Assembly (NCBI GenBank): GCA_965208575.1
Contig: CBDBOV010000005.1
Coordinates: 1,056,001 to 1,120,000 of the forward strand
Reading direction: 5' to 3'
Source of the DNA: Spirochaetia bacterium
GTDB taxonomy: Bacteria; Spirochaetota; Spirochaetia; SZUA-6; Bin103
DNA length: 64,000 nucleotides
Shown: in pieces, positions 1-64,000 of the stretch
How positions within the stretch are numbered: position 1 is the first letter of the stretch
How the letters are laid out: the number at the start of each line of letters is the position of its first letter
Made by a program: the position numbers and the translations under genes
Notes under the pieces: generated by a model
Told to the model about the DNA's origin: nothing
Database searches by the model: none
The model's input: the letters and a program-made list of their open reading frames with translations, nothing else

Positions 1-1017
1 GCAAGGGTGGGGCGCGCGGTCATTCCCCACATGACGCGCGATGCCCGCGCGGCGTGCGCCGGCGCGGACGCGGTGGTGTTCACCCCGTTGGGGATGGTGG
101 CCCATCACATCGCCGAACAGCGCGGCATTCCCGCGTTCCTGGCAGCCCTGCAACCGATCACGCCGACCACCCGGTTCCCGAGCGTGGTGGCGCCGGCCGG
201 GTTGCGTCTCGGCCGCGGTTACAACCTGTTGAGCCATCTCGCCACCGAGCAGGCGTTCTGGCTGCCGTGGCGCCGCCAGTTCAATCGCGTGCGCCGCGAA
301 CAGTTCGACCTGCCGCCGATGCGCTTCGGCGGCGTCGCCCGGCAACTGCGCCGCCAGGGTACGCCGCACCTGTACGGGTTCAGCCCGCTGGTCGTGCCGC
401 CGCCGGACGACTGGCCCGGATGGGCGCACGTCACCGGCTATTGGTTTCCGGCCACGCGCGACCTGTGGGGTGTGCCGGAGGAGTTGCAGCGGTTCCTGGA
501 CGCCGGTCCGGCGCCGGTGTGCGTCGGCTTCAGCAGTCTCAAGGTGGACGATCCGGAGGCGCTGACGCGGACCGTCATGGCGGCGTTGCGCCGCGCCGGG
601 CGGCGCGGCGTGCTGCTGCGCGGGTGGGGTGCGCTGCAGCCGGGGCAGCACGGCCCCGACATGCTGGTGATCGACTCGGCGCCCCACGACTACCTGTTCG
701 AGCACGTTGCCGCGGTGGTGCATCCGGGCGGCGCCGGTACCAGCGCGGCGTCCCTGCGCGCCGGCATACCGTCGGTGGTGGTGCCCGGCTTCTCCGACCA
801 GTTCTTCTGGGCCCAGCGCCTGGTCGCCCTCGGCGTGGCGCCGCCGCCGCTGCGCTGGCGCAATCTCGATGCCGCCGTGCTCGGCCATGCCATCGAGCGT
901 GCCGCCACCGACACGGCAATCCGGCAGGCGGCCCAGGCCGCGCGCCGCCGACTGCGTGCCGAGGACGGCGTCGGACGGGCCGTCTCCACCATTCAGCACT
1001 ACTTGGAAGCGGCCTAG
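1..1017 (+). CDS. GT1 family glycosyltransferase (sterol/lipid glucosyltransferase-like), 5' truncated by window edge
   Basis: LYGFSP, VTGYWF, VGFSS, HPGGAGT and FSDQFFWA motifs of the UGT51/GtfA-like GT1 C-terminal domain; paralogous to the gene at 26096-27379. Confidence 0.85.
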   Translation, partial: ARVGRAVIPHMTRDARAACAGADAVVFTPLGMVAHHIAEQRGIPAFLAALQPITPTTRFPSVVAPAGLRLGRGYNLLSHLATEQAFWLPWRRQFNRVRREQFDLPPMRFGGVARQLRRQGTPHLYGFSPLVVPPPDDWPGWAHVTGYWFPATRDLWGVPEELQRFLDAGPAPVCVGFSSLKVDDPEALTRTVMAALRRAGRRGVLLRGWGALQPGQHGPDMLVIDSAPHDYLFEHVAAVVHPGGAGTSAASLRAGIPSVVVPGFSDQFFWAQRLVALGVAPPPLRWRNLDAAVLGHAIERAATDTAIRQAAQAARRRLRAEDGVGRAVSTIQHYLEAA

Positions 1018-1070
1018 CCGCGCGTGGCCACACTCCCGCTGCATTCGAGCGGCGTGCCGGGCGGGCGCCG

Positions 1071-1838
1071 TCAGGCGCGCAGGTGAGTCCGGTCGCCCTC
1101 GAGGTTCAGCGTCAGCAACTTGAGGTACCATCGCTCACCGGTGAGCGCGGACCACAGCGTAAAGCGGCGTTGCGCCGCAACCCGGCACCCGTACAGGGTC
1201 TGGGTGCGTCCGGTGATGAAGTCTTGATTGTGCGGCTCCGCGATCTGCCCGTGCAGGCCGCGTATTCCCCGCTCGCACAGGTGCCGGATCAGGGCGTCGC
1301 CGAGGCGTACCATGCACAGGTAGATCAGGAACCCGTCGCGCTGCAACTCGGCGTCCACGCCGAGGTGGGCGTGCGCCGGGAACTGCCTCAGGTCCGCCTC
1401 CGGAACCTCACGCCAGCCGCGCGACAGCGCCCACCACAGGGTGCGGTAGGTGGCGATCCGCCGATAGCGGCCGGTGAGCAGCCGCGCCATCACCCGCACC
1501 GCGAGTTGCGGGCCGTAGCGCAGCAGCACCATGCGCTGGTAGCGGCGGGTGTCCTTGCAGCCCATGATGTAGCCGACCACGCGCCCGGCGCGCTCGGCGA
1601 CGAAGCAGGACTCCGGCTCGTAGCGCAGGTAGTAGTCCATGAACAGCTTGAGCAGCACCGGCTGGTCCTCGAAGAACGCGGCGAGAGGCCGCCCGCGCAG
1701 CGCGGTGGCGGCGATGATCGCCGCGATGCGGCGCCGGTCGCCGGCCCGGTAGGCACGGATGCGAAGGCGGCGCGCCGACGGCGCCGCGGACGCCCTGCGG
1801 TCCTGTTCCCAGACCCGGCTCGCCGATCGTTTGCTCAT
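1071..1838 (-). CDS. GNAT-family N-acetyltransferase
   Basis: IRAYRAGD, YYLRYEPESCFVAE-GRVVGYI and FPAHAHLGVD motifs; start codon uncertain (ORF extends to 1913). Confidence 0.7.
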   Translation of the reverse strand: MSKRSASRVWEQDRRASAAPSARRLRIRAYRAGDRRRIAAIIAATALRGRPLAAFFEDQPVLLKLFMDYYLRYEPESCFVAERAGRVVGYIMGCKDTRRYQRMVLLRYGPQLAVRVMARLLTGRYRRIATYRTLWWALSRGWREVPEADLRQFPAHAHLGVDAELQRDGFLIYLCMVRLGDALIRHLCERGIRGLHGQIAEPHNQDFITGRTQTLYGCRVAAQRRFTLWSALTGERWYLKLLTLNLEGDRTHLRA

Positions 1839-1912
1839 GGCCGCCGCCAGCATACCACTCATCACCGCGTTGCCGTCCGCCCATGCGCGGGCGCAGCGCG
1901 CGCGGTGCCGCA

Positions 1913-4315
1913 ATGACCGGCGCCGGCACCCGTCCGCCGCGCACCGCCGCGCAGCGGGCGTTCGAGGTGGTCGCCCGCTCCGTGGCCCGCCACGGCACGG
2001 CGGTGCTGGCGGGCGTGGCCCTGGTTACCGCGGCCGCCGCCTGGCAGGCCGCGCGCATCGGCGTGGATGCCAACATCGCCGGCCTCCTGCCGCAGGATTC
2101 GCAGACGCGCCGGCTGATTGACGAGTACGGCGACACTACCGCGGCCAGCGAACTGCTGGTCGTCGGGGTGAGTCATCCTGAACTGCTGAGCCTGCCGCAG
2201 CTTGCCCGGGTGGGCGAGATCGACCGGCGCATAGCCGCACTGCCGGAAGTGGTCGGCAGCGTGACGCCGTTCAACGTGGTGACCTTCCAGCGGCGGCGCG
2301 GCGGCCTGGTGCTCGGGCCGCTGGCAGCCGGCGGCACGGCGCCGGCCAGCGCGGCCGCCCTGGCGGAGTTCGATGGCCGGCGGGAGGCGGCTCCGGACGT
2401 GCTGTCGGCGCTGCTCGATCCCGATATCGCCGCGGCGAGCATGATCTACTCGGTCGCGGTGCAGGGCGACTACGCGGACTTCCTGGCCCGGGTGCACGAC
2501 ATTCTCGCGCAACACGCGGCCGGGCTGTCGACGGCGCTCGGCGGGTGGCTTCCGCTCTACGAGGCTACCAGGCGCTACATCACCGGCGAGGTCCCGCTGC
2601 TGTCCGGACTGGCCGCACTCATCACCCTGCTGATGTACCTCGTGAGCTTCGCATCGCTGCGCGCGGTCATCCTGCCGCTGCTGACCATCTGCACCGCACT
2701 GCTGTGGACCTTCGGCCTGATGTCGCTGGCCGGCGTGCCGCTGAGCATGGCCAGCCTCATGCTGCCGCCACTGATCTTCGCGCTCGGCAGTTCCTACAGC
2801 ATCCACCTGCTGCACCGCTACTTCAGTACCGCGCGGGCGCGCGCCGCGGAGGCCGGGCCGGGCGGCGGGCCGGCGCCGCGGGCCACCCGCGCGCTGCGCG
2901 GCGTGGAGGTGGCGCGCGCCACCGCCGGCGTCAGCCAGACCATCATGCTCGCCGCTCTCACCACGGCCGCCGGCTTCGCGAGCCTGCTGCTCAGCGGCAT
3001 GCAGCGCGTGCGCGAGTTCGGGCTGTTCGCGGCACTCGGCATCGTGATGTGCGCACTGGTCACGATGCTGGTCTACCCGGCGGTACTGGCACGTTTGCCG
3101 CTGCCGGCGCCGCGCCTGCGGGACCGCCTGGAGAGCGGCTGGCTGGCGGCGCAGGTGATGCGCCTGCGCCGCCTGGTCCCGCGCCGGCCGCGCTGGGTGT
3201 ACGCGTTCCTGGCGGTGCTGGCGGGCGCGCTGGCCGTCTCCGCCGCCAATCTGAGCTATCAGACCGACGTAGCCGGCTTCTTTCGCGGATCGGTGGCGGC
3301 GGTGGAGGACAACCGCCTCCTGGTGCGGCGTTTTGGAAGCTACGTCGACCTGAACCTGACCGTCTCCGTGCCGGCATCGTCGGGCTTGCCGAGCGCCGAA
3401 ATCCTGCGCCGGCTCGACCGATTCGCGAGCGTGATGAGCGAGCATCCCGACGTGAGCCACGTGACCTCGATCACCGCCTACGCGCGGTCTCTGAACCAGG
3501 TTCTTACCGGGTCGCGGGAGTACCCGGACAACCGCGCGGTCGAGCAGCTCTTTCAGCGGCTGCTCGCGCTCGCGGCCGCGGATGGCACAGACCTCGGCGG
3601 GCTGCTCGACCTGGAGCGCCGGCGCGTGACCACGCGCATCTGGGTGCGCGACGGCGCCACCGGGTGGTTGCTGTCGGAGTCGGCGCTGAGCGCTCTGGTC
3701 GCCTCCGTGGAGGACACCGGGCGGCGCATCTTCGCCGCCGAGGCGGAGCCCGCGGTGTGGGGCTGGAGCATGGTCACCCTGCGCGTGGCGGAGCTGCTCA
3801 CTCGCGAGCAGTTCACCTCCACGGTGTTGTCTGCGCTGCTCGTGCTGCTCATCACCTCCGCGGCGTTTCGTTCGCTGCGCTTCGGATTGCTGACACTGCT
3901 TCCGCTGGTCACGGCGATCATGGTTACGTTTGTGGTGATGGCGGTTGCCGGGATTCCGTTCGACGTACTCACCGTCAGTTTCGCGGGCGTGGCGATCGGG
4001 GTAGGAGTGGATGACTCCATCCACTTCCTGTTGCACTACCGGCGGGCGGCGCGGCGCGACCCGCACACCGCCGTCGAGGTAGCGATGCAACACGCCGGGC
4101 GCGCGATCCTGATCACCACGGCGGCAATCGTGGCCGGCCTGCTGGCGCTCGCGGTCTCCCGCTTCCTGCCGGTGGTCTACCTGGGCATGCTGATCTCGGT
4201 CACGCTGATCGCCGCCACGTTCGGCACCCTGGTCCTGGTGCCGCCGCTGCTCGGCGGCCGGGGGCGCCGCCGTCTGCCGGGCCGCGCCGCGCAGCGCCAG
4301 GCGGCGGGCTCATGA
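1913..4315 (+). CDS. MMPL/RND-family lipid exporter
   Basis: Two repeats of a TM helix, periplasmic domain and TM bundle; GSSYSIH and GVGVDDSIHF motifs. Confidence 0.85.
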   Translation: MTGAGTRPPRTAAQRAFEVVARSVARHGTAVLAGVALVTAAAAWQAARIGVDANIAGLLPQDSQTRRLIDEYGDTTAASELLVVGVSHPELLSLPQLARVGEIDRRIAALPEVVGSVTPFNVVTFQRRRGGLVLGPLAAGGTAPASAAALAEFDGRREAAPDVLSALLDPDIAAASMIYSVAVQGDYADFLARVHDILAQHAAGLSTALGGWLPLYEATRRYITGEVPLLSGLAALITLLMYLVSFASLRAVILPLLTICTALLWTFGLMSLAGVPLSMASLMLPPLIFALGSSYSIHLLHRYFSTARARAAEAGPGGGPAPRATRALRGVEVARATAGVSQTIMLAALTTAAGFASLLLSGMQRVREFGLFAALGIVMCALVTMLVYPAVLARLPLPAPRLRDRLESGWLAAQVMRLRRLVPRRPRWVYAFLAVLAGALAVSAANLSYQTDVAGFFRGSVAAVEDNRLLVRRFGSYVDLNLTVSVPASSGLPSAEILRRLDRFASVMSEHPDVSHVTSITAYARSLNQVLTGSREYPDNRAVEQLFQRLLALAAADGTDLGGLLDLERRRVTTRIWVRDGATGWLLSESALSALVASVEDTGRRIFAAEAEPAVWGWSMVTLRVAELLTREQFTSTVLSALLVLLITSAAFRSLRFGLLTLLPLVTAIMVTFVVMAVAGIPFDVLTVSFAGVAIGVGVDDSIHFLLHYRRAARRDPHTAVEVAMQHAGRAILITTAAIVAGLLALAVSRFLPVVYLGMLISVTLIAATFGTLVLVPPLLGGRGRRRLPGRAAQRQAAGS

Positions 4316-4983
4316 AGCTGAGCATCGTGATTCCGGCGCACAACGAGGAGCGCGTGATCGGCGCCGCGCTGAGCGCAATCCGGACGCAATGCCCCCCGGC
4401 GCACGAAGTGATCGTGGTGTGCAATGGTTGCCGAGACGCGACCGCGGCGCGCGCGCGGGCCGGGGGCGCCCGCGTGGTGGTGACCGAGCACAGCGGGGTG
4501 AGCCTGGCGCGCAACCTGGGCGCCGCGCACGCGACCGGCGACACGCTGCTGTTCGTGGACGCGGACGTGCGCCTCGCGCCGGGGCTGACCGGCGCCATAC
4601 GCGCCGCGGCGTCGGTTCGCCGGGCCACGGTCGGCACGGTGCGCGTGGTGCCCGACTGCCGGCGCTACCTGTTGCACTACGCGGTGGCGGCGTTGATGAT
4701 CCGCTCGTTGCGCGCCGCCTGCAACGGGCTGATCTTCTGCTCGGCGCCGCTGTTCGCGGCGGCCGGCGGGTTCCCGGAGGGAATCCAGGTCGGTGAGGAC
4801 AACCTGTTCATGCGCCGCGCGCGCCGGGTGCCGGGCACCCGCTACCGGTTCATCCCGCGTCCGCCGGCAATCTCGGACACGCGCCGGCTGCGGCGCTGGG
4901 GCAGCCTGCGGCTGCTGTACACCTGGCTGCGCGCCATGGTCGCGCGCGACAAGCGCTCGGTAGGGTACGCCGCCGTCCGCTGA
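4312..4983 (+). CDS. GT2 family glycosyltransferase
   Basis: LSIVIPAHNEE, ARNLGA, FVDAD (DxD), GED and RR motifs; ATGA overlap with the MMPL stop. Confidence 0.85.
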   Translation: MKLSIVIPAHNEERVIGAALSAIRTQCPPAHEVIVVCNGCRDATAARARAGGARVVVTEHSGVSLARNLGAAHATGDTLLFVDADVRLAPGLTGAIRAAASVRRATVGTVRVVPDCRRYLLHYAVAALMIRSLRAACNGLIFCSAPLFAAAGGFPEGIQVGEDNLFMRRARRVPGTRYRFIPRPPAISDTRRLRRWGSLRLLYTWLRAMVARDKRSVGYAAVR

Positions 4984-5088
4984 GCCAGGCAAACGCGGTG
5001 GGCCTGCCGCCGGCGCGGATGTCGCGCGCAGGCTTGCCAGTGCGCCGCCGTGCCCGCCATCCTTAGACCACTGATGGAGGTGGATTTC

Positions 5089-6267
5089 ATGAGCAAGATT
5101 GCAAGGGCGCTCGGGATCGCCTGCGCGGCGCTGTCCTGTTGCGCGGCGCTTGCCGTTGCGACGCCGATCAAGGTGGGCGTGCTGCTGCCCTCCTCGGGCG
5201 TGTACGCCGGGCTGGGCAACGACCAGACGCTGGCGCTGGAACTGGGCTTCGACGAGTTCGGGCGCGCGGTGGCCGGCCGCGAAATCGAGCTGGTATACGC
5301 CGACAGCGAGGCGAAGCCGAGCACCGGACTCGCCCAGATCAAGAAGCTGGTATTGCGCGACCGCGTCGACGTGGTGGTCGGCATCATCTCATCGGCGGTA
5401 GCCGGAGCGGTGCGCGACTTCATCCATAACGCGCAGGTTCCGCTGGTGATCACCAACGCCGGCAACGACCACCTGACCGGCGAGCAGTGCAGCCCGTGGA
5501 TCATGCGCAGCTCGTTCTCCAATGCACAGATCAGCCGGGAGATGGGCCCGTGGATGGCGGCCGCGGGCTACCGGAACGTGTTTCTGATGGCGTTCGACTA
5601 CGCCGCCGGACACCAGGCCATGGACGCGTTCCGGGGCGGCTTCCTCGCCGCCGGCGGCACCATCGCCGGCGAGGAGTACCCGCCGCTCGGCGAAACCGAG
5701 GACTTCGGACCCTACTTGGCCAAGATCAGGGCCGCCGGGCCCGACGCCGCCTACGTGTTCTTTGCCGGCGGTCCGGCGATCAAGTTCGTCAAGGAGTGGG
5801 CCGCGTTCGGGCTGCATGGCGAGGTGCAACTGGCGGGCGCGGGCTGGCTCAACTCCGCCCTGTACATCGACGCCCAGGGTGCCGACGCGGAAGGCACGCT
5901 GGGTATTCTCAACTACGTGCCGTCCATCGACACGGTGGAGAACCGCACGTTTCAGGAGCGCTTTCAGGCGGCGCACGGCCGTTCCGGATCGGAGTTCGGC
6001 GTCGCGGCCTACGACACGGCGCGGATGATCGTGGCAGCACTGCAGGCGACCGGCGGCAACACCGACGACAAGGCGGCGCTGGCGGCCGCCATGCGGGCGA
6101 CCACGTTCGACGGGCCGCGCGGGCCGTTCCGGATCGACCCGGCCACCAACAACGTGATCCAGAACCTGTACATCTTCGAGGTGCAGAAGCAGGGCGACGG
6201 TGTCGCGGCGGTGGTGCAGGAGGTGATTCCGCACGTCCAGGATGCCCCCAACGGCTGCTCGCTGTAG
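5089..6267 (+). CDS. ABC transporter substrate-binding protein, LivJ/leucine-binding family (possibly aromatic-acid binding)
   Basis: Signal peptide, IKVGVLLPSSG, DYAAG and GPRGPF motifs; GGAGG RBS upstream of ATG 5089. Confidence 0.88.
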   Translation: MSKIARALGIACAALSCCAALAVATPIKVGVLLPSSGVYAGLGNDQTLALELGFDEFGRAVAGREIELVYADSEAKPSTGLAQIKKLVLRDRVDVVVGIISSAVAGAVRDFIHNAQVPLVITNAGNDHLTGEQCSPWIMRSSFSNAQISREMGPWMAAAGYRNVFLMAFDYAAGHQAMDAFRGGFLAAGGTIAGEEYPPLGETEDFGPYLAKIRAAGPDAAYVFFAGGPAIKFVKEWAAFGLHGEVQLAGAGWLNSALYIDAQGADAEGTLGILNYVPSIDTVENRTFQERFQAAHGRSGSEFGVAAYDTARMIVAALQATGGNTDDKAALAAAMRATTFDGPRGPFRIDPATNNVIQNLYIFEVQKQGDGVAAVVQEVIPHVQDAPNGCSL

Positions 6268-6370
6268 GCCGGGCGGGCGCCGCCGCGCCGGTCGGGGCGG
6301 CGCGGCGCGGCGCGCGCGAACAGGCTGAGTCGGTACGGTCACCCCGTGACACGGAAGACGATGAACACCG

Positions 6371-7288
6371 ATGTACGCGCATCGCCCGCTGGCCGGCCGG
6401 TTCGGACCAGTGCTGCTTGATCCCGGTTTCCTGATCGTCCAGACCCTCAACGGGCTGCAGCTTGCGGCACTGCTGTTCCTGCTGTCGATCGGTCTGTCGG
6501 TGGTATTCGGGCTGATGAATTTCATCAACCTCGCGCATGGCACGCTGTTCATGGCCGGCGCCTACCTGGCGCTGAGCGCCATGCGCGCGTTCGACTCGTT
6601 CTGGCTCGCTCTGCTGCTCGCGCCGCTCGGCGTGGCCGTGCTCGGGGCACTGCTCTACCTGGTGCTGCTGCGCCACCTGGAGCGCGCCGACCCGATGCGC
6701 CAGGTGCTGGCTACCTTCGGCCTGATCTTCGTCGGCGTCGAACTGGTCGACCTGGTGTGGGGCTCGCTGCCGCACACCATAGCGGTACCGCCCATGCTCG
6801 CCGGCAGCAGCACCATTCTCGGCCAGGTGTATCCCACCTACCGGCTGTTCATCATCGCCCTCGGCGCGGTGCTGTTCGTGCTGCTGTACGCCGCGCTCGA
6901 GCGCACGCGCCTCGGTGCGGTGGTGCGCGCCGGGGTCGACAACCGGACCATGGTCGCGGCGCTCGGGATCAACATCGGCTCGGTGTTCTTCCTGGTGTTC
7001 TGCCTGGGCTGCCTGCTCGCCGGACTCGCGGGTGCGGTGGCGGCGCCGGTGTTCTCGATTTTTCCCGGCATGGACATGTCGGTGCTGATACTCGCCCTGA
7101 TCGTGGTGGTGCTCGGCGGCCCCGGCAGTCTGAAGGGCGTGGCCGCCGGTTCGCTGATCATCGGCGTCGTCGACACCTATGGCCAGGTGGTGGCGCCGGG
7201 CCTGGCGCGGTTGACCGTGTACGGCCTGATGGCCGCGATCCTGCTGTGCAAGCCCGCGGGCCTGATTCCCGTGCGCAGCGGAAGCTGA
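6371..7288 (+). CDS. livH: Branched-chain amino acid-type ABC permease (LivH family)
   Basis: GLSVVFGLMNFINLAHG and VVVLGGPGS motifs. Confidence 0.88.
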   Translation: MYAHRPLAGRFGPVLLDPGFLIVQTLNGLQLAALLFLLSIGLSVVFGLMNFINLAHGTLFMAGAYLALSAMRAFDSFWLALLLAPLGVAVLGALLYLVLLRHLERADPMRQVLATFGLIFVGVELVDLVWGSLPHTIAVPPMLAGSSTILGQVYPTYRLFIIALGAVLFVLLYAALERTRLGAVVRAGVDNRTMVAALGINIGSVFFLVFCLGCLLAGLAGAVAAPVFSIFPGMDMSVLILALIVVVLGGPGSLKGVAAGSLIIGVVDTYGQVVAPGLARLTVYGLMAAILLCKPAGLIPVRSGS

Positions 7289-7301
7289 CGGCGGCGGGGC
7301 C

Positions 7302-8300
7302 ATGCACAGCCGCGATCGATTGCAGCTTCCCGCCGCCGCCCTGCTGGCCGCGGTGGCGGCGGTGGTGTGGTGGCGCGCGGACTTCTTCACCATGGAGCTG
7401 CTGGCCGAGATCGCGATCCTCGCCATCTTCACCATGAGCCTGCAGCTCCTGGTCGGAACGACCGGCATGGTGTCGCTCGGTCACGCGGGATTCCTCGCCG
7501 TGGGCGCATATTCGACTGCGGCCGCGACGCTGTTCATGGGCTGGCCGCCGGCCGCCGCCCTGCTGCTGTCGGTGGCGGCAGCCGCGTTGCTGGCCGCTGT
7601 CGTAGGCGTGTTCGTGATCCGCCTTTCCGGCGTGTTCTTCATCATGATCACGCTCGCCGTGGGCCAGATGTTCCACGCCCTGTTGTTCCGCGCGAAGCTG
7701 TTCGGCGGCGACAACGGGCTGGCCGGCACGCCGCGGTTCGACCTGGCGCCGTTGGGTCTCGACGCGGGCGACTCCGGCACCTTCGCGGCACTCGCGCTGC
7801 TGTGCGCGGCGCTGGTCTACCTGCTGTTGCTGCGGCTCACCCGCTCGCCGTTCGGCATGATGCTCACCGCGATCCACCAGAATGAAAGCCGGCTCGCCTC
7901 GCTCGGCTGCCCGGTGCGGCGCTACAAGCTGGCGGCGTTCGCGGCGGCCGGCGCGGTGGCGGGAGTGGCGGGCGGGCTGACCGCCCAGCACACCGGATTC
8001 ATCTCGCCCGACCTGGCGTTCTGGACCTTCTCAGGTGAGGCGCTGATCATCGTCATTCTCGGCGGCAGCGGGTCGCTGGCCGGCGCCGCCGCCGGCGCCG
8101 CGCTGTTCGTGCTGCTGCGCGACCTGTTCAGCACGGGCTCGTTCTGGAGCGGCCTGTCCCTGCCGCCGGAATTCGCCGCGCACTGGCAACTGGTCATGGG
8201 AGTGCTGTTCATCGCGGTGGTGCTCGCGGCCCGCGACGGTCTGTACGGCCGGCTGGTGTGGCTGATCGACGCGCTGCGCGCGCGCCGCCGCACGCCGTGA
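7302..8300 (+). CDS. livM: Branched-chain amino acid-type ABC permease (LivM family)
   Basis: GTTGMVSLGHA, GGDNG, SPFG and VILGGSG motifs. Confidence 0.88.
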   Translation: MHSRDRLQLPAAALLAAVAAVVWWRADFFTMELLAEIAILAIFTMSLQLLVGTTGMVSLGHAGFLAVGAYSTAAATLFMGWPPAAALLLSVAAAALLAAVVGVFVIRLSGVFFIMITLAVGQMFHALLFRAKLFGGDNGLAGTPRFDLAPLGLDAGDSGTFAALALLCAALVYLLLLRLTRSPFGMMLTAIHQNESRLASLGCPVRRYKLAAFAAAGAVAGVAGGLTAQHTGFISPDLAFWTFSGEALIIVILGGSGSLAGAAAGAALFVLLRDLFSTGSFWSGLSLPPEFAAHWQLVMGVLFIAVVLAARDGLYGRLVWLIDALRARRRTP

Positions 8301-9052
8301 TGAGCGCAGACGCATTGCGGGCCGAGGGCCTGTACAAGTCGTTCGGGTCGCTGCGCGTGGCCGACGGCGTGTCGATACGTCTCCCCGCCGGCGGCCGCCA
8401 CGGCCTGATCGGACCCAACGGCGCCGGCAAGACGACGCTGTTCAACCTGATCACCGGCGACGTGAAGGCCGACGCGGGCCGGGTGTACGTGGGCGGTCGC
8501 GACCTGAGCGGCACCCCGCCCGACCGCCGGGCACGCGCCGGGCTGGCGCGCAGCTTCCAGCGCAACAACCTGTTCTCGGAACTTACCGTGGCAGACAACC
8601 TGGCGCTCGCGTGCGCGCTGAAGCGGCGCATCGGCCACGTATTCTGGCGCCGCGCGGCAGGCTACCCGGCGCTGCGCGAGGAGGCCGCGGAGCACGCCGC
8701 CCGGCTCGGCCTGGCGGACCGCCGCGGCGAGCGGGTGAGCTCGCTCGGCTACGGCACCCAGCGCCAGCTTGAAATCGGCCTGGCGCTGTTGCAGGAGCCG
8801 CTGGTGCTGCTGCTCGACGAACCCACCGCCGGCATGAGCCCACGGGAGACCGCTGCCATGGTCGACCTGCTCGCCGGCCTGCCGTCCGAGCTGGCGCTGG
8901 TGGTGATCGAGCACGACATGGACGTGGTGTTCGGCCTGGCCGACCGCATCACCGTGCTCGACTACGGGCGCATACTGGTCGAAGGCACGCCGGCGGAGGT
9001 GCGCGGCTCGCTCGAGGTGCGGCGTCGCTACCTCGGCGCCGCCGGCGCGTGA
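8297..9052 (+). CDS. livG: ABC ATP-binding protein (LivG family)
   Basis: Walker A GPNGAGKT, LLDEPTAG and IEHDM. Confidence 0.9.
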   Translation: MMSADALRAEGLYKSFGSLRVADGVSIRLPAGGRHGLIGPNGAGKTTLFNLITGDVKADAGRVYVGGRDLSGTPPDRRARAGLARSFQRNNLFSELTVADNLALACALKRRIGHVFWRRAAGYPALREEAAEHAARLGLADRRGERVSSLGYGTQRQLEIGLALLQEPLVLLLDEPTAGMSPRETAAMVDLLAGLPSELALVVIEHDMDVVFGLADRITVLDYGRILVEGTPAEVRGSLEVRRRYLGAAGA

Positions 9053-9059
9053 GGGCGCC

Positions 9060-9758
9060 ATGCTCCGGGTAGCGGAGATCGACGCCTACTACGGCGCGAG
9101 CCACACCCTGCAAGGGGTCAGTCTCGACGTGCCGCGCGGCAGCGTGGTGGCCCTGCTCGGCCGCAACGGCGCCGGCAAGTCGACCACCTTGAAGGCGATC
9201 ATGGGCGTGGTGCCGGTCGCGCGCGGTACGATTCGATTCGCCGGCGAGGCGATCCACCGCCTGCCGCTGCACCGGATCGCGCGCCGCGGCATCGCCTACG
9301 TGCCGGAGGAGCGCGGCATCTTCGCATCGCTGACCGTGGACGAGCACCTGGCCGTGAGCCGCCCGCGCGGCGGCGGCGAGCGCCGGTTCCCGGCCGAGAA
9401 GCTGTACGAAACCTTCCCCGCTCTCGCCGAGCGGCGCCGCCACCGCGGCAACGAGCTCAGCGGCGGCGAGCAGCAGATGCTCGCCATCGCGCGGGCGTTG
9501 CGGCAGGAGCCGCGCCTGCTGATCCTGGACGAACCCACCGAGGGCCTGGCCCCGGTGATCGTGGAGCGCATAGCGGCCGCGCTGCACACGCTCAAGCGGG
9601 ACGGCATGAGCATGCTGCTGGTGGAACAGAATTACCCGTTCGCCCTGTCGTTGGCGGAACGGATCTCCGTGCTCGGCAAGGGGCGCGTGCGCTGGCGCGG
9701 CACGGCGGACGAACTGGCCGCCACCCCCGCCGTAGCCCACGCCTGGCTGGGCGTGTGA
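9060..9758 (+). CDS. livF: ABC ATP-binding protein (LivF family)
   Basis: GRNGAGKST, LSGGEQQML, LDEPTEGLAP and VEQN. Confidence 0.9.
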   Translation: MLRVAEIDAYYGASHTLQGVSLDVPRGSVVALLGRNGAGKSTTLKAIMGVVPVARGTIRFAGEAIHRLPLHRIARRGIAYVPEERGIFASLTVDEHLAVSRPRGGGERRFPAEKLYETFPALAERRRHRGNELSGGEQQMLAIARALRQEPRLLILDEPTEGLAPVIVERIAAALHTLKRDGMSMLLVEQNYPFALSLAERISVLGKGRVRWRGTADELAATPAVAHAWLGV

Positions 9759-9783
9759 CGGAGTCGTTGCGGGCCGGCTCGCA

Positions 9784-11265
9784 CTACTCGGTGTCCGGCT
9801 CCCATATGCGGCTCTCGCGCGCGTCGAAGAAGCCCTCGTTGGTGGGTTTGAGCTTCCAGGTCTCGACCGCGCGCAGCGTCAGAGGCGGCGTGAATGGCCG
9901 GCGTCCGAACAGGTAGCCGCGCAACTCGCCTCCGCCGTCGCGATACGCCGTGAACACCGTCAGCAACGCCTGGCGGCCGTTGACGAACACTTCCACCAGG
10001 TACTTGTCGACGAAGATGCGCAGTTCCAGGGGTTCGCCCGGCGGCAGGTCGGCGACGGCGAACGGCGCCTCGGTGTCGCCGGCACAGATGGTGCCGGCCT
10101 CGGGCCGGATCAGCACCGGCAACCCTTCGTGGTCGTCGTCGGCGAACAGCAACACACCGAAGCGGCGGCGCTCCGCCTCGGCCCGATCCACCGTGACCCG
10201 CACCTCGAACGCGTCGCCGTCGAGCGAAGCGATGGTGGTGGTGCCGTCGACCACGATGTCGCGCCGTGTCACCGGGTCGTGGCGCAGCGACTCCAGTTCG
10301 CGCAGGGGTTCGATGCGCAGCGTGCCGTCGTCATGCAGGCTCAGTTCGCGCGGCAGCGACTGCACGCTCTTCAGGTCGATCGTCGGGTCGGCCGTGCACA
10401 GCCACGCCCACATCACGCGCCGCCCGTCAGGGGTCAGTACGCTCTCGGGCGCGAAGAAGTCGCGGTACACCGGCTCGGTGAGCGACTGGCCGGGGCGCCG
10501 CCAGTTCATGCGCCCGTGCACGTGCGGCACGAATTGTTCCGCCTCGGCGTCCCAGTCGCCCAGGTAGTAGCGGCAGCCGATCTGATGGCTGATGCACAGC
10601 AGCATCCACGTGCCGCCGAACGGGAACAGGTTGGCGCACGAGGTGTCCTCGCCGATGGCGACGTCGGGCAGGTAGCGCTGCAGCAGCGGTCCCACGTAGC
10701 GCCAGTTGACCAGGTCGGTGGAACTGACCAGCTCCAGGTTGTCGCCGGCGGAGTAGGCGTAGTAGGTGTCGCCCACCTGGAACAGGTCGGGGTCGCCGGC
10801 CAGCACCACCCGTTTGCCCTCCGGCACGCCGGTGGGCAGCACCGGGTAGGGCTTGCTCCAGCCGCTGAGCTGGTTGTCGTCCGCCACCGTGATGTAGCTG
10901 CGGCCCGGATCGGACAGCCCCGGGTAGATCGCCGCCGGCTTGCCCTCCTTGGTGATGAAACCGGTGCCGCTGAATATGCCGTGACCGGCGAAGCTCGGTT
11001 GCAGCTTGGTGGTGTGCCAGGTCCAGTGCAGCATGTCCGGGCTGGTCACGTGAATGAAGCTGAACGATGAGTTGCCGTCGCGCAACCGCGCCGTGCCGCC
11101 CTTCCAGGGGTGGCGCAGAATGTAGTGCAGGTGATAGACGCCGTCCAGGCAAAAGGCGACGTTGGGGTCGCCCGGGGCGCTGTCCTCGCCCGGGTGCATC
11201 AGGTGGAAGTTGAGTGCCAGTTCGTCGGTCACGGTACTGTCGTCGAAACCCTTGTTGGTTGCCAT
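9784..11265 (-). CDS. Glycoside hydrolase family 32-like protein
   Basis: GDPNVAF, FSGTG, FFAPES-DGRRVMWAW, SLPREL and LRIFVD-VEVFVN (five-bladed propeller plus beta-sandwich). Confidence 0.8.
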   Translation of the reverse strand: MATNKGFDDSTVTDELALNFHLMHPGEDSAPGDPNVAFCLDGVYHLHYILRHPWKGGTARLRDGNSSFSFIHVTSPDMLHWTWHTTKLQPSFAGHGIFSGTGFITKEGKPAAIYPGLSDPGRSYITVADDNQLSGWSKPYPVLPTGVPEGKRVVLAGDPDLFQVGDTYYAYSAGDNLELVSSTDLVNWRYVGPLLQRYLPDVAIGEDTSCANLFPFGGTWMLLCISHQIGCRYYLGDWDAEAEQFVPHVHGRMNWRRPGQSLTEPVYRDFFAPESVLTPDGRRVMWAWLCTADPTIDLKSVQSLPRELSLHDDGTLRIEPLRELESLRHDPVTRRDIVVDGTTTIASLDGDAFEVRVTVDRAEAERRRFGVLLFADDDHEGLPVLIRPEAGTICAGDTEAPFAVADLPPGEPLELRIFVDKYLVEVFVNGRQALLTVFTAYRDGGGELRGYLFGRRPFTPPLTLRAVETWKLKPTNEGFFDARESRIWEPDTE

Positions 11266-11377
11266 AGCGATTGGCCGCGAGTGTAGGCGCGGCCGCCGGT
11301 CATCGCAACCACGCCGCAACGCGCCGGCCGCTGCCGTCGAGCGCGGCGACGCGGGTGATACGCGGTGTCATGCGCTG

Positions 11378-12037
11378 TCAGAACGCGATGCCCAGGTCCA
11401 GTCCCCAGCCGAAGGAGAAACCGGAGAAGGCGGCGCTCGCGGTTCGCTCGAGATCGGCCGAGATGCCCTCGGCCTCGGTGGTCAGGTAGTGATAGGCCAG
11501 GCCCGCGCGCGGCGTGATCGCGATCAGCCCCAGCAGCACGCGGTAGCCGACGTGCACTCCGCCGCCGATCTTGAAGGTGTCCACCTCCAGGTCCTCCGCG
11601 TCCTTGTCTGCAAGCGCACTGCCCTTGAAGGTCGCGTACAGGTAGCCGGGTTCCACCGATCCGCCGACGAACAGGCCGACGGGCGCCCGGTCGGTCAGGA
11701 AGTAGTTCGCTCCCAGGGCGCCGGAAATGGACCAGAGCTCGTAATCGTCCGGCTCCACCCCCGCGATCTCGAACAGTGCGCCGAGCAGACTGCCCTTGGC
11801 ATTGAAGTAGGTGGGCACCACGAACACGCTCCACTCCTCGTCGAGCGCGATTTCCAGCGACCCGCTGTAGATACCGACCAGCGGTCCGAACAGGTTCAGC
11901 CCGAAGACGCCGGTCGCGGACCGGCCTTCCTCGGTACTGGCGTGGGTTTGTGCGAATCCCGCCGTCGCGACCGTGAGCATGCACGCCGCGACCAGAAGAC
12001 GGGAAACGGGGGAGCGAGTGCTCCGCGTCTCCTGCAT
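11378..12037 (-). CDS. Outer-membrane beta-barrel protein (DUF3575-like)
   Basis: Signal peptide ending FAQ, alternating amphipathic strands, C-terminal GLDLGIAF. Confidence 0.6.
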   Translation of the reverse strand: MQETRSTRSPVSRLLVAACMLTVATAGFAQTHASTEEGRSATGVFGLNLFGPLVGIYSGSLEIALDEEWSVFVVPTYFNAKGSLLGALFEIAGVEPDDYELWSISGALGANYFLTDRAPVGLFVGGSVEPGYLYATFKGSALADKDAEDLEVDTFKIGGGVHVGYRVLLGLIAITPRAGLAYHYLTTEAEGISADLERTASAAFSGFSFGWGLDLGIAF

Positions 12038-12112
12038 GATTGTCCCCCTCCCAGTGGACGCAGGAAACATACCGGCCGGCGGGCGCTTGTTTCTACCCGT
12101 CCGGCGGATGTT

Positions 12113-12298
12113 TGTGGTTCAATCCGCAAAAAGAACGCTCGCCGCGTGTGGATAACATGTGGATGAAGCGGGCAACGGCGGCGGCCAACGGGGCAGTCGG
12201 CGACGGCAGGTCATGCAGTCCTGGTCGTCGGGCGCCAGTTCAATACGACAGACTGTCAAAAATACCGTTTGGTCGGAATGTGGATAACATGTGAACGA
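12113..12298. promoter_or_regulatory. Cluster of DnaA-box-like 9-mers
   Basis: Perfect TGTGGATAA at 12147-12155 and 12279-12287, each followed 2 bp later by a degenerate copy (12158-12166, 12290-12298); a weak copy at 12113-12121. Confidence 0.6.
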
Positions 12299-12338
12299 GT
12301 GACGGCGTGGCGTACCGAGCGGTCGAAATGAACGCAGG

Positions 12339-14012
12339 TCAGAAGCGGTGCGAGCCGGTAAGGCTCGGATCCCAACGCTCGGCGGTCAGCATGCTGAAGG
12401 CGGCATCGAGGGCGGACGGCGTGCCGAGTCGGCGCAGGGCGGCGAGCACCACCGTGGTCACTTGTCCACACGGATCGTCGAGGGCGGCGATCAGGTCCGA
12501 CTCCGCGTCCGCGGCGCGGCGGCCGAGGCGTGCCAGGGAGGTGGCGGCGTTGAAGCGGACCTGGTCGCGGACGCACCAGCCGCGCACCAGCGGCGTGTCC
12601 CAGCCGGGTCGCTCCTGGTGCAGCAGCCTGCCGAGGGGGCCGGCTGCCTCGGCAGCCGCGATGGTGCCGAGGGAATCCGCCGCGGTGCGCACCACGAAGT
12701 GCGAATCGTCCGCGAGCGCGCGTGTCAGGGCTGGTACGGCGGCGCCCGCCGCGTGATCCATCTCGCCGAGCGCAAAGGCGGCGTTTACCCGCGACCACTC
12801 GTCGTGGTCGTCCGCGAGCAGGTCGATCAGCGCCGGAATCGCGTCGCTGCCGATGGCTGCCAGCGCGTGGGAGGCGTCGTCCATCACCAGCGCCTGCTCG
12901 CGCCACGTACCGCCGTGATTGCCGCCTCCGACGCCGCGCAGCAGGTGGGGCAGGGCGGCCCCGGACCCGCGCAGTGCATCGGTCAGTGCGGGTATGGCGG
13001 GCGAGCCGATGGCGCCGAGGGCATAGGTGGCGGCAACGCGCACCGAATCGGGCTCCCGGTTGAGGCAGGCGATCAGCGCCGGAATCGCCGCCACCGCCTC
13101 CGCGCCGCCGTGCGCCAGCGTCTCGGCAGCCGCCACCCGGTCCGCTGCCGGACCGGCGGCCAGCCGCCGCTGCAGGCCGTCCTCCGCCGAGCCGGCGGCG
13201 CGTGTCTCGCCGTTGGCCCGTGCCGCGCCGCCCGCGGCGAAGCTGGCATAGCGGTGCGGCGCGCCGCGCAGCCAGTCCCACAGGTGGGACCAGGCCATGT
13301 CCAGGCGGTCATGGGTGGACAACTCCCGCGGACCGCGCCAGGTCCACTCCGGACCGGACCAGCCGTTCGCCATCGGGGCCGCCGAGCGCATGTAGATGAA
13401 CTTCACCATGAAGCGGCGCTGCGCGGTCACGTTGACGCCGGCGGCGTGCCCGACGTCGAAGTGGGTCAGGCTCACGAGACCGGCCGGACCGCTGACCGGG
13501 AACTGGTGCGCCTTGTCGGCGTCCGACAGCCCCCGGTTCAGGTGGGTGCCGGGGATCACGTGCGTCGGGCCCAGCTCGGGCGGCGTATCCTGCGGGTAAT
13601 ACATGACGCGCACGAAGCGGAGATGGTGATGCCTCGGTCGCCCCAGCGGCGTGTAGGAGTCCTGGTGGCTGTTGGCGGCCAGCTTGGCCGCATGGTCGAC
13701 GCCGCCCAGATCCTGCAGCGCCTCGATGTGGCAGAAGCGGTGCGGGTGCTCCAGGTAGCCGGGACCGAGCAGGGTGAGCAGGGCGCCGCACACCTCGGGC
13801 GACTCCAGCACGTGGCGCATCTCCGGCACCAGCGGCAGGACGTTGTTGCCGGGGTTGTCGGTGCCGGGAATCGCCTCGGCCAGCTTGCGGTAAATGGTCC
13901 GATGCAGTTCTGCCGGCACCGAAGGCTTCAGCACCAGGAACCCGTCGGCGATGAACCGGTGCACCTGCTCGGCGGTCAGCGGGACCGGCTTCGTACCTGT
14001 CGTGGCTACCAT
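12339..14012 (-). CDS. Phytanoyl-CoA dioxygenase (PhyH)-family domain fused to HEAT repeats
   Basis: FIADGFLVL, HQD (HxD), GPTHVIPGTH and a distal His; C-terminal repeats of the type VRVAATYALGAIG / AVPALTRAL. Confidence 0.8.
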   Translation of the reverse strand: MVATTGTKPVPLTAEQVHRFIADGFLVLKPSVPAELHRTIYRKLAEAIPGTDNPGNNVLPLVPEMRHVLESPEVCGALLTLLGPGYLEHPHRFCHIEALQDLGGVDHAAKLAANSHQDSYTPLGRPRHHHLRFVRVMYYPQDTPPELGPTHVIPGTHLNRGLSDADKAHQFPVSGPAGLVSLTHFDVGHAAGVNVTAQRRFMVKFIYMRSAAPMANGWSGPEWTWRGPRELSTHDRLDMAWSHLWDWLRGAPHRYASFAAGGAARANGETRAAGSAEDGLQRRLAAGPAADRVAAAETLAHGGAEAVAAIPALIACLNREPDSVRVAATYALGAIGSPAIPALTDALRGSGAALPHLLRGVGGGNHGGTWREQALVMDDASHALAAIGSDAIPALIDLLADDHDEWSRVNAAFALGEMDHAAGAAVPALTRALADDSHFVVRTAADSLGTIAAAEAAGPLGRLLHQERPGWDTPLVRGWCVRDQVRFNAATSLARLGRRAADAESDLIAALDDPCGQVTTVVLAALRRLGTPSALDAAFSMLTAERWDPSLTGSHRF

Positions 14013-14099
14013 GCCGTTCACGTTGCCCCGCCCGCCGCCGTCGGTCAATACCCATGTCGCCGGCCAGGCTGCCGGAGGTCCGCGGCGCCCGCGTCCGCC

Positions 14100-15158
14100 T
14101 CAGGCCGCCGTGCCGGTGCGCGGGTCGACCGGCTGCCCGGTGCGGGCGCTCTCATACATGGCCAGAACGATATTGACCGCCTTGCACGCCTCGGCTCCGT
14201 CGACGGCCGGCACCAGGCCCCCCTGCAGCGCCCGCGCGAAGTCCTCGAACTGAGCCTGGTGCCCCTCGATGCCGATGTCGGCCGGGTTCGAGGCACCGCC
14301 CGCGCCGGCCTCGCCCTGGCCGTGGCGGGCGCGAATGGCGGCGTCGCCCGGATGCTCGTCGGCGAACGTCCAGTGCTCCAGGCGGTCCTGCACCGATGCG
14401 ACGCTGCCGGCGGTGCCGTATATCTCGACGCGCTGCGGGAATCCGGGCCAGGCGGCGGTGCAACCTTCGATGGTGCCCAGGGCGCCGTCCGCGAACTGCA
14501 CCACCGCGGCGCCGGTGTCCTCCACCTCGATGCCGTGGTGGCCGAGCGTGGCCGTCGCGCTGATCACGCGCGCGGCCGGCCCCATGAACCACTGCAGCAG
14601 GTCGATGGCATGGATCGATTGATTCATCAGTGCGCCGCCGCCGTCCAGGCGCCGGGTGCCGTGCCAGCCGCCGTCGTCGTAGTACTGCTGCGTGCGATAC
14701 CACTTGACAGAGGCGTCGCCGAGCACGACGCGGCCGAGGCGACCGGCGTCGACCGCCTCCTTGATGAGGCGCGACACCGGCAGGAAGCGCGACGGGAAGA
14801 TACCCGCCACCGTGACGCCGCGCCGGTCGGCCGCCTCCAGGAGCCGCGTGCAGCGCTCCCGCGTCACCTCCAGGGGCTTCTCGACAATCAGGTGCTTGCC
14901 GGCGTCGATCGCCGCCAGGGCCGGCTCCAGGTGAGCGCCCGACGGGGAGCAGATCGACACCGCCTGCAGGCCGGGGTGGCGCAGGAACGCCGTCATGTCG
15001 CCGTAGGCCGCACACCGGTGCCGGGCGCCGAACTGCGCGGCGCGCGCGGCGCTGCGCGAGGCGCACGCCACCAGTTCGGCGCCGCCGGCCGCGTGCAGCG
15101 CGCGGGCGTGAAAGTCGGCGATCATCCCGAGGCCCACGACGCCGAAGCCGATGCTCAC
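14100..15158 (-). CDS. Gfo/Idh/MocA oxidoreductase
   Basis: GLGMIA, CSPSGAH, EKP and GGGALMNQSIHAID. Confidence 0.9.
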   Translation of the reverse strand: MSIGFGVVGLGMIADFHARALHAAGGAELVACASRSAARAAQFGARHRCAAYGDMTAFLRHPGLQAVSICSPSGAHLEPALAAIDAGKHLIVEKPLEVTRERCTRLLEAADRRGVTVAGIFPSRFLPVSRLIKEAVDAGRLGRVVLGDASVKWYRTQQYYDDGGWHGTRRLDGGGALMNQSIHAIDLLQWFMGPAARVISATATLGHHGIEVEDTGAAVVQFADGALGTIEGCTAAWPGFPQRVEIYGTAGSVASVQDRLEHWTFADEHPGDAAIRARHGQGEAGAGGASNPADIGIEGHQAQFEDFARALQGGLVPAVDGAEACKAVNIVLAMYESARTGQPVDPRTGTAA

Positions 15159-15297
15159 GCCGGCTCCGTCCCGATGCGTTCCTGCATCATCACTGCTCGT
15201 CTCCTCCTGCCGGGGATCCCGGTTGGTGGCGCGCATGGTACGGCGTGCGCCGCCGCCTGTTCAATGCGTGGACCGCGGCTGCTATGCTCGGGCGGCA

Positions 15298-16299
15298 ATG
15301 AGTGGGACCATCAGCGTAATGCAGTTCGGCTGCGGCCCGATCGGGTGCAGCATCGTGCGGCTGGCCGCACGGCGCGCGTCGCTGTCGGTGTGCGGAGCAG
15401 TCGACATCGACCCGGCACTGGCCGGGCGCGACCTCGGACAGGTGGCGGCCGCGGGCGGTACGCGGGGAGCGCTGGTCCATGGCGACGCGCGCGCGGCGCT
15501 CGCCGAGTTGCGTCCCGACCTGGTGTTCCACTCCACCGGCTCGAAGGTGGCCGAGGTGTACGAACAGCTCGCCGTGATCGTTGCGGCGGGCGCCAACGTC
15601 GTTTCCACCTGCGAGGAGCTGGCGTTCCCGGCGTACCGTGATCCCGAGCTGGCCGATCGGCTGCACGCGCTGGCGGTGCGCCACGGCGTGGCGATCCTGG
15701 GCACCGGGGTCAATCCCGGCTTCCTCATGGACACGTGGCCGCTGTTCATGTCGACGCTGTGTGCGGACGTGCGGCGGGTGCGCGTGGTGCGCGTACAGGA
15801 CGCCTCCGGGCGCCGGGTTCCGTTTCAGCGCAAGATCGGCGCCGGCCTGTCGGTGGCCGAGTTCGAGACCGCGGTGGCCGGCGGCGCGTTCGGCCACGTG
15901 GGGCTGCAGGAATCGGCCGCGATGCTGGCGGCCGGCCTGGGCTGGCGCCTGGACCGGATCAGCGAATCGATCGAGCCGGTCGTGCTCGACCGCGAGGTGC
16001 GCAGCGCACACGTGACGGTCCCGGCCGGCACGGTCGCCGGACTGAAGCAGGCGGCGGTCGGCACACGCGCCGGCGAAGCGGCGGTGGAATTGGAGTTCGA
16101 GGCCTACCTGGGCGCGCCGCGCTCCTACGAGACCGTGTCGCTGGCCGGTACGCCGCCGTTGGAAGTGACCATCGAGGGCGGCACCCCCGGCGACACCGCC
16201 ACCGCCGCCATCGTGGTCAACAGCGCGCCCGCGGTGGCCGCCGCCGCCCCCGGCCTGTACAGCATGAACGACATGCCCGTGGTGGGCTGCACGGCCTGA
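15298..16299 (+). CDS. 2,4-diaminopentanoate dehydrogenase / DapB-like NAD(P)-dependent amine dehydrogenase family protein
   Basis: GCGPIG, VSTCEEL, LGTGVNPGFLMD and GDTATA motifs. Confidence 0.75.
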   Translation: MSGTISVMQFGCGPIGCSIVRLAARRASLSVCGAVDIDPALAGRDLGQVAAAGGTRGALVHGDARAALAELRPDLVFHSTGSKVAEVYEQLAVIVAAGANVVSTCEELAFPAYRDPELADRLHALAVRHGVAILGTGVNPGFLMDTWPLFMSTLCADVRRVRVVRVQDASGRRVPFQRKIGAGLSVAEFETAVAGGAFGHVGLQESAAMLAAGLGWRLDRISESIEPVVLDREVRSAHVTVPAGTVAGLKQAAVGTRAGEAAVELEFEAYLGAPRSYETVSLAGTPPLEVTIEGGTPGDTATAAIVVNSAPAVAAAAPGLYSMNDMPVVGCTA

Positions 16300-16308
16300 C
16301 CTGCAATG

Positions 16309-16346
16309 CAGCAGGCCGGCTCCCCGCGCGGGAAGCCGGCCTGCTG
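16309..16346. terminator. Hairpin between convergent genes (probable bidirectional terminator)
   Basis: CAGCAGGCCGGCT ... AGCCGGCCTGCTG 13-bp inverted repeat. Confidence 0.6.
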
Positions 16347-16372
16347 TTCATGACCGCGTAGTCGGTGGGAAC

Positions 16373-17047
16373 TTAGAAGCTGAAGCGCACGCCGAGTTCG
16401 GCGCGGTGCGCCATCAGGGTCGGCTTGACGTACCTGTCTTCGTCGTCGGGGTCGGTAACCTGAGTCTCCAGGGTGCCGAAGAACTTGTAGCCGAGGGTAA
16501 GCGCCACCGCGTCGATGATCTCGTACGCCACGCCGAGGTTGGCCTGGTAGGCAAAGCCCCAGCCGCTGCCCTCGAAGCTGGGATCGGTGTCGTCGTTTCC
16601 GTCATCGAGCTTGACCGCCAGGTTGACGGCGCCGGCGCCGATGCCGATGAACGGCACGAACGGGGTGCCGGTGTCCAGGTCGAAGAAGCCGTTGGCCAGC
16701 ATCGACATCACGGTGAGATTGTCGTCGGCCTTGTTGTCGTCATCGATCTCGTCGTCGTGCAGGAAATTTGCGGACTGGAAGGAGAACTCCGCCTCGGCGC
16801 GAAAGTCGCCGAAGTCGTAGCCCGCGGAACCGCCGGCGCCGAAGCCGAAGTCGAGGTCCCAGTTGGCCTCCTTCTGGTTGCCGTCGATTCCCTTCTCGGG
16901 CACTTCCTCGATATCGGTTATCAGCGTGATCCCGCCGCCGGCGGCCACGTAGAAGCCGGTGCCGGCCATCATCATGTCCTGGGCGAACAGGCTCGCGCCC
17001 GGTATCGACAGCAGCGCGACGGACAGGAGCGTAGCGAATGTGCGCAT
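16373..17047 (-). CDS. Outer-membrane beta-barrel protein (OmpA-TM/opacity-like)
   Basis: Signal peptide, GFYVAAGGG, FRAEAE, PFIGIGAG, FAYQ and C-terminal GVRFSF. Confidence 0.8.
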   Translation of the reverse strand: MRTFATLLSVALLSIPGASLFAQDMMMAGTGFYVAAGGGITLITDIEEVPEKGIDGNQKEANWDLDFGFGAGGSAGYDFGDFRAEAEFSFQSANFLHDDEIDDDNKADDNLTVMSMLANGFFDLDTGTPFVPFIGIGAGAVNLAVKLDDGNDDTDPSFEGSGWGFAYQANLGVAYEIIDAVALTLGYKFFGTLETQVTDPDDEDRYVKPTLMAHRAELGVRFSF

Positions 17048-17137
17048 GTATTGGTGCCTCACTTGGAGTCGGATAAGCGGGAAAGTACAGGATTTTTCCA
17101 TGTACGGCAATCGAAGGGAAAATCGAAGAGTGCGCGG

Positions 17138-18214
17138 TCACGGCGCCGAAATCGGGACCGGTTGCACACGTTTCGACGCCTGCTCGACGCGGCTGACGTG
17201 CAGCTTGATCGTTGCCGCATCGCTGCTCGCCCGTTGCACCGCGGCGGCCGTTTCGGCCATCGGCATGACGCCGGTGATCAGCGACTCGACTTCGATGCGG
17301 CGCGCGGCCAGCAGCGCCGCGCCGACCCGAAAGGCGCCGGCAAAGCGGAACGATCCGACCACGCGCAGCTCGCGCGCCATGATGGTGTTGAGCGGCGCCG
17401 CGAACGGTTGTTGCAGGGTGCCGATCTGCACCACGGTTCCGCCCGCGGCGGTGTGCTGCAGCGCCCACCGGAACGATGCCTCGGCGCCGGCGGCCTCGAA
17501 GGTCACCTCCGGGGCGCCGCCGTTCGCCATCGCGCGGGCTGAGGCCTGTTCGTCGCCGGGATCGAGCACCGCGTCGGCACGTGCGGCCGCCGCCTCCCGC
17601 GCCGCGCCGCGCGGGTCGCTCACCACCACCCGCACGGCGCCGAGCGCGCGCGCCACGGTGGCCACCAGCAGGCCGATGGTGCCGGCGCCGCTCACCGCCA
17701 CCACCTTGCCGGCGACGCCGTCCGCGCGCAGCACGGCATGGCATGCGACCGCCAGCGGCTCCAGCAGCGCGCCCACCGCGTAGCTCAGGTGGTCATCGAG
17801 CCGGTAGCAGTTGGCCGCCGGGACCGCCTTCAGGCCGCACAACACGCCGTCGGTGGGCGGGTCGGTGGCGGCGCTGCCGAAGTAGCGCATCTGCGGGCAC
17901 AGGTTGGAGCGCCCGCGCCGGCACCACGAACAGCGCAGGCACGCCCGCGACGGGTCCACCGCCACCCGGTCGCCGACCGCGATGCCGCCGGCCGCGCGCC
18001 CGACCGCGACCACCTCGCCGGCGAACTCGTGGCCGAGTATGAACGGACGCGACGGCACGAACGCGCCGACCCGCCCGTGCCGATAGTAGTGGATGTCGCT
18101 GCCGCAGATGCCCACCCGCTCCACGCGTACCAGCACCTCGTGGTCGTCCGGCCGCGGGTCGGGGCGCAGTTCGCGGCGCAGATCGTGCGTGCCGTGCAAT
18201 ACCCAGGCGTCCAT
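17138..18214 (-). CDS. Zn-dependent polyol dehydrogenase (L-idonate 5-dehydrogenase / sorbitol dehydrogenase family)
   Basis: GICGSD, GHE, structural Zn CxxCxxC..C, EPLAV, GAGTIG and GSFRF. Confidence 0.85.
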   Translation of the reverse strand: MDAWVLHGTHDLRRELRPDPRPDDHEVLVRVERVGICGSDIHYYRHGRVGAFVPSRPFILGHEFAGEVVAVGRAAGGIAVGDRVAVDPSRACLRCSWCRRGRSNLCPQMRYFGSAATDPPTDGVLCGLKAVPAANCYRLDDHLSYAVGALLEPLAVACHAVLRADGVAGKVVAVSGAGTIGLLVATVARALGAVRVVVSDPRGAAREAAAARADAVLDPGDEQASARAMANGGAPEVTFEAAGAEASFRWALQHTAAGGTVVQIGTLQQPFAAPLNTIMARELRVVGSFRFAGAFRVGAALLAARRIEVESLITGVMPMAETAAAVQRASSDAATIKLHVSRVEQASKRVQPVPISAP

Positions 18215-18331
18215 CGCCGCCCACTCTATACCAGCCGCGTGCGCGGCGCGACCGCGGCGACCGGCGTGCGACCGTGCGCCGAGCGACCGAGCGACCGCAA
18301 GTGATCGCATAACGCCTATACTGCACCGGTC

Positions 18332-18775
18332 ATGACCGCATCTCCGGCCCGGCGCACACCGGTCAGCGTCCGCCGTGCCCGAATCGTCGATACGCTCCTG
18401 ATCGCCCTGGTCGTGTTCGACCTCGTCGTGGCGGTCGGCGCATTCCTGTTTCCGCAGCTCTGGTACCGGATCCTGCACGGCGCCGAGCACGTGGATCCGG
18501 CGGGTCTGCTGAGGCGCACCGGAGCAATCTGGGTGGCGTTCACGGTCGTGCAGGTGCTCGCGCTGCCGCGCTGGCGTACCGCTCCCCACTGGCTGGTCCT
18601 GGTGTGCGGCATCCGGCTCAGCGAGCTGTTCGCCGACTGGACCTGGCTGGTGTTCGCCGAGCAGGTGACGCCGTTCGGCACCGCCGCGCTGCTGTTCACC
18701 CTGCCTGCCAACCTGCTGATCTGCTGGTTTCTGTTCGCCACCTACCGGCACGCGGTGCGGGAGCGCTCGGAGTAG
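18332..18775 (+). CDS. Small integral membrane protein (about 4 TM), unknown function
   Basis: Hydrophobic helices; sits upstream of the epimerase gene; TATACT 9 nt before the ATG. Confidence 0.6.
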   Translation: MTASPARRTPVSVRRARIVDTLLIALVVFDLVVAVGAFLFPQLWYRILHGAEHVDPAGLLRRTGAIWVAFTVVQVLALPRWRTAPHWLVLVCGIRLSELFADWTWLVFAEQVTPFGTAALLFTLPANLLICWFLFATYRHAVRERSE

Positions 18776-18861
18776 CCGGGGATGCGATCCACCTGCGGGC
18801 CGGGCCCGGCGCGGCCCGCGAGCGGCGTTCGAGTTGGCGGCGGTCGCCGCTCGCGGGTGCG

Positions 18862-19881
18862 ATGCGAGTCCTGGTAACGGGAGGCGGCGGATTCGTCGGC
18901 CGCGCCGTCGTCGAGCGGCTGCTTGCCCGCGGCTACCAGGTGCGCTGCTTCGCCCGATCGGCCTACCCGGAACTGGCGGGCCGCGGGGTGGAAGTGATGC
19001 GTGGCGACCTGGCCGACCGGCGCGCTGCCGCGACTGCCTGCGCCGGCTGCGATGCGGTGGTGCACGCGGCGGCGCTGATCCCCGGCGTCGCCGAGCCGGC
19101 ACACCGCTACCGCGCCGTGAACGTGGGCGGCACGGAGGCGATCGTCGCCGGCTGCCGCGCCCATGGCGTGCCGCGGCTGGTATTCACCAGTTCGCCGAGC
19201 GTGGTGTTCGGCGGCCATGACCTGTGCGGGGTCGACGAGTCGGTTCCCTACCCGCGGCGCTACGACTCCCCCTACGCGCGTACCAAGGCGGAGGCCGAGC
19301 GCGTGGTGCTGGCCGCCAACGACGGCAGCCTGGCCACCACGGCGCTGCGGCCCCACCTGGTGTGGGGGCCGGGCGACGCGCACCTGGTGCCGGAGCTGAT
19401 CGCCCGGGCGCGCGCGGGCCGGCTGGTGCGCGTGGGGCGCGGCCCGTTCCGGGTCGACGTGACCTACATCGACTGCGCCGCCGAGGCGCACCTGCTGGCG
19501 CTCGACGCCCTGTCGCCCGGCAGCGCCGCGGCCGGCCGCGCCTACTTCATCTCGCAGGGCGAGCCGGTGGACCTGTGGCAGTTCGTCGGCCGGCTGCTGA
19601 ACATGGCCGGCGTAGCGCCGGTGCGCCGCCAGGTACCGCGCTGGCTGGCACTGGCCGCGGCCGGCGCCGTGGAGGGCGCGTTCCGAGTCTCCGGGCGCAC
19701 GGCGGCGCCGCCGCTGACCCGCTTCCTGGTGCGCGAGATCTCTTCCTCGCACTGGTTCGACACAGGCGCCGCGCGCCGCGACCTCGGCTACCGGCCGCCG
19801 GTTTCGATCGACGAGGGCCTCGTCCGGCTCGCGCGGTGGTGGCAGGCCGGCGGCGCAGCAGTCGGCGGTTACCGCGGCTAG
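18862..19881 (+). CDS. NAD-dependent epimerase/dehydratase, 3beta-HSD/OleD-like
   Basis: MRVLVTGGGGFVG, TSSPSVV, YARTK (YxxxK) and LRPHLVWGPGD, characteristic of the OleD/3beta-HSD subfamily. Confidence 0.85.
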   Translation: MRVLVTGGGGFVGRAVVERLLARGYQVRCFARSAYPELAGRGVEVMRGDLADRRAAATACAGCDAVVHAAALIPGVAEPAHRYRAVNVGGTEAIVAGCRAHGVPRLVFTSSPSVVFGGHDLCGVDESVPYPRRYDSPYARTKAEAERVVLAANDGSLATTALRPHLVWGPGDAHLVPELIARARAGRLVRVGRGPFRVDVTYIDCAAEAHLLALDALSPGSAAAGRAYFISQGEPVDLWQFVGRLLNMAGVAPVRRQVPRWLALAAAGAVEGAFRVSGRTAAPPLTRFLVREISSSHWFDTGAARRDLGYRPPVSIDEGLVRLARWWQAGGAAVGGYRG

Positions 19882-21485
19882 CCGGTCTTCCAGTCGACCA
19901 GCTCGCTGAGCACCAGCATGCCGTCGTGCGGCATGCCGGGGTAGGTGTAGCCGGCCTGGCCGAGCGGCGGCACGTTGCTTACGCCGCGCGCCGCGATCCG
20001 CACCGCAAGCTCGCGTCGGCGCGGCTCGGGATACACCCCGGCGGTTGCCACGCCGGGATGCAGGAAGCGCAGCGCGCGCTCCAGGCTGGCTACCGGGCGG
20101 ACCACGATGAGCCGGCACAGCGGGTGCTCGGTGATGTTGAACTCCTGCGGCATCACCGCCACCGCGGAGTGGAACTCGCCGTCGGCACGGTTCTCGAACC
20201 AGGTGGCGCCCAGGAAGCTGCCGCGCTTCATGCGCCGGATCTGGCCCTGCTGGCTCCGGCTCAGCGCGGCCGGCGCGAAGCGGTCCCAGCGCCCGAGCTC
20301 GTCGCGCAGCGCGGCGGCGTAGCGCTCGGCGCCCGCCTGGTCCGCCTCCAGGTAGTGGATCTGCGAGGCGATGCACGCCTTCTGGCTTTGGATCAGCGTG
20401 TCGCACACCGCGCGGCCCACCACCTGCGGCAGGTCGTCGAACGCCTCGCGTCCGATCAGGCTTACGCCGTAGCGCGGGTTGAAGGTCACGGTCTTGGTGA
20501 AGGCGGCGCGCTCGCGCACCGACAGCACCGCGCCGGGGGCGCCCCACACCACGATGCGGTCGTAGCGGCCCGGCAGGAACAGCGGCGCCTCGAACTGCTC
20601 GTCGCCGCCCGGCCAGTACAGCACCGACAGGTGGCGGGTAAGCGGATGATCGGGAAAGGTGCGCGCGGCCAGCAGGGCCAGGTAGGCGCCCGCCAGGGTG
20701 GCGCCGTACGGCAGCTTGATGGTCGCGGCCGACTTGGTCCACAGGGCGCGCAGGAGCGAGGCCAGCGGCACCAGCGGCGAGTTGCCGGCGGTAATGTGGA
20801 GTTGGCGGGTGGGCAGGGCGCGCAGGCGCGGCACCGCGGCGGCGGGGTCGTAGCCGGCGATCGGCGGCAGATGCTGGGCGTGGATCAGGTGCACGGGAGC
20901 GGGATACACGGTGCCCGGCACCTCCACCCAGCCATCCAGGAAGCGCCGCCCCGGTATCTCCCAGGTAGCCAGGTCGGTGTCCACCATGGTCTCGGCGACG
21001 GCGCCCGCAAGCATCACCGGGAACATCGCAAAACCCGCTTCCACGTAGGGATCCGGTGCCTCCGACGTGGCGCGCACCCATGCCTTGACCTGGCGCAGCA
21101 ACTCCGCGTCGGCGCCGTACGCCTGCTGCAGGCCGTCCACGTAGCGCACCACGTCGCCGAATTCGAGGTCGTACAGCCCCGCGGCGAGCGTATCGAGATC
21201 GTCCTCCACCAGGTCGAGCGGCGTCACCTCCGGCAGCACCTGGTACTGCCAGGCGCCGGAGGCACGCATCGAGGCGCGGTCCAGTACCGGCTCACGCAGC
21301 ACCCACGCCCCGTTCAACCTGACCAGGGTCGGGGGATCGCCGCCGCCGCGCTGCCGCTCTTCGGTCGCGAAGGCGGCCTCGATTTCCCGCCTGCCGACCG
21401 CCGGCGGCGCAACCAGCGTGCCGCGCACCAGCGCCGGCACCGAGATTACGCCGTCGTCATCGGCCGCAATGGTCGGCTCGTCCAT
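19878..21485 (-). CDS. luxC: Acyl-CoA reductase, LuxC family
   Basis: HITAGNSP, IKLP, YWPGGD, VVWG and catalytic QKACIAS; C-terminal PHDGMLVLSELV. Confidence 0.8.
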   Translation of the reverse strand: MDEPTIAADDDGVISVPALVRGTLVAPPAVGRREIEAAFATEERQRGGGDPPTLVRLNGAWVLREPVLDRASMRASGAWQYQVLPEVTPLDLVEDDLDTLAAGLYDLEFGDVVRYVDGLQQAYGADAELLRQVKAWVRATSEAPDPYVEAGFAMFPVMLAGAVAETMVDTDLATWEIPGRRFLDGWVEVPGTVYPAPVHLIHAQHLPPIAGYDPAAAVPRLRALPTRQLHITAGNSPLVPLASLLRALWTKSAATIKLPYGATLAGAYLALLAARTFPDHPLTRHLSVLYWPGGDEQFEAPLFLPGRYDRIVVWGAPGAVLSVRERAAFTKTVTFNPRYGVSLIGREAFDDLPQVVGRAVCDTLIQSQKACIASQIHYLEADQAGAERYAAALRDELGRWDRFAPAALSRSQQGQIRRMKRGSFLGATWFENRADGEFHSAVAVMPQEFNITEHPLCRLIVVRPVASLERALRFLHPGVATAGVYPEPRRRELAVRIAARGVSNVPPLGQAGYTYPGMPHDGMLVLSELVDWKTG

Positions 21486-21494
21486 GGGTCGCCG

Positions 21495-22907
21495 TCAGCC
21501 CTGCATGGCGGCCATGATGCCGCCGCAGCCCTTTACCTCCCGTCCGGTAGCGCGCCCGATGTCGGAAATCGTCACGCCGCCCACCCCGCACGGGCAACCG
21601 CCGGTGCGGCGCCGCACGTTGTCGCCGGTGATGATGAATCCCGGATAGCAGGCCGCATAGGGATCGAGAAACCCGAAGCCGCCATGGATGTCGTCTCCGG
21701 TCACCGGCTCCAGGGCCTCGTCGAAGATCACCGTCTCGGTGATCGGCGGCACGTGGAAGCGGCCTTCGCGGCAGCGCGGGAACACCACCTGCGCCTCGGT
21801 CATCGAGTAACCCTCGTTGACGCGCTCCGGGCGGACGCCCAGGCTCTGCTCGATCAGCGCCAGGAACGCCGGCTCGTCGATCCGGTCGCCTTCGAAGCTC
21901 TTCCAGCCGCCGCCGTGAGACAGCATGCTGCCGGGCCGCAGTACGACTTCCTCGCCCTCCGCCACCAGCCACTCGCAGAACTCCTTGATCATGAACGGGG
22001 CGCCGAACAGCAGCGTTCGGCGGCGCGCGGCGATCGAGTCGCGCAGTGCGGCCAGCACGCGCCGGAAGTTGTCGGCCCGGCGCCGCACGGTGGCGTCCAG
22101 GAACGCATCGGAGAGCTGCCGTTCGCGCTCGTCGGCCGGACCGCGCACCAGCGCGCGCACCACCGTCGCCGACAGCTCCAGATCGAACAGAAAGGTGGCG
22201 CGCCCGACCATCCGGGCGAGCGTCTGCCCCACCACCTGCGTGCCCTGGGTACCGCCGGAGAACGACAGAAAGACGCCGTCGAAGCCGCGCAGGCCGCGGC
22301 GCCGGAAGAACTCGCCAAAGCCGTCCGGGCCGAGCATGCGCGCCGCGGTGCGGGCGGCGGTGCGTTCCCAGGCGCGCGCGGCGCCCTGGCGCATCTGAAA
22401 CAGGGGAATGTAGGACACCCCGAGCCCGGTAAGCTGCGACCAGGTGTAGGCATCGCGCGGGACGAACGAAATGTGCCCGCTGGTACCGGAACTGAATACC
22501 GTGTGGATGCCGTGCTCCGCCAGGCAGGCGAGCCATTGGTCGATCGAGGTCACGCCGTCGACGTCGGTTTCCACGGGACGGTCGAACACCTGCCGCAGCC
22601 AGCCATTCATGGCGCCGTAGTCGTGGTTGTCAATGTGTTCCTGGGGATACGACTTGAAGATGTGGTCGGTGGACATCATCTCGGCGGCGATCTGCGCCGT
22701 GTCGGCGTCGCGCTGCACCTCTGCCTGGTCGGCGAGCCGGCGATAGATCGGAACACGGTCGTAGTAGTGCCGGTGATTCGTGCGGATTGCCGCGAAGCGC
22801 AGTTTACGCGCATAATCCTCATCCACCGTACCGCTCATCGCCCAGCGCATTGCGAGGGCCGTGAGTTGCAGGTGGAGCGCGCGTATTTCGGCGTGGTGGT
22901 CAGACAT
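21495..22907 (-). CDS. luxE: LuxE-like acyl-protein synthetase (ANL superfamily)
   Basis: FSSGTSG P-loop, GGGWK, YSMTE, YPGFIITGD and C-terminal GREVKGC. Confidence 0.78.
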   Translation of the reverse strand: MSDHHAEIRALHLQLTALAMRWAMSGTVDEDYARKLRFAAIRTNHRHYYDRVPIYRRLADQAEVQRDADTAQIAAEMMSTDHIFKSYPQEHIDNHDYGAMNGWLRQVFDRPVETDVDGVTSIDQWLACLAEHGIHTVFSSGTSGHISFVPRDAYTWSQLTGLGVSYIPLFQMRQGAARAWERTAARTAARMLGPDGFGEFFRRRGLRGFDGVFLSFSGGTQGTQVVGQTLARMVGRATFLFDLELSATVVRALVRGPADERERQLSDAFLDATVRRRADNFRRVLAALRDSIAARRRTLLFGAPFMIKEFCEWLVAEGEEVVLRPGSMLSHGGGWKSFEGDRIDEPAFLALIEQSLGVRPERVNEGYSMTEAQVVFPRCREGRFHVPPITETVIFDEALEPVTGDDIHGGFGFLDPYAACYPGFIITGDNVRRRTGGCPCGVGGVTISDIGRATGREVKGCGGIMAAMQG

Positions 22908-23054
22908 GGGCCGCGATGCCGGCGCGCCAAACTACACAGGTTGGCCCTTCCCGGTCAACGGGCCGCTCGCACGTGGCGCAGCGGCGGATCGTGCCCTGTG
23001 CCCGCTAAGGATGTAGCAGTTGAACATGACCACGCGCCGACCCGGAGGCGCAGC

Positions 23055-25040
23055 GTGACCGCGAACACCAGCGTCGAGAGCCTCGGCGTCTATCTTCCCG
23101 AACGGGAAGTGACCACCACCGAAGTGGTAAAGGGCTGCCGGCGGCGCGTGTTGATTCCCCTGGAACGCCTGACCGGCATTCGCAGCCGGCGCATGGCCGG
23201 CGACACCGAGTTCTCCGTCGACCTGGCCCACAACGCGGTAGCGAGGTGCCTCGCCGGGTCGCGTCATGGCGCGGCGGATATCGACCTGATCGTCGCTGCC
23301 AATATCTCCAAGCAGGATTCGCCGCTTACCTACAACGTCGAGCCGACCACCGCCGCGGTGCTGCGCCGCCAGTTCGGCCTGCACCGCGCCCTTGCCTTCG
23401 ATCTGAGCAATGCGTGCGCCGGCGTATTCACGGCGATCATGGCGGTGGACGAGCTTATTCGGCGCGGTGACGTGCGCCGCGCGCTGGTGGTCAGCGGCGA
23501 GTACATCACCCATCTCACCGCCACCGCGCAGCGCGAGCTGCACGGGCTGCACGACGAACGGTTGGCGTGCCTGACCCTCGGGGATGCCGGCGTGTGCCTG
23601 CTGCTCGAGCACGGCGCGGGCTTCGACTTCATCGAAATCTACACCGTACCGGAGCACGCCGAGCTGTGCATTGCCCACTCTGCCGAGTCGCACGGGGCGA
23701 TCATGTTTACCGACTCGGTGCGCCTCGCTCGCGCCGGCATCGCCGAGGTTGTCACCCAGTACGAAAATGTCGCGGAGTCGGGCAGGGTCACCACCGAACC
23801 GCGCTACTTCATTCCGCACCAGACTTCCTCCAACTCGATCAAGGAAGCCACGCGCGCCACCAATCGCCGTCTCGGACGCCGCGTCTGCCACTCGGACAAC
23901 ATGGTGGACAACCTGCGGCACCGCGGCAACACGGCAACCACTTCGCACTGGGTAGCGGTCAAGGACCTGGTCGAGAGGTCTGCGTTGCAACCGGGCGATC
24001 GCGTGTTGTTCAGCATCACGGCGTCCGGGATCACCGTGGGCCTCGCTCAGTATCGCGTCGAGCAGTTCGCCGCCCGCATGGCGAACGGCGAGCCGGCGCC
24101 GCAGCCGCCACCGGCAGCCGCGTCGGACAACGCCGCGCGCGGTTACTACCGCGCCGTTCCCCCGGGTGAGCGCGTGCGGGTGAGCGCGGCGGCCACTGCT
24201 ACACCGGAAACGGATGCCGAACGCGGCAACGTCAAGCTCGCCGCGCATGCGGTGCGGCGTGCCCTGGACGCCGCGCACGCGCCGGCCGGCCAGCCGGGGC
24301 TGCTGGTGTATTCGGGGGTGTACCGGGAGGCGTTCATCTCCGAGCCGGCGCTGGCCACCATGGTGGCCAAGGAGCTGGGCATCAAGGGGTCTCGCCTCGA
24401 CCACAACGGGCCGCCGTTTCTGGCGTTCGACCTGATGAATGGACCGCCCGGCGTGTTGATGGCGTGCCAGGTAGCGGGTCGCATGCTGCTGTCGCGCGAC
24501 GGCGTGGCGGTGATCGCCGCCTCGGAGTTCAACGAAACCCCGGTCGACGGTCAGCCGCCGCTGGGACTGGCCAGTGCCGGCTCCGCCCTGGTGCTGGAGC
24601 GCAGTACCGGCCGGGCCGGCTTCCGCAGTTTCTTCGTCGACACGCATGCCGAGTACCTGGACTGGTACCGCGCGTACGCCTATACGGACGACTCGGGGCC
24701 GCCGCGGCTGCGCGTGGAACGCGACGACCGTCTGGCCGAGCGGCTGCCGGAGGCGGTGGCGGGGAGCGTGACCGAGCTGCTGCGCCGGGAGCGTGTTTCT
24801 CTCGACGACTTCGCGGTGATCTTTCCGCCGCAGCTTGGGCCGGAGTTCCTGGACCGGCTGGCGGACTGCCTCGGCGTGGAGCGCAGCAGGTTCGTGTCGT
24901 GCGGCGGCGGAAACCTGTTTACGGCCGCCCCGGCGGCGGGGTGGGAAGCGGCCGGCGCGCGCGCGGTCCCGGGCAGCCTGGGCCTGTTTCTTGCGGCCGG
25001 CGCCGGCATCGAAGTCGCCTGCGCCACCTACGAATTCTGA
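23055..25040 (+). CDS. Two-module 3-oxoacyl-ACP synthase III (FabH/OleA-like) protein
   Basis: GGAGG RBS plus GTG; module 1 has the C-H-N triad (NACAG, IPHQ, GNT); module 2 is thiolase-like but lacks the Cys and His. Confidence 0.82.
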   Translation: MTANTSVESLGVYLPEREVTTTEVVKGCRRRVLIPLERLTGIRSRRMAGDTEFSVDLAHNAVARCLAGSRHGAADIDLIVAANISKQDSPLTYNVEPTTAAVLRRQFGLHRALAFDLSNACAGVFTAIMAVDELIRRGDVRRALVVSGEYITHLTATAQRELHGLHDERLACLTLGDAGVCLLLEHGAGFDFIEIYTVPEHAELCIAHSAESHGAIMFTDSVRLARAGIAEVVTQYENVAESGRVTTEPRYFIPHQTSSNSIKEATRATNRRLGRRVCHSDNMVDNLRHRGNTATTSHWVAVKDLVERSALQPGDRVLFSITASGITVGLAQYRVEQFAARMANGEPAPQPPPAAASDNAARGYYRAVPPGERVRVSAAATATPETDAERGNVKLAAHAVRRALDAAHAPAGQPGLLVYSGVYREAFISEPALATMVAKELGIKGSRLDHNGPPFLAFDLMNGPPGVLMACQVAGRMLLSRDGVAVIAASEFNETPVDGQPPLGLASAGSALVLERSTGRAGFRSFFVDTHAEYLDWYRAYAYTDDSGPPRLRVERDDRLAERLPEAVAGSVTELLRRERVSLDDFAVIFPPQLGPEFLDRLADCLGVERSRFVSCGGGNLFTAAPAAGWEAAGARAVPGSLGLFLAAGAGIEVACATYEF

Positions 25041-25052
25041 TCCGGGAATCTT

Positions 25053-26099
25053 CTATTCGCGAATCGCGGCCGTGCGCAAGCCTCCGGCGGCCAGCACCAG
25101 CGCCAGCCCGGCGCGGAAGTCGATTTCCGGTCGAAACCCGAAGTCGCGGTACGAGCGGCTCATGTCGTAGAACACGTCGCGCGAGAGGTAGGCCAGCGCG
25201 TCGCGCGTTACCATGGCGCTCATGCCGGGGGCGAGCAACCGCACCGCCGCCGGCAGCAGCGGCCCGAGCAGCCGGCACAAGCCGGCGGGCACCGGCACTA
25301 TGGCCGGGGAAGACCGGCCGGTGAGTTCCGCATGCACGTCGAACAGGGCGCGCAGCGGCTGCGGATTGCCGGTAGCGGCGTTGTAGGTGGCGCCATCCGC
25401 CGCCGGAGCGGCCGCCGCCTGCACCATGAGGCGTGCGACATCGCTCACGTATCCGAAGTCGACCAGGTGGCGGCCGCCGTCCACCAGCGGAACGCGCCGC
25501 ATGCGCGCCATGGCCAGCGCGGCGGGCAGGAAGTGGCGGTCGCCCGGCCCATAGGTGGCGCTCGGCCGCACGATCGTGTAACCCAGCCCGCGCGCGCCGT
25601 ACTCGCGCACCACGCCTTCCGCTTCCACCTTGGAGCGTCCGTAGGCGGACAGCGGCGCCAGCGGGCTGTGCTCCCCGATCGGGGACGCCGCGCCGGGGCG
25701 ATAGACGCCGGTGGTACTGGCGAACACGAAGCGCCGTACGCCGGCATCGGTGCTCGCGGCGAGCATCCGCTCGGTCAGATCCACGTTGGCGGCGCGATAG
25801 GGCGCATAGTCCTCGCCGGCGCTGAACGGCGCGCCGGCGTGCAGATAGCCGGCAACGTGGAACACCGAGACCACGCCGCGCAGCGCGGCGGCGACGGCGG
25901 CGCGGTCGGACAGGTCGGCGCGCAGCACGTCGATGTTGGGGTGGCGGACGGCCGGCGGCCCGCTCGACGGGCGCAGCAGGCAGCGCACGGGATGGCCGGC
26001 GGCGGCCAGTTGGGCGGCCACTTCGCCGCCGATCATGCCGGAGGCGCCGGTGACCAGCGCCGGCGGACGGTCCGGTTCGCTGCGCCGCCTCGCCGTCAC
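25053..26099 (-). CDS. NAD-dependent epimerase/dehydratase (3beta-HSD-like)
   Basis: LVTGASGMIG, YGRSK and RPSATYGPGD; GTGA overlap with the upstream GT1 gene. Confidence 0.85.
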   Translation of the reverse strand: MTARRRSEPDRPPALVTGASGMIGGEVAAQLAAAGHPVRCLLRPSSGPPAVRHPNIDVLRADLSDRAAVAAALRGVVSVFHVAGYLHAGAPFSAGEDYAPYRAANVDLTERMLAASTDAGVRRFVFASTTGVYRPGAASPIGEHSPLAPLSAYGRSKVEAEGVVREYGARGLGYTIVRPSATYGPGDRHFLPAALAMARMRRVPLVDGGRHLVDFGYVSDVARLMVQAAAAPAADGATYNAATGNPQPLRALFDVHAELTGRSSPAIVPVPAGLCRLLGPLLPAAVRLLAPGMSAMVTRDALAYLSRDVFYDMSRSYRDFGFRPEIDFRAGLALVLAAGGLRTAAIRE

Positions 26100-27379
26100 G
26101 ACGACCGCCCGTGCAGGCGGCGCCGGAGTGCGCGTACCGCGGTCGCCACGCCATCCTCGCTCCTGATCCGGGCCCCTATCTCGGCGGCGCGGGCACGCAC
26201 CGAGGGATCGGAGGCGGCGCTGCACAACGCGTCAGCCAGCCGGTCGGCGGTGAGGCGCCGCCGCGGCACCGGCCGCGGCCCCACTGCCAGTTCGTGCACC
26301 CGGCTGCCCCAGAAGTGCTGATCGCCGAAGAACGGCACCACCACCTGCGGCACGCCGTGGCGCAGGCCGGTGGCGGTGGTGCCGGCGCCGCCGTGATGGA
26401 TCACCGCGGCCGTGCGCGGGAACAGCCAGTCGTGCGGTACCCAGTCGAGCATCAGCATGTCGGGTGGAAGTTGCGCCGGGGTGAGGCCGCCCCAGCCGGT
26501 GGCCAGCACGCCGCGCAGCCCGCAGCGGCGCAGCGCGCTGAACACGATACCGGTGAGATCCTCCTCGCCGTCGCTGCTCATGCTGCCGAATCCGACATAC
26601 ACCGGCGGTGCGCCGCCGGCGAGGAAGCGCTGCAACTGTGCATCCGGGCGCCAGCCGTCGCCGTCCTCGTCCAGGAACCAGTAGCCGGTCACCTGGACGT
26701 GGTCGTCCCAGTCGGCCGGGCGCGGCAGCACCGCCGGGCTGAACCCGTACAGCAGGAGACTGCCGCGCAGGTTGGACGCGAACGTGTGCCGGCGCGGCGC
26801 CGGAGGCAGCTCCAGGAGGTCGGCTCGTACCGCGTTGGTGGGCGCACGCAGCACGTGCCAGAGCAGAAACTCGACCAGCCGGTGACTGGCGTAATTGTAC
26901 GTGCGGCGCACCGGCGCCGGTCCCGGCAACTCGTGGAAGAACACCGACGGCAGGTACCCGCTCGGGGTGGCAGGCTGCAGGAACGCCGCGGCCAGCGGCA
27001 CCTCGAGCCGCTCCGCGAGGTTCCAGGCGGCGAAGTAACCGAGCAGTCCGGTCACGATTGCCTCGGCGTCGCGGCATGCCCGGAAGCAATCGTTCATCAG
27101 CTCCTGGCCGAAGGAGAGCGCGAGTTCGCGGAAGTGGCGGATGAACAACAGCGGGTTGGTGCCGCTGCGCACCCAGCCGCGGCCGAGGCGGCTGTCGATG
27201 ATGTCGCGTGGATTGACCTCGACGGCGCGGAAGCCGAGCCCGCGGTCGGTCACCATCCTCTCGAAATAGCGGTGCGTGGCGAAGATGACCTGTTCGCCGG
27301 CGCGGCTCAGACCCTCGGCGAGGGCGAGCAACGGACGAACGTCCCCGTGGGTGCCGAGAGCGACGACGCAGATGCGCAT
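26096..27379 (-). CDS. GT1 family glycosyltransferase (sterol glucosyltransferase-like)
   Basis: [28 protein letters not shown] and [10 protein letters not shown]. Confidence 0.9.
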
Positions 27380-27549
27380 GCAGCAAGGTGCTCGCAACGC
27401 GAGCGCCGGCAGTATAGGGCGCGCGTTCCCCGCTCCGCAACGCCGAAGCAACGCGGCTGCCGAGCGGCCGTCGCGGCGCAGCGGTTACCCGCGCTTCCTT
27501 GACGATTCGCCGGGCGCAGGCTACCTTGCAGACTCCGCGGGACTGCTGA

Positions 27550-28236
27550 GTGACACGCCCAAGTTCATCATCGACCGAAAACGAATACCTGATTCAGCTC
27601 TACATGCTGCTCCGCGAGGGCCGGCCGGTGATCGGCGCGCGCATCGCGGAGCGCATGGGGGTTTCTCCCCCCGCGGTGACGCAGGCAATGAAGCGCCTGG
27701 CGCAGCACGGGCTGGCGGTGCTCGATCCCGACGACGGCGTGCGCCTGACGCCGCGCGGGCGCGACCAGGCGGAGCGCACGATCCGCCGCCACTACCTGCT
27801 GGAGCGCCTGCTGGTCGACGAACTGGGATTCGACTGGGTCGAAGTGGACGAGGAGGCGGACCGGCTGGAGCATTCGCTGTCGCCGCGCCTGGAGGCGCAC
27901 CTGTTCGAACGTCTCGGGCGGCCTACCACCTGCCCGCACGGCAACCCGTTTCCCGGATCGCGCGACGAGCGCCGGCTGCTCGATGCGCGCCGCCTGTCGG
28001 AAGTGGAGGAGGGCGCAGTCATCACCATCCTGCGCATTACCGAGGAGGCGGAGGAGAACTCCGACCTGATGCGGCTCCTGTACACCAACCGGCTGCTGCC
28101 GGGCACCTCCGTCAAGCTGACGCAGGCAACCGACGAGGAGTTGGTCCTGGAGCGTTCCGGCACAGCCGGCGGCGCGGAGATGGTGACCATTTCGCAGGAT
28201 CTCGCGCGTTTCGTGCGCGTCGATGGGCCGGAGTAG
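27550..28236 (+). CDS. DtxR/MntR-family metal-dependent regulator with FeoA domain
   Basis: EYL, HTH ([13 protein letters not shown]), RRHYLLE, LEH and CPHGNP. Confidence 0.88.
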
Positions 28237-28247
28237 AGGACAACAGC

Positions 28248-29024
28248 ATGGAACCAACCAAGGTGGCGGTCATTACCGGTGCCGGCAGCGGAGTGGGGCA
28301 GGCGGCCGCGGTCACCCTGTACCGGAACGGCTTCGCGGTAGTGGTGGCTGGGCGCCGTGAGGCGGCGCTGCAGGACACCGTCGCGCAGATGTGCGCGGCC
28401 TGGAGTGGCCCGCCCGGCGACGCCCCGGGAACGCTGGCCGTGCCCACCGACGTGACCTCGCAGGACTCGGTACGGGCACTGTTCGCAGCCGCAACGGATG
28501 GCTACGGGCGCGTCGACGTGCTGTTCAACAACGCCGGCATCGGCGCCCCGGGCGTCCCGCTCGAAGAGCTTGAGCTGGCGGCGTGGCAGCGCGTGGTGGA
28601 CACCAACCTCACCGGTTCGTTCCTGTGTACCCAGGAGGCGGTGCGGATCATGAAGGCGCAGGATCCGCGCGGCGGACGCATCATCAACAACGGCTCCATT
28701 TCCGCGCATGTGCCGCGGCCCAACTCCACCCCCTACACCGCCACCAAGCACGCGATCACCGGATTGACCAAGTCGACGTCGCTCGACGGGCGGGCGTTCG
28801 ACATTGCCTGCGGCCAGATCGACATCGGCAACGCCGGCACGCCCATGACCGCGCGCATGGCGGAGGGAGTCGCGCAGCCGAGCGGCACCACCAGGGTGGA
28901 GCCCACCATGGACGTGCAGCACGTGGCCGACGCCGTGCTGTACATCGCCAACCTGCCGCTCGACACCAACGTCCCGTTCCTGACCGTGATGGCGAACACC
29001 ATGCCCTACATCGGCCGCGGCTGA
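28248..29024 (+). CDS. Short-chain dehydrogenase/reductase
   Basis: [17 protein letters not shown] and YTATK; GAGG RBS. Confidence 0.9.
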
Positions 29025-29039
29025 GCCGGGAGCGATTCG

Positions 29040-30146
29040 CTGGACGCCGCGCGCCCGTACGACGAGCTGGTCAGCTACATCGCGCTGTCGGCCCCCGCGA
29101 CGCGGCGCCCCGGCACCGGCGACGAGCCGTTTCTGCGCCCAGAGTTCGGCTTCACGCCCAAGTGGTACCGCGACGCCGTGGGTATCGACTTCGGCGCGCG
29201 CTGGCACACCGATCCCGAGTACCGCCGCTCCGCGCTGGTACGGATGGCGCGCGAAGTGCGGCGCCGCTTTCCGGGGCTGCCGATCGGCCGGGTGGAAGAT
29301 CCGGAGGCGCCGACCGACCTGCTGACCGGCGTCTACGGCGCGTCGTTCGTGGCGCTGCTGTACGGCATCCCGATCGAGTACCAGGAGGACAACTGGCCGT
29401 GGAGCGCGCGCGAGCATCTCGATGGCGAGGCGGTGGACCGGCTGCAGCCTCCCGACCTGGAGCGCAGCGCGGCGTTCGCGGAACTGATGGAGCAGGTGGA
29501 CTGGATCGAGCGCGAGACCGGCACCGTGCGCGGCTACCTCAACTGGCAGGGCGTGCTGAACAGCGCCTACCGCATCCGCGGCGAGGACCTGTTCCTGGAG
29601 ATGGTGCGCGAGCCGGACCGCGTGCACCACCTGTTGTCGTGCGTTGCCGCCACCATGATCGAGGGCGCGCAACGGCTGTACGCCCGGCAGCGCGAGGCGG
29701 GCGTGGACAACCGCCACTTCACGGTCAGCAACTGCCTGGTGAACATGGTGTCACCGAAGCACTACGAGCAGTTCCTGCTGGCGCACGACCGTCGCATCGC
29801 CGAGACCTTCGGCCTGATCGGCATCCACAACTGCGCCTGGAACGCCAACCCCTACCTGGACCACTACGCATCCGTGCCCGACGTGGCGTACGTCGACATG
29901 GGGCTCGACTCCGACCTGCCCAAGGCGCGCGCCCTGTTTCCCGCCGGCCGCCGCGCGCTCATGTACACGCCGATGGAGGTGCGCGACAAGAGCAGCGAGC
30001 AGTTGCGCGCCGACCTGGAAATGATCGCCGCCGAGTACGGCCCCTGCGACCTGGTGTTCGCCGACATCGAGTCCGGCACCCCGGACGAACGGGTGGCCGA
30101 GCTGGCCCGCATGTGCCAGGAAATCAGCGCCGCCAACGAGCCGTAG
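29040..30146 (+). CDS. Uroporphyrinogen decarboxylase / methylcobamide methyltransferase-like protein (probable CTG start)
   Basis: GVLNSAYRIRGE, MVSPKHYEQF and IHNC (HxC); frame stays open with typical codon usage back to CTG 29040, with GGGAG 7 nt upstream. Confidence 0.6.
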   Translation: MDAARPYDELVSYIALSAPATRRPGTGDEPFLRPEFGFTPKWYRDAVGIDFGARWHTDPEYRRSALVRMAREVRRRFPGLPIGRVEDPEAPTDLLTGVYGASFVALLYGIPIEYQEDNWPWSAREHLDGEAVDRLQPPDLERSAAFAELMEQVDWIERETGTVRGYLNWQGVLNSAYRIRGEDLFLEMVREPDRVHHLLSCVAATMIEGAQRLYARQREAGVDNRHFTVSNCLVNMVSPKHYEQFLLAHDRRIAETFGLIGIHNCAWNANPYLDHYASVPDVAYVDMGLDSDLPKARALFPAGRRALMYTPMEVRDKSSEQLRADLEMIAAEYGPCDLVFADIESGTPDERVAELARMCQEISAANEP

Positions 30147-30192
30147 ACGACCAGCCGGACACCCGGAACCCTTCCGTTCCGTGGCCGTCACC

Positions 30193-31494
30193 TCATCCCG
30201 CGATATCGAGCCGATGCGCCGCGTCGATGCGGGCGGCCACGGCACCCGGCACTCCTGCCTGCCCGGCGAACTCCGGCCAGCGCCGCACGGCCTCTCCGAC
30301 CTGGCCCAGAATGTCGGAGGCACGGCCACGCTGCATGGCGGCGTTGCGCGCGCAAGCGACGAAGTCGTCTGCCGCGAAGCGGTCGCGTTTGCCGTTCAGG
30401 GACATCTGGTGAACGCCGGTCCAGGATCCTGATGGGTTGTAGCTATAGGTGACGTCGAATGCGGGTGCGAGCGACCAGCGCCCCGACCGATCCATCAGGA
30501 ACGCGATGTTCTTGACGTGGTCGTCCTGGTTGCGAGCGACCACGTTGAACGCCATGCGGCGGAACTGCTCCTCCACTGCATCCTTGCCAAGCTCCAGTTG
30601 TTCGATCACGCGGAGCGCTTGCTCGTAGGAGTGGGCGCCGGCCTGGTTGAAGTCGAAGTGCGCCATCGCGCCGAGCGACAGCAGGTGAATCTTGTCGCCT
30701 GCCGCGGATCGGTCGAAGCGCCTGGTCATGAAGTGATCGCGTCCGCCCTCGCGCAGGATTCGGCACGCGGCCATGGTGATGCCCGCGGCTCGAGCCATCA
30801 GGTGATAAGCGTATTCGATCAGTCCGTATCCACGTGGATCCTCGAGCTCGCGGTCACGGTTCCCGGCTACCCCGTCGAACTTCAGCAGCCAGGAGGAGAA
30901 CCGGTCGCCGGCGGAGACCTGCCCGGAACGCACCTCGCCGGTGGTAGGATTCCAGGCGATGATCGCCTTGGCGCGGGCGCCGCCGGCCGAGGTACCCACG
31001 CGGAGGATGCTTTGCAGCGCCTGCTGCCGCCGGTGCGCCGTGAAGGAGCCGGCGAGACTCCTCCGGTTCGTGAGTATCTCACCCGCCAGTTCGACGAGAG
31101 CCGCCACCTCTACCGCGGACTGTCGATGGGCGGGGCCGGTGGCCGGCACGAACTCCAGGGCTCCCATGCCGCGTTCGCCGACGTAACAGAGCCGTTCCAC
31201 CGGATTGAAGTCGCCCGGAGCGCGACCCTGTGCGGCCAGCCAGGCGTCGATGAGTGCGTGGCCGAAGCGGTCGGGGAGCGAGTCGGCAAGCAGTCCCGGA
31301 AGTCCGTGGAACGTCTCCCGCGCCAGGGCGGGGAACGAGTAGATGCCGGCGGCCAGCGGCATCGTGAGCGGGGCAACCTGCCGGCCGCTTGGCAGAAAAT
31401 CCGGAGCGTACTCGAAGGCGGCGTAGCCACGTTCGTCATCCCAGGTCACGGCGCCGATCGTGGTACCCCACATGAGCGCTTCGGCCACCGTCAT
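30193..31494 (-). CDS. hipA: HipA-family toxin kinase
   Basis: N-terminal Couple_hipA region (LADSLPD), GTSAGGARAK, RFDR, NQDDHVKN and LAPAFD. Confidence 0.9.
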   Translation of the reverse strand: MTVAEALMWGTTIGAVTWDDERGYAAFEYAPDFLPSGRQVAPLTMPLAAGIYSFPALARETFHGLPGLLADSLPDRFGHALIDAWLAAQGRAPGDFNPVERLCYVGERGMGALEFVPATGPAHRQSAVEVAALVELAGEILTNRRSLAGSFTAHRRQQALQSILRVGTSAGGARAKAIIAWNPTTGEVRSGQVSAGDRFSSWLLKFDGVAGNRDRELEDPRGYGLIEYAYHLMARAAGITMAACRILREGGRDHFMTRRFDRSAAGDKIHLLSLGAMAHFDFNQAGAHSYEQALRVIEQLELGKDAVEEQFRRMAFNVVARNQDDHVKNIAFLMDRSGRWSLAPAFDVTYSYNPSGSWTGVHQMSLNGKRDRFAADDFVACARNAAMQRGRASDILGQVGEAVRRWPEFAGQAGVPGAVAARIDAAHRLDIAG

Positions 31495-31847
31495 GGCTCA
31501 TCGCCCCAGGTCCATGCCGCGGGGCGCTCACGGATGTGGGTGCCGCCCGGTGAGGACGCGCGGCGGCGCAGCTTGCCGCTCATTCTGAGCTGCTGCATCG
31601 GGCTCGCCGGCGGCTCGGGGACGAGGCCGTCGAGGTGCTCCAGCAACTTGAGGGCGCGCAGGATTCGGATCAGGCTGGAAGCCTGACACGACCTGCCCTG
31701 CTCCAGGCGCTGTACCGTCGGCGCCGAGACCCCCGCCTCGACAGCCAGCGCCGCCTGGGTGAGATTCCGGTTCAGCCGATGGCGCGCAATGCGGGCGCCC
31801 AGTTCCTGCATCGCGGCGGTGTCGTTGGTATGGTGGGTGATCCTCAT
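31491..31847 (-). CDS. XRE-family HTH antitoxin (HipB-like)
   Basis: LTQAALAVEAGVSAPTVQRLEQG HTH; ATGA overlap with hipA. Confidence 0.85.
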   Translation of the reverse strand: MRITHHTNDTAAMQELGARIARHRLNRNLTQAALAVEAGVSAPTVQRLEQGRSCQASSLIRILRALKLLEHLDGLVPEPPASPMQQLRMSGKLRRRASSPGGTHIRERPAAWTWGDEP

Positions 31848-32229
31848 AGTATAGCAATTCTGATAGGTTGCACGCCTTTCGCTTTCGTTAGCAACCATTT
31901 CTCATTCCTTATATGTTAGCTGAGCGCATCGGGTTGGATCAAGCCGAGGGGCGCTCTTAATACACCTAATTTGATAATTATAGGATCATATCAGTACTTA
32001 CCAATCAATATAGATGTATCAATTTATTCTGAATGCTGCTGCGAACTGTTGTTGCTCCCCTGGATGGCGTCGACGGAGCTCCTCCTCCGTAAGCCACGCG
32101 AACGCGTCGTGCGGCGGTACGGCGGCAGGGCGATCCCATGCTGATGAGGACTGAAAATCCCTGGAGGCAGTCTCCATCGCGGGCGCGCTGCTCATCCTCG
32201 CTGCACTGCACCGCCAGTTCGCGGGTCCC

Positions 32230-33894
32230 TCAGGGAGCGCCGCCGCGCGCCGCCGCCACGGGCGGCTGCCACAGCACGTCGAGCGCCGCCGCCACGTGCA
32301 GCGATTCGCCGAACCACTCGGGAGTAGCGGTGTGCGGACCGATGCTGATGCCGGCCGCCGCCAGGCGCTCCACGGTCGGCGCCAGCGGCGGCCCGACACC
32401 CTCCCAGCGCGGCGCCGGTGGCACCGCCGGCAGCGGCTCGCCATTCGGCCGTAGGAACTGGAACCCCCCGGCGCCGTCAGCGACCACCTGAAACCCCTCC
32501 TCGTGGACCGCGCGGTGGTGGAATTTACACACAAGAACCAGGTTGGAGAGCTGCGTCTCCCCGCCGTCGGCCCAGTGCATGACGTGATGGGCGTCGCAAT
32601 GGCGGGACTCGCAGCCGGGGTACTGGCACTGGTTGCGATCCCTGCTCTGCAGGGCACGGCGCAGCGCGGTCGGGATGGTGCGGGTCCTGCGGCGTACGTC
32701 GAGCACCTCGCCGTCGGCGCCGTGGCGCAGCTCCACGAGGCCGGCATCGCAGGCGACGCGACGCGCTGCCTCCTTGCCGACGTATATGCCTCCTGCTTGT
32801 TCGATCACCGCCTGCCCGGCGTCGGGGCCAGGCATCGCGACCGCCAGGTCGCGGTCGGGCGTCGCCTCGGTGGCCGGTAGTTGCTCCGCGTGCTCGATCG
32901 ATACTTGCTCCGCCACCCCGTCCAGTAACGCTGCCGCCGGTGCGAAGGCTGCCTCGCTGCCCGGCGCAATTTCCGCGGAAACGTGCCGCGGGACCGCGGC
33001 GGCCTCGCGGCAGGAAAGCCCGTCAGCCTCCACGTGTACCGTCACCTGGAAGCGGTCGCCGCTGCTGCCCGGATCAAGCCCGCCGGCCAGCGCGCTCTCG
33101 GCCACCAGCCCCAGCGCATCCGCACGCCGCTGCGCGATGTTCGCCTCGTCGCCGCCGGCGGCATCCTCCTCCTCCGCCGCCGGCACCTGCTCCAGGGCCG
33201 CCTCCAGGGCCCGCAGCACTACCGCGCCTACCTCGGGCGTAAGCCGCGCCCGCAGCACCACCATGCCGTCCTCGTCCACCCGCGTGCTCAGCGTGCGCCG
33301 CGCGAGCCGCACCTGCTCCGCGTCCGGCTGCGCCTCCCGGTCCGCCTGCCGCCACCCCCGCACCAGCCGCTCCACCTGCGCCGCGGTGGCACAGCAGGCC
33401 ACGGCAATCAGCCGTGCCTCGTTGTCGGCGGTGGCCACTCGCGTCAGCGCGCGTACGATGGAGTAGGACAGCCGACCGCAGGCCATGGCCGCGGAGAGGT
33501 GGTTGAGATCGGCCAGCGCAGCGGCCACGCGCAGCTTCTCGCGGGCAGCGCCGAGGTCGAGGCCGGTGCGCCAGTTGAGCCAGTGGGCGCAGGAACGGAA
33601 GCCCTCCCAGCCGTGGTGGCGGTCGAACTCGCGCACGTAGCACAGCAACTCGTAGGTGGCGGCCTGGATGCGCGCCGACAGCTCGGCGATGCGGTTGCCG
33701 AGCTGATCCAGGTCGGGGGCTTCCTCCGGGGCCGGAGGCGCTGCGCTGTCGGCAACGGCGAGCGGCGCAGTCTCGCTCGCGCCGGGCGCCCTCGCAGCGG
33801 TGGTGGCCGCGGTCGCGGCTGGGCCGGTGGCTGCCGGTTCAGGCCGCGCTGACGGCGTCGGCGGGCGCGGCAGCGTATAGGTGTCAGGTGTCAT
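32230..33894 (-). CDS. DUF222 domain plus C-terminal HNH endonuclease (REP13E12-like)
   Basis: SCAHWLNWRTG, RRADAL, RRVACDA, RDRNQCQYPGC, DAHHVMHWADGGET and NLVLVCKFHH. Confidence 0.88.
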   Translation of the reverse strand: MTPDTYTLPRPPTPSARPEPAATGPAATAATTAARAPGASETAPLAVADSAAPPAPEEAPDLDQLGNRIAELSARIQAATYELLCYVREFDRHHGWEGFRSCAHWLNWRTGLDLGAAREKLRVAAALADLNHLSAAMACGRLSYSIVRALTRVATADNEARLIAVACCATAAQVERLVRGWRQADREAQPDAEQVRLARRTLSTRVDEDGMVVLRARLTPEVGAVVLRALEAALEQVPAAEEEDAAGGDEANIAQRRADALGLVAESALAGGLDPGSSGDRFQVTVHVEADGLSCREAAAVPRHVSAEIAPGSEAAFAPAAALLDGVAEQVSIEHAEQLPATEATPDRDLAVAMPGPDAGQAVIEQAGGIYVGKEAARRVACDAGLVELRHGADGEVLDVRRRTRTIPTALRRALQSRDRNQCQYPGCESRHCDAHHVMHWADGGETQLSNLVLVCKFHHRAVHEEGFQVVADGAGGFQFLRPNGEPLPAVPPAPRWEGVGPPLAPTVERLAAAGISIGPHTATPEWFGESLHVAAALDVLWQPPVAAARGGAP

Positions 33895-34412
33895 GCCGCC
33901 ATGGTACACCCGGTATTCGGTGGCCCCGTGCCGGCCCGTGGACGAGCCGCCCGTCCGATTTGGGCTTTGCGCGCCAGACCCGGACGCGGCGGGCCGAGAG
34001 CGCGCGCTGAGGGCGCCAAGGGGAGCGGAACAGGCGGGGTCGAGGACGTGGCGCAATCGCGCGCCCGAAACCATGTCAACCCCCTCAGGCCCGCAGCGAG
34101 CGATTTTCTCGACTTTTTTTCAGGCACTCGGCCCACGGCGAACCATTCGCTGACCGTAGGCTGGTCCGAAAAAGCCGGCTGGTGGGCGATGCTCGGGCAT
34201 CGGTTTTCATCGTCTTCCCTGTCACGGAGTGACCGTACAGGCTCACGTGAATCGTGGCATGAGAACCGCGGTTCAGGTGCAGGTCGCCAGAATCGATGGG
34301 GCGGCGACGAGGCGGTGCGTGACAGACCGCGGTTTCGTAGCGTGGGATAGTCCTGGCGTGACCCCGCTGCCCGGCTGACAGCGGCCGTCGTGGCCGCATA
34401 GAATCGCGTTCC

Positions 34413-35435
34413 ATGAGCACCGACCCGGCCCTGCTGCGGCTCGCCTTCGTCGGCTGCGGGCGCATCGCCGGCTTTCATCTCGACGGCATCGAGCAGGCTG
34501 CGCCGCGCACCCGCGTCACCGCGGCCGTCGATCCCGATCCGGACGCGGCCGCCGCGATCGCGGCGCGCACCGGGGCGCGCACGTTCGCTTCGTTGCAGCA
34601 AGCCCTCGGCGCCGGCGGCTTCGACGCGGTGGACATCATGGTGCCGCACGACCTGCACGAGGCGCTTGCGGTCGAGGCATTCGCCGCCGGCAAGCACGTG
34701 CTGCTGGAGAAGCCGATGGCGCTGACCCTGGACGCCTGCGAGCGCATCCAGCAGGCCGCCCGCCGCGCCGGCACCGTGTTCATGGTGGCGGAGAACTCGC
34801 AGTACTGGCCCGACGTGGTACGCGCCCGCGAACTGCTGGCCGGCGGCGCGATCGGCGAGGCGGTCACCGCACGCGCTTCGTTCGAAGCGCTGCACGATCC
34901 GTTCTGGTATCCGGAGGACTCCTGGCGCTATGAGTTGTCCCGCACCGGCGGCGGCGTGGTGGTGGACGGCGGCGCGCACTGGATCCGCCCGCTGCGCATG
35001 TGGCTCGGCGAACTGGACGAGGTGGTGGCCACCACGGCGCGGGTCCTGCCGGTGATGCAGGGCGAGTCGCTCGCTCACGCGCTGCTGCGCTTCCGCTCCG
35101 GCGTGGTGGCGAGCTTCCAGGCGATTACCCACGACGCGCCGTTGTGGGCGGGGCCGTGGTGGCGGCTCACCGGCACCGCGGGCGAGATCGTGATCCATGG
35201 CGGCTTCGACGGCGGCATGACGCTGGTCGACCGGCAGCACCCGCGCGGCCGCCCGATTGCCGGCGAGCACGGCTACGCGGCGTCGTTCGCCCCCGAGCTG
35301 GCGGATTTCGAAGCGGCGGTCCTGGATGGCAAGCCGCCGGAGGCGCCGCCCGAGGCATCGCTCGGCGAACTGCGCACGGCGCTGGCGATCTACCGCTCGG
35401 CGGCGTCAGGACGCTGGCAAAAGGTGTGGAGCTGA
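34413..35435 (+). CDS. Gfo/Idh/MocA oxidoreductase
   Basis: GCGRIA, PHDLH, LEKPMA and GGGVVVDGGAH. Confidence 0.9.
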   Translation: MSTDPALLRLAFVGCGRIAGFHLDGIEQAAPRTRVTAAVDPDPDAAAAIAARTGARTFASLQQALGAGGFDAVDIMVPHDLHEALAVEAFAAGKHVLLEKPMALTLDACERIQQAARRAGTVFMVAENSQYWPDVVRARELLAGGAIGEAVTARASFEALHDPFWYPEDSWRYELSRTGGGVVVDGGAHWIRPLRMWLGELDEVVATTARVLPVMQGESLAHALLRFRSGVVASFQAITHDAPLWAGPWWRLTGTAGEIVIHGGFDGGMTLVDRQHPRGRPIAGEHGYAASFAPELADFEAAVLDGKPPEAPPEASLGELRTALAIYRSAASGRWQKVWS

Positions 35436-35449
35436 ACGGAGGCTAAGGG

Positions 35450-35658
35450 GTAGGGAGCTCGCCGGACCTACAGAGCTCAAACTCGCCGCTCTCCCCGGCC
35501 TTCGGGAAGGGCGAGTCGGTGGTTCTCAGTGTGAACTTCTGTGGCCGCCTCAGTGAGCGGCCCTCATACTGTCCATCGGCCCAAGTTCCCCCTCAGGTGA
35601 CGTACTGTTCTGCAAGGTAGCTTCTCCGATCGGAGAGAGGTCCGGCGAAGCTCCCTAC
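35450..35658. ncRNA. Unidentified ~210-nt structured element (ncRNA or REPIN/MITE-like)
   Basis: 20/21-bp terminal inverted repeat (35450-35469 vs 35638-35658) enclosing several hairpins; intergenic between convergent genes. Confidence 0.45.
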
Positions 35659-35776
35659 TACCGACACGTTATCAGACCCCGCTCGTGCAATGCAAGGCGG
35701 CGGAACAGTTTTTTTCTGGTGCGGGATCGAAACGAGATGCGGATCCCGGGCACCGTGCCGTCCGCCGCGCCGGCGG

Positions 35777-38700
35777 TCAGTGCCGCAGCTTCAGGTCGAG
35801 CTTGAGCATCTGCTCGGGCCCGGCCGCGCCGCCCTCGCGGTGCTCGCCCGCGAGCTCGACGCCGAGATTCATGTGCTCCGCCTCGAACCGGGTCCCGAGC
35901 CGGAGCCGCCAGTCATCGTCGGCGAGCCCGGCCTCGGCGAACGGCGTCAGCAGCCCGTGCGAAGCCGCCCCGACCCCGTAGCCGATCCGCGCGTCGAGCG
36001 CGCCCGCATCCCCGGGCGGCGCCCCGGCCGCCGTCGGCAGCTCGTCGCGCCACAGCGCCTCCGCGCCGCCCGTGCCCGCGCCCCAGCGCGGGCTCAGCAT
36101 CAGCGACAGCCCGCGCCCGTGCGCCCCGGGCCCCATCCGCGCGGTCATGCTCAAGCCCCGCTCCTCCGCGCCCTCCTCCGAGTGCGCGGCGAGCCACCGC
36201 CCGCGCGCCTCGATGTGCAGCCGGGGCGCCTCGAGGCGCAGGCCCCCGGCCACCTCGAGGCCGGTCCCCTCGAGACCGTCGCCGCCGTCCTGGCGCCCCG
36301 CCGCCTCGACGAAGGGGGTGAGCGCGGTGTCGCCGTGCAGCGCGATGCGCCGCGACGCCTCCAGACCCAGGCGCGCCCGCCAACTGTCGGCGGTCAGCCC
36401 GTCGACGTAGTCCGGGCCGTCCTCGGTCACCATCCGCGCGATGCTCGCATCCGCCCGCACCGCGAGGTCGACCGTGGCCAGCGTGGGCAGCCCGTAGCGC
36501 ACGCCCGCCGACGCCATCCCCATCGTGAGGCCGCCGGTCTCCCACTCGCCGCCGTCCAGGCGATGCCGCGCCACGCCGCGCCCGGCGCCAAGCACGCCGC
36601 GCAGTTCAAGGCCGTCTGCAAGGGTCCAGCGCCCGTAGGGGTAGAGCGCCGTCAGCTCGGTCTCAAGACGGCCGTCTCCGGAACCCGCGGCGCCGTCGAA
36701 GCGGTAGTCCGTCTCGCCGGTGCCGTGGCTCACCGCAAGCCCCGCTACCCACGGCCCGACCCGCACGTCGATGCCGAGCCAGCCCGTGCGCAGCTCGCCC
36801 TCGTAGCGCATCCCCGCCTCCGGGCGGCCCGCGAACGCGCCCAGGTCGCCCCGGCCCCACACCGACCACAGCGGTGAAGGGGAGGAGATCCCCGACCCCT
36901 CCGCCGCGCCCAGCGTCAGCGAGAACGCGCTCGCGGGCAGCAGCTCCGACACCTCGCCGGTCCGGCTGCGCTCCGCCACCGGCGCGCAGCCGTCGCGCGC
37001 CGCGCCGCCGCCGACCGGCCCGAGCCGGTGGCCGCCGGCGGAACCCGGCGCGCAGGCCTGCTCCCTGGCCGCGAGCCCGGCGCCCGCGCCGGACACCTCG
37101 AACGGCACCGTCTCGCCCGCCAGCGTCAGCCCGCTCGCCGGCACCGAGGCCGCGAACCGCGCCCCGATGTTGCCAAGCGCGCTCGTCAGCACCTGGTGCG
37201 CCACCGCCGCCAGCGTGTGCCGCACCGCCCGCTTCACCTGCGCCGTGCGCGGGTCGATCACGGCAACCGCGAACGTCAGCACCGCCGCGTCCGCATCCGC
37301 CCGGTTGTCGTCCGCATCGTCGGCCCGCCAGGTGAAGACGTAGCGCCCCGCCGCCTCCGCCGCCGGCGTGCCCGACAGCGTCCGCGTCGCCGCGTCGACG
37401 GACAGGCCCGCAAGCCCCGCCGGATCGGAGGTCAGGGCGTAGGAGAGCGCCCCGTTGCCGCCCGTCGCCTCCGGCAGCACCACCGGCGCCATCGCCTCGC
37501 CCGGTACCAGAACCAGCGACGGCACCCGCGCCGCGCCGAAGGACGGCGCCAGGTCACGCACCGTCACCGTCACCCGGTCGCTGTCCGAAAGGCCCCCCGG
37601 GTCCGTCACCGTGAGCTGGAACTCCAGCGCGCCCGGCCGCTCCGGCGCCCTGAACGTGGTCCGCGCCGCAGTGGCGAAAAGGGTCACCGCCGCACCCGAG
37701 ACCCGGCTCCAGGCATACGTCAGCACCTCCCCGTCCGGGTCCGTGCTCCCCGTGCCGTCCAGCGTCACCGAAGCCCCGGGATCCACCGCGAGGTCGGCCC
37801 CGGCGTCGGCCACCGGCGATCCCGGCGGGGGCGCCGGCGTCTCGTTGGTCACCGTCCGCGTGAAGTCCGCCACCGCGTTGCCCGCGACGTCGCGCAGCCG
37901 GGTGTCGTGAGCCGCGGGCCGGGTGTAGCGCACCTCGACCGTCTCGCCGTGGGCCACCGCCGCCGGTAGCGTCAGCGTCACCTTCCCGGGCGTGACCCGG
38001 TTATCCACCTCGACCGCCGACGGGGTGACGCGGTCGCCGCCGCGCGCTCCATGCCCTTGTGCAGGACCTTGCACTCGATCACCCTCGACCGCCGACGGGG
38101 TGACGCGGTCGCCGCCGCCCACCATCACCTCGAACGCCGCCGGCGGCACCGCGCCGCCGGCCAGCCGCTCGTCGAAGACGATCGTGAGCGTCGCGCCGTC
38201 CACCGTCGGCGCGGCCGAAACCCGCGGCGGCGTCGTGTCACGAGGCTGGGGAGGTTGGGGAGGCTGCTGCGGCGTCCCCGCAATGCGCCAGTCCACCTTG
38301 TGGCCGGCGTCGTGGGCCAGTCCCGCATGCCCCAGAACCGCGTTCACGGTCCCGGCCCTGATCGTGCCGCCGTTCAGCGCCAGCGTGTTCTCGAGCACCG
38401 CGATGCCCACGGACGACCTGTTGGGGTCCACCACCGTGTGGGCGAAGGTCAGCACGGTCGAGCCGCTGCCGGACTCGTAGTTCGCCCGGATCTCGCCGTA
38501 GTTCGGGTCCATCTTGATCGTCAGGCGCGGCGTGCCGGTCACCGTCACCGCCTCGCTGAAGGTCACCTGCACCCGAATCTTCTCGGTCTGCCCGTAGGTC
38601 TCCGGCGTACCGCTGTCGTCCGTATCGAGCGAGGGCGTCGACCAGATGGCGACCCCGGTGACCGTCGGTGCGTTGTTGGACGCCGCCACCACGATGTCGA

Positions 38701-41700
38701 AGGTGTCGCTCACCGTGCCGCCGAAGCCGTCGCTCGCGGTCACCTTCACCGACAGCGTGCCGGCGTCGCCCGCCGCCGGCGTGCCCGAGAAGGCGCGGGT
38801 GCCCGCGGTGAAGCTCAGCCACGACGGCAGCGCGCTGTTGTCGGACTTGGTCGCGGTGTAGGTCAGGGTGTCGCCGGAGTCCGCGTCCGCGAAGGTGTTG
38901 GCCGGGAAGGCGTAGCTGAAGGCCGTGCCCGCCGCCGCCGTCTGGTCCGGGATGGCGTTCGCCACCGTGGGCGCGCTGTTGGACGCCTTCACCACAATGT
39001 TGAAGGTGTCGCTCACCGAAGCGAAGCCGTCGCTCGCGGTCACCTTCACCGACAGCGTGCCGGCGTCTGCCGACTGCGGCGTGCCCGAGAAGGTGCGGGT
39101 GCCCGCCGTGAAGGTCAGCCACGACGGCAGCGCGCCGCCGTCGGGCGTGGTCGGGGTGTAGGTCAGCGTGTCGCCGGTGTCGGTGTCCGCGAAGGTGTTG
39201 GCCGGGAAGGCGTAGCTGAAGGCCGTGCCCGCCACCGCGCCCCGGTCCGGGATGGCGTTCGCCACCGTCGGCGCGGTGTTGGACGCCTTCACCACGATGT
39301 CGAAGGTGTCGCTCACCGAAGCGAAGCCGTCGCTCGCGGTCACCTTCACCGACAGCGTGCCGGCGTTGGCCGACTGCGGCGTGCCCGAGAAGGTGCGGGT
39401 GCCCGGCGTGAAGGTCAGCCACACCGGCAGCGCGCTGCCGTCGAACTTGGTCGGGGTGTAGGTCAGCGTGTCGCCGGTGTCGGTGTCCGCGAAGGTGTTG
39501 GCCGGGAAGGCGTAGCTGAACGCCGTGCCCGCCACCGCCTTCCGGTCCGGGATGGCGTTCGCCACTGTCGGCGCGGTGTTGGACGCCTTCACCACGATGT
39601 CGAAGGTGTCGCTCACCGACGCCGTGCCGTCGCTCGCGGTCACCTTCACCGGCAGCGTGCCGGCGTTGGCCGTCTGCGGCGTGCCCGAGAAGGTGCGGGT
39701 GCTCGCGGTGAAGGTCAGCCACGACGGCAGCGCCGTGCCGTCGGACTTGGTCGCGCTGTAGACCAGGGTGTCGCCGGTGTCCTTGTCCGCGAAGGTGTTG
39801 GCCGGGAAGGCGTAGCTGAACGCCGTGCCCGCCACCGCCGCCTGGTCCGGGACGGCGTTCGCCACCGTCGGCGCGTTGTTGGACGTCTTCACCACGATGT
39901 CGAAGGTGTCGCTTACCGAAGCCTTGCCGTCGCTCGCGGTCACCTTCACCGACAGCGTGCCGATGTTCGCCGACTGCGGCGTGCCCGAGAAGGTGCGGGT
40001 GCCCGCGGTGAAGGTCAGCCACGACGGCAGCGCCGTGCCGTCGGACTTGGTCGCGGTGTAGGTCAGCGTGTCGCCGGAGTCCGCGTCCGCGAAGGTGTCG
40101 GCCGGGAAGGCGTAGCTGAACGCCGTGCCCGCCACCGCGACCCGGTCCGGGATGGCGTTCGCCACCGTGGGCGCGACGTTGACGGTGCGGATGTGCTTCC
40201 AGACCGACGGTGCGACACCGGTGGTATGCTTGATTCGCACCCAGTAGTCCGTGTTGACGGTCAGGCCGGTGAATGTGTGCTTCACATTATTGGTCCAGCC
40301 CGTCTCCGTGACCGTACTCGAGCCCGACGTGCAAAGCTCAAACCGGAAAGATGATAACCCCTGACGGATGTACGACACCGCGATGGTCGTAGCCGTCGAG
40401 ATCAAAGAGAAATGCTCCGCCCGGACATGGGGGGAGCTCGAGGCCGCGCAGGGCACGGACGTCCTCACCACGATGTCGAAGGTGTCGCTCACCGACGCCG
40501 TGCCGTCGCTCGCGGTCACCTTCACCGACAGCGTGCCGACGTTCGCCGTCTGCGGCGTGCCCGAGAAGGTGCGGGTGCCCGCGGTGAAGGTCAGCCACGA
40601 CGGCAGCGCGTTGCCGTCGGACTTGGTCGCGGTGTAGCCCAGGGTGTCGCCGGAGTCCGCGTCCGCGAAGGTGTTGGCCGGGAAGGCGTAGCTGAACGCC
40701 GTGCCCGCCTCCGCCGCCTGGTCCGGGATGGCGTTCGCCACCGTCGGCGCGTTGTTGGACGCCTTCACCACGATGTCGAAGGTGTCGCTTACCGAAGCCG
40801 TGCCGTCGCTCGCGGTCACCTTCACCGACAGCGTGCCGATGTTCGCCGACTGCGGCGTGCCCGAGAAGGTGCGGGTGCCCGCGGTGAAGGTCAGCCACGA
40901 CGGCAGCGCCGTGCCGTCGGACTTGGTCGTGGTGTAGGTCAGGGTGTCGCCGGAGTCGGTGTCCGCGAAGGTGTCGGCCGGGAAGGCGTAGCTGAACGCC
41001 GTGCCCGCCACCGCGACCCGGTCCGGGATGGCGTTCGCCACCGTGGGTGCGGCGTTGGCGGTGCGGATGTGCTGCCAGAGCGACGTGCCGCCATGAAAGA
41101 TTCGCACCCAGTGGTCCGTGTCGACGGTCAGGCCGGTGAATGTGTGCGTCGGATTGCGGCCGAGTGTCGTCGACGTGACCGTACTCGAGCCCGACGTGCA
41201 AAGCTCAAACCGGAAAGCGGTGGGCCCCTGAGAGATGTACGTCACCGTGATGGTCGTAGCCGTCGAGGTCGCCGAGAAGTGCTCCCTCTGGACATCGGGG
41301 TTGTTCTTGGCCGTGCAGGGCGGGGTCGGCTCGACGAAGATGTCGAAGGTGTCGCTCACCGACGCGATGCCGTCGCTCGCGGTCACCTTCACCGATACCG
41401 TGCCGACGTTCGCCGTCTGCGGCGTACCCGAGAAGGTGCGGGTGCTCGGCGTGAAGGTCAGCCACGACGGCAGCGCCGTGCCGTCGGACTTGGTCGCGGT
41501 GTAGCCCAGGGTGTCGCCGGAGTCGGTGTCCGCGAAGGTGTTGGCAGGGAAGGCGAAGCTGAAGGCCGTGCCCGTGTCCGCATCCTGGTCCGGGATGGCG
41601 TTCGCCACCGTGGGCGCGTTGTTGGACGACTTCACCACGATGTCGAAGGTGTCGCTCTTCACATCGACGCCGTACAACGCGGTCACCTTCACCGACAGCC

Positions 41701-42529
41701 TGCCGACGTTCCCCGGCCCCGGCGTACCCGAGAAGGTGCGGGTGCCCGGCGTGAAGGTCAGCCACGACGGCAGCGCCGTGTTGTTGGGCTTGGTGGCTTT
41801 GTATTTCAGCGTTTGGCCGGAGGCCGCGACCGCGAACGTGCTGGCCGGGAAGGCGTAGCTGAACGCCGTGCCCGCCAGCGCCGCCCGGTCCGGGATGGCG
41901 TTCGCCAACGTGGGCCTGACTCTGGCGTAGCCGAGGACCTCCATCTTGATGGACGCGCCGCCGCTTTCGCTGCCTGCCATTTTGCCAGTATTCCCAATGC
42001 TCCAGCCCGCGGCGCCGCCGCTGTCCTCGTTGTCGCTCTGGGTTGCGTCAACACGGACCTTGGCGCCGAAGAGCTGCACCCAGTACGTCGTGTTGGGACT
42101 CAGTGAGCCGCTCCCGACGAACAGTGCGTTCTGAAAGGAACCGGACAGGGCCGGACTCCGCGGCGTGGTAATGAGGGTGCCGGCGCGGCCCCCCTGGCGT
42201 ATCGTCATATCGTAAGAGCCGGGGGAACTAGTTGCCCGCTTGGCTACGAGCTTCACGCCCCGCAATACATAGCCCAAGGCGTTGCTGCCGGTCGTGAACG
42301 ACGTGTCCGTGCTAGCGAAAGTGATGTTGCCGTCGCCCCACGACGTCTGGCCGAGGTTGGAGACCAGCTTGGCCGTGGTCTGCGCCTCGGCGGTGTGCGC
42401 GCCCGGCAGCAGGAACAGCGCCGCCGCGAGCAGGCACACGCCCAGCGGCGCGAGGCGGGCGAGGCCGGGAGGCCGGAGTCGGGAAAGAAAGCGGGGAGGC
42501 GATGCGGAAAGAATGGACGGGGCCGTCAC
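35777..42529 (-). CDS. Giant autotransporter-like surface protein: signal peptide, nine putative Ig/cadherin-like repeats, two FN3-like inserts, SwmB-like and PKD-like domains, C-terminal beta-barrel
   Basis: AEA-Q signal cleavage; PTVANAIPD...LPSWLTF...TRTFSGTP repeats; ADAGADLAV-VTLDG PKD motif; WSVWGRG-type autotransporter barrel. Confidence 0.85.
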   Translation of the reverse strand: MTAPSILSASPPRFLSRLRPPGLARLAPLGVCLLAAALFLLPGAHTAEAQTTAKLVSNLGQTSWGDGNITFASTDTSFTTGSNALGYVLRGVKLVAKRATSSPGSYDMTIRQGGRAGTLITTPRSPALSGSFQNALFVGSGSLSPNTTYWVQLFGAKVRVDATQSDNEDSGGAAGWSIGNTGKMAGSESGGASIKMEVLGYARVRPTLANAIPDRAALAGTAFSYAFPASTFAVAASGQTLKYKATKPNNTALPSWLTFTPGTRTFSGTPGPGNVGRLSVKVTALYGVDVKSDTFDIVVKSSNNAPTVANAIPDQDADTGTAFSFAFPANTFADTDSGDTLGYTATKSDGTALPSWLTFTPSTRTFSGTPQTANVGTVSVKVTASDGIASVSDTFDIFVEPTPPCTAKNNPDVQREHFSATSTATTITVTYISQGPTAFRFELCTSGSSTVTSTTLGRNPTHTFTGLTVDTDHWVRIFHGGTSLWQHIRTANAAPTVANAIPDRVAVAGTAFSYAFPADTFADTDSGDTLTYTTTKSDGTALPSWLTFTAGTRTFSGTPQSANIGTLSVKVTASDGTASVSDTFDIVVKASNNAPTVANAIPDQAAEAGTAFSYAFPANTFADADSGDTLGYTATKSDGNALPSWLTFTAGTRTFSGTPQTANVGTLSVKVTASDGTASVSDTFDIVVRTSVPCAASSSPHVRAEHFSLISTATTIAVSYIRQGLSSFRFELCTSGSSTVTETGWTNNVKHTFTGLTVNTDYWVRIKHTTGVAPSVWKHIRTVNVAPTVANAIPDRVAVAGTAFSYAFPADTFADADSGDTLTYTATKSDGTALPSWLTFTAGTRTFSGTPQSANIGTLSVKVTASDGKASVSDTFDIVVKTSNNAPTVANAVPDQAAVAGTAFSYAFPANTFADKDTGDTLVYSATKSDGTALPSWLTFTASTRTFSGTPQTANAGTLPVKVTASDGTASVSDTFDIVVKASNTAPTVANAIPDRKAVAGTAFSYAFPANTFADTDTGDTLTYTPTKFDGSALPVWLTFTPGTRTFSGTPQSANAGTLSVKVTASDGFASVSDTFDIVVKASNTAPTVANAIPDRGAVAGTAFSYAFPANTFADTDTGDTLTYTPTTPDGGALPSWLTFTAGTRTFSGTPQSADAGTLSVKVTASDGFASVSDTFNIVVKASNSAPTVANAIPDQTAAAGTAFSYAFPANTFADADSGDTLTYTATKSDNSALPSWLSFTAGTRAFSGTPAAGDAGTLSVKVTASDGFGGTVSDTFDIVVAASNNAPTVTGVAIWSTPSLDTDDSGTPETYGQTEKIRVQVTFSEAVTVTGTPRLTIKMDPNYGEIRANYESGSGSTVLTFAHTVVDPNRSSVGIAVLENTLALNGGTIRAGTVNAVLGHAGLAHDAGHKVDWRIAGTPQQPPQPPQPRDTTPPRVSAAPTVDGATLTIVFDERLAGGAVPPAAFEVMVGGGDRVTPSAVEGDRVQGPAQGHGARGGDRVTPSAVEVDNRVTPGKVTLTLPAAVAHGETVEVRYTRPAAHDTRLRDVAGNAVADFTRTVTNETPAPPPGSPVADAGADLAVDPGASVTLDGTGSTDPDGEVLTYAWSRVSGAAVTLFATAARTTFRAPERPGALEFQLTVTDPGGLSDSDRVTVTVRDLAPSFGAARVPSLVLVPGEAMAPVVLPEATGGNGALSYALTSDPAGLAGLSVDAATRTLSGTPAAEAAGRYVFTWRADDADDNRADADAAVLTFAVAVIDPRTAQVKRAVRHTLAAVAHQVLTSALGNIGARFAASVPASGLTLAGETVPFEVSGAGAGLAAREQACAPGSAGGHRLGPVGGGAARDGCAPVAERSRTGEVSELLPASAFSLTLGAAEGSGISSPSPLWSVWGRGDLGAFAGRPEAGMRYEGELRTGWLGIDVRVGPWVAGLAVSHGTGETDYRFDGAAGSGDGRLETELTALYPYGRWTLADGLELRGVLGAGRGVARHRLDGGEWETGGLTMGMASAGVRYGLPTLATVDLAVRADASIARMVTEDGPDYVDGLTADSWRARLGLEASRRIALHGDTALTPFVEAAGRQDGGDGLEGTGLEVAGGLRLEAPRLHIEARGRWLAAHSEEGAEERGLSMTARMGPGAHGRGLSLMLSPRWGAGTGGAEALWRDELPTAAGAPPGDAGALDARIGYGVGAASHGLLTPFAEAGLADDDWRLRLGTRFEAEHMNLGVELAGEHREGGAAGPEQMLKLDLKLRH
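38690..41915 (-). repeat. Intragenic ~300-bp tandem repeats (9 copies, arranged 2 + FN3 + 2 + FN3 + 5)
   Basis: Near-identical nucleotide units recurring every 300 bp (e.g. 38925, 39225, 39525, 39825). Confidence 0.92.
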
Positions 42530-42573
42530 GACGGCGCGTCCGGCAGGTGCCGAGCGGGCGCACCGGTGGGCTC

Positions 42574-42592
42574 GGGGGGGGGGGGGGGGGGG
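42574..42592. repeat. G19 homopolymer (C19 on the coding strand) at the 5' end of the autotransporter
   Basis: Directly visible run of 19 G. Confidence 0.9.
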
Positions 42593-42849
42593 ATTATGCC
42601 GTCGGTAAGGCCTGCCATGTCAAGCTGTTTCCGCGCTTCGCTCACCATCATTCGCCTGCTCCCCGGCCGGCAACGCCAACACTCTGCTCACGCGGCATCG
42701 GCGCGGCGCTGCAACACGCAGGGCAACCCGATTGAATCTTACCACTTTGCACGTCGATATTGTGTGAAAGATACGTGAATATTTTGCGATTTTGCGTGTC
42801 AATTTAGGGATTTAGGAGGGGTATTCGATATATCTCAGGCCGCGACCGA

Positions 42850-43052
42850 GACGGCAGCCGCCGGCAGCGAGGTGAGCGTGGGCGGATTCTCCATCGAGCA
42901 GTTGCTCCAAAGCGGCGAGACGATACGCGCCGGAGGAGGTGGTGCTGTCGGTGCCCGACGGGCGCAGCGTGCGGGCGCTGGTCAACGCCACGCCGATCCG
43001 CGCCGGGGAGGGGAATGCCATCGGCTCGGTGGCGGTGACCGTGCAGGACCGG
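42850..43052 (+). pseudogene. Frameshifted fragment of a PAS-domain sensor/regulator
   Basis: GSEVSVGGFSIEQLLQSGETIRA, then a +1 shift to EEVVLSVPDGRSVRALVNATPIRAGEGNAIGSVAVTVQD, a PAS/PAC-like C-terminal motif. Confidence 0.55.
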
Positions 43053-43083
43053 GCCGGGTTCGCCGCGGCTCGTCCAGCTCGCG

Positions 43084-43860
43084 CTAGTGCATGGTGGAGC
43101 CGCCGGACAGGTTGAGGGCCTGGCCGGTCATGCCGCGGGCGGCGTCGGAGGCGAGATAGACCGCCAACTCGGCGATCTCCTCCGGCTCCAGCAGGCGGCC
43201 CATCGGGTTGATGTTGGCCTCGACTTCGGCCACCGGCGCGCCGCGCAACTCCGCGTCCACCTTGAGGCGCCGCAGCATCATGACGGTGCGGGTGGCGCCG
43301 GGGCAGATGGCGTTGACCGTCACGCCGGTGCCGGCCGTTTCCAGGGCGGCGGTGCGGGTCAGGCCGATCAGGCCGTGCTTGGTAGCGGTATAGGCGCCGC
43401 CGGCCAGCAGGCCGCGCTTGCCCGCCACCGAGGCCATGTTGATCACCCGGCCCCAGCCCCGCTCGATCATCGCCGGCACCAGCGCCTTGGCGAGCAGGTA
43501 GGGCGCCGTCAGGTTGATTGCCAGGCTCAGGTCCCAGAAGGCGTCGTCATAGTCGACGATGCGGTGCGGGGAAGCGTTGCTGCCGATGCCGGCGTTGTTC
43601 ACCAGGATGTCGACCGCCGGAAAGTGGCTTGCCACCCGTTCCGGTAGCGCGATCGCCGCGGCGCGGTCGCTCAGGTCGACCTCCAGGGCCGCCGCGGAGC
43701 GGCCCAGGGCGGTAACTTCCGCCGCCACCTGTTCGATCTCCGCGGCGGTGCGCGCCGTCACCGCCACGTCCGCCCCCTCGCGGGCGAACGCCAGCGCGAC
43801 GGCGCGTCCGATGCCGCGTCCCGCGCCGGTTACCAGCGCGACTTTGTCCTGCAGTCTCAT
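43084..43860 (-). CDS. Short-chain dehydrogenase/reductase (3-hydroxybutyrate DH/FabG-like)
   Basis: TGAGRGIG, NNAG, YTATK and VNAICPG. Confidence 0.9.
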   Translation of the reverse strand: MRLQDKVALVTGAGRGIGRAVALAFAREGADVAVTARTAAEIEQVAAEVTALGRSAAALEVDLSDRAAAIALPERVASHFPAVDILVNNAGIGSNASPHRIVDYDDAFWDLSLAINLTAPYLLAKALVPAMIERGWGRVINMASVAGKRGLLAGGAYTATKHGLIGLTRTAALETAGTGVTVNAICPGATRTVMMLRRLKVDAELRGAPVAEVEANINPMGRLLEPEEIAELAVYLASDAARGMTGQALNLSGGSTMH

Positions 43861-44024
43861 GACCCGGCATTGAACCATCTTCGCCGTTGCGACAGAAGTA
43901 CCTGCCGTGTTGTGCGCCGCGGTGTGGGTGGCGGTCGACCGTGGTGATGGCGCAGCGGTTGACGAACATGGCCACCAGTGGGGATCGTGCGGGCACCATG
44001 GCTGATCGGGTAGTGAGGTTTTTC

Positions 44025-44150
44025 GCCGAAGTGCTGGCGCCCGGCGACCCGGAGCGGCGCGCCCGCACGGCCCGCTCCCGTGACGGCATCACCCTGCCCG
44101 CTGACGTGTGGCAAGCGCTGAATGACACCTCCGCCGCCGTAGGGGCGGCC
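44025..44150 (+). pseudogene. C-terminal remnant of an Ldh_2 (malate/L-lactate dehydrogenase 2) family gene
   Basis: EVLAPGDPERRARTARSRDGITLPADVWQAL matches the typical family C-terminus; no N-terminal part present. Confidence 0.45.
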
Positions 44151-44245
44151 GCGCCGCAGGTCGGCCGTGAACGCGGCCATTGCCAAGAGGAAAGAAAGGA
44201 AGTAAGATATCCTTGCTGTAGCCGTGTGGCTCAGGGAGGTGCTTC

Positions 44246-44470
44246 GTGGTCGCCAAGCTCACGTCAAAGAATCAGCTTACGCTGCCGAGGGCGGTCGTCG
44301 CTAACTTTCGCGGATACGAGTATTTCGAAGTCGGCCAAGAACATGGACGCATTCTGCTGACCCCGGTGCGGCTCAACCGCGCCGCCGCCGTGCGTGCCAA
44401 GCTGGCTGAACTCGGTGTTTCGGAAGGTGACCTCGCCGATGCCGTGGAGTGGGCGCGAACGGCTGACTGA
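44246..44470 (+). CDS. AbrB/MazE-type antitoxin
   Basis: AKLTSKNQLTLPRAV and GRILLTP; GGAGG RBS. Confidence 0.85.
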   Translation: MVAKLTSKNQLTLPRAVVANFRGYEYFEVGQEHGRILLTPVRLNRAAAVRAKLAELGVSEGDLADAVEWARTAD

Positions 44471-44475
44471 TCCCG

Positions 44476-44889
44476 GTGCGGGTGGTAATGGACACCAATG
44501 TCCTCCTCTCGGCGCTCCTGTTCCCGTCCGCGTCGCTGTCGTGGCTGCGTGAGGCTTGGCAGTCCAATCTCATCGTCCCGTTGGCAAGCCGCGTCACGAT
44601 CTCGGAGTTGTTGCGGGTCCTGCACTACCCGAAGTTCCGCTTGACCGCCGCTGAACGGGAGGACCTGCTGGCGGACTACCTGCCCTGGGTCGAGTCGGTG
44701 GTGGTGTCGACGCCACCCGCCGTCCCGCCGTGCCGTGATCCGAAGGATCGTCCGTTCCTGGAGCTGGCGCTGGCCGGCAACGCTGACGTGCTCGTAACCG
44801 GCGACGGCGACCTGCAGGATCTGGCCAGTCGTTTCGCAGTTCCGATTCTCGCACCCGCTGCCGCGAAGGCTCGCCTCGTGCAGGAGTGA
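44476..44889 (+). CDS. PIN-domain toxin (VapC-like)
   Basis: RVVMDTNVLLSALL, CRDPKDRPFLELA and LVTGDGDL. Confidence 0.88.
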   Translation: MRVVMDTNVLLSALLFPSASLSWLREAWQSNLIVPLASRVTISELLRVLHYPKFRLTAAEREDLLADYLPWVESVVVSTPPAVPPCRDPKDRPFLELALAGNADVLVTGDGDLQDLASRFAVPILAPAAAKARLVQE

Positions 44890-44913
44890 GGATCGCTTCC
44901 GACGCGACCGAGT

Positions 44914-46566
44914 TCAACGACGCGGCTGGCGGGTGCCCATCGGTTCGAGGCGGCAGCCGTCGACGAATACTTCGAAGAAGTCGGAGGCGGTCTCCAACTC
45001 TACGTGCTCGATTCCGGCGACCAGCTCTTCCAGGGCGCGCCGCCTGGACACCGACAGCAGCACCTCGCGGGTGCCGCGCAGGGCGGCGTTGCCGATCTTG
45101 ACGATCCGATGTTCGGCTACCGGCGCCAGGAACCCGATGTCGATGGCGCTGTGCACGTCCACGTAGTTGGCGAAGCCGCCGGCCAGGTACAGGCGGTCCA
45201 CCTCGTGCGGCGCCACGCCGAGGGCTCGCGTGACGATGAGCTGTCCGCAGTAGTTGGCCGCCTTGGCCTGCGCCAGGTTGCTGGCGTCCAGGCGTGAGAA
45301 GGTGATGCCGTACTCCGGCACCACCGCGACTTCCCTGGCGCGGCGGTCGTGGGTGAACACGCCCTTGGCGGTCATCTTGCCGTGGCGGCGCAACTCGGCG
45401 AGCAGGTCGATCAGGCCGGATCCGCAGATGCCTTCCGGGGCGGCCTCGCCGATGGTGTGGTAGCGGAACCGGTCGCCGCACCAGCGCAGCCGCTCGATGG
45501 CGCCCTCGTAGGCGGGCATGCCGTAGCCCACCAGGCCGCCCTCGAACGCCGGCCCGGCGGGGCAGGAGGCGGCGATCATGCGTCCGTCCAGGTTGGCCAC
45601 CACCTCGGTGTTGGTGCCCACGTCGACCAGCATCGTCAGGCCGCTCTGTCCCGCCATGTCCATCGCCACCAGGTCGGCCGCGGTGTCGGCGCCGACGTGG
45701 CTGGCGATCAGCGGCAGGCCGTACACGCGCGCCTGCGGATGGACGATCAGGCCGAGCGGGCGCGGCAGGCTGGACAGCGCGGTGGTGGTGCGCTCGCCGT
45801 CCCGGAACTGGTGCTCGACGTGCGACTTGTACGGTTTCTGACCGAGCGTTTGCACGTCGATGCCGAACACCAGGTCGCGCATGGTGGAGTTGCCGGCGAT
45901 GGCGATTTCGTAGATCTGCCGCCGCCTGGTGCCGAGCTCCCGCCCGATGTCCACGATGGCGCTGTTGATGCCGCTGACGATGGCCGCCTGCAGCTCGCCG
46001 CGGAACGCGCCGCCGTCGTAGGAGACGCGGTTCATGATGTCGCTGCCGGCGAACAGTTGCGGGTTCCCGAACGAGCTCACCTGCAGCGTGTCGCCGTTCT
46101 CCAGGTCGACCAGCTCCATGGCAACGGTGGTGGTGCCCACGTCCACGGCCAGGCCGAGCATGCGCCCGTGGTAGCGGTCGATGGGTTCGCCGTCCAGGTA
46201 GACGCCGTCGCCGCGGCGCGTCACCGCCGGGTCGATCGCCGCCGCGCCAGTGTACCCGGGCGCGGCGGAGACGCCGGCCGTGAGCACGCGCGGCTGGCGG
46301 CGCAGCGGCGCGAATTCGATGTCGGTACCGGCGTTCTCCACCACCGCCTGGCAGGCGAGGCGAAACGGGTCGCGCAGGAATTGCTCCGCCTCGGTGCGCT
46401 CGCACAGCGCCGCCATGCCGGCCTCGACCTGTACCACGCACTCGTGGCAGGTGCCGGCACGCCCGCACGAGGTGGCGACGCGCACGGCCAACTCGTCGGC
46501 GTAGTCGAACACGGTCCGGCCGCGCTTCAGTTCGCGTACGTCGTTGTCGTGAGTGATGGTACCCAT
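44914..46566 (-). CDS. Reductive activator of corrinoid proteins (RACo/RamA-like ASKHA ATPase with N-terminal [2Fe-2S])
   Basis: SCGRAGTCHEC...RLACQ, DVGTTT, HVGAD, DVGTNTE, AGPAFEG, GICGSG and IGNAAL. Confidence 0.88.
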   Translation of the reverse strand: MGTITHDNDVRELKRGRTVFDYADELAVRVATSCGRAGTCHECVVQVEAGMAALCERTEAEQFLRDPFRLACQAVVENAGTDIEFAPLRRQPRVLTAGVSAAPGYTGAAAIDPAVTRRGDGVYLDGEPIDRYHGRMLGLAVDVGTTTVAMELVDLENGDTLQVSSFGNPQLFAGSDIMNRVSYDGGAFRGELQAAIVSGINSAIVDIGRELGTRRRQIYEIAIAGNSTMRDLVFGIDVQTLGQKPYKSHVEHQFRDGERTTTALSSLPRPLGLIVHPQARVYGLPLIASHVGADTAADLVAMDMAGQSGLTMLVDVGTNTEVVANLDGRMIAASCPAGPAFEGGLVGYGMPAYEGAIERLRWCGDRFRYHTIGEAAPEGICGSGLIDLLAELRRHGKMTAKGVFTHDRRAREVAVVPEYGITFSRLDASNLAQAKAANYCGQLIVTRALGVAPHEVDRLYLAGGFANYVDVHSAIDIGFLAPVAEHRIVKIGNAALRGTREVLLSVSRRRALEELVAGIEHVELETASDFFEVFVDGCRLEPMGTRQPRR

Positions 46567-46582
46567 GCCGCGGGCCGGCGAT

Positions 46583-46870
46583 TCAGCTTGCGTCGGCGTC
46601 GCAGGACGGGTCGGTTTCCCACGCGCCGCGGTAGTCGAGCTTGTCGTCGCCGCCGCACATCAGGAGCTCGCCGCCGGGGCGCGGCCGGCGCTGGTTGCGG
46701 CAGCCGAACTTGGCCGTGCACTCGTCGTGGCGGTTCTTGTACGGGCAGCGGAAGCTGGCCTGCACCATGGCGTGATCGGCCATTGCGGACAGGATGGTGC
46801 TGAGCCGTTCGCGCCGCCGCTCCCATGCCGCCGCGTCCACTTCACGGGCACCGTGCGAGCGCTCACTCAC
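46583..46870 (-). CDS. Small Cys-rich hypothetical protein
   Basis: CPYKNRHDECTAKFGCRNQ...LMCGGDD; GTG start overlapping the upstream stop; tight operon spacing. Confidence 0.6.
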   Translation of the reverse strand: MSERSHGAREVDAAAWERRRERLSTILSAMADHAMVQASFRCPYKNRHDECTAKFGCRNQRRPRPGGELLMCGGDDKLDYRGAWETDPSCDADAS

Positions 46871-47288
46871 TGCTGCGGAACCCATGCCAGCCTGGCACCG
46901 CCGCCGCCTGCCGGATCCACTCCGCCATCTGGCGCTCGTCGAGCTTGCCTTCGTAGATGTCGACCCAGCGTCCGTCCGGGTCCTTGCCGGAACCGGGTGG
47001 CTCAGGATGCAGCGCCGCACCGTTGAAAAAGGTCACCTTCACGTAGCGGGTCAGGACGTGGTAGCTCGCGAACCATCCCTGGCCCGCGACGCCGTAGAAC
47101 GGCGAGTTCCACCGCACCGCCTTGCACACGTCCGGCACGATTCGCACGATGAGGTCGTCGAGCCGGCGCCCGACGGCGCTCTTCCAGCCCGGCATGGCCG
47201 CGATGTAGGCCTGCACCGGCGCGTCGCCGTCGGCCTTGGCGATCTGCGGGTTGCCGCCCGACAGAAGGACCGGTTTTCCGTCAATCAT
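46863..47288 (-). CDS. DUF1801 domain protein
   Basis: LLSGGNPQIAKADGDAPVQAYIAAMPGWK, KAVRWNSPFYG and WIRQAAAVPGW. Confidence 0.82.
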   Translation of the reverse strand: MIDGKPVLLSGGNPQIAKADGDAPVQAYIAAMPGWKSAVGRRLDDLIVRIVPDVCKAVRWNSPFYGVAGQGWFASYHVLTRYVKVTFFNGAALHPEPPGSGKDPDGRWVDIYEGKLDERQMAEWIRQAAAVPGWHGFRSSE

Positions 47289-48036
47289 CCTCGCTCTCCG
47301 CCAACAATCGCTTGGCCAGTTCCACGCACGCGACCGCGTCCTTGCCGTAACCGTCGGCGCCCATGTCGTCGGCGAACTCCTGGGTTACCGGCGCGCCGCC
47401 CACCATGATCTGCACGTCGTCGCGCATGCCGGCGTCGATGAACGCCTCGATGGTACGCCCCATGTTGGGCATGGTGGTGGTGAGCAGGGCCGACATGCCC
47501 ATCAGCTCCGCCTCGTTCTCCTCTACCGCGTCCAGGAACTCGTCCGGCGCGGTGTCCACGCCGAGGTCGATCACCTCGAAACCGGCGCCGCGCAGCATCA
47601 TGATGCACAGGTTCTTGCCGATGTCGTGCAGGTCGCCCTTCACCGTGCCCATGATCACCTTGGCGATCGACTCGATGCCGGACGCCGACAGGATCGGCTC
47701 GATGTGCGCCATGCCCGCCTTCATGGCCCGCGCGCAGGACAGCACCTCGGGTACGAAGATGATGTTCTCCCGGAACTTGATGCCGACGATGCCCATGCCG
47801 GCGATCAGACCGTCGTCCATGATCTCGGTGGCCTCGACGCCGCCGTCGAGTTGCTGCCGGGTAATCTCGTCCACCACGTCGTCGTCGCCTTCGATCAGCC
47901 CGGCCGCCATCTCCTGCAGCTCGGGGCGCACCGCCGCGAAGATGTCGATCATGCGCTGCCGCTCGTCGGGGCGCTCGATGAACTGCTCGATCTCCTCGCG
48001 GATGAACTCGTTGTCTACGTCGCTCAACTCTGCCAT
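47281..48036 (-). CDS. Corrinoid (B12-binding) protein, MtaC/MtbC/MetH-cap type
   Basis: GDLHDIGKN (DxHxxG), SALLTTT and GGAP. Confidence 0.92.
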   Translation of the reverse strand: MAELSDVDNEFIREEIEQFIERPDERQRMIDIFAAVRPELQEMAAGLIEGDDDVVDEITRQQLDGGVEATEIMDDGLIAGMGIVGIKFRENIIFVPEVLSCARAMKAGMAHIEPILSASGIESIAKVIMGTVKGDLHDIGKNLCIMMLRGAGFEVIDLGVDTAPDEFLDAVEENEAELMGMSALLTTTMPNMGRTIEAFIDAGMRDDVQIMVGGAPVTQEFADDMGADGYGKDAVACVELAKRLLAESEDD

Positions 48037-48055
48037 CTGTCGGTTATCCGTCCTG

Positions 48056-49105
48056 TCAGCCGCGGCCGTGGCCGTTGCCGCCCGAGTGCGCATCGTGCCA
48101 CTCGCGCACCGCCGCGGGAATCGCGCGCAGGTTGTCCAGCGGGGTCTGCAGCGGAATGGCGCACTCGGGTCCGATCAAAGGTACTCCCGCATCGAGGTTC
48201 TCGAACACCTCGGCGCGCACTTCTTCCGGGCCGCGCGCGAACAGGGTCTCCGGGTTGTTGATGTTGCCGACCAGGGCGATGCGGTCGCGCACCAGTTCCA
48301 TCGCCTGCGCCGGGTTGTTCTTGGAGTCGTAGTGAAAGGCCGCGAAGCCGGTCTGTGCGATCGCCGGCATGCGGTCCAGGGTCTTGCCGCAGATGTGCAT
48401 GATCAGCGGCACCGGCAGTTGCTCGGCGAACTCCTTGTGCAGGTCGCGCAGGTAGCGGCTGTACCACTCGCCGCTCACCAGGTCGCCGGTGGCGTGGTCG
48501 GGCAGCGTCAGGGCGTCGGCGCCGGCTTCGATCTGCGCAATCCCGAAGTCCACCGTAGCCTTCTTGAGGCGGTCCAGGATCAGCTTGGTCTTGCCGGGGT
48601 CGTCGAGCGACAGCAGCAGGAACATCTCCACGCCGAAGCAGTGGTAGGCGAGCGACCACGGCCCCATGGTCTTGCCGACAATCGCCACCTCGTCGCCGTA
48701 GTCGCGCTTCAGGATCCGAATCGACTCCATCACGCACGCGGTGTCGGGGTGGGTGAGGAAGTCGGGCGGAATGTGGATGTCGTCGGCGTCCTGCCAGATC
48801 GGCTCGCTCATCTTTACCGTCGGCCAGTTGTCCTTCTGCTCCCACTGGATCTTGCAGCCCAGGGCCGAAGAGTCCTGGATGATGCTGAACACCGGCATGA
48901 TGGTGTCGAAGCCGAGCTCGGTGTAGCCGGTGGCGGCGAGCCGCGCCATCAGCTCGCCGTCGCGGTTGGCGTCCGGGAACGGTGCGTCCACCAGGTCCAT
49001 CAGCTCCACGGTGGCCACCGAGGTGGGATTGCAGAGCGGGGTGCGATCCACCGGCTCCCCGGCGAGCGCGGCGAGCACGCGTTGGCGTCCGTTCATCTGT
49101 GTCAT
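48056..49105 (-). CDS. MtaA/CmuA-family methylcobamide methyltransferase (UroD superfamily)
   Basis: Zn-binding MHICG and GPEC; GPWSL, QIEAGAD and LVGNIN. Confidence 0.88.
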   Translation of the reverse strand: MTQMNGRQRVLAALAGEPVDRTPLCNPTSVATVELMDLVDAPFPDANRDGELMARLAATGYTELGFDTIMPVFSIIQDSSALGCKIQWEQKDNWPTVKMSEPIWQDADDIHIPPDFLTHPDTACVMESIRILKRDYGDEVAIVGKTMGPWSLAYHCFGVEMFLLLSLDDPGKTKLILDRLKKATVDFGIAQIEAGADALTLPDHATGDLVSGEWYSRYLRDLHKEFAEQLPVPLIMHICGKTLDRMPAIAQTGFAAFHYDSKNNPAQAMELVRDRIALVGNINNPETLFARGPEEVRAEVFENLDAGVPLIGPECAIPLQTPLDNLRAIPAAVREWHDAHSGGNGHGRG

Positions 49106-49133
49106 CGGCAACCTCTCCTTGCTTGTCGCCGGC

Positions 49134-49775
49134 TCAGCGCTGCTGGCTCGGCGCGGCCAGCACGCCGCGCGCCGCGGTCAGTTCCTGTTCGCGCAGCACG
49201 CCGCGCGCGTTCAGCGCCAGCTTCAGCAGCATCGCGACCAGCTTGTGGTGGTCGTAACCGCAGGCGAAGCGCACCCGGTCGATGGAGGCGGGTACCGGCT
49301 CCATGCCGGCCAGCTTCACCAGCCCGCCGGCTACCGTGGCCACCCGCCGCACCACCTTGGCGCCGTCGGCGTCGGCGGCTGCCCGGTACAGCCCGCCGCC
49401 CTCCGGGATGACGCGAATGGTGGCGTCGGTCTTCTTGTCGTACACCTCCAACGGGCGCGCTGCCGGCGGCTCGCCGGGGTCCAGCTTGCACGCCTCGATG
49501 AACGCCCGCCGGGTGGCCTGCTCGTGCGCATCGCCGCAGGCGAACCGTACCCGCAACGGCGCGCCCGGTGCCGCTTCCATGCCGGCCACCTCCTGCATCG
49601 CCGCGGCGATGGCCTGCAGCCGTGCGCCTGCGCCGTTGCGGGTGCTGTAGCTGTGGATGTCGTACGCCGGGCCGCCGTCCGCGTCCACCGCCCGGTGCAG
49701 CGCCACCGTGATGTCGTGAAAGTGGGCATCCATCGCCACCAGTTCGATGCGCCGGCCCAGGTCGGTCCGTGTCAC
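49134..49775 (-). CDS. Hypothetical protein, first gene of the corrinoid operon
   Basis: AAGGAG RBS plus GTG; internal duplication with FACGDAHE / FACGYDHH. Confidence 0.65.
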   Translation of the reverse strand: MTRTDLGRRIELVAMDAHFHDITVALHRAVDADGGPAYDIHSYSTRNGAGARLQAIAAAMQEVAGMEAAPGAPLRVRFACGDAHEQATRRAFIEACKLDPGEPPAARPLEVYDKKTDATIRVIPEGGGLYRAAADADGAKVVRRVATVAGGLVKLAGMEPVPASIDRVRFACGYDHHKLVAMLLKLALNARGVLREQELTAARGVLAAPSQQR

Positions 49776-49810
49776 CGTGTGGTTCTCCTTGCGTCGTCGC
49801 CGCCCGCACG

Positions 49811-50030
49811 CCCGGGCAGGATCCGGTCCACCGCCAGGCGCAGGTCGGGCAGCGCGGCGGGCGCGATCGTCTCGCCCCGCTCGACGCGCCGCGTGGTGCG
49901 GTCCGCACGCGCAAAGCGCCGGCGCCGAACGTCCGGGACGGAACGCGGTTCGGCTGGCGTCGCAGTCATGATCCCGGTAGCGGCCATGTGCCGAAAGATA
50001 CCACAACCGGCGCGATGCGTGTCGTTGCGG
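49811..50030 (-). pseudogene. Internally deleted copy of the Uma2 gene, including its upstream promoter region
   Basis: 49811-49894 matches 54580-54663 and ~49900-50030 matches ~55105-55230; the central ~440 bp is missing. Confidence 0.8.
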
Positions 50031-50103
50031 GCATGTCTGTCTCGCATGTTCGTTCTGAGCGCGATTGCGGGGATCGGGTAACCGGAATAGGCTGAGATCG
50101 CAT

Positions 50104-51099
50104 ATGTTGCCGTTCATCCTCCGACGCATCGGCGTGATGGTCATCGTGCTCGCCGCGGTTTCGGTGTGCGCGTTCGTGATCATCCAGTTGCCGCCCGGCG
50201 ACTATCTCGACGACTACATCGCCGGGCTGCAGGCGCGCGGCACCGAGGTGGACCAGGCGGAGATCGAGGCGTTGCGGCATCAGTATGGCCTGGACCGGCC
50301 GATCTACCTGCAATACCTGCGCTGGATCGGCAAGATCGTGCGCGGCGACATGGGGTACTCGTTCATCTACGCCAAGCCGGTGGAGGTGTTGCTGAAGGAA
50401 CGCCTGCCGTTGACCGTGACAATCTCCGTGTTGACGCTGCTGTTCGTCTACGCCGTCGCCGTGCCGATCGGCATCTACTCGGCTACCCACCAGTACTCGT
50501 TCGCGGACTACGGCTTTACCGTGTTCGGCTTCGTGGGACTTGCGACGCCCAACTTCCTGCTGGCGCTGGTGCTGATGATGCTGTTCTTCTACCTGTTCGG
50601 GCTCAACATCGGCGGGCTGTTCTCCATGGAGTACGTCGGTGCTCCGTGGAGCTTCGGGAAGGTGCTCGACCTGCTCGCGCACCTGCCCGTGCCGATCGTC
50701 GTCCTCGGCACCGCCGGCACCGCCGGGCTCATTCGCGTGCTGCGCGGGTCGCTGCTCGACGAGCTGGCCAAGCAGTACGTCATCACCGCCCGCGCCAAGG
50801 GCCTGGACGAGCAGCGCCTGCTGTTCAAGTACCCGGTCCGGGTGGCCGTGAACCCGATCCTCAGCACCGTGGGCTGGTTGCTGCCGGAGATCGTATCGGG
50901 GGAAACCATCGTCGCCATCGTGCTGGGGCTGCCCACCATCGGCCCGCTCGTGTTCAACTCGCTGCTGTCTCAGGACATGCTGCTCGCCGGGAGCACCATC
51001 ATGCTGCTCAGCTTCCTGACCGTGGTCGGCACCCTGATCTCCGACCTGCTGCTGGTACTGGTGGATCCCCGCATCCGCTTCGAGGCGGTGCAATCGTGA
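50104..51099 (+). CDS. ABC permease, DppB/OppB family
   Basis: IQLPPGDY, YGLDRP, GDMGYS and TARAKGL. Confidence 0.9.
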   Translation: MLPFILRRIGVMVIVLAAVSVCAFVIIQLPPGDYLDDYIAGLQARGTEVDQAEIEALRHQYGLDRPIYLQYLRWIGKIVRGDMGYSFIYAKPVEVLLKERLPLTVTISVLTLLFVYAVAVPIGIYSATHQYSFADYGFTVFGFVGLATPNFLLALVLMMLFFYLFGLNIGGLFSMEYVGAPWSFGKVLDLLAHLPVPIVVLGTAGTAGLIRVLRGSLLDELAKQYVITARAKGLDEQRLLFKYPVRVAVNPILSTVGWLLPEIVSGETIVAIVLGLPTIGPLVFNSLLSQDMLLAGSTIMLLSFLTVVGTLISDLLLVLVDPRIRFEAVQS

Positions 51100-52223
51100 G
51101 TCGGCGGGAGGCCCGCACCGCCACCGAGACGGTTCGGAACGAGCGCGCCGAACAGTATTTCGTAGCCACGCAATGGCAGTTGATGTGGCGCAAGTTCACG
51201 CGCCATCGGCTGGCGGTGATCGGCGGCGTGGTGCTCGCCGTGTTCTACTTCTGGGGTCTGTTTCCGGAGTTCCTGTCACCGAGCGTTCCCTCGGAGCGGG
51301 TCAGGGAACTCGCGTATTCTCCGCCGCAGCGTGTCCGGTTCGTGCACGAGGGCAGGATTCGCGGGCCGTTCGTGTACGGTTACGTGCAGTCGATTGACCC
51401 GCTGACGCTGCAAAAGCTGTACACCGCCGACACCACCGACCTGCGCCCCATCCGTCTGTTCGTGCGCGCTGCCGAGTACAGGCTGTGGGGTCTCTTCCCC
51501 GGCAACCTGCACCTGTTCGGATCCGACCGCGGCCCGGTCATGCTGCTCGGCGCGGACAGCTTCGGGCGTGACCTGTTTACCCGCAACCTCTACGCCGCGC
51601 GGGTGTCGCTGTCGGTTGGGCTGGTGGGCGTGGTGCTGAGCTTCGTGCTCGGTCTCGTGCTCGGCGGAATCTCCGGCTACTACGGGGGCATGGTCGACAA
51701 CGTCATCCAGCGCATCATCGAGTTTCTCATTTCGCTGCCGACGATACCGGTGTGGATGGGACTGGCCGCGGCCCTGCCGCCGGAGTGGGGGTCGATCCAG
51801 ATCTACTTCGGCGTGACGATCATCCTCTCCATCGTGGGCTGGACCGGTCTGGCGCGCGTGGTTCGCGGCAAGCTGCTGGAGTTGCGCGAGGCCGATTTCG
51901 TGATGGCGGCCCGCATTGCCGGCGCCAGGCAGCGGCGTATCATCGCCGGCCACCTGATACCCTCGTTCCTGAGCTACCTCATCGTCCACCTTACGCTGGC
52001 CATTCCGCGGATGATACTCGGCGAGACGGCGCTGAGCTTCCTGGGACTCGGGATCAGGCCACCCGCGGTGAGCTGGGGAACCCTGCTGCAGGACGCGCAG
52101 AACATCCAGACCGTGGTGCTCTACCCCTGGCTGATGTTCCCCGCGCTGTTCGTCGTGGCTGCGGTGCTGATGTTCAACTTCCTCGGCGACGGGCTGCGGG
52201 ACGCGGCGGATCCCTACAAGTAA
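51096..52223 (+). CDS. ABC permease, DppC/OppC family
   Basis: LGADSFGRD, ETALSFLGLG, SWG and GDGLRDAADP. Confidence 0.9.
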   Translation: MSRREARTATETVRNERAEQYFVATQWQLMWRKFTRHRLAVIGGVVLAVFYFWGLFPEFLSPSVPSERVRELAYSPPQRVRFVHEGRIRGPFVYGYVQSIDPLTLQKLYTADTTDLRPIRLFVRAAEYRLWGLFPGNLHLFGSDRGPVMLLGADSFGRDLFTRNLYAARVSLSVGLVGVVLSFVLGLVLGGISGYYGGMVDNVIQRIIEFLISLPTIPVWMGLAAALPPEWGSIQIYFGVTIILSIVGWTGLARVVRGKLLELREADFVMAARIAGARQRRIIAGHLIPSFLSYLIVHLTLAIPRMILGETALSFLGLGIRPPAVSWGTLLQDAQNIQTVVLYPWLMFPALFVVAAVLMFNFLGDGLRDAADPYK

Positions 52224-52241
52224 CGCCGCGACCGGGACTCT

Positions 52242-52284
52242 ACCCGCGACCGGGATTCTCCGCAAAGAGAGCCCCGGTCACGGG
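52242..52284. terminator. Hairpin between convergent genes
   Basis: CCCGCGACCGGG...CCCGGTCACGGG imperfect inverted repeat. Confidence 0.5.
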
Positions 52285-52304
52285 CATCCTGGAGCGACTC
52301 CGAT

Positions 52305-54332
52305 CTACTCCTTGTACCACTGAAAGGCGCCGCTGAACGCGAACACCAGCGGAGGCAGCCGATCCAGGTCGACATTCCTCAGGTTGTTGCGCGCAAAGCG
52401 CACGTCCGGCGCCGGGGCCACGATGCCCATGTGCCACTGGTTCTCGGCCAGGTTCTGCAGCGCCATGTTGCCGAGCCGCAGGCGTTCGGACTCGTCCAGC
52501 GTGGTCGGGATCGCGCGCCACGTTTCGATGTATTCCTTGGCCGCCGGGATCGGCTCCTCGCCCTCGGCGCCACCGGTCTGGTACCACTGCTGCCAGCGCC
52601 GCGCCCAGAACTGGCCGCCGCTCCACCAGCCGGCCCTGCTCTGCGTGGCGGCGAAGTCGCTGCCGTCGATGCCCCAGGCCGAGATCATCGACTCGTTGGC
52701 CCCGAACTTCTGCCACATCGTTCCGCGCGGACCGACGTCGTCGATGATCGCGGCGACACCTACCTGGCCCCAATGATCGACGATCAACTCGACCGTCGGC
52801 GGGATGGCTGCGCGCCGGGCCCCGGCGATGGTGATGATCAATTCCAGCGGCGATCCGTCGGGCCGCGTGCGCACACCCTCGGCGTTCGCCGTCACCCCTA
52901 CCTCATCGAGCAACTGCATGGCCAGCTCGGGGTTGTACTCGGTGTACTTGTCCTGGTACTCCAGCGCGCCGTACGCGGCCTGCGCCTGAATGGAGGCGCC
53001 GCGCGGCGTGCCGACGCCGGCAAACACCAGGTCATTCACCTCGTCCCGGTCGATGGCATGGGACAGCGCCTGCTTGAACTTTGCCGTCGCGAACAACTCA
53101 CGCAGCCCCGGATCGTCTATGGTGTGATTGAACAACAGCGTCACTTCGGTGGCGAATGCGTCATGCCCGGTGGGCTCCAGGGAGACGCGATAGTTGTTGC
53201 GCTGAGCGTTCTTCATGAACACCGGGAACTTGTCGATGGTCATGCTGCCGCCGTAGATGCCGGCGCCGATATCCTGCTCGCCGCTGATCGCCTTGGCCGC
53301 GACCAGCTCGTTGCCCTCCACGACTTGACCGATGACATGGTCGATGTAGGGGAGCTGATTGCCGGCGGTGTCGATCTTCCAGTAGTAGGGGTTGCGGGTC
53401 ATCAGCACGCGCTCCAGGGTCACCGACTCCACCCACCACGCATCGAGCACCGGCAGGTCCTGGGCGTAGGTGTCATCGCTGTACTGGCGCTTGCTGGCGA
53501 AGAGCTGGTACCACTCGTCGAATCCGGCCTCCTTGGCCAGGTCGCCGGCCTTGTCGTTGTAGTCGATGTGGAACTGCTTGAGGTAGTGCGCCGGATGAAA
53601 GGGACCGCGGAACGTCTGCGACGCCGCTCCCCAGCGGCTGGACAGCGTATACTGCATGGCCGGCAGCGCGACCGCGAACGTGAATTGCACCGTGGTGTCG
53701 TCGATCTTCCGAAAGCGCACCAGCTCACCACCCGAATTCCAGGGGCTCGGTTTCCGCGGCATGATGTCGTCATTCTGCAGCATGTCCTCGTACCAGAACA
53801 CGAAGTCGTCGGCGGTGAACGGCGCCCCGTCAGACCAGTGCATGCCCTTGCGCAGGTGCAGGGTGAAGGTCTTGGCGTCCGCACTCTGCTCCAGCTCCTT
53901 GGCCGCGTTCGGAAGCACCTGCACCAGGTCGGGACGGGCTCTGATGAACAGCTCCTCCAGGTGCATGTACGACTGCGGGCCCCACACGTCGGCGCGAGCG
54001 GTCACGTTGAGCTGATCGGTGTACTTGCCGATCCGCTCCAGGGGCTGGACCACCAGCGGCTCCTCCGATATGCGCTCTTTCACCGGTGGCAGGTCGCCGC
54101 CGCTCACCATCGCCGCCAGCATGGGTGACTCGCCGAAGCTCATGATCCGGTTGCCGGTCGCCGACTCGTAGTCGGCCAGCGTTACCCAGCGGCCCCCGGC
54201 GGCGAGCGGGCCGGGGCCGACATCCATCATACCGGCACCCGCCCCCGCGGCGCCCTCGCCCTCAGCGCCGGCGTAGGCGCCGAAAGCCGCCGTGGTCGCG
54301 ATCAACGCCGCGACCAGAACACGTTCTACCAT
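52305..54332 (-). CDS. ABC substrate-binding protein, family 5 (peptide/oligosaccharide)
   Basis: LPPVKERI, LRKGMHWSDGAPFTADD, RNPYYWKID-GNQLPYID and ALSHAIDR. Confidence 0.9.
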   Translation of the reverse strand: MVERVLVAALIATTAAFGAYAGAEGEGAAGAGAGMMDVGPGPLAAGGRWVTLADYESATGNRIMSFGESPMLAAMVSGGDLPPVKERISEEPLVVQPLERIGKYTDQLNVTARADVWGPQSYMHLEELFIRARPDLVQVLPNAAKELEQSADAKTFTLHLRKGMHWSDGAPFTADDFVFWYEDMLQNDDIMPRKPSPWNSGGELVRFRKIDDTTVQFTFAVALPAMQYTLSSRWGAASQTFRGPFHPAHYLKQFHIDYNDKAGDLAKEAGFDEWYQLFASKRQYSDDTYAQDLPVLDAWWVESVTLERVLMTRNPYYWKIDTAGNQLPYIDHVIGQVVEGNELVAAKAISGEQDIGAGIYGGSMTIDKFPVFMKNAQRNNYRVSLEPTGHDAFATEVTLLFNHTIDDPGLRELFATAKFKQALSHAIDRDEVNDLVFAGVGTPRGASIQAQAAYGALEYQDKYTEYNPELAMQLLDEVGVTANAEGVRTRPDGSPLELIITIAGARRAAIPPTVELIVDHWGQVGVAAIIDDVGPRGTMWQKFGANESMISAWGIDGSDFAATQSRAGWWSGGQFWARRWQQWYQTGGAEGEEPIPAAKEYIETWRAIPTTLDESERLRLGNMALQNLAENQWHMGIVAPAPDVRFARNNLRNVDLDRLPPLVFAFSGAFQWYKE

Positions 54333-54543
54333 TGTCCCCTCCTTGAAGTGGGATAGCTCATGGTATGCCATCGATAACCGGCACACAAGCTGGCGCCGCG
54401 CACCGACTTCGCCGACTTCGGGGCGCGGCCGCGAGCAGCGCCGCCGCCGGCACGCTTCTTCGACTACGCTGCGCCGAGCGCCGGATGGCCGTTCTCACCG
54501 ATGCCGGCGGCAGCGGCCACCGCGGTCACGCCGGACCGTGGCG

Positions 54544-55191
54544 CTACCGGCGCACCGACGGCGGTCCGCTGTCCGGACGCCCGGGAAGGATACGGTCCAC
54601 CGCCAGGCGCAGGTCGGGCAGCGCGGCCGGCGCGATGGTCGCACCCCGTTCGACGCGCCGCGTCGCACGGTAGCCTCCCGGCGCGGGGTCGGTGTACACC
54701 TCGATGCGGTCGTGCACCAGGTCCACCAGCCACACCTCGCGGACGCCGTCGGCGGCGTACAGCGGGATCTTGGTGCGCCGGTCGAAGGCCAGCGTGGAAT
54801 CGGCCACCTCCACCAGCAACAGCACTTCTCCGGGGTCGGGGTGGCCGTCGGCGTAGCGGTCGGAGCGGTCCGCCAGCAGCATCAGATCGGGCTGTGGCTC
54901 CGAGTGTTCCGATTCCGCCAGCGGGTTCTGTACGCGTACCAGCGCGCGCCCCGCGAGTGCGCCCGACTCGAAAAACGCGGCATTGATCCAGTCCACGCAG
55001 GCGGCGTGTCGCCTGCCGATCGGTGACATGACGAATATCTCTCCATCGATCAGTTCCAGGCGCTCCCGATGGTCGAGAATGCCCGCTCGCCCCATGGCGT
55101 GGTAGTCCGCGCGGGTGAACCTCCGGCGCCGAACGTCCGGGGCGGAACGCGGCTTGGCTGGCGTCGCGGTCATGGTGCCGGTAGCGGCCAT
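54544..55191 (-). CDS. Uma2-family (PD-(D/E)xK) endonuclease
   Basis: RRFTRADYHAM, ELIDGE, SEPQPD, LLVEVADST, KIPLYA and EVWLVD. Confidence 0.9.
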   Translation of the reverse strand: MAATGTMTATPAKPRSAPDVRRRRFTRADYHAMGRAGILDHRERLELIDGEIFVMSPIGRRHAACVDWINAAFFESGALAGRALVRVQNPLAESEHSEPQPDLMLLADRSDRYADGHPDPGEVLLLVEVADSTLAFDRRTKIPLYAADGVREVWLVDLVHDRIEVYTDPAPGGYRATRRVERGATIAPAALPDLRLAVDRILPGRPDSGPPSVRR

Positions 55192-55356
55192 GTGCCGAAG
55201 ATACCACAACCGGCGCGTTGCGTGTCGCTGCCCGACGCCTGACGGGCAGCCGCGGGCGGCGACGGACCGCCGGGGTTCGCCGCAACCGGCATTCGCGGTA
55301 GGATCGACCCGGGTGCGGCGCTCTCCGGTCTCGGCCGGCGGTCGCACCAGGGAGGG

Positions 55357-56625
55357 ATGATGGCGCGGCTACACCGGATGGTCCTTGCCGGCTGTGGAGG
55401 CATGGGGCGACGCCACCTGCGCAGCTACCGGGTGCTCGGCGAGGCGGAGCCGGGGCGCGCCGAGCTCGCCGCGGTGGTCGACCGGGAGCCCGAGCGCGCC
55501 GAGTTCGTCGCCGCCGAAGCGGAGCAGTTCCTGGGGCGCCGGCCGCCGGCGTTCACTTCCCTGGAGGCGGCTGCCGCTGTGGTGCCGGAGCTGGACGTGG
55601 TGGACATCGTCGCCGCCGCGTCGGCGCATCATCGTATCGCGCAAGTGGCCTGTGCGGCCGGCATGCACGTGCTGTGCGAGAAGCCGATGGCGCCCACGGT
55701 GGCGGCCTGCCGCGCCATGGGGCGCGCCGCCGAGCAGGCGGGCCGCGTGCTGTCGGTGGCCGAGAACTACCGCCGCGACCCGATCAGCCGGCTGGCGCGT
55801 GCCCTGGTCGGCGCCGGCGCCATCGGGGAGGTGCGTTCGCTGATTGACCTGTCCGGCAGCGGCGGCAGCCGGGGCAGCGCCGGGCCGTGGCGCTACCGGC
55901 GCACCGAGGGCGGCCCGATCCTGGAGGCGGGCGTGCACAACGCGGACATGCAGCAATACCTGGCCGGCGCGGCGACGCGGGTGAGCGGTCAGGTGCGCCT
56001 CAACGAGCCGCGGCGCATGTACCGCGACACGCCCCTGAAGGTGTTCCACGACCACTACGCCCACACCAACCCGGAGGTGGCGCCGGCCGACGCGCCCGAC
56101 CTGCTGATGGCAACGGTGGAGCATGCCGGCGGCGCCCTCGGCCAATGGCTGTACGACGACGCGCTGCATGGCCCGCGGCTGCGCCGCTTCACGCTGTTCG
56201 GCAGCGAGGGGCAGATCGACCTGCCCGGCGTGCGCAGCGGCCGTCCGCTGCAGGTGTTCCGCGACGGCCATGACGGCGCGCTGCCGGACGCCGCCGTGCT
56301 GGCGCTGGTGCCCGACTTCGCGCTCGACGAGCGCACCGCGCGCCTGTTCGGCGGCGAGCGGCTGGCGCGCTACGAGAACAGCGGCGGCGGCATGGGCGGC
56401 GGTGCGGACCTGAAGCTGCTGGCGCTGGAGATGGCCGAACTGCTGGACGCCGCCGACGGCGGCCCGCCGGTGGAGGTGGACGCGGAGGTGGGCCTGTCCG
56501 CCGCTGCGCTGGTGTTCGCCTGCCACGAGTCCTCCACCGCCGGCCGCCCGGTCACGCTGAACGAGGTGATCGACGGCACCCTGGACACCTACCAGCGCCC
56601 CGCCAACCAGGCCCTGGGCCTGTAG
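55357..56625 (+). CDS. Gfo/Idh/MocA oxidoreductase
   Basis: GCGGMG, CEKPMA, AENYRRDP and GVHNAD. Confidence 0.88.
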   Translation: MMARLHRMVLAGCGGMGRRHLRSYRVLGEAEPGRAELAAVVDREPERAEFVAAEAEQFLGRRPPAFTSLEAAAAVVPELDVVDIVAAASAHHRIAQVACAAGMHVLCEKPMAPTVAACRAMGRAAEQAGRVLSVAENYRRDPISRLARALVGAGAIGEVRSLIDLSGSGGSRGSAGPWRYRRTEGGPILEAGVHNADMQQYLAGAATRVSGQVRLNEPRRMYRDTPLKVFHDHYAHTNPEVAPADAPDLLMATVEHAGGALGQWLYDDALHGPRLRRFTLFGSEGQIDLPGVRSGRPLQVFRDGHDGALPDAAVLALVPDFALDERTARLFGGERLARYENSGGGMGGGADLKLLALEMAELLDAADGGPPVEVDAEVGLSAAALVFACHESSTAGRPVTLNEVIDGTLDTYQRPANQALGL

Positions 56626-56671
56626 CACGGTCGCGGATCGCGAAGCCGGCGCGTCGGTCCCCGCGGCATTC

Positions 56672-56773
56672 GAGTTAATCGAAGTTAGATAAGTTAATAA
56701 AGATTAATTATGTTCCGGGCAAGAAGTTCCGCGCACGACGGCTTTGACGGGAAGCGGTGTCACCGGCTATAGT
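56672..56773 (+). promoter_or_regulatory. cox operon promoter with upstream AT-rich phased repeats
   Basis: TTGACG (56744-56749), 18-bp spacer, TATAGT (56768-56773); AGTTA at 56673, 56683 and 56692. Confidence 0.55.
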
Positions 56774-56798
56774 GGGCGTCCGGCGCGAGGTCAGCGAG

Positions 56799-57269
56799 AT
56801 GCATCTGCAAGGCGAACACACCTTTACCGCACGTCAGCGGCACGTATGGGAGTTGTTGAACGACTCCGGCGTGTTGGCCCGCATCACGCCGGGTCTGAGC
56901 GAGCTGGAGGCCGACGGCGACGACTCCTACCGCGCCCGATTCGCCATCAAGATGGGGCCGATCAACAGTACATTCAACGGCACGTTGCGGGTGGTGGACC
57001 GGGTGGCGCCGGAGCGCTTCCGGCTGCTGGTCGAGATAGCGGGCAAGGCGGGCACGGTAGCCGCCGAGGCCACCGTTGCCGCGCAATCGACGGCGGGCGC
57101 CGGTGCGGAGCACACCCGGGTCACCTTCAGCGCGGACGCCAGGCTCACCGGACTGCTGGTGCGCATGGGCCAGCGCGTCCTCAGCGGCGTCGGGCGCCTG
57201 CTCACCAAGCAGTTTTTTCAGGCATTGGAACAGGAGATCGAGCGGTCGCCGGCGCGGGAGTCTGCGTGA
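56799..57269 (+). CDS. coxG: CoxG (SRPBCC) protein
   Basis: VWELLND, IKMGPI and FFQAL; adjacent to coxSLM. Confidence 0.8.
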
Positions 57270-57312
57270 GGCGGCCATGTCAACCACACGGATACGAGGA
57301 GGAGCGAGAGAG

Positions 57313-57780
57313 ATGAGCGTAACGATCAGCGTTACTGTCAACGGCCACAGTCATCGGCATGAGGTCGAGCCGCGGCTGCTGCTGGTGGACTACCTGCGCG
57401 ACGTGCTGGGACTCACCGGTACCCACGTCGGCTGCGACACCAGCGGCTGCGGGGCGTGTACGATCGCCTTCAACGGCCGCGCCGTGAAGTGCTGCACCCT
57501 GCTGGCGGTGCAGGCCGACGGAGCAGAGATCACCACCATCGAGGGGCTCGCCACGGGCGGCGAGCTGCATCGCCTGCAACAGAGCTTCAACGAGCAGCAT
57601 GGTCTGCAGTGCGGGTTCTGCACGCCCGGCATGATCATGGCGGCGCGGCAGCTTCTGGAACGCAACCCCGATCCCAGCGACGCGGAGATCCGGCACGCCC
57701 TGGAGGGCAATTTCTGCCGCTGCACCGGGTATGAAAACATCGTCAAGTCGGTACGCGCGGCGGCCGGCTCGGCGGCCTAG
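57313..57780 (+). CDS. coxS: CO dehydrogenase/xanthine dehydrogenase-family [2Fe-2S] subunit
   Basis: [19 protein letters not shown] and CRCTGY. Confidence 0.92.
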
Positions 57781-57791
57781 GAGGTCCGGCC

Positions 57792-60167
<2,376 letters not shown>

Positions 60168-60195
60168 GGATTCGGGGCAAGGCAAGGAGAAACTG

Positions 60196-61047
60196 ATGAG
60201 CAGTGCATTCAATTACCACCGTGCAGCTTCCGTGGACGACGCGCTGGCAGTGCTTGGGCAGCATGACGACGCGGCGCTGTTGGCCGGCGGCCACAGCCTG
60301 ATACCGTCGCTGAAGCTGCGCCTCGCGGCGCCCGGTACGCTGGTCGATATCGGCCACCTGGAAGAGTTGAACTACATCCGCCAGCAGGGCAGCGGGGTGG
60401 CTATCGGCGCCGCCACCACCCATCACGACGTGGCGACATCCACCGTCGTTTCCGGGCAGGCGCCGCTGCTGGCGCAGGCCGCGGCGGTGATCGGCGACCC
60501 GCAGGTGCGCAACATGGGCACGATCGGCGGTTCGCTGGCGCACGCCGATCCGGCCGCGGACTACCCGGCCGCGGTGCTGGCGAGCGGCGCACACATCGTG
60601 GTGCGCGGCCCCGATGGCGAGCGGGTGATCGGGGCCGGCAGCTTCTTCGTCGACCTGTTTTTGACCAGCCTGCAGCCGGGCGAGATCATAACCGAGGTAC
60701 GTATTCCGGCGCAGCCGCCGGGTGCCGGCGCATGCTACGCCAAGTTCCCGCATCCGGCGTCGCGGTTCGCGGTAGTGGGATGTGCGGCGGTAGTCGCCGC
60801 CAACGCCGGCGTGTGCACCGATGTGCGGGTGGCGTTTACCGGCGTTGCCAATGCGGCGTTTCGCGATGCGGGAGTCGAGGGCGCGCTCGCCGGTCAGCCG
60901 CTGAACGGCGGCCGCATCGACGCGGCGGCGGCCGTGGCGGCACAGGGGGCGGAGGTGCTCAGCGACGCGTTTGCCGGCGCCGACTATCGCCGTCACCTGG
61001 CCACGTTGTTCGCCGGCCGGGCGCTGCGCTCCGCGGCACGGCTTTAA
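60196..61047 (+). CDS. coxM: FAD-binding subunit CoxM-like
   Basis: LAGGHSL, QVRNMGTIGG and HADPAAD. Confidence 0.9.
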   Translation: MSSAFNYHRAASVDDALAVLGQHDDAALLAGGHSLIPSLKLRLAAPGTLVDIGHLEELNYIRQQGSGVAIGAATTHHDVATSTVVSGQAPLLAQAAAVIGDPQVRNMGTIGGSLAHADPAADYPAAVLASGAHIVVRGPDGERVIGAGSFFVDLFLTSLQPGEIITEVRIPAQPPGAGACYAKFPHPASRFAVVGCAAVVAANAGVCTDVRVAFTGVANAAFRDAGVEGALAGQPLNGGRIDAAAAVAAQGAEVLSDAFAGADYRRHLATLFAGRALRSAARL

Positions 61048-61131
61048 GGGCACGGGCGCGGCGGCAGTCCGCGGGGCTCGGGGGAGATTTGCATTGACCG
61101 GCGTGCGATGCGGCGCTTTACTATGGGTGTG

Positions 61132-61944
61132 ATGGGGAAGAAAGAGCCGAAGTACATCTTTCACCTCTACCGAACCGACGGTCAGTCGCTCATCCTCAAT
61201 CCGTTCGAGGCGCCCGACAAACTGCGCACGGCGCTTGAGACGCAGGAGATCGAGGGGCGCTACGGGGCCGAGCCGCCGGTCGCGCTGCTCACCACGTTTC
61301 GCAACGACCTGTACCGCGCCGTGGAGGCCGCCGTGCGCCGCTTCCTGTCCGATGCGCGCTTCGTGCCACGGTTTCTGTTGTCCGCCGGCGCGTTCTTCGC
61401 CTCGTTCATGATCCTGTCATACGCGGTGCCGGATCCGATCCTGATCGTCGATGAGTTGCTGGTTGCCGCCGCCGCCGGGATCGGCACCTACCTGTTCATG
61501 GGGCGGCGCGATCTCGGTTCGGACGCGGCGATGAAGAAGCGCATCGCGCTGCGCAACTCGGTGGATCGAATCAAGTTCGTGCCGAGCGCGTTCCTCGCCC
61601 GCGTGGAACGGGAGTTGCACCGCACGGAAAGCGGCAACTTCGAGGAGGCGGTACGCGCCATCCTGGACCCGGAGAAGAGCGCCGACGGCGACGGGGAACC
61701 GGGTGGTGCGATCACCGCGTTGTCGGACGAAGAGCGCGCCGAGGTGGCCCAGTTCGTGCTGCTGCTTGAGGAGAAGTACCGCTTCAAGCGGTTGCGCCGC
61801 GAGGAGAAGGTGCTGCGCAGCTACGCCTCGCGCGCCGCTTCCGATCGTGGCGACTCGTTGCGCCGCTGGTCGGACACCAAGAAGCTCGACCTGCCGCTGT
61901 ACGCCATCTACAAGCGCTTCAAGCGCACCGTGGAGCGGGTGTAG
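61132..61944 (+). CDS. Hypothetical membrane protein
   Basis: Long ORF with typical codon usage, two TM segments around PDPILIVDE; start uncertain (61108-61132). Confidence 0.65.
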   Translation: MGKKEPKYIFHLYRTDGQSLILNPFEAPDKLRTALETQEIEGRYGAEPPVALLTTFRNDLYRAVEAAVRRFLSDARFVPRFLLSAGAFFASFMILSYAVPDPILIVDELLVAAAAGIGTYLFMGRRDLGSDAAMKKRIALRNSVDRIKFVPSAFLARVERELHRTESGNFEEAVRAILDPEKSADGDGEPGGAITALSDEERAEVAQFVLLLEEKYRFKRLRREEKVLRSYASRAASDRGDSLRRWSDTKKLDLPLYAIYKRFKRTVERV

Positions 61945-61985
61945 CGCCCGCGGCCACGGTCCCTGCCGCAGCTCTTTCCGCCCAG

Positions 61986-62438
61986 GTGGCGCGTTCGGTC
62001 CGCGTATCTGTTCCCGCAGCGCTCGTCGCGGTATGTGTTCTGGGCCTTTCGGCAGCGGGGTGCGGGTCCGACGACGGCCGCGTCCGGCTGTCGGTGGGCG
62101 GAGAGGCGTTCGATGTCGAACTGGCCGTCACTCCGGAGCAGCGCCGCCAGGGACTGATGTTTCGCGAGCAGCTCGGTGAGCGCGAGGGGATGCTGTTCGT
62201 GTTCGACGAGGAACAGACCGTGTCGTTCTGGATGCGCGACACGCCGCTGCCGCTGTCGATCGCGTTCATCGACGCACGCGGCGTGATCGTGCACGTGGCC
62301 GACATGGTGCCCTACTCGGAGGCCCCGGTCCCGTCACGATATCCGGTTCGCTATGCCCTGGAAGTGAACAAGGGAGCGCTGGAGCGCGCCGGAGTCGAGG
62401 TCGGCGACCTGGTCGAGCTGCCCGACCGGCTGCGGTGA
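61986..62438 (+). CDS. DUF192 family lipoprotein
   Basis: VELAVTPEQRRQGLMFR, GMLFVF, FWMRDT and YALEVN; lipobox-like AAGC. Confidence 0.88.
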   Translation: MARSVRVSVPAALVAVCVLGLSAAGCGSDDGRVRLSVGGEAFDVELAVTPEQRRQGLMFREQLGEREGMLFVFDEEQTVSFWMRDTPLPLSIAFIDARGVIVHVADMVPYSEAPVPSRYPVRYALEVNKGALERAGVEVGDLVELPDRLR

Positions 62439-62468
62439 ACGCCCTTCCTTGTGGTGAGTGAGCGCTCG

Positions 62469-62720
62469 CTACGAACTGTCGCCGGGATGGGGGCCGTGGT
62501 CGGCGAACGGCTCGAGCACCGGGGCTGAGTCTCCCCGGCCCGGTTCGCTCACCACGATCTCGATGCGGCGGTCGATCTTGGCCAGTTCGCGCTCGAGCGT
62601 CTTGGCGAGCTTCACGCCCTCTTCGAACAGTTCCATCGCCTCTTCGATCGGCTGGTTGCCGTGACGCAGCGCTTCGCCGATCTGTTCCAGCCGTAGCAGG
62701 CGGTCTTCAAAGGTTGCCAT
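62469..62720 (-). CDS. xseB: Exodeoxyribonuclease VII small subunit
   Basis: FEDRLLRLEQI...EEAMELFEEGVKL; downstream of xseA. Confidence 0.88.
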   Translation of the reverse strand: MATFEDRLLRLEQIGEALRHGNQPIEEAMELFEEGVKLAKTLERELAKIDRRIEIVVSEPGRGDSAPVLEPFADHGPHPGDSS

Positions 62721-64000
62721 TCGTTGCCTGTGCCGTCTCCTCTTCCGTCTCGGTTACCGAGGCGTGCAGGGCGCCGCGGTGGAATTGCACGCGCACCCGG
62801 TCGCCGCGGCGCACCTGTCGCGCGGCGGTCACGTAGCTGCCGTCCGCCGCCGTGGTGACCAGCGCGAAGCCGCGCTCCAACACCGCCCGCGGCGAGGCCA
62901 CGGCCACGCTCCGGCCGGCCAGTTCCAGCCGGTGGCGCAACGTGCCCGCGGCGGCGTTGGTTGCCTGGAGCATTTCGCCGCGCGCTTCGTCGAGGCGCTG
63001 CCGTACCGGGTGGGTAAGCAGGCGCATGCTGCGCGCCAGTTGCTCCGGCGAACAGCGGTCCACGGTTGCCCGATGCCGCCGTGCGCGCCGTTCCATCGCC
63101 ATGCCGGTCGTGTTGCGCAGGCCCGCGACCCGGCGTTGCAGTTCGCCGCGCGAGGCAGCCACCACCTCGGCGGCCGCGGACGGGGTGGGGGCACGGTGGT
63201 CGGCGGCGAGATCGCTCAGCGCCACGTCCACCTCGTGGCCGACGGCGGAGATGACCGGCGTGCCGGCCTCGGCGATGGCGTGCACCACCGCCGCGTCGGA
63301 GAACGGCAGGAGGTCCTCCAGCGAGCCGCCGCCGCGGGTTACGATGATCACGTCGCCGAGCTGCCAGCGGTCGGCGGCGCGAATGCGCTTCGCAATGCGG
63401 GCGGCGGCGTCCGGTCCCTGTACCGGCGTCGGCACGATGATCACGTCGACGCCGGCATTGCGGCGGCCGAGCACGCGCAGCACGTCGCGCACGGCGGCGC
63501 CGGTGGGCGAGGTCACCAAGGCCACGCGGCGCGGCAGCAGGGGCAGCCGCTGCTTGCGCTCCGCGGCAAACAGGCCCTGCGCCGCGAGCGCGCGCTTGCG
63601 CCGTTCCAGAATGGCCAGCAGGTTGCCTTCTCCCGCCTGCTCGATCGTCTCGGCGATGAGCTGGTAGCTGCCGCGCTTGCCGTACACCGAGATGGCGCCG
63701 CGTATCCGCACCAGCATGCCGTCCGCCGGCCGGAAGCTCAGCAAGTGGTGGCGGTTCTTGAACAGGGCGACGCCCAGGGTTGCCTCGCGATCGACCAGGT
63801 TGAAGTAGTAGTGGCCGGTGCTCGAAGGCCGGAAGCCGCTCACCTCGCCCTCGACCAGGACATCGAAGAAGCGGTCCTCCAGCAGGCGCTTCACGTAACG
63901 GGTCAGCTCGCCGACCGTAAGCGGGCGCCGGTCGCTGCTGACCGACGCGGGGCCGGGCGCGGTGCGCAGCGGCTGCTCGGCAGCGATTCGCTGCGCGGAA
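62707..64000 (-). CDS. xseA: Exodeoxyribonuclease VII large subunit (start at or beyond window edge)
   Basis: LTVGEL, VEGEVS, GHYYF, TSPTGAA, RGGGSLEDL, SAVGHE and RAPTPSAAAE. Confidence 0.93.
   Translation of the reverse strand, partial: SAQRIAAEQPLRTAPGPASVSSDRRPLTVGELTRYVKRLLEDRFFDVLVEGEVSGFRPSSTGHYYFNLVDREATLGVALFKNRHHLLSFRPADGMLVRIRGAISVYGKRGSYQLIAETIEQAGEGNLLAILERRKRALAAQGLFAAERKQRLPLLPRRVALVTSPTGAAVRDVLRVLGRRNAGVDVIIVPTPVQGPDAAARIAKRIRAADRWQLGDVIIVTRGGGSLEDLLPFSDAAVVHAIAEAGTPVISAVGHEVDVALSDLAADHRAPTPSAAAEVVAASRGELQRRVAGLRNTTGMAMERRARRHRATVDRCSPEQLARSMRLLTHPVRQRLDEARGEMLQATNAAAGTLRHRLELAGRSVAVASPRAVLERGFALVTTAADGSYVTAARQVRRGDRVRVQFHRGALHASVTETEEETAQATNGNL

Follow-up and report, generated by a model that had tools for sequence, protein, structure and literature searches.

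A spirochaete locus with LuxE- and LuxC-like enzymes, a fused OleA-like synthase and a glycosyltransferase: candidate pathway to a two-tailed glycolipid

Analysis of a 64,000-nucleotide stretch of spirochaete DNA (the window) identified a gene set that may quite possibly encode an Ole-type pathway, in which LuxE- and LuxC-like enzymes would take the place of OleC and OleB and the product would be a glycosylated, two-tailed, glycerol-free lipid. We favour this reading tentatively; its steps and their order were deduced from homology, active-site residues and gene linkage. All of the genes listed between 18332 and 27379 by the first-pass annotation were found, and ORF calls, Pfam and NCBIfam agreed with its identifications. 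The genes had also been described as contiguous; they do lie where they had been placed, but as five compact units that alternate between the strands and not as a single co-directional row. A flanking alcohol dehydrogenase gene probably belongs to the set. The features were as follows:

17138..18220, minus strand: Zn-dependent medium-chain alcohol dehydrogenase, Zn-ADH (Pfam ADH_N and ADH_zinc_N)
18332..18775, plus strand: 147-aa membrane protein of no family, with about four hydrophobic stretches
18862..19881, plus strand: OleD-family NAD(P)H reductase, a 3Beta_HSD-type SDR (2-alkyl-3-oxoalkanoate reductase type; NF042422)
19878..21485, minus strand: LuxC-like acyl-thioester reductase, aldehyde-forming (PF05893)
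21495..22907, minus strand: LuxE-like acyl-protein synthetase, ATP-dependent carboxylate activation (PF04443)
22908..23054, no strand: divergent intergenic region between the luxE-like and KAS genes, 147 bp (from ORF coordinates)
23055..25040, plus strand: two-module KAS III, 661 aa
23055..24089, plus strand: N-terminal half of the fused KAS III, residues 1-345, live OleA-like condensing module
24171..25040, plus strand: C-terminal half of the fused KAS III, residues 373-661, catalytically dead partner with Glu430-Pro431
25053..26099, minus strand: extended SDR, probable nucleotide-sugar 4-epimerase for the glycosyltransferase (Pfam Epimerase)
26096..27379, minus strand: GT1 glycosyltransferase, sterol/lipid-alcohol type (Glyco_transf_28, UDPGT, EryCIII-like_C)

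The stop codon of the LuxE-like gene and the start of the LuxC-like gene are separated by 9 nt. No promoter-like site was detected within 22908..23054; the sole site of the scan, at 22787-22816, lies within the luxE-like gene, and the total was no higher than in shuffled sequences. A 1938-aa ORF at 19224-25040 on the plus strand was rejected as mostly an open antisense frame of 70% GC DNA, its final 661 codons alone being the real KAS gene.

The synthase, previously annotated as a double KAS III, is by its residues a fused pseudo-heterodimer: the N-terminal half keeps Cys-His-Asn, the C-terminal half is dead, and both carry a Glu-Pro pair. Across 16 relatives, Cys121, His255, Asn292 and Glu96-Pro97 of the N-terminal half were invariant (16/16), as was Glu430-Pro431 of the C-terminal half, where the cysteine position was occupied by Pro, Ser, Gly, Ala or Thr and the histidine position by Pro (16/16). 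Glu430-Pro431 aligned with the Glu-Pro of OleA from a confirmed ole cluster (L111), and the spacing from Glu-Pro to the catalytic cysteine was 25 residues in the N-terminal half versus 26 in OleA (Cys143). In OleA, glutamate 117, which is followed by a proline, extends from one subunit into the active site of its partner, and is described as essential and unique among characterised thiolases (PMC7064751); the same role is given to Glu105 of the head-to-head enzyme PpyS (PMC4578411). The predicted structure of the whole chain had a pLDDT of 87.5 and a pTM of 0.92. PqsBC of Pseudomonas aeruginosa is likewise a KAS III-like heterodimer of a live module and a non-catalytic partner, PqsB being without catalytic residues. 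PqsC was among the sequence and structure matches, with weak sequence similarity (E 1e-7); the spirochaete modules differ from PqsBC in being fused in one chain and in carrying the OleA-type Glu-Pro. Other relatives of the synthase formed the C-terminal modules of NRPS/PKS proteins or adjoined MMPL transporters.

With VIA-align, OleA of X. campestris filled the top 11 structural rows for the N-terminal half (Z 38.6-39.0, rmsd 1.9-2.0), with FabH at 37.4 or below. Foldseek ranked FabH first; FabH was also the best sequence match (E 3.6e-16, versus approximately 5e-7 for OleA), and the best NCBIfam model was the FabH-type PRK09258 (141 bits). By the Foldseek and sequence searches, OleA is the more distant of the two from this half, which makes decarboxylative condensation with malonyl-ACP possible; the Cys-His-Asn triad is compatible with decarboxylative enzymes too. 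A straight-chain route would then start with a FabH-like condensation of an acyl-CoA and malonyl-ACP and run from the 3-oxo product through OleD-like reduction and release of a 3-hydroxy acid to a long-chain 1,3-diol, formed by LuxE/LuxC and an alcohol dehydrogenase and glycosylated by GT1. We consider this route unlikely: the Glu-Pro is invariant in both halves where FabH proteins aligned with Phe-Pro, the glutamate is described as the base for non-decarboxylative head-to-head condensation (PMC7064751, PMC4578411), an OleD-family enzyme and not FabG is the partner reductase, and the cluster showed no gene for a carrier protein or a thioesterase.

The OleD-like SDR matched NF042422 over positions 1-329 of 329 with 377.8 bits, below the cut-off of 580; the NCBIfam equivalog cut-offs for OleD, LuxC and LuxE were not reached by any of the three proteins. 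Five OleD-model matches from a different bacterial class (L109-L113, of which L111 is the confirmed ole cluster) shared 51-56% identity with the SDR, and the OleD tree did not separate it from them. The OleA/OleD-type head-to-head logic of the first-pass annotation is thus backed by the Glu-Pro signature together with this identity across classes. The closest solved relative of the SDR was the sterol enzyme NSDHL (6JKG), that of GT1 is likewise a sterol enzyme (UGT51), and the HpnA and SdmB models of NCBIfam also scored on both cluster SDRs. These matches would fit modification of host sterols or bacterial triterpenoids by 3beta-HSD-type SDRs and a sterol-type GT1, with the KAS and LuxCE adding or trimming an acyl group. 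Such a function is highly improbable: the first SDR shares 51-56% identity with OleD-model proteins, including that of the confirmed ole cluster, it accompanies LuxEC and KAS in Acidobacteriota, where GT1 was undetected by tblastn, and the flanking genes that were scanned included neither a cyclase nor any other gene for triterpenoids.

The LuxC-like protein scored 129.9 bits on PF05893. The cysteine of its QKAC motif aligned with that of QQAC in the solved LuxC (7XC6_A) and was invariant in the LuxC alignment (A1). The LuxE-like protein scored 72.3 bits on PF04443; its SSGTSG motif aligned with 7XC6_E, and its C-terminal KGCGG with KGCS of that solved LuxE, the cysteine being retained in 73 of 74 relatives. 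As judged from these alignments, both acyl-carrying cysteines are kept; the roles of LuxE and LuxC are described in PMC12041015. The pair resembles LuxC-LuxE of luminous bacteria (7XC6) in the two Pfam families, in gene adjacency and in the LuxE C-terminal and LuxC active-site cysteines. In contrast to those proteins, the spirochaete pair is approximately 60-100 residues longer, matches over its C-terminal parts only, falls far under the NCBIfam equivalog cut-offs (75 versus 750; 57 versus 550) and sits in a wide non-luminous subfamily, which for LuxC comprises proteins of approximately 530 aa found across many phyla. The LuxE-LuxC pair occurred without KAS or OleD in most of 74 non-spirochaete loci and may have a substrate other than a branched acid.

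Searches of the genome (95.2% complete) returned no match to the LuxD family and no OleC-like match above 26% identity, in line with the absence of luxD and oleC reported previously. The reported absence of luxA/B likewise holds for the window, since all 13 luciferase-like monooxygenase matches of the genome lie outside it; the lack of a LuxD-family gene in the genome and of a luciferase-like gene in the window sets the locus apart from luminous LuxC-LuxE systems. With the OleA of the L111 cluster as query, the fused KAS was the only OleA-like gene to be found in the genome.

The locus resembles oleABCD and oleACD systems in its condensing enzyme, with Cys-His-Asn and a Glu-Pro supplied in trans, in the OleD-family reductase encoded alongside, and in the handling of the carboxylate by an adenylate-forming enzyme. 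It differs in that two KAS modules, the second of them dead, are fused in a single OleA-like polypeptide, whereas OleA is a homodimer, and in that OleC and OleB are absent from the cluster, where LuxE and LuxC stand in their place; the predicted fate of the carboxyl group is therefore reduction, and not lactone formation or loss. LuxCE is in none of the OleA gene contexts listed in PMC7064751 (oleABCD, an oleBC fusion and oleACD).

In the Ole-type pathway that we favour, the fused KAS III would act as a single-chain OleA. Its N-terminal half (Cys121, His255, Asn292) would be acylated by one fatty acyl thioester, Glu430 of the dead half would take a proton from the alpha-carbon, and joining to a second acyl thioester by non-decarboxylative Claisen condensation would give a 2-alkyl-3-oxo acid, which the OleD-family reductase would convert to the 2-alkyl-3-hydroxy acid. 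At this point the canonical route employs OleC and OleB, which form a beta-lactone from the acid and then an olefin. In the proposed route, the carboxylate would instead be adenylated by the LuxE-like enzyme and bound to the C-terminal cysteine of that enzyme, after which reduction of the thioester by the LuxC-like enzyme would yield a 2-alkyl-3-hydroxy aldehyde. The adjacent Zn-ADH, or the second SDR, would then form the 2-alkyl-1,3-diol, to which the spirochaete GT1 would add a hexose, its donor probably coming from the translationally coupled epimerase-like SDR.

GT1 matched the yeast sterol 3-beta-glucosyltransferase UGT51 over its full length (5XVM, E 1.5e-61; also 5GL5); this type of GT1 glycosylates lipophilic alcohols, and the spirochaete acceptor is a prediction. 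Its best NCBIfam model was the rifamycin glycosyltransferase Rgt, with 140 bits versus a cut-off of 800. The second SDR starts at a GTG (26099) that shares bases with the GT1 stop codon in the sequence GTGA. The best solved relatives of this SDR were MoeE5 (6KV9, E 1.7e-22) and UDP-hexose epimerases, and NCBIfam gave no clear choice between OleD (124 bits) and HpnA (122 bits). The gene called a second reductase in the first-pass annotation is present, but its relatives and its overlap with GT1 make it more like, and probably, a nucleotide-sugar 4-epimerase serving GT1; a lipid keto or aldehyde reductase is the alternative. The neighbouring Zn-ADH is a better candidate for the aldehyde-to-alcohol step. 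It adjoins the cluster in all five loci that reach that side (L002, L003, L005, L006 and L007), and each of the 8 genomes of the genus that carry the cluster has an orthologue of it (73-96% identity). G305, a genome of the genus that lacks the cluster, gave no match at E 1e-60, and the sister genus only homologues of 55-57%, in 7 of 13 genomes.

The membrane protein matched no Pfam or NCBIfam family. Its gene precedes the OleD-like one in each of the five spirochaete loci that reach it, and had no tblastn match in the acidobacterial loci. It has 49 homologues, all at least 42% identical and none with a Pfam domain; the few that are named are hypothetical proteins.

Four runs labelled sponge metagenome, from four studies, contain contigs at least 90% alike that cover the stretch; this supports the suggestion of a sponge host, and we take the source bacterium to be sponge-associated. 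OleA products lose CO2 spontaneously, and a mid-chain alcohol glycoside of the simplexide type would result if the 2-alkyl-3-oxo acid lost CO2 to give a ketone, an SDR reduced this to a secondary alcohol and GT1 glycosylated it, LuxE only feeding the KAS. Simplexide has a central CHOH between two alkyl chains, partly iso- or anteiso-branched (PMC4229102); head-to-head condensation and subsequent loss of CO2 would lead to just such a skeleton. The sponge-metagenome contigs are consistent with such a product, and the GT1-coupled epimerase-like SDR could supply a second kind of hexose. We nevertheless regard it as rather improbable, because it leaves LuxC without a role, though its catalytic cysteine is intact in every cluster, and likewise the acid-acting OleD, and because the cluster has one GT1 whereas simplexide bears a disaccharide (PMC4229102).

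Of 10 other genomes of the genus, the same 8 had LuxC, the cluster GT1 and a close Zn-ADH orthologue. Orthologues of the cluster GT1 (70-95%) were limited to the 8 genomes with LuxC, and each of the family's 23 other genomes had a GT1 paralogue (41-45%). No OleD-like orthologue was found in the four genomes checked (G305, G302 and two of the sister genus). G305 keeps an intact KAS orthologue, approximately 60% identical, without LuxCE, OleD and GT1, and the KAS is therefore separable from the other cluster genes. OleD-like, LuxE and LuxC genes, an SDR and a double KAS of 680-694 aa also occurred together in acidobacterial loci, completely in three with full flanks (L068, L070 and L083) and partially in three limited by their contigs (L061, L074 and L095), amid flanking genes that differ from those of the spirochaete. 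No GT1 was detected there (tblastn, E 1e-6), and GT1 with its coupled epimerase-like SDR was seen in spirochaete loci only. Because OleD-like, LuxE, LuxC and fused KAS recur in Acidobacteriota, this core is a unit known from two phyla; the proposed co-occurrence as a unit thus stands, within the genus for the whole set and across phyla for these four genes without GT1. The two KAS-linked groups were sisters in the LuxC tree (SH-aLRT 91) and shared a clade in the LuxE tree (support 99); the KAS and OleD trees did not show a single origin across the two phyla for either gene.

The genes could instead be neighbours by descent within one genus, with separate functions and no joint pathway. Synteny inside a single genus carries little weight as evidence, G305 has the KAS by itself, most loci have LuxEC by itself, and a paralogue of GT1 occurs throughout the family. 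We judge this quite improbable, as the second phylum has the four-gene core amid different flanking genes, the presence and absence of LuxC, GT1 and ADH coincide across the genomes of the family (OleD-like agreeing in the four checked), and the genes are tightly packed, one pair with overlapping stop and start codons. The grouping is beyond chance, given that 8 of the 10 other genomes of the genus have the whole set and that a second phylum has the four-gene core.

A literature search found no published pathway with this gene combination, in agreement with the first-pass annotation, which had not recognised it as a described pathway. If the favoured Ole-type reading is true, two fatty chains joined head to head and bearing a sugar would represent an undescribed kind of glycolipid.

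The source genome (6.5 Mb in six contigs, 95.2% complete, 5.75% contamination) holds the window at G000:C5:1056001-1120000. Its closest public relatives are MAGs labelled Spirochaetia. The GC content of the window is approximately 65-78%, and long spurious ORFs are therefore frequent. A 1938-aa ORF at 19224-25040 on the forward strand was rejected as one gene; the genuine gene comprises its last 661 codons only. All of the genes that the first-pass annotation had named at 18332-27379 were present (7/7) by ORF calls, Pfam and NCBIfam, and a Zn-ADH gene adjoins them.

Genes of the cluster, with window coordinates and strand
17138-18220, reverse, Zn-ADH (adjoins the cluster)
18332-18775, forward, membrane protein
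18862-19881, forward, OleD-like SDR
19878-21485, reverse, LuxC-like protein
21495-22907, reverse, LuxE-like protein
23055-25040, forward, double KAS III
25053-26099, reverse, second SDR
26096-27379, reverse, GT1

The genes form five closely packed units on alternating strands. A promoter and terminator scan gave sites no more numerous than in shuffled sequence. Between 17000 and 28300, 29-30 of the 30 bins were covered by contigs at least 90% alike from four runs labelled as sponge metagenomes, in four studies, and one 4589-nt contig spans LuxE, KAS, SDR and GT1. The organism and the cluster are therefore sponge-associated. No RNA run was listed for this DNA, a result with no bearing on whether the genes are expressed.

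The double KAS III gene encodes a single chain with the Pfam domains ACP_syn_III and ACP_syn_III_C. In an alignment of 16 relatives from four phyla (A2), Cys121, His255 and Asn292 of the N-terminal half were kept in 16/16; in the C-terminal half of the same 16, the Cys site was Pro, Ser, Gly, Ala or Thr and the His site was Pro. A Glu-Pro pair was kept in both halves (residues 96-97 and 430-431, 16/16). At the sequence level (A3), both pairs aligned with the Glu-Pro of the OleA in L111, a confirmed ole cluster from another bacterial class that encodes a Pfa-type synthase, a KAS III, an alpha/beta hydrolase, an AMP-binding enzyme and a 3beta-HSD-type SDR. The spacing from Glu to the catalytic Cys is 25 residues in the N-terminal half and 26 in OleA (Cys143), while FabH proteins carry Phe-Pro at this position in the alignments. 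The accessible portion of PMC7064751 describes OleA as a homodimer in which Glu117, followed by Pro, reaches across subunits as the general base, an arrangement given there as unique among characterised thiolases; a p-nitrophenyl ester assay is reported there as OleA-specific. Glu105 of the head-to-head enzyme PpyS has the same role in the accessible text of PMC4578411.

The KAS thus resembles OleA in its thiolase/KAS III fold, its Cys-His-Asn triad and its Glu-Pro. In place of a homodimer of identical active subunits, however, it is a single 661-aa polypeptide with two modules, and Cys and His are missing from the second in 16/16 relatives. We read it as a single-chain OleA analogue in which a dead half would be kept to supply Glu430. 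The Glu96-Pro97 pair (window 23340-23345) would face the dead C-terminal half, yet it is also kept in 16/16 relatives; the dead pocket might still bind a chain.

A whole-chain model of the KAS (pLDDT 87.5, pTM 0.92) was compared with solved structures. The top 11 VIA-align rows were all X. campestris OleA (Z 38.6-39.0, rmsd 1.9-2.0, 316-317 residues), and FabH reached a Z of at most 37.4, which puts OleA ahead by ~1.6 Z. All of the rows cover KAS residues 1-338, and the fold of the C-terminal half therefore rests on the sequence alignment and the whole-chain model. FabH was placed first by both Foldseek and phmmer, and the ESM Atlas names were generic KAS III only. When the L111 OleA was searched against the window's own genome, the sole match was the KAS, not FabH. 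By sequence, the N-terminal half resembles FabH no less than OleA, which speaks against the OleA reading. A straight-chain 1,3-diol is a rival product; with Glu-Pro in place of the Phe-Pro of FabH in both halves, we regard it as unlikely.

The first reductase scored 377.8 bits on NF042422, the NCBIfam OleD model, against a cut-off of 580. This cut-off is strict: in a sample of another class, a match to the model at E 1e-100 or better was present in 158 of 201 genomes, always below 580 bits, and the matches listed from that class scored 356-484 bits. One of these matches sits in L111, and a second locus, L112, was checked in part. Five OleD-model matches of that class share 51-56% identity with the window protein, which was inseparable from them in a tree of 15 rows (L113 was removed by the coverage filter). 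In the window, no more than 3.2 kb separates its gene from the KAS, and an OleD-like gene is also clustered with a KAS in three acidobacterial loci (L068, L070 and L083). A single-protein scan with this gene gave nothing useful beyond the genus. On sequence comparison, the first reductase most likely belongs with the OleD group.

The LuxC-like protein matched PF05893 with 129.9 bits (cut-off 21) and the LuxE-like protein matched PF04443 with 72.3 bits (cut-off 24.9); their genes are separated by 9 nt. The QKAC cysteine of the LuxC-like protein aligned with the cysteine of solved LuxC (7XC6_A) and was invariant in the LuxC alignment (A1). The SSGTSG motif and C-terminal cysteine of the LuxE-like protein aligned with solved LuxE (7XC6_E), and the cysteine was kept in 73/74 relatives. 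These two residues, the LuxE C-terminal cysteine and the LuxC active-site cysteine, are the acyl carriers in the part of PMC12041015 available. The pair is distant from the lux-operon proteins, with NCBIfam scores of 75.2 and 57.4 bits versus cut-offs of 750 and 550 bits, respectively. The absence of luxA, luxB and luxD from the cluster, as first annotated, was borne out: no luciferase-like gene is present in the window, the 13 of the genome all lie elsewhere, and a family search found no LuxD-family gene in the genome.

The cluster was also correctly described as having no oleC. It contains no AMP-binding OleC, and the best OleC match of the genome is 26% identical and on another contig; the ORF and Pfam scan found no alpha/beta-hydrolase gene within the cluster. 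In contrast to canonical oleABCD and oleACD clusters, the OleA- and OleD-type genes have neither OleC nor OleB encoded beside them. Three OleA gene contexts are listed in the accessible portion of PMC7064751, and LuxE and LuxC would stand where OleC and OleB stand.

A LuxC-like gene was found in 8/10 other genomes of the genus, in 0/13 of the sister genus and in 0/17 of the rest of the order. These eight genomes also carry the cluster GT1, at 70-95% identity, and a close Zn-ADH orthologue. The genus mate G305 (90% complete, four contigs) is without LuxC, the OleD-like gene, the cluster GT1 and the ADH, and keeps an intact KAS orthologue (~60% identical) beside DtxR. The DtxR-family gene at L026:8780-9549 in G305 matches in two pieces in different frames and may be frameshifted. 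A second genus mate, G302 (81% complete), has only a 39-41% identical KAS paralogue, beside an AIR-synthase-like gene and an OYE flavoenzyme. In the sister genus, DtxR and Zn-ADH homologues are ~100-130 kb apart, with only DtxR matched within 10 kb, and this comparison gave no clean island boundary for the cluster insertion site.

A LuxC profile scan returned 80 loci in many phyla. Six acidobacterial loci were linked to a KAS, three with full flanks (L068, L070 and L083) and three limited by their contigs (L061, L074 and L095). The gene order in the three with full flanks is OleD-like (47-48% identical), LuxE, LuxC, a classical SDR and a double KAS of 680-694 aa (35-41% identical). Co-occurrence of the genes outside this genome was thus found, the core recurring in Acidobacteriota and LuxC, GT1 and ADH in the same genus genomes. 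In a quick LuxC tree, the two KAS-linked groups were sisters (SH-aLRT 91; L004, L010, L011, L013, L093, L095 and L101 were left out for less than 80% coverage or stops), and the LuxE tree, from which 11 rows were left out, placed both in one clade (support 99) together with five stand-alone pairs. The deep branches of the KAS tree (16 rows, without L022 and L024, whose hits were split) and of the OleD tree were unresolved, and a single transfer of both genes was neither supported nor rejected. The OleD-like gene, LuxE, LuxC and the double KAS therefore recur as a unit in two phyla, and each lineage has additions of its own.

In the three acidobacterial loci scanned (L068, L083 and L074), B12-binding radical-SAM genes and a gene for a fatty-acid desaturase come after the core, with a PAP2_3 gene in L068 and L083; no GT1 was found in the acidobacterial loci by tblastn. 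These additions suggest methylated and desaturated chains with a phospho head group, the PAP2_3 family presumably including ceramide phospho-head-group transferases. Most of the radical-SAM genes carry DUF4070 (L068:7290-19976, L083:7294-18580, L074:1-9822). A connection with the iso-diabolic acid or ether lipids of Acidobacteriota was judged unlikely, since a close homologue of the acidobacterial KAS was found in 0/300 sampled Acidobacteriota. Of 300 genomes sampled from the phylum of the spirochaete, four had a LuxC-family match of any kind. The four are distant (28-36% identity), and the three that were examined have other genes around them. The core is thus rare in both phyla and looks like an accessory trait rather than a core membrane pathway.

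Parts of the proposed unit also occur separately. LuxE lies beside LuxC in 71/74 non-spirochaete loci, most of them without a detected KAS or OleD-like gene. The double KAS III family comprises 270 representative clusters at E 1e-30 or better, many of which are the last module of NRPS/PKS megasynthases. The KAS found alone and in NRPS/PKS contexts, and the LuxE-LuxC pair occurring mostly without KAS, speak against the proposed pathway. That the cluster genes have no joint function is a rival view; given their recurrence together in a second phylum, we consider it quite unlikely. In the megasynthases, of 1000-3900 aa, the KAS forms the final ~660 residues (L020:6587-12043, L024:7047-11998, L025:6387-11977; P0054-P0101) and sits after C-A-T, or in L020 after a FAAL-ACP-KS-AT-MT-ACP protein. 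A double KAS adjoins MMPL transporters in L021 and L022. No description of the double KAS III or of its megasynthase module was found in the open-access literature.

Other gene settings were observed for the Lux pair. In the spirochaete G237, a distant LuxC-LuxE pair is accompanied by a luciferase-like monooxygenase, an acyltransferase of the LuxD family, a PLP enzyme and an NRPS condensation domain (L030:9771-17617), which is a separate, lux-like natural-product context. TetR, LuxE, LuxC and an OYE-type flavin oxidoreductase are neighbours in both Desulfatibacillum alkenivorans and a Pseudomonadota MAG; OYE and AIR-synthase-like genes flank the G302 KAS paralogue, and an AIR-synthase-like gene precedes LuxE-LuxC in genome G213. 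The loci with these OYE or AIR-synthase neighbours are L054:6548-12836, L069:7659-12886, L027:866-6730 and L028:6746-10579.

The spirochaete cluster adds a second SDR, a GT1 and the Zn-ADH to the core. The second SDR has a GTG start at 26099 that overlaps the GT1 stop, reading GTGA. Among solved structures, it is closest to MoeE5, a UDP-GlcA epimerase, and to UDP-hexose epimerases, and its NCBIfam OleD and HpnA scores were about equal. Two reductases had originally been proposed; the OleD-like one stands, but the second SDR better fits a sugar epimerase, being MoeE5-like and overlapping GT1. A sugar-donor role is favoured for it, and the Zn-ADH accordingly remains the likely aldehyde reductase. 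The GT1 is a full-length GT-B protein whose N-terminal domain is of the GT28 type and whose C-terminal domain is of the UDPGT type, as in UGT51-like lipid-alcohol enzymes, and it matched yeast sterol 3-beta-glucosyltransferase along its entire length (E 1.5e-61). Modification of a sterol by the cluster is a reading to which this match is relevant; we consider it very unlikely. A glycosylated secondary alcohol of the simplexide type (structure in the accessible part of PMC4229102) is an unlikely product.

Each of the other 23 genomes of the family has a second GT1, 41-45% identical to that of the cluster; in the present genome, this gene is cut by the window start (ORF 7-1017). After it come an unnamed gene (1071-1913, reverse strand), a gene for an MMPL/RND transporter that has a sterol-sensing-like domain (1883-4315) and a GT2 (4312-4983). 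Window 1-4983 may be a family-wide locus for glycolipid synthesis and export. Elsewhere in the window, a 2250-aa protein at 35777-42529 (reverse strand), with ten He_PIG Ig-like repeats and PKD domains, is probably a large surface adhesin. A HipA-family kinase gene at 30193-31494 (reverse strand) and a 135-aa ORF upstream that overlaps its start (span 30193-31898) look like a toxin-antitoxin pair.

In the pathway we propose, the fused KAS would join two chains head-to-head and the OleD-like enzyme would reduce the keto group. LuxE would then activate the product with ATP and LuxC would reduce it, in the place of OleC and OleB; reduction to a 2-alkyl-1,3-diol and glycosylation would follow. Our tentative reading is that the core possibly makes 2-alkyl-1,3-diols, which would be two-tailed, glycerol- and nitrogen-free and ceramide-shaped, and which would be given a head group on the C1 hydroxyl. 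This head group would be a hexose added by GT1 in the sponge spirochaetes and possibly a phospho group added by PAP2_3 in two acidobacterial loci, and the products would represent a novel lipid class of the bacterial membrane or surface.

No pathway combining OleA/OleD with LuxCE was found in the open-access literature, in agreement with the first-pass annotation, which had not recognised the combination as described. Among the matches listed for Ole and Lux, the titles were those of biofuel reviews listing the pathways separately, of bioluminescence papers and of one on flagellar glycosylation; among the matches listed, no description of natural 2-alkyl-1,3-diol lipids was found in the open-access literature. 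A sponge ether-lipid preprint (10.64898/2026.06.23.733905) does not mention spirochaetes or LuxCE in its accessible part. Ole chemistry itself is known; what would be new here is the outlet of an Ole-type pathway, together with the architecture of its condensing enzyme. The fused KAS is notable alone, as a natural single-chain pseudo-heterodimer with a dead half seemingly retained for the catalytic base. If true, the pathway would be a fourth Ole outlet, besides olefins and beta-lactones, in which a branched hydroxy acid is converted to an aldehyde or diol able to bear a head group, and it would predict a lipid class for which no description was found in the searched literature. It would also offer a testable bacterial route to the two-chain, glycerol-free sponge glycolipids, whose producers are mostly unknown, and a 2-alkyl-1,3-diol pathway would then be a plausible bacterial source of these atypical lipids.

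Follow-up and report, generated by a model that had tools for sequence, protein, structure and literature searches.

A probable new family of structured small RNAs in sponge- and reef-linked Spirochaetia

In the genome of a member of the Spirochaetia we found an element that very probably represents an uncatalogued RNA family, namely a stand-alone, single-copy and highly structured small RNA of approximately 215 nt that is read from the minus strand and belongs to one family of Spirochaetia. As far as the collections show, the RNA does not occur outside of this one family, whose members are uncultured and are associated with samples from sponges and reefs. The original prediction, made on a stretch of 64,000 nucleotides (this whole stretch is referred to as the window), had listed a novel standalone non-coding RNA among several options. 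This reading was supported by the analysis, whereas the options of a REPIN/MITE, of a retron or bridge RNA and of 6S homology were not. The same family of Spirochaetia has no detectable 6S RNA, and a 6S-like role is possible by analogy with other bacterial systems.

Fold and conservation of the element

The element is housed in a gap of 341 nt between two ORFs (35436-35776). Below, the flanking ORFs and the predicted transcript are followed by the promoter elements and by the parts of the RNA, which were compared between the genus of the source genome (the genus) and a sister genus.

34413-35435, plus strand: GFO/IDH/MocA oxidoreductase ORF, flanking the element and convergent with it
35777-42529, minus strand: Ig-repeat (He_PIG) ORF of 2250 aa, the other flanking ORF
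35432-35661, minus strand: predicted transcript of about 215-230 nt, with a start near 35659 as judged from the -10 box and a 3' end expected between 35447 and 35432
35709-35715, minus strand: A-tract upstream of the -35 box, a possible UP element; a similar A-run occurs in 4 of 7 genus genomes and in two of the sister-genus genomes shown
35690-35695, minus strand: -35-like box TTGCAT; TTGCAT, TTGCAA, TTGCCA or TTGTCA at the matching place in 7 of 7 genus genomes
35666-35674, minus strand: extended -10 box TGaTAACGT; TGnTAnnAT in 7 of 7 genus genomes, GATACT or GACACT in the sister genus
35638-35658, minus strand: P1 5' strand GUAGGGAGCUUCGCCGGACCU with one bulged U; double changes in 7 of the 19 pairs of helices 1 and 2, with paired-cell fractions of 96.5% and 98.4%
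35623-35636, minus strand: P2 hairpin UCUCC-GAUC-GGAGA, invariant in the genus; CCUY...GAGG at the matching place in the sister genus
35588-35592, minus strand: purine motif GGGGG just 5' of P3; GGAGG in the sister genus
35579-35584, minus strand: P3 5' strand UUGGGC, pairing with 35471-35476; 93.9% of cells paired in 19 sequences, no double change
35570-35578, minus strand: conserved unpaired junction CGAUGGACA between P3 and P4
35543-35562, minus strand: P4 hairpin GGCCGCU-CACUGA-GGCGGCC; 7 pairs, 2 of them changed on both sides, 97.7% of cells paired
35481-35516, minus strand: P5 hairpin with outer stem ACUCGCC/GGCGAGU (42 of 49 cells pair in the genus) and inner stem UUCCCG/CGGGGA (39 of 42 cells)
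35471-35476, minus strand: P3 3' strand GCUCUG, partner of 35579-35584
35450-35469, minus strand: P1 3' strand, on the same basis as the P1 5' strand
35432-35449, minus strand: pyrimidine-rich 3' tail CCCUUAGCCUCCGUUCAG; a C/U-rich run follows P1 in 14 of 14 sequences shown

The closing stem P1 pairs GTAGGGAGCTCGCCGGACCT (35450-35469) with AGGTCCGGCGAAGCTCCCTAC (35638-35658) and contains 20 pairs and one extra base. Direct reading bore out this terminal stem and its single bulge as they had been predicted. P1 escaped an inverted-repeat finder, whose ungapped extension stops at the bulge. Among the internal stems of the original prediction, ACTCGCC/GGCGAGT was present at 35481-35487 and 35510-35516 as the outer stem of P5, GGCCGC/GCGGCC was present at 35543-35562 with compensatory changes, and the inner stem CTCCGATCGGAG (35624-35635) was present and conserved. 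The stem GAACTT/AAGTTC was found in the source genome (35533-35538 and 35583-35588), but its conservation remains unproven: in a duplex test the energy of own pairs was -4.7, cross-pairs gave -3.5 and shuffles -3.3 +/- 2.0, with the sister-genus segments cut to 5 nt. The pairing proposed between CAGAGC (35471-35476) and GTTCTG (35607-35612) contains an A.C mismatch on the RNA strand. It was dropped in favour of P3, in which GCUCUG pairs with UUGGGC (35579-35584) in all relatives.

The folding energy of the element as RNA was approximately -110 kcal/mol on either strand, with z-scores of -5.10 and -5.16 for the two strands, and none of 200 dinucleotide shuffles was equally stable. In a model-guided alignment of 19 sequences, standard pairs accounted for 96.9% of 608 cells. 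Changes on both sides were seen in 9 of 32 pairs, compared to 5.2 +/- 0.9 in column shuffles, and 0 of 500 shuffles reached 9. When the 3' partners were moved by 1-3 columns as a slid control, 30-45% of cells were paired and 0-2 pairs were changed on both sides. P1 accounted for 7 of the 9 compensated pairs and P4 for the other 2, and no compensatory double changes were seen in P3 and P2. As most of the compensatory changes divide the two genera, the number of independent covariation events is small. P5 was assessed in each genus separately. Its sister-genus counterpart, a 9-bp hairpin at the matching place, had 102 paired cells out of 108, and in 2 of the 12 sequences one A-U pair was exchanged for G-C.

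Conservation also extended to positions outside of the helices. Within the junction, the run GCCGAUGGAC was identical in 18 of 19 sequences over both genera, and the remaining sequence read GCCAAUGGAC. The purine motif has three complementary sequences, namely the 5' strand of P2, the pyrimidine-rich 3' tail and the 3' end of the organism's own 16S rRNA (CACCUCCUUU). The P2 5' strand could pair equally well with this GGRGG motif as within its own hairpin, as both pairings suit all sequences.

Predicted transcription and traces in RNA libraries

When read on the minus strand, P1, P3 and P4 together contained 41 G.U cells versus 3 A.C cells, and P5 contained 11 versus 2. The RNA is therefore that of the minus strand, since on the opposite strand the G.U pairs would become mismatches. 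A promoter on this strand, with TTGCAT at 35695-35690, TG at 35674-35673 and TAACGT at 35671-35666, had been proposed from the outset. The positions were confirmed and the layout was kept in all 7 genus genomes in the form TTGCNN-N17/18-TGnTAnnAT (with TTGTCA in one of them), the source genome having TTGCAT, a spacer of 18 nt and TGaTAACGT. The sister genus has a GATACT-type box at the matching position, and the predicted start in both genera coincides with the first P1 pair or lies one base earlier. A generic promoter and terminator scan of the region returned no sites, and a canonical terminator was not flagged. That the promoter was not flagged is explained by its hexamers, each of which fits the E. 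coli consensus at only 3 of 6 positions.

A transcript that would begin near 35659, under its own promoter on the minus strand, is thus supported in the form in which it was originally put forward, the evidence being the covariation, the G.U asymmetry, the conservation of the promoter and the contigs from RNA libraries described below. Both transcript ends are predictions from the -10 box, the edge of P1 and the spans of these contigs. The GC-rich P1 and the pyrimidine-rich tail may together serve as a terminator, judging from their sequence. The C/U tail varies in sequence within the genus and reads CUCCUUUCU or CUCCUUCCU in the sister genus.

Words of the element were found in metagenome runs from sponge, coral-reef and marine samples and additionally in six metatranscriptome runs. 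All four metatranscriptome runs examined, which came from three studies, yielded contigs that contained the element only, with 95-99% identity and with lengths of 210-241 nt for the longest ones. The contigs covered the following positions.

35432-35667: RNA-library contig of 241 nt
35432-35640: RNA-library contig of 210 nt
35447-35640: RNA-library contig of 236 nt at a depth of 109, with adapter sequence at both ends
within 35447-35638: several short RNA-library contigs

One of the contigs extended beyond the predicted start, by 8 nt in the upstream direction, to 35667. The contigs hint at a discrete and fairly abundant RNA, with the limits that strand, ends and level are not readable from assembled contigs and that RNA libraries may contain DNA. 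The flanking genes within 35250-35950 were without contig cover in the RNA runs, and this uncovered part is no evidence in either direction.

Distribution, genomic neighbours and known RNA classes

The element occurs once in the 6.5-Mb source genome (95% complete). Of the 10 other genomes of the genus, 6 contained a full-length relative (72-93% identity) by BLASTN. The 7 genus sequences were used for a covariance model (R1), with which full-length copies of far greater divergence were retrieved from 7 sister-genus genomes. Among the 23 other genomes of the family, a second model (R2), built from 14 sequences and restricted to the cleanly aligning helices, detected the RNA in 18 (6 of 10 in the genus and 12 of 13 in the sister genus), always as a single copy, and it found no copy in 68 genomes from seven other families of the order. 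In a sample of the class, 4 of 151 genomes were positive with R2, and every one of them came from the element's own family.

We also scanned 185,579 species, with one genome each, for a degenerate pattern composed of the invariant junction and the 3' strands. This genome scan returned 47 stretches. Nine were true by R2, all of them in 'Spirochaetia bacterium' MAG records, and the other 38 were not full-length (L117, for example, was a hairpin match of only 58 nt and 35 bits). The corresponding scan of metagenomes returned 39 stretches with one true copy, whose bit score of 182.4 equals that of the copy in genome G007. Within the genus, the RNA was absent from the complete single-contig genomes G009 and G010. 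G009 retains the neighbouring oxidoreductase (87% identity) with a different sequence next to it, and with filters off the best model score at this syntenic locus was 11.2 bits, on a short hairpin. As two complete genomes of the genus lack the RNA, it is dispensable there.

The genes next to the element vary both between and within genera. In the genus they are the convergent GFO/IDH/MocA oxidoreductase and either the Ig-repeat protein or UxuA. The sister genus has an SDR, a small Zn-ribbon ORF, an amidase, a DNA methylase or an NHL-repeat protein at this place. These differences make a cis-regulatory role for one neighbour unlikely, and from the different neighbours together with the single copy we infer that the RNA acts in trans. 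An HNH/DUF222 ORF is located at 32230-34074, 1.4 kb from the element and separated from it by an opposite-strand gene.

Covariance-model searches did not assign the element to any known family. At gathering level, none of the 4227 families of Rfam 15 matched within the 64-kb window, and in E-value mode the region 35300-35900 gave one chance match (COG2908, 17.4 bits against a threshold of 58.7 bits) that lies inside the neighbouring ORF. ARAGORN found no tRNA or tmRNA in 35000-36000. The element had been described at the outset as unlike tRNA, tmRNA, RNase P and SRP RNA, and indeed none of these was matched at the locus by Rfam or ARAGORN. SRP RNA, RNase P RNA and tmRNA were each found above threshold elsewhere in the genome.

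Several small RNA classes are defined by a protein partner, and we searched for the genes of these partners. A search of the 95%-complete genome gave no gene for Ro/TROVE (PF05731), CsrA (PF02599) or Hfq, each of which could have been missed. The lack of a Ro/TROVE gene and of an Rfam match speaks against a Y RNA. The lack of a CsrA gene and the loops GAUC, CACUGA and AAGGC, none of which contains GGA, speak against a CsrB/RsmZ-type sponge. The missing Hfq gene speaks against an Hfq-dependent sRNA. The element does show the general features of a stand-alone structured sRNA, which are a predicted promoter of its own, a covarying fold and conservation that is not coding.

An element with terminal inverted repeats, in a window with an HNH/DUF222 gene at a distance of 1.4 kb, could in principle be a terminator or attenuator of a neighbouring gene or belong to a mobile element as a retron msr-msd, an IS110 bridge RNA, an omega RNA or a REPIN/MITE. 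We regard this as highly improbable and largely refuted. A REPIN/MITE, which the original prediction had considered in a GTAG-ended form, should be present in many copies, and it is excluded because the element is single-copy at home and present once per genome in every positive relative. The orphan retron or bridge-type RNA proposed as another option was not supported. Genes for reverse transcriptase, IS110, TnpB/IscB or RAYT were not found within approximately 1.5 kb at the loci examined. Instead of a reverse transcriptase, the gene downstream was the oxidoreductase in the genus, or a Zn-ribbon, amidase, methylase or NHL-repeat gene in the sister genus, which speaks against a retron msr-msd. 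For an IS110 bridge RNA or an IscB/TnpB omega RNA the defining partner gene is likewise absent from the flanking ORFs (approximately 1.5 kb). The varying neighbours, the conserved promoter of the element itself and the convergent orientation of the next gene in the genus further argue against a cis element. Equally improbable is that the conservation reflects a small protein or is due to chance or neutral processes. A short frame does start at the conserved AUG of GAUGGAC, 10-11 nt past the GGRGG motif, with a length of 8 codons in 5 of 7 genus genomes and of 3 codons, encoding M-D-R, in those sister-genus genomes that were read. However, this frame differs in sequence and length between the genera and, because of the difference in length, coding does not explain the conservation. 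In addition, helix changes are compensatory, the indels in the alignment are not multiples of three, and no minus-strand ORF of at least 40 aa exists between the flanking genes (35436-35776).

6S RNA and possible modes of action

6S RNA is the one near-universal small RNA that our searches of the source genome did not find. The Rfam 6S model (RF00013, gathering threshold 46.4 bits) had no match in the window and none at E<=10, neither on 35300-35900 nor genome-wide. Across the order, 6S was detected by this model in two sister families, in 17 of 21 genomes of one and in 5 of 5 of the other, where it is located directly after zapA, but in none of the 23 other genomes of the element's family and in none of 42 genomes from five further families. 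As these five families were also negative, the missing 6S is not specific to the family that carries the element. The source genome has only about 100 nt between zapA and the next ORF, with no RNA match. With 12 6S RNAs of the two sister families as input, a covariance model (R3) found nothing real in 24 genomes of the element's family. The genomes G009 and G010, which lack the RNA, were also without a 6S match.

On the basis of sequence and predicted fold, the element itself is not a 6S homologue. With filters off, R3 scored at most 3.8 bits on 35380-35720, and this on local hairpins, and none of the motifs invariant in the 6S RNAs of the order was present in the element. 6S RNA is rod-shaped, with a large bubble open to both sides between its closing and terminal stems, and it binds the sigma-70 RNA polymerase holoenzyme and serves as template for product RNA. 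In the consensus fold of the element the interval between P1 and P3 has about 60 nt on the 5' side versus 1-4 nt on the 3' side. There is consequently no two-sided central bubble, as the strand between P1 and P3 is nearly absent on the 3' side. P3 in turn encloses a junction that carries the hairpins P4 and P5.

For the action of the RNA we propose the following model. A sigma-70-type promoter would start transcription at the edge of P1, the 20-bp stem between the two ends of the RNA, and this closing stem and the pyrimidine-rich tail would probably end the transcript and shield both of its ends. The hairpins P2, P4 and P5 and the long-range helix P3 would hold the invariant unpaired run GCCGAUGGAC. 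The RNA would then act in trans as a folded, protein-binding regulator and not through a linear seed, a reading that we put forward tentatively and consider somewhat short of probable. RNA polymerase might be its partner and is the leading candidate, if a doubtful one, by analogy with other bacteria. Actinobacteria without 6S are described as having unrelated, clade-specific RNAs that bind RNA polymerase, namely Ms1 in mycobacteria and CoRP in Corynebacterium (PMC11077062, PMC4191392). CoRP has a length of 516 nt, and the binding of both was shown by RIP-seq and pull-down (PMC11077062). With RNA polymerase as partner, the RNA would be a stand-in for the undetected 6S, as are Ms1 and CoRP. It could in that case represent a new class of RNA polymerase-binding regulator that replaces 6S in this family and whose fold has no relation to the mimic of an open promoter in 6S; as a complete scenario we consider this rather unlikely. 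The polymerase reading is favoured by the finding of SRP RNA, RNase P RNA and tmRNA, but not of 6S, in the genome, by the 6S matches in two sister families against none in this one, by the short spacer at zapA, by the precedents Ms1 and CoRP, and by the failure to find genes for CsrA, Ro/TROVE and Hfq. It is weakened by the fold, which is not 6S-like, by the two genus genomes without either RNA and by the five other families that are also 6S-negative.

Other modes of action have to be weighed against this protein-binding model. The RNA might instead be a base-pairing sRNA that uses GCCGAUGGAC or its C/U-rich stretches (CUCUCC in P2 and the 3' tail) to bind mRNAs, for example at purine-rich ribosome-binding sites, and thereby alters translation or stability. 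Its predicted promoter, the terminator-like end, the probable action in trans, an invariant single-stranded 10-mer and the resemblance of the C/U tail to the organism's own 16S 3' end would all suit such an sRNA. However, five conserved helices with conserved junctions go well beyond what a seed requires, the C/U tail is variable within the genus, the Hfq gene was not found, and a genome scan for 9-mers complementary to the junction returned 566 sites, an uninformative result. We therefore consider base pairing to be improbable, though a serious competitor. A different structured role, as a component of an RNP, as a scaffold or decoy (e.g. for factors related to the ribosome, in view of the SD-like GGAGG and the anti-SD-like runs) or as a ribozyme, is suggested by the several helices and conserved junction bases, which point to a defined tertiary fold, by the GGRGG and complementary pyrimidine runs kept in both genera, and by the lack of a match to known families. 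Against such a role, no partner gene is conserved next to the element, the Rfam search of the window revealed no known ribozyme or RNP signature, and there is no positive pointer to a specific activity. A structured role of this kind seems unlikely on balance, if still credible. Finally, the element might be a true but very divergent 6S homologue that was relocated from the zapA locus, and a divergent 6S-like RNA was indeed among the original options. The similar length, the long closing stem, the presence in RNA libraries and the lack of any other detectable 6S in the family would be in line with this. The element gave no score of note against Rfam 6S (no match at E<=10) or against the 6S model of the sister families, the invariant motifs are absent and the topology differs, which makes 6S homology very unlikely. 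A 6S-like role, by analogy and without common descent, is nevertheless possible.

The analysis adds an RNA family, with its fold, strand, promoter and distribution, to what is described for uncultured symbionts of sponges and coral reefs. In a limited search of the literature on sponge spirochaete symbionts and non-coding RNA, the titles and abstract openings of the papers listed mentioned no bacterial non-coding RNA of this group. It also marks a whole family of spirochaetes without detectable 6S, while two sister families keep 6S after zapA. Should the RNA bind RNA polymerase, unrelated RNAs would have taken the place of 6S repeatedly among bacteria. The element would then count as the third solution to have arisen independently, following Ms1 and CoRP, and as the first that is not actinobacterial. 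Should it not bind RNA polymerase, it would join the orphan structured RNAs, with conserved junctions that have to be explained by biochemistry. The immediate impact is curbed by the narrow distribution and by the absence of a host that can be grown in culture.

Compared to known systems, the element resembles 6S RNA in being single-copy, stand-alone, approximately 200 nt long, closed at its ends by a long stem and present in RNA libraries. It differs from 6S in having no sequence or structure match and no two-sided central bubble, in its location, which is not beside zapA, and in its absence from two complete genomes of the genus. Bacterial Y RNAs such as YrlA share with it a long stem formed from both ends, and a GGUCCG run lies inside the stem of the element. 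This run is not kept in the sister genus, and bacterial Y RNAs are about half as long as the element. Orphan structured RNA classes found by comparative genomics, of which raiA is an example, have in common with the element a covarying fold of multiple helices, conserved junction bases and a transcription unit of their own. The distribution of the element, which has no match in Rfam 15, is much narrower and comprises a single uncultured family of Spirochaetia. Ms1, with a length of approximately 300 nt, and CoRP are both longer than the element, they are actinobacterial and their binding was demonstrated, whereas the element is likened to them by functional analogy and not by sequence. What it shares with Ms1 and CoRP is to be a clade-restricted, structured and stand-alone RNA in a lineage without detectable 6S.

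SD-like and anti-SD-like runs within the RNA

On the minus strand, the RNA carries a purine run resembling an SD sequence, with a conserved AUG located 10-11 nt 3' of it, and the same arrangement was found at the equivalent position of the sister-genus RNAs.

35570-35592, minus strand: SD-like purine run (GGGGG or GGAGG) and AUG

The frame opened by this AUG is 8 codons long in most members of the genus, whereas the sister genus has a frame of just 3 codons (M-D-R-stop). The purine run and its frame could represent a mini-ORF or a decoy ribosome site, or could simply reflect conservation at the RNA level. The 3' end of the organism's own 16S rRNA reads GGAUCACCUCCUUU (G000:C6, about position 1289667, minus-strand copy), and the RNAs of the sister genus contain CACCUC within hairpin P2 and end in a 3' tail reading CUCCUUUCU. 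The RNA therefore contains anti-SD-like as well as SD-like runs.

Regarding the 5' end of the transcript, one RNA-library contig (metatranscriptome run X8) reaches position 35667 of the window and so exceeds, by 8 nt on the upstream side, the start that the -10 box predicts. Such an overhang might arise if a fraction of the transcripts began at a more distal upstream site, or if the -10 box had been placed slightly incorrectly.

Neighbouring reading frames

Two large ORFs lie on the same strand as the RNA, one on either side of it.

32230-34074, minus strand: ORF of 614 aa containing a DUF222 domain and an HNH endonuclease domain, at a distance of 1.4 kb from the RNA
35777-42529, minus strand: ORF of 2250 aa with Ig-like repeats (10 He_PIG repeats plus Big_9, PKD and SWM repeats)

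An oxidoreductase gene on the opposite strand is situated between the DUF222/HNH ORF and the RNA, and a link between these two is not supported in this genome. A stretch of 100 nt separates the end of the He_PIG ORF from the RNA promoter, which lies downstream of it, and the position of this ORF adjoining the RNA was not seen in the relatives examined. Most sister-genus genomes (loci L042, L045, L051, L052 and others) have a further frame on the same strand, some 25-45 nt past the 3' side of the RNA. It is about 100 codons long and begins with MPAYDYHC. This frame showed a weak match to Zn_ribbon_8 (21.4 bits, under the cut-off of 34.4 bits), and a separate TTGAC-like box is placed between it and the RNA.

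6S RNA and the zapA locus

Canonical 6S RNA was found in none of the 24 genomes of the RNA-bearing family, using the Rfam 6S model as well as a model built from sister families, and Rfam 6S gave no match in five further families of the order either. Two sister families encode 6S RNA directly 3' of zapA. At the zapA locus of the own genome (G000:C4:1038759-1039028; locus L065, 1483-1980), the gene is followed by a spacer of only about 100 nt.
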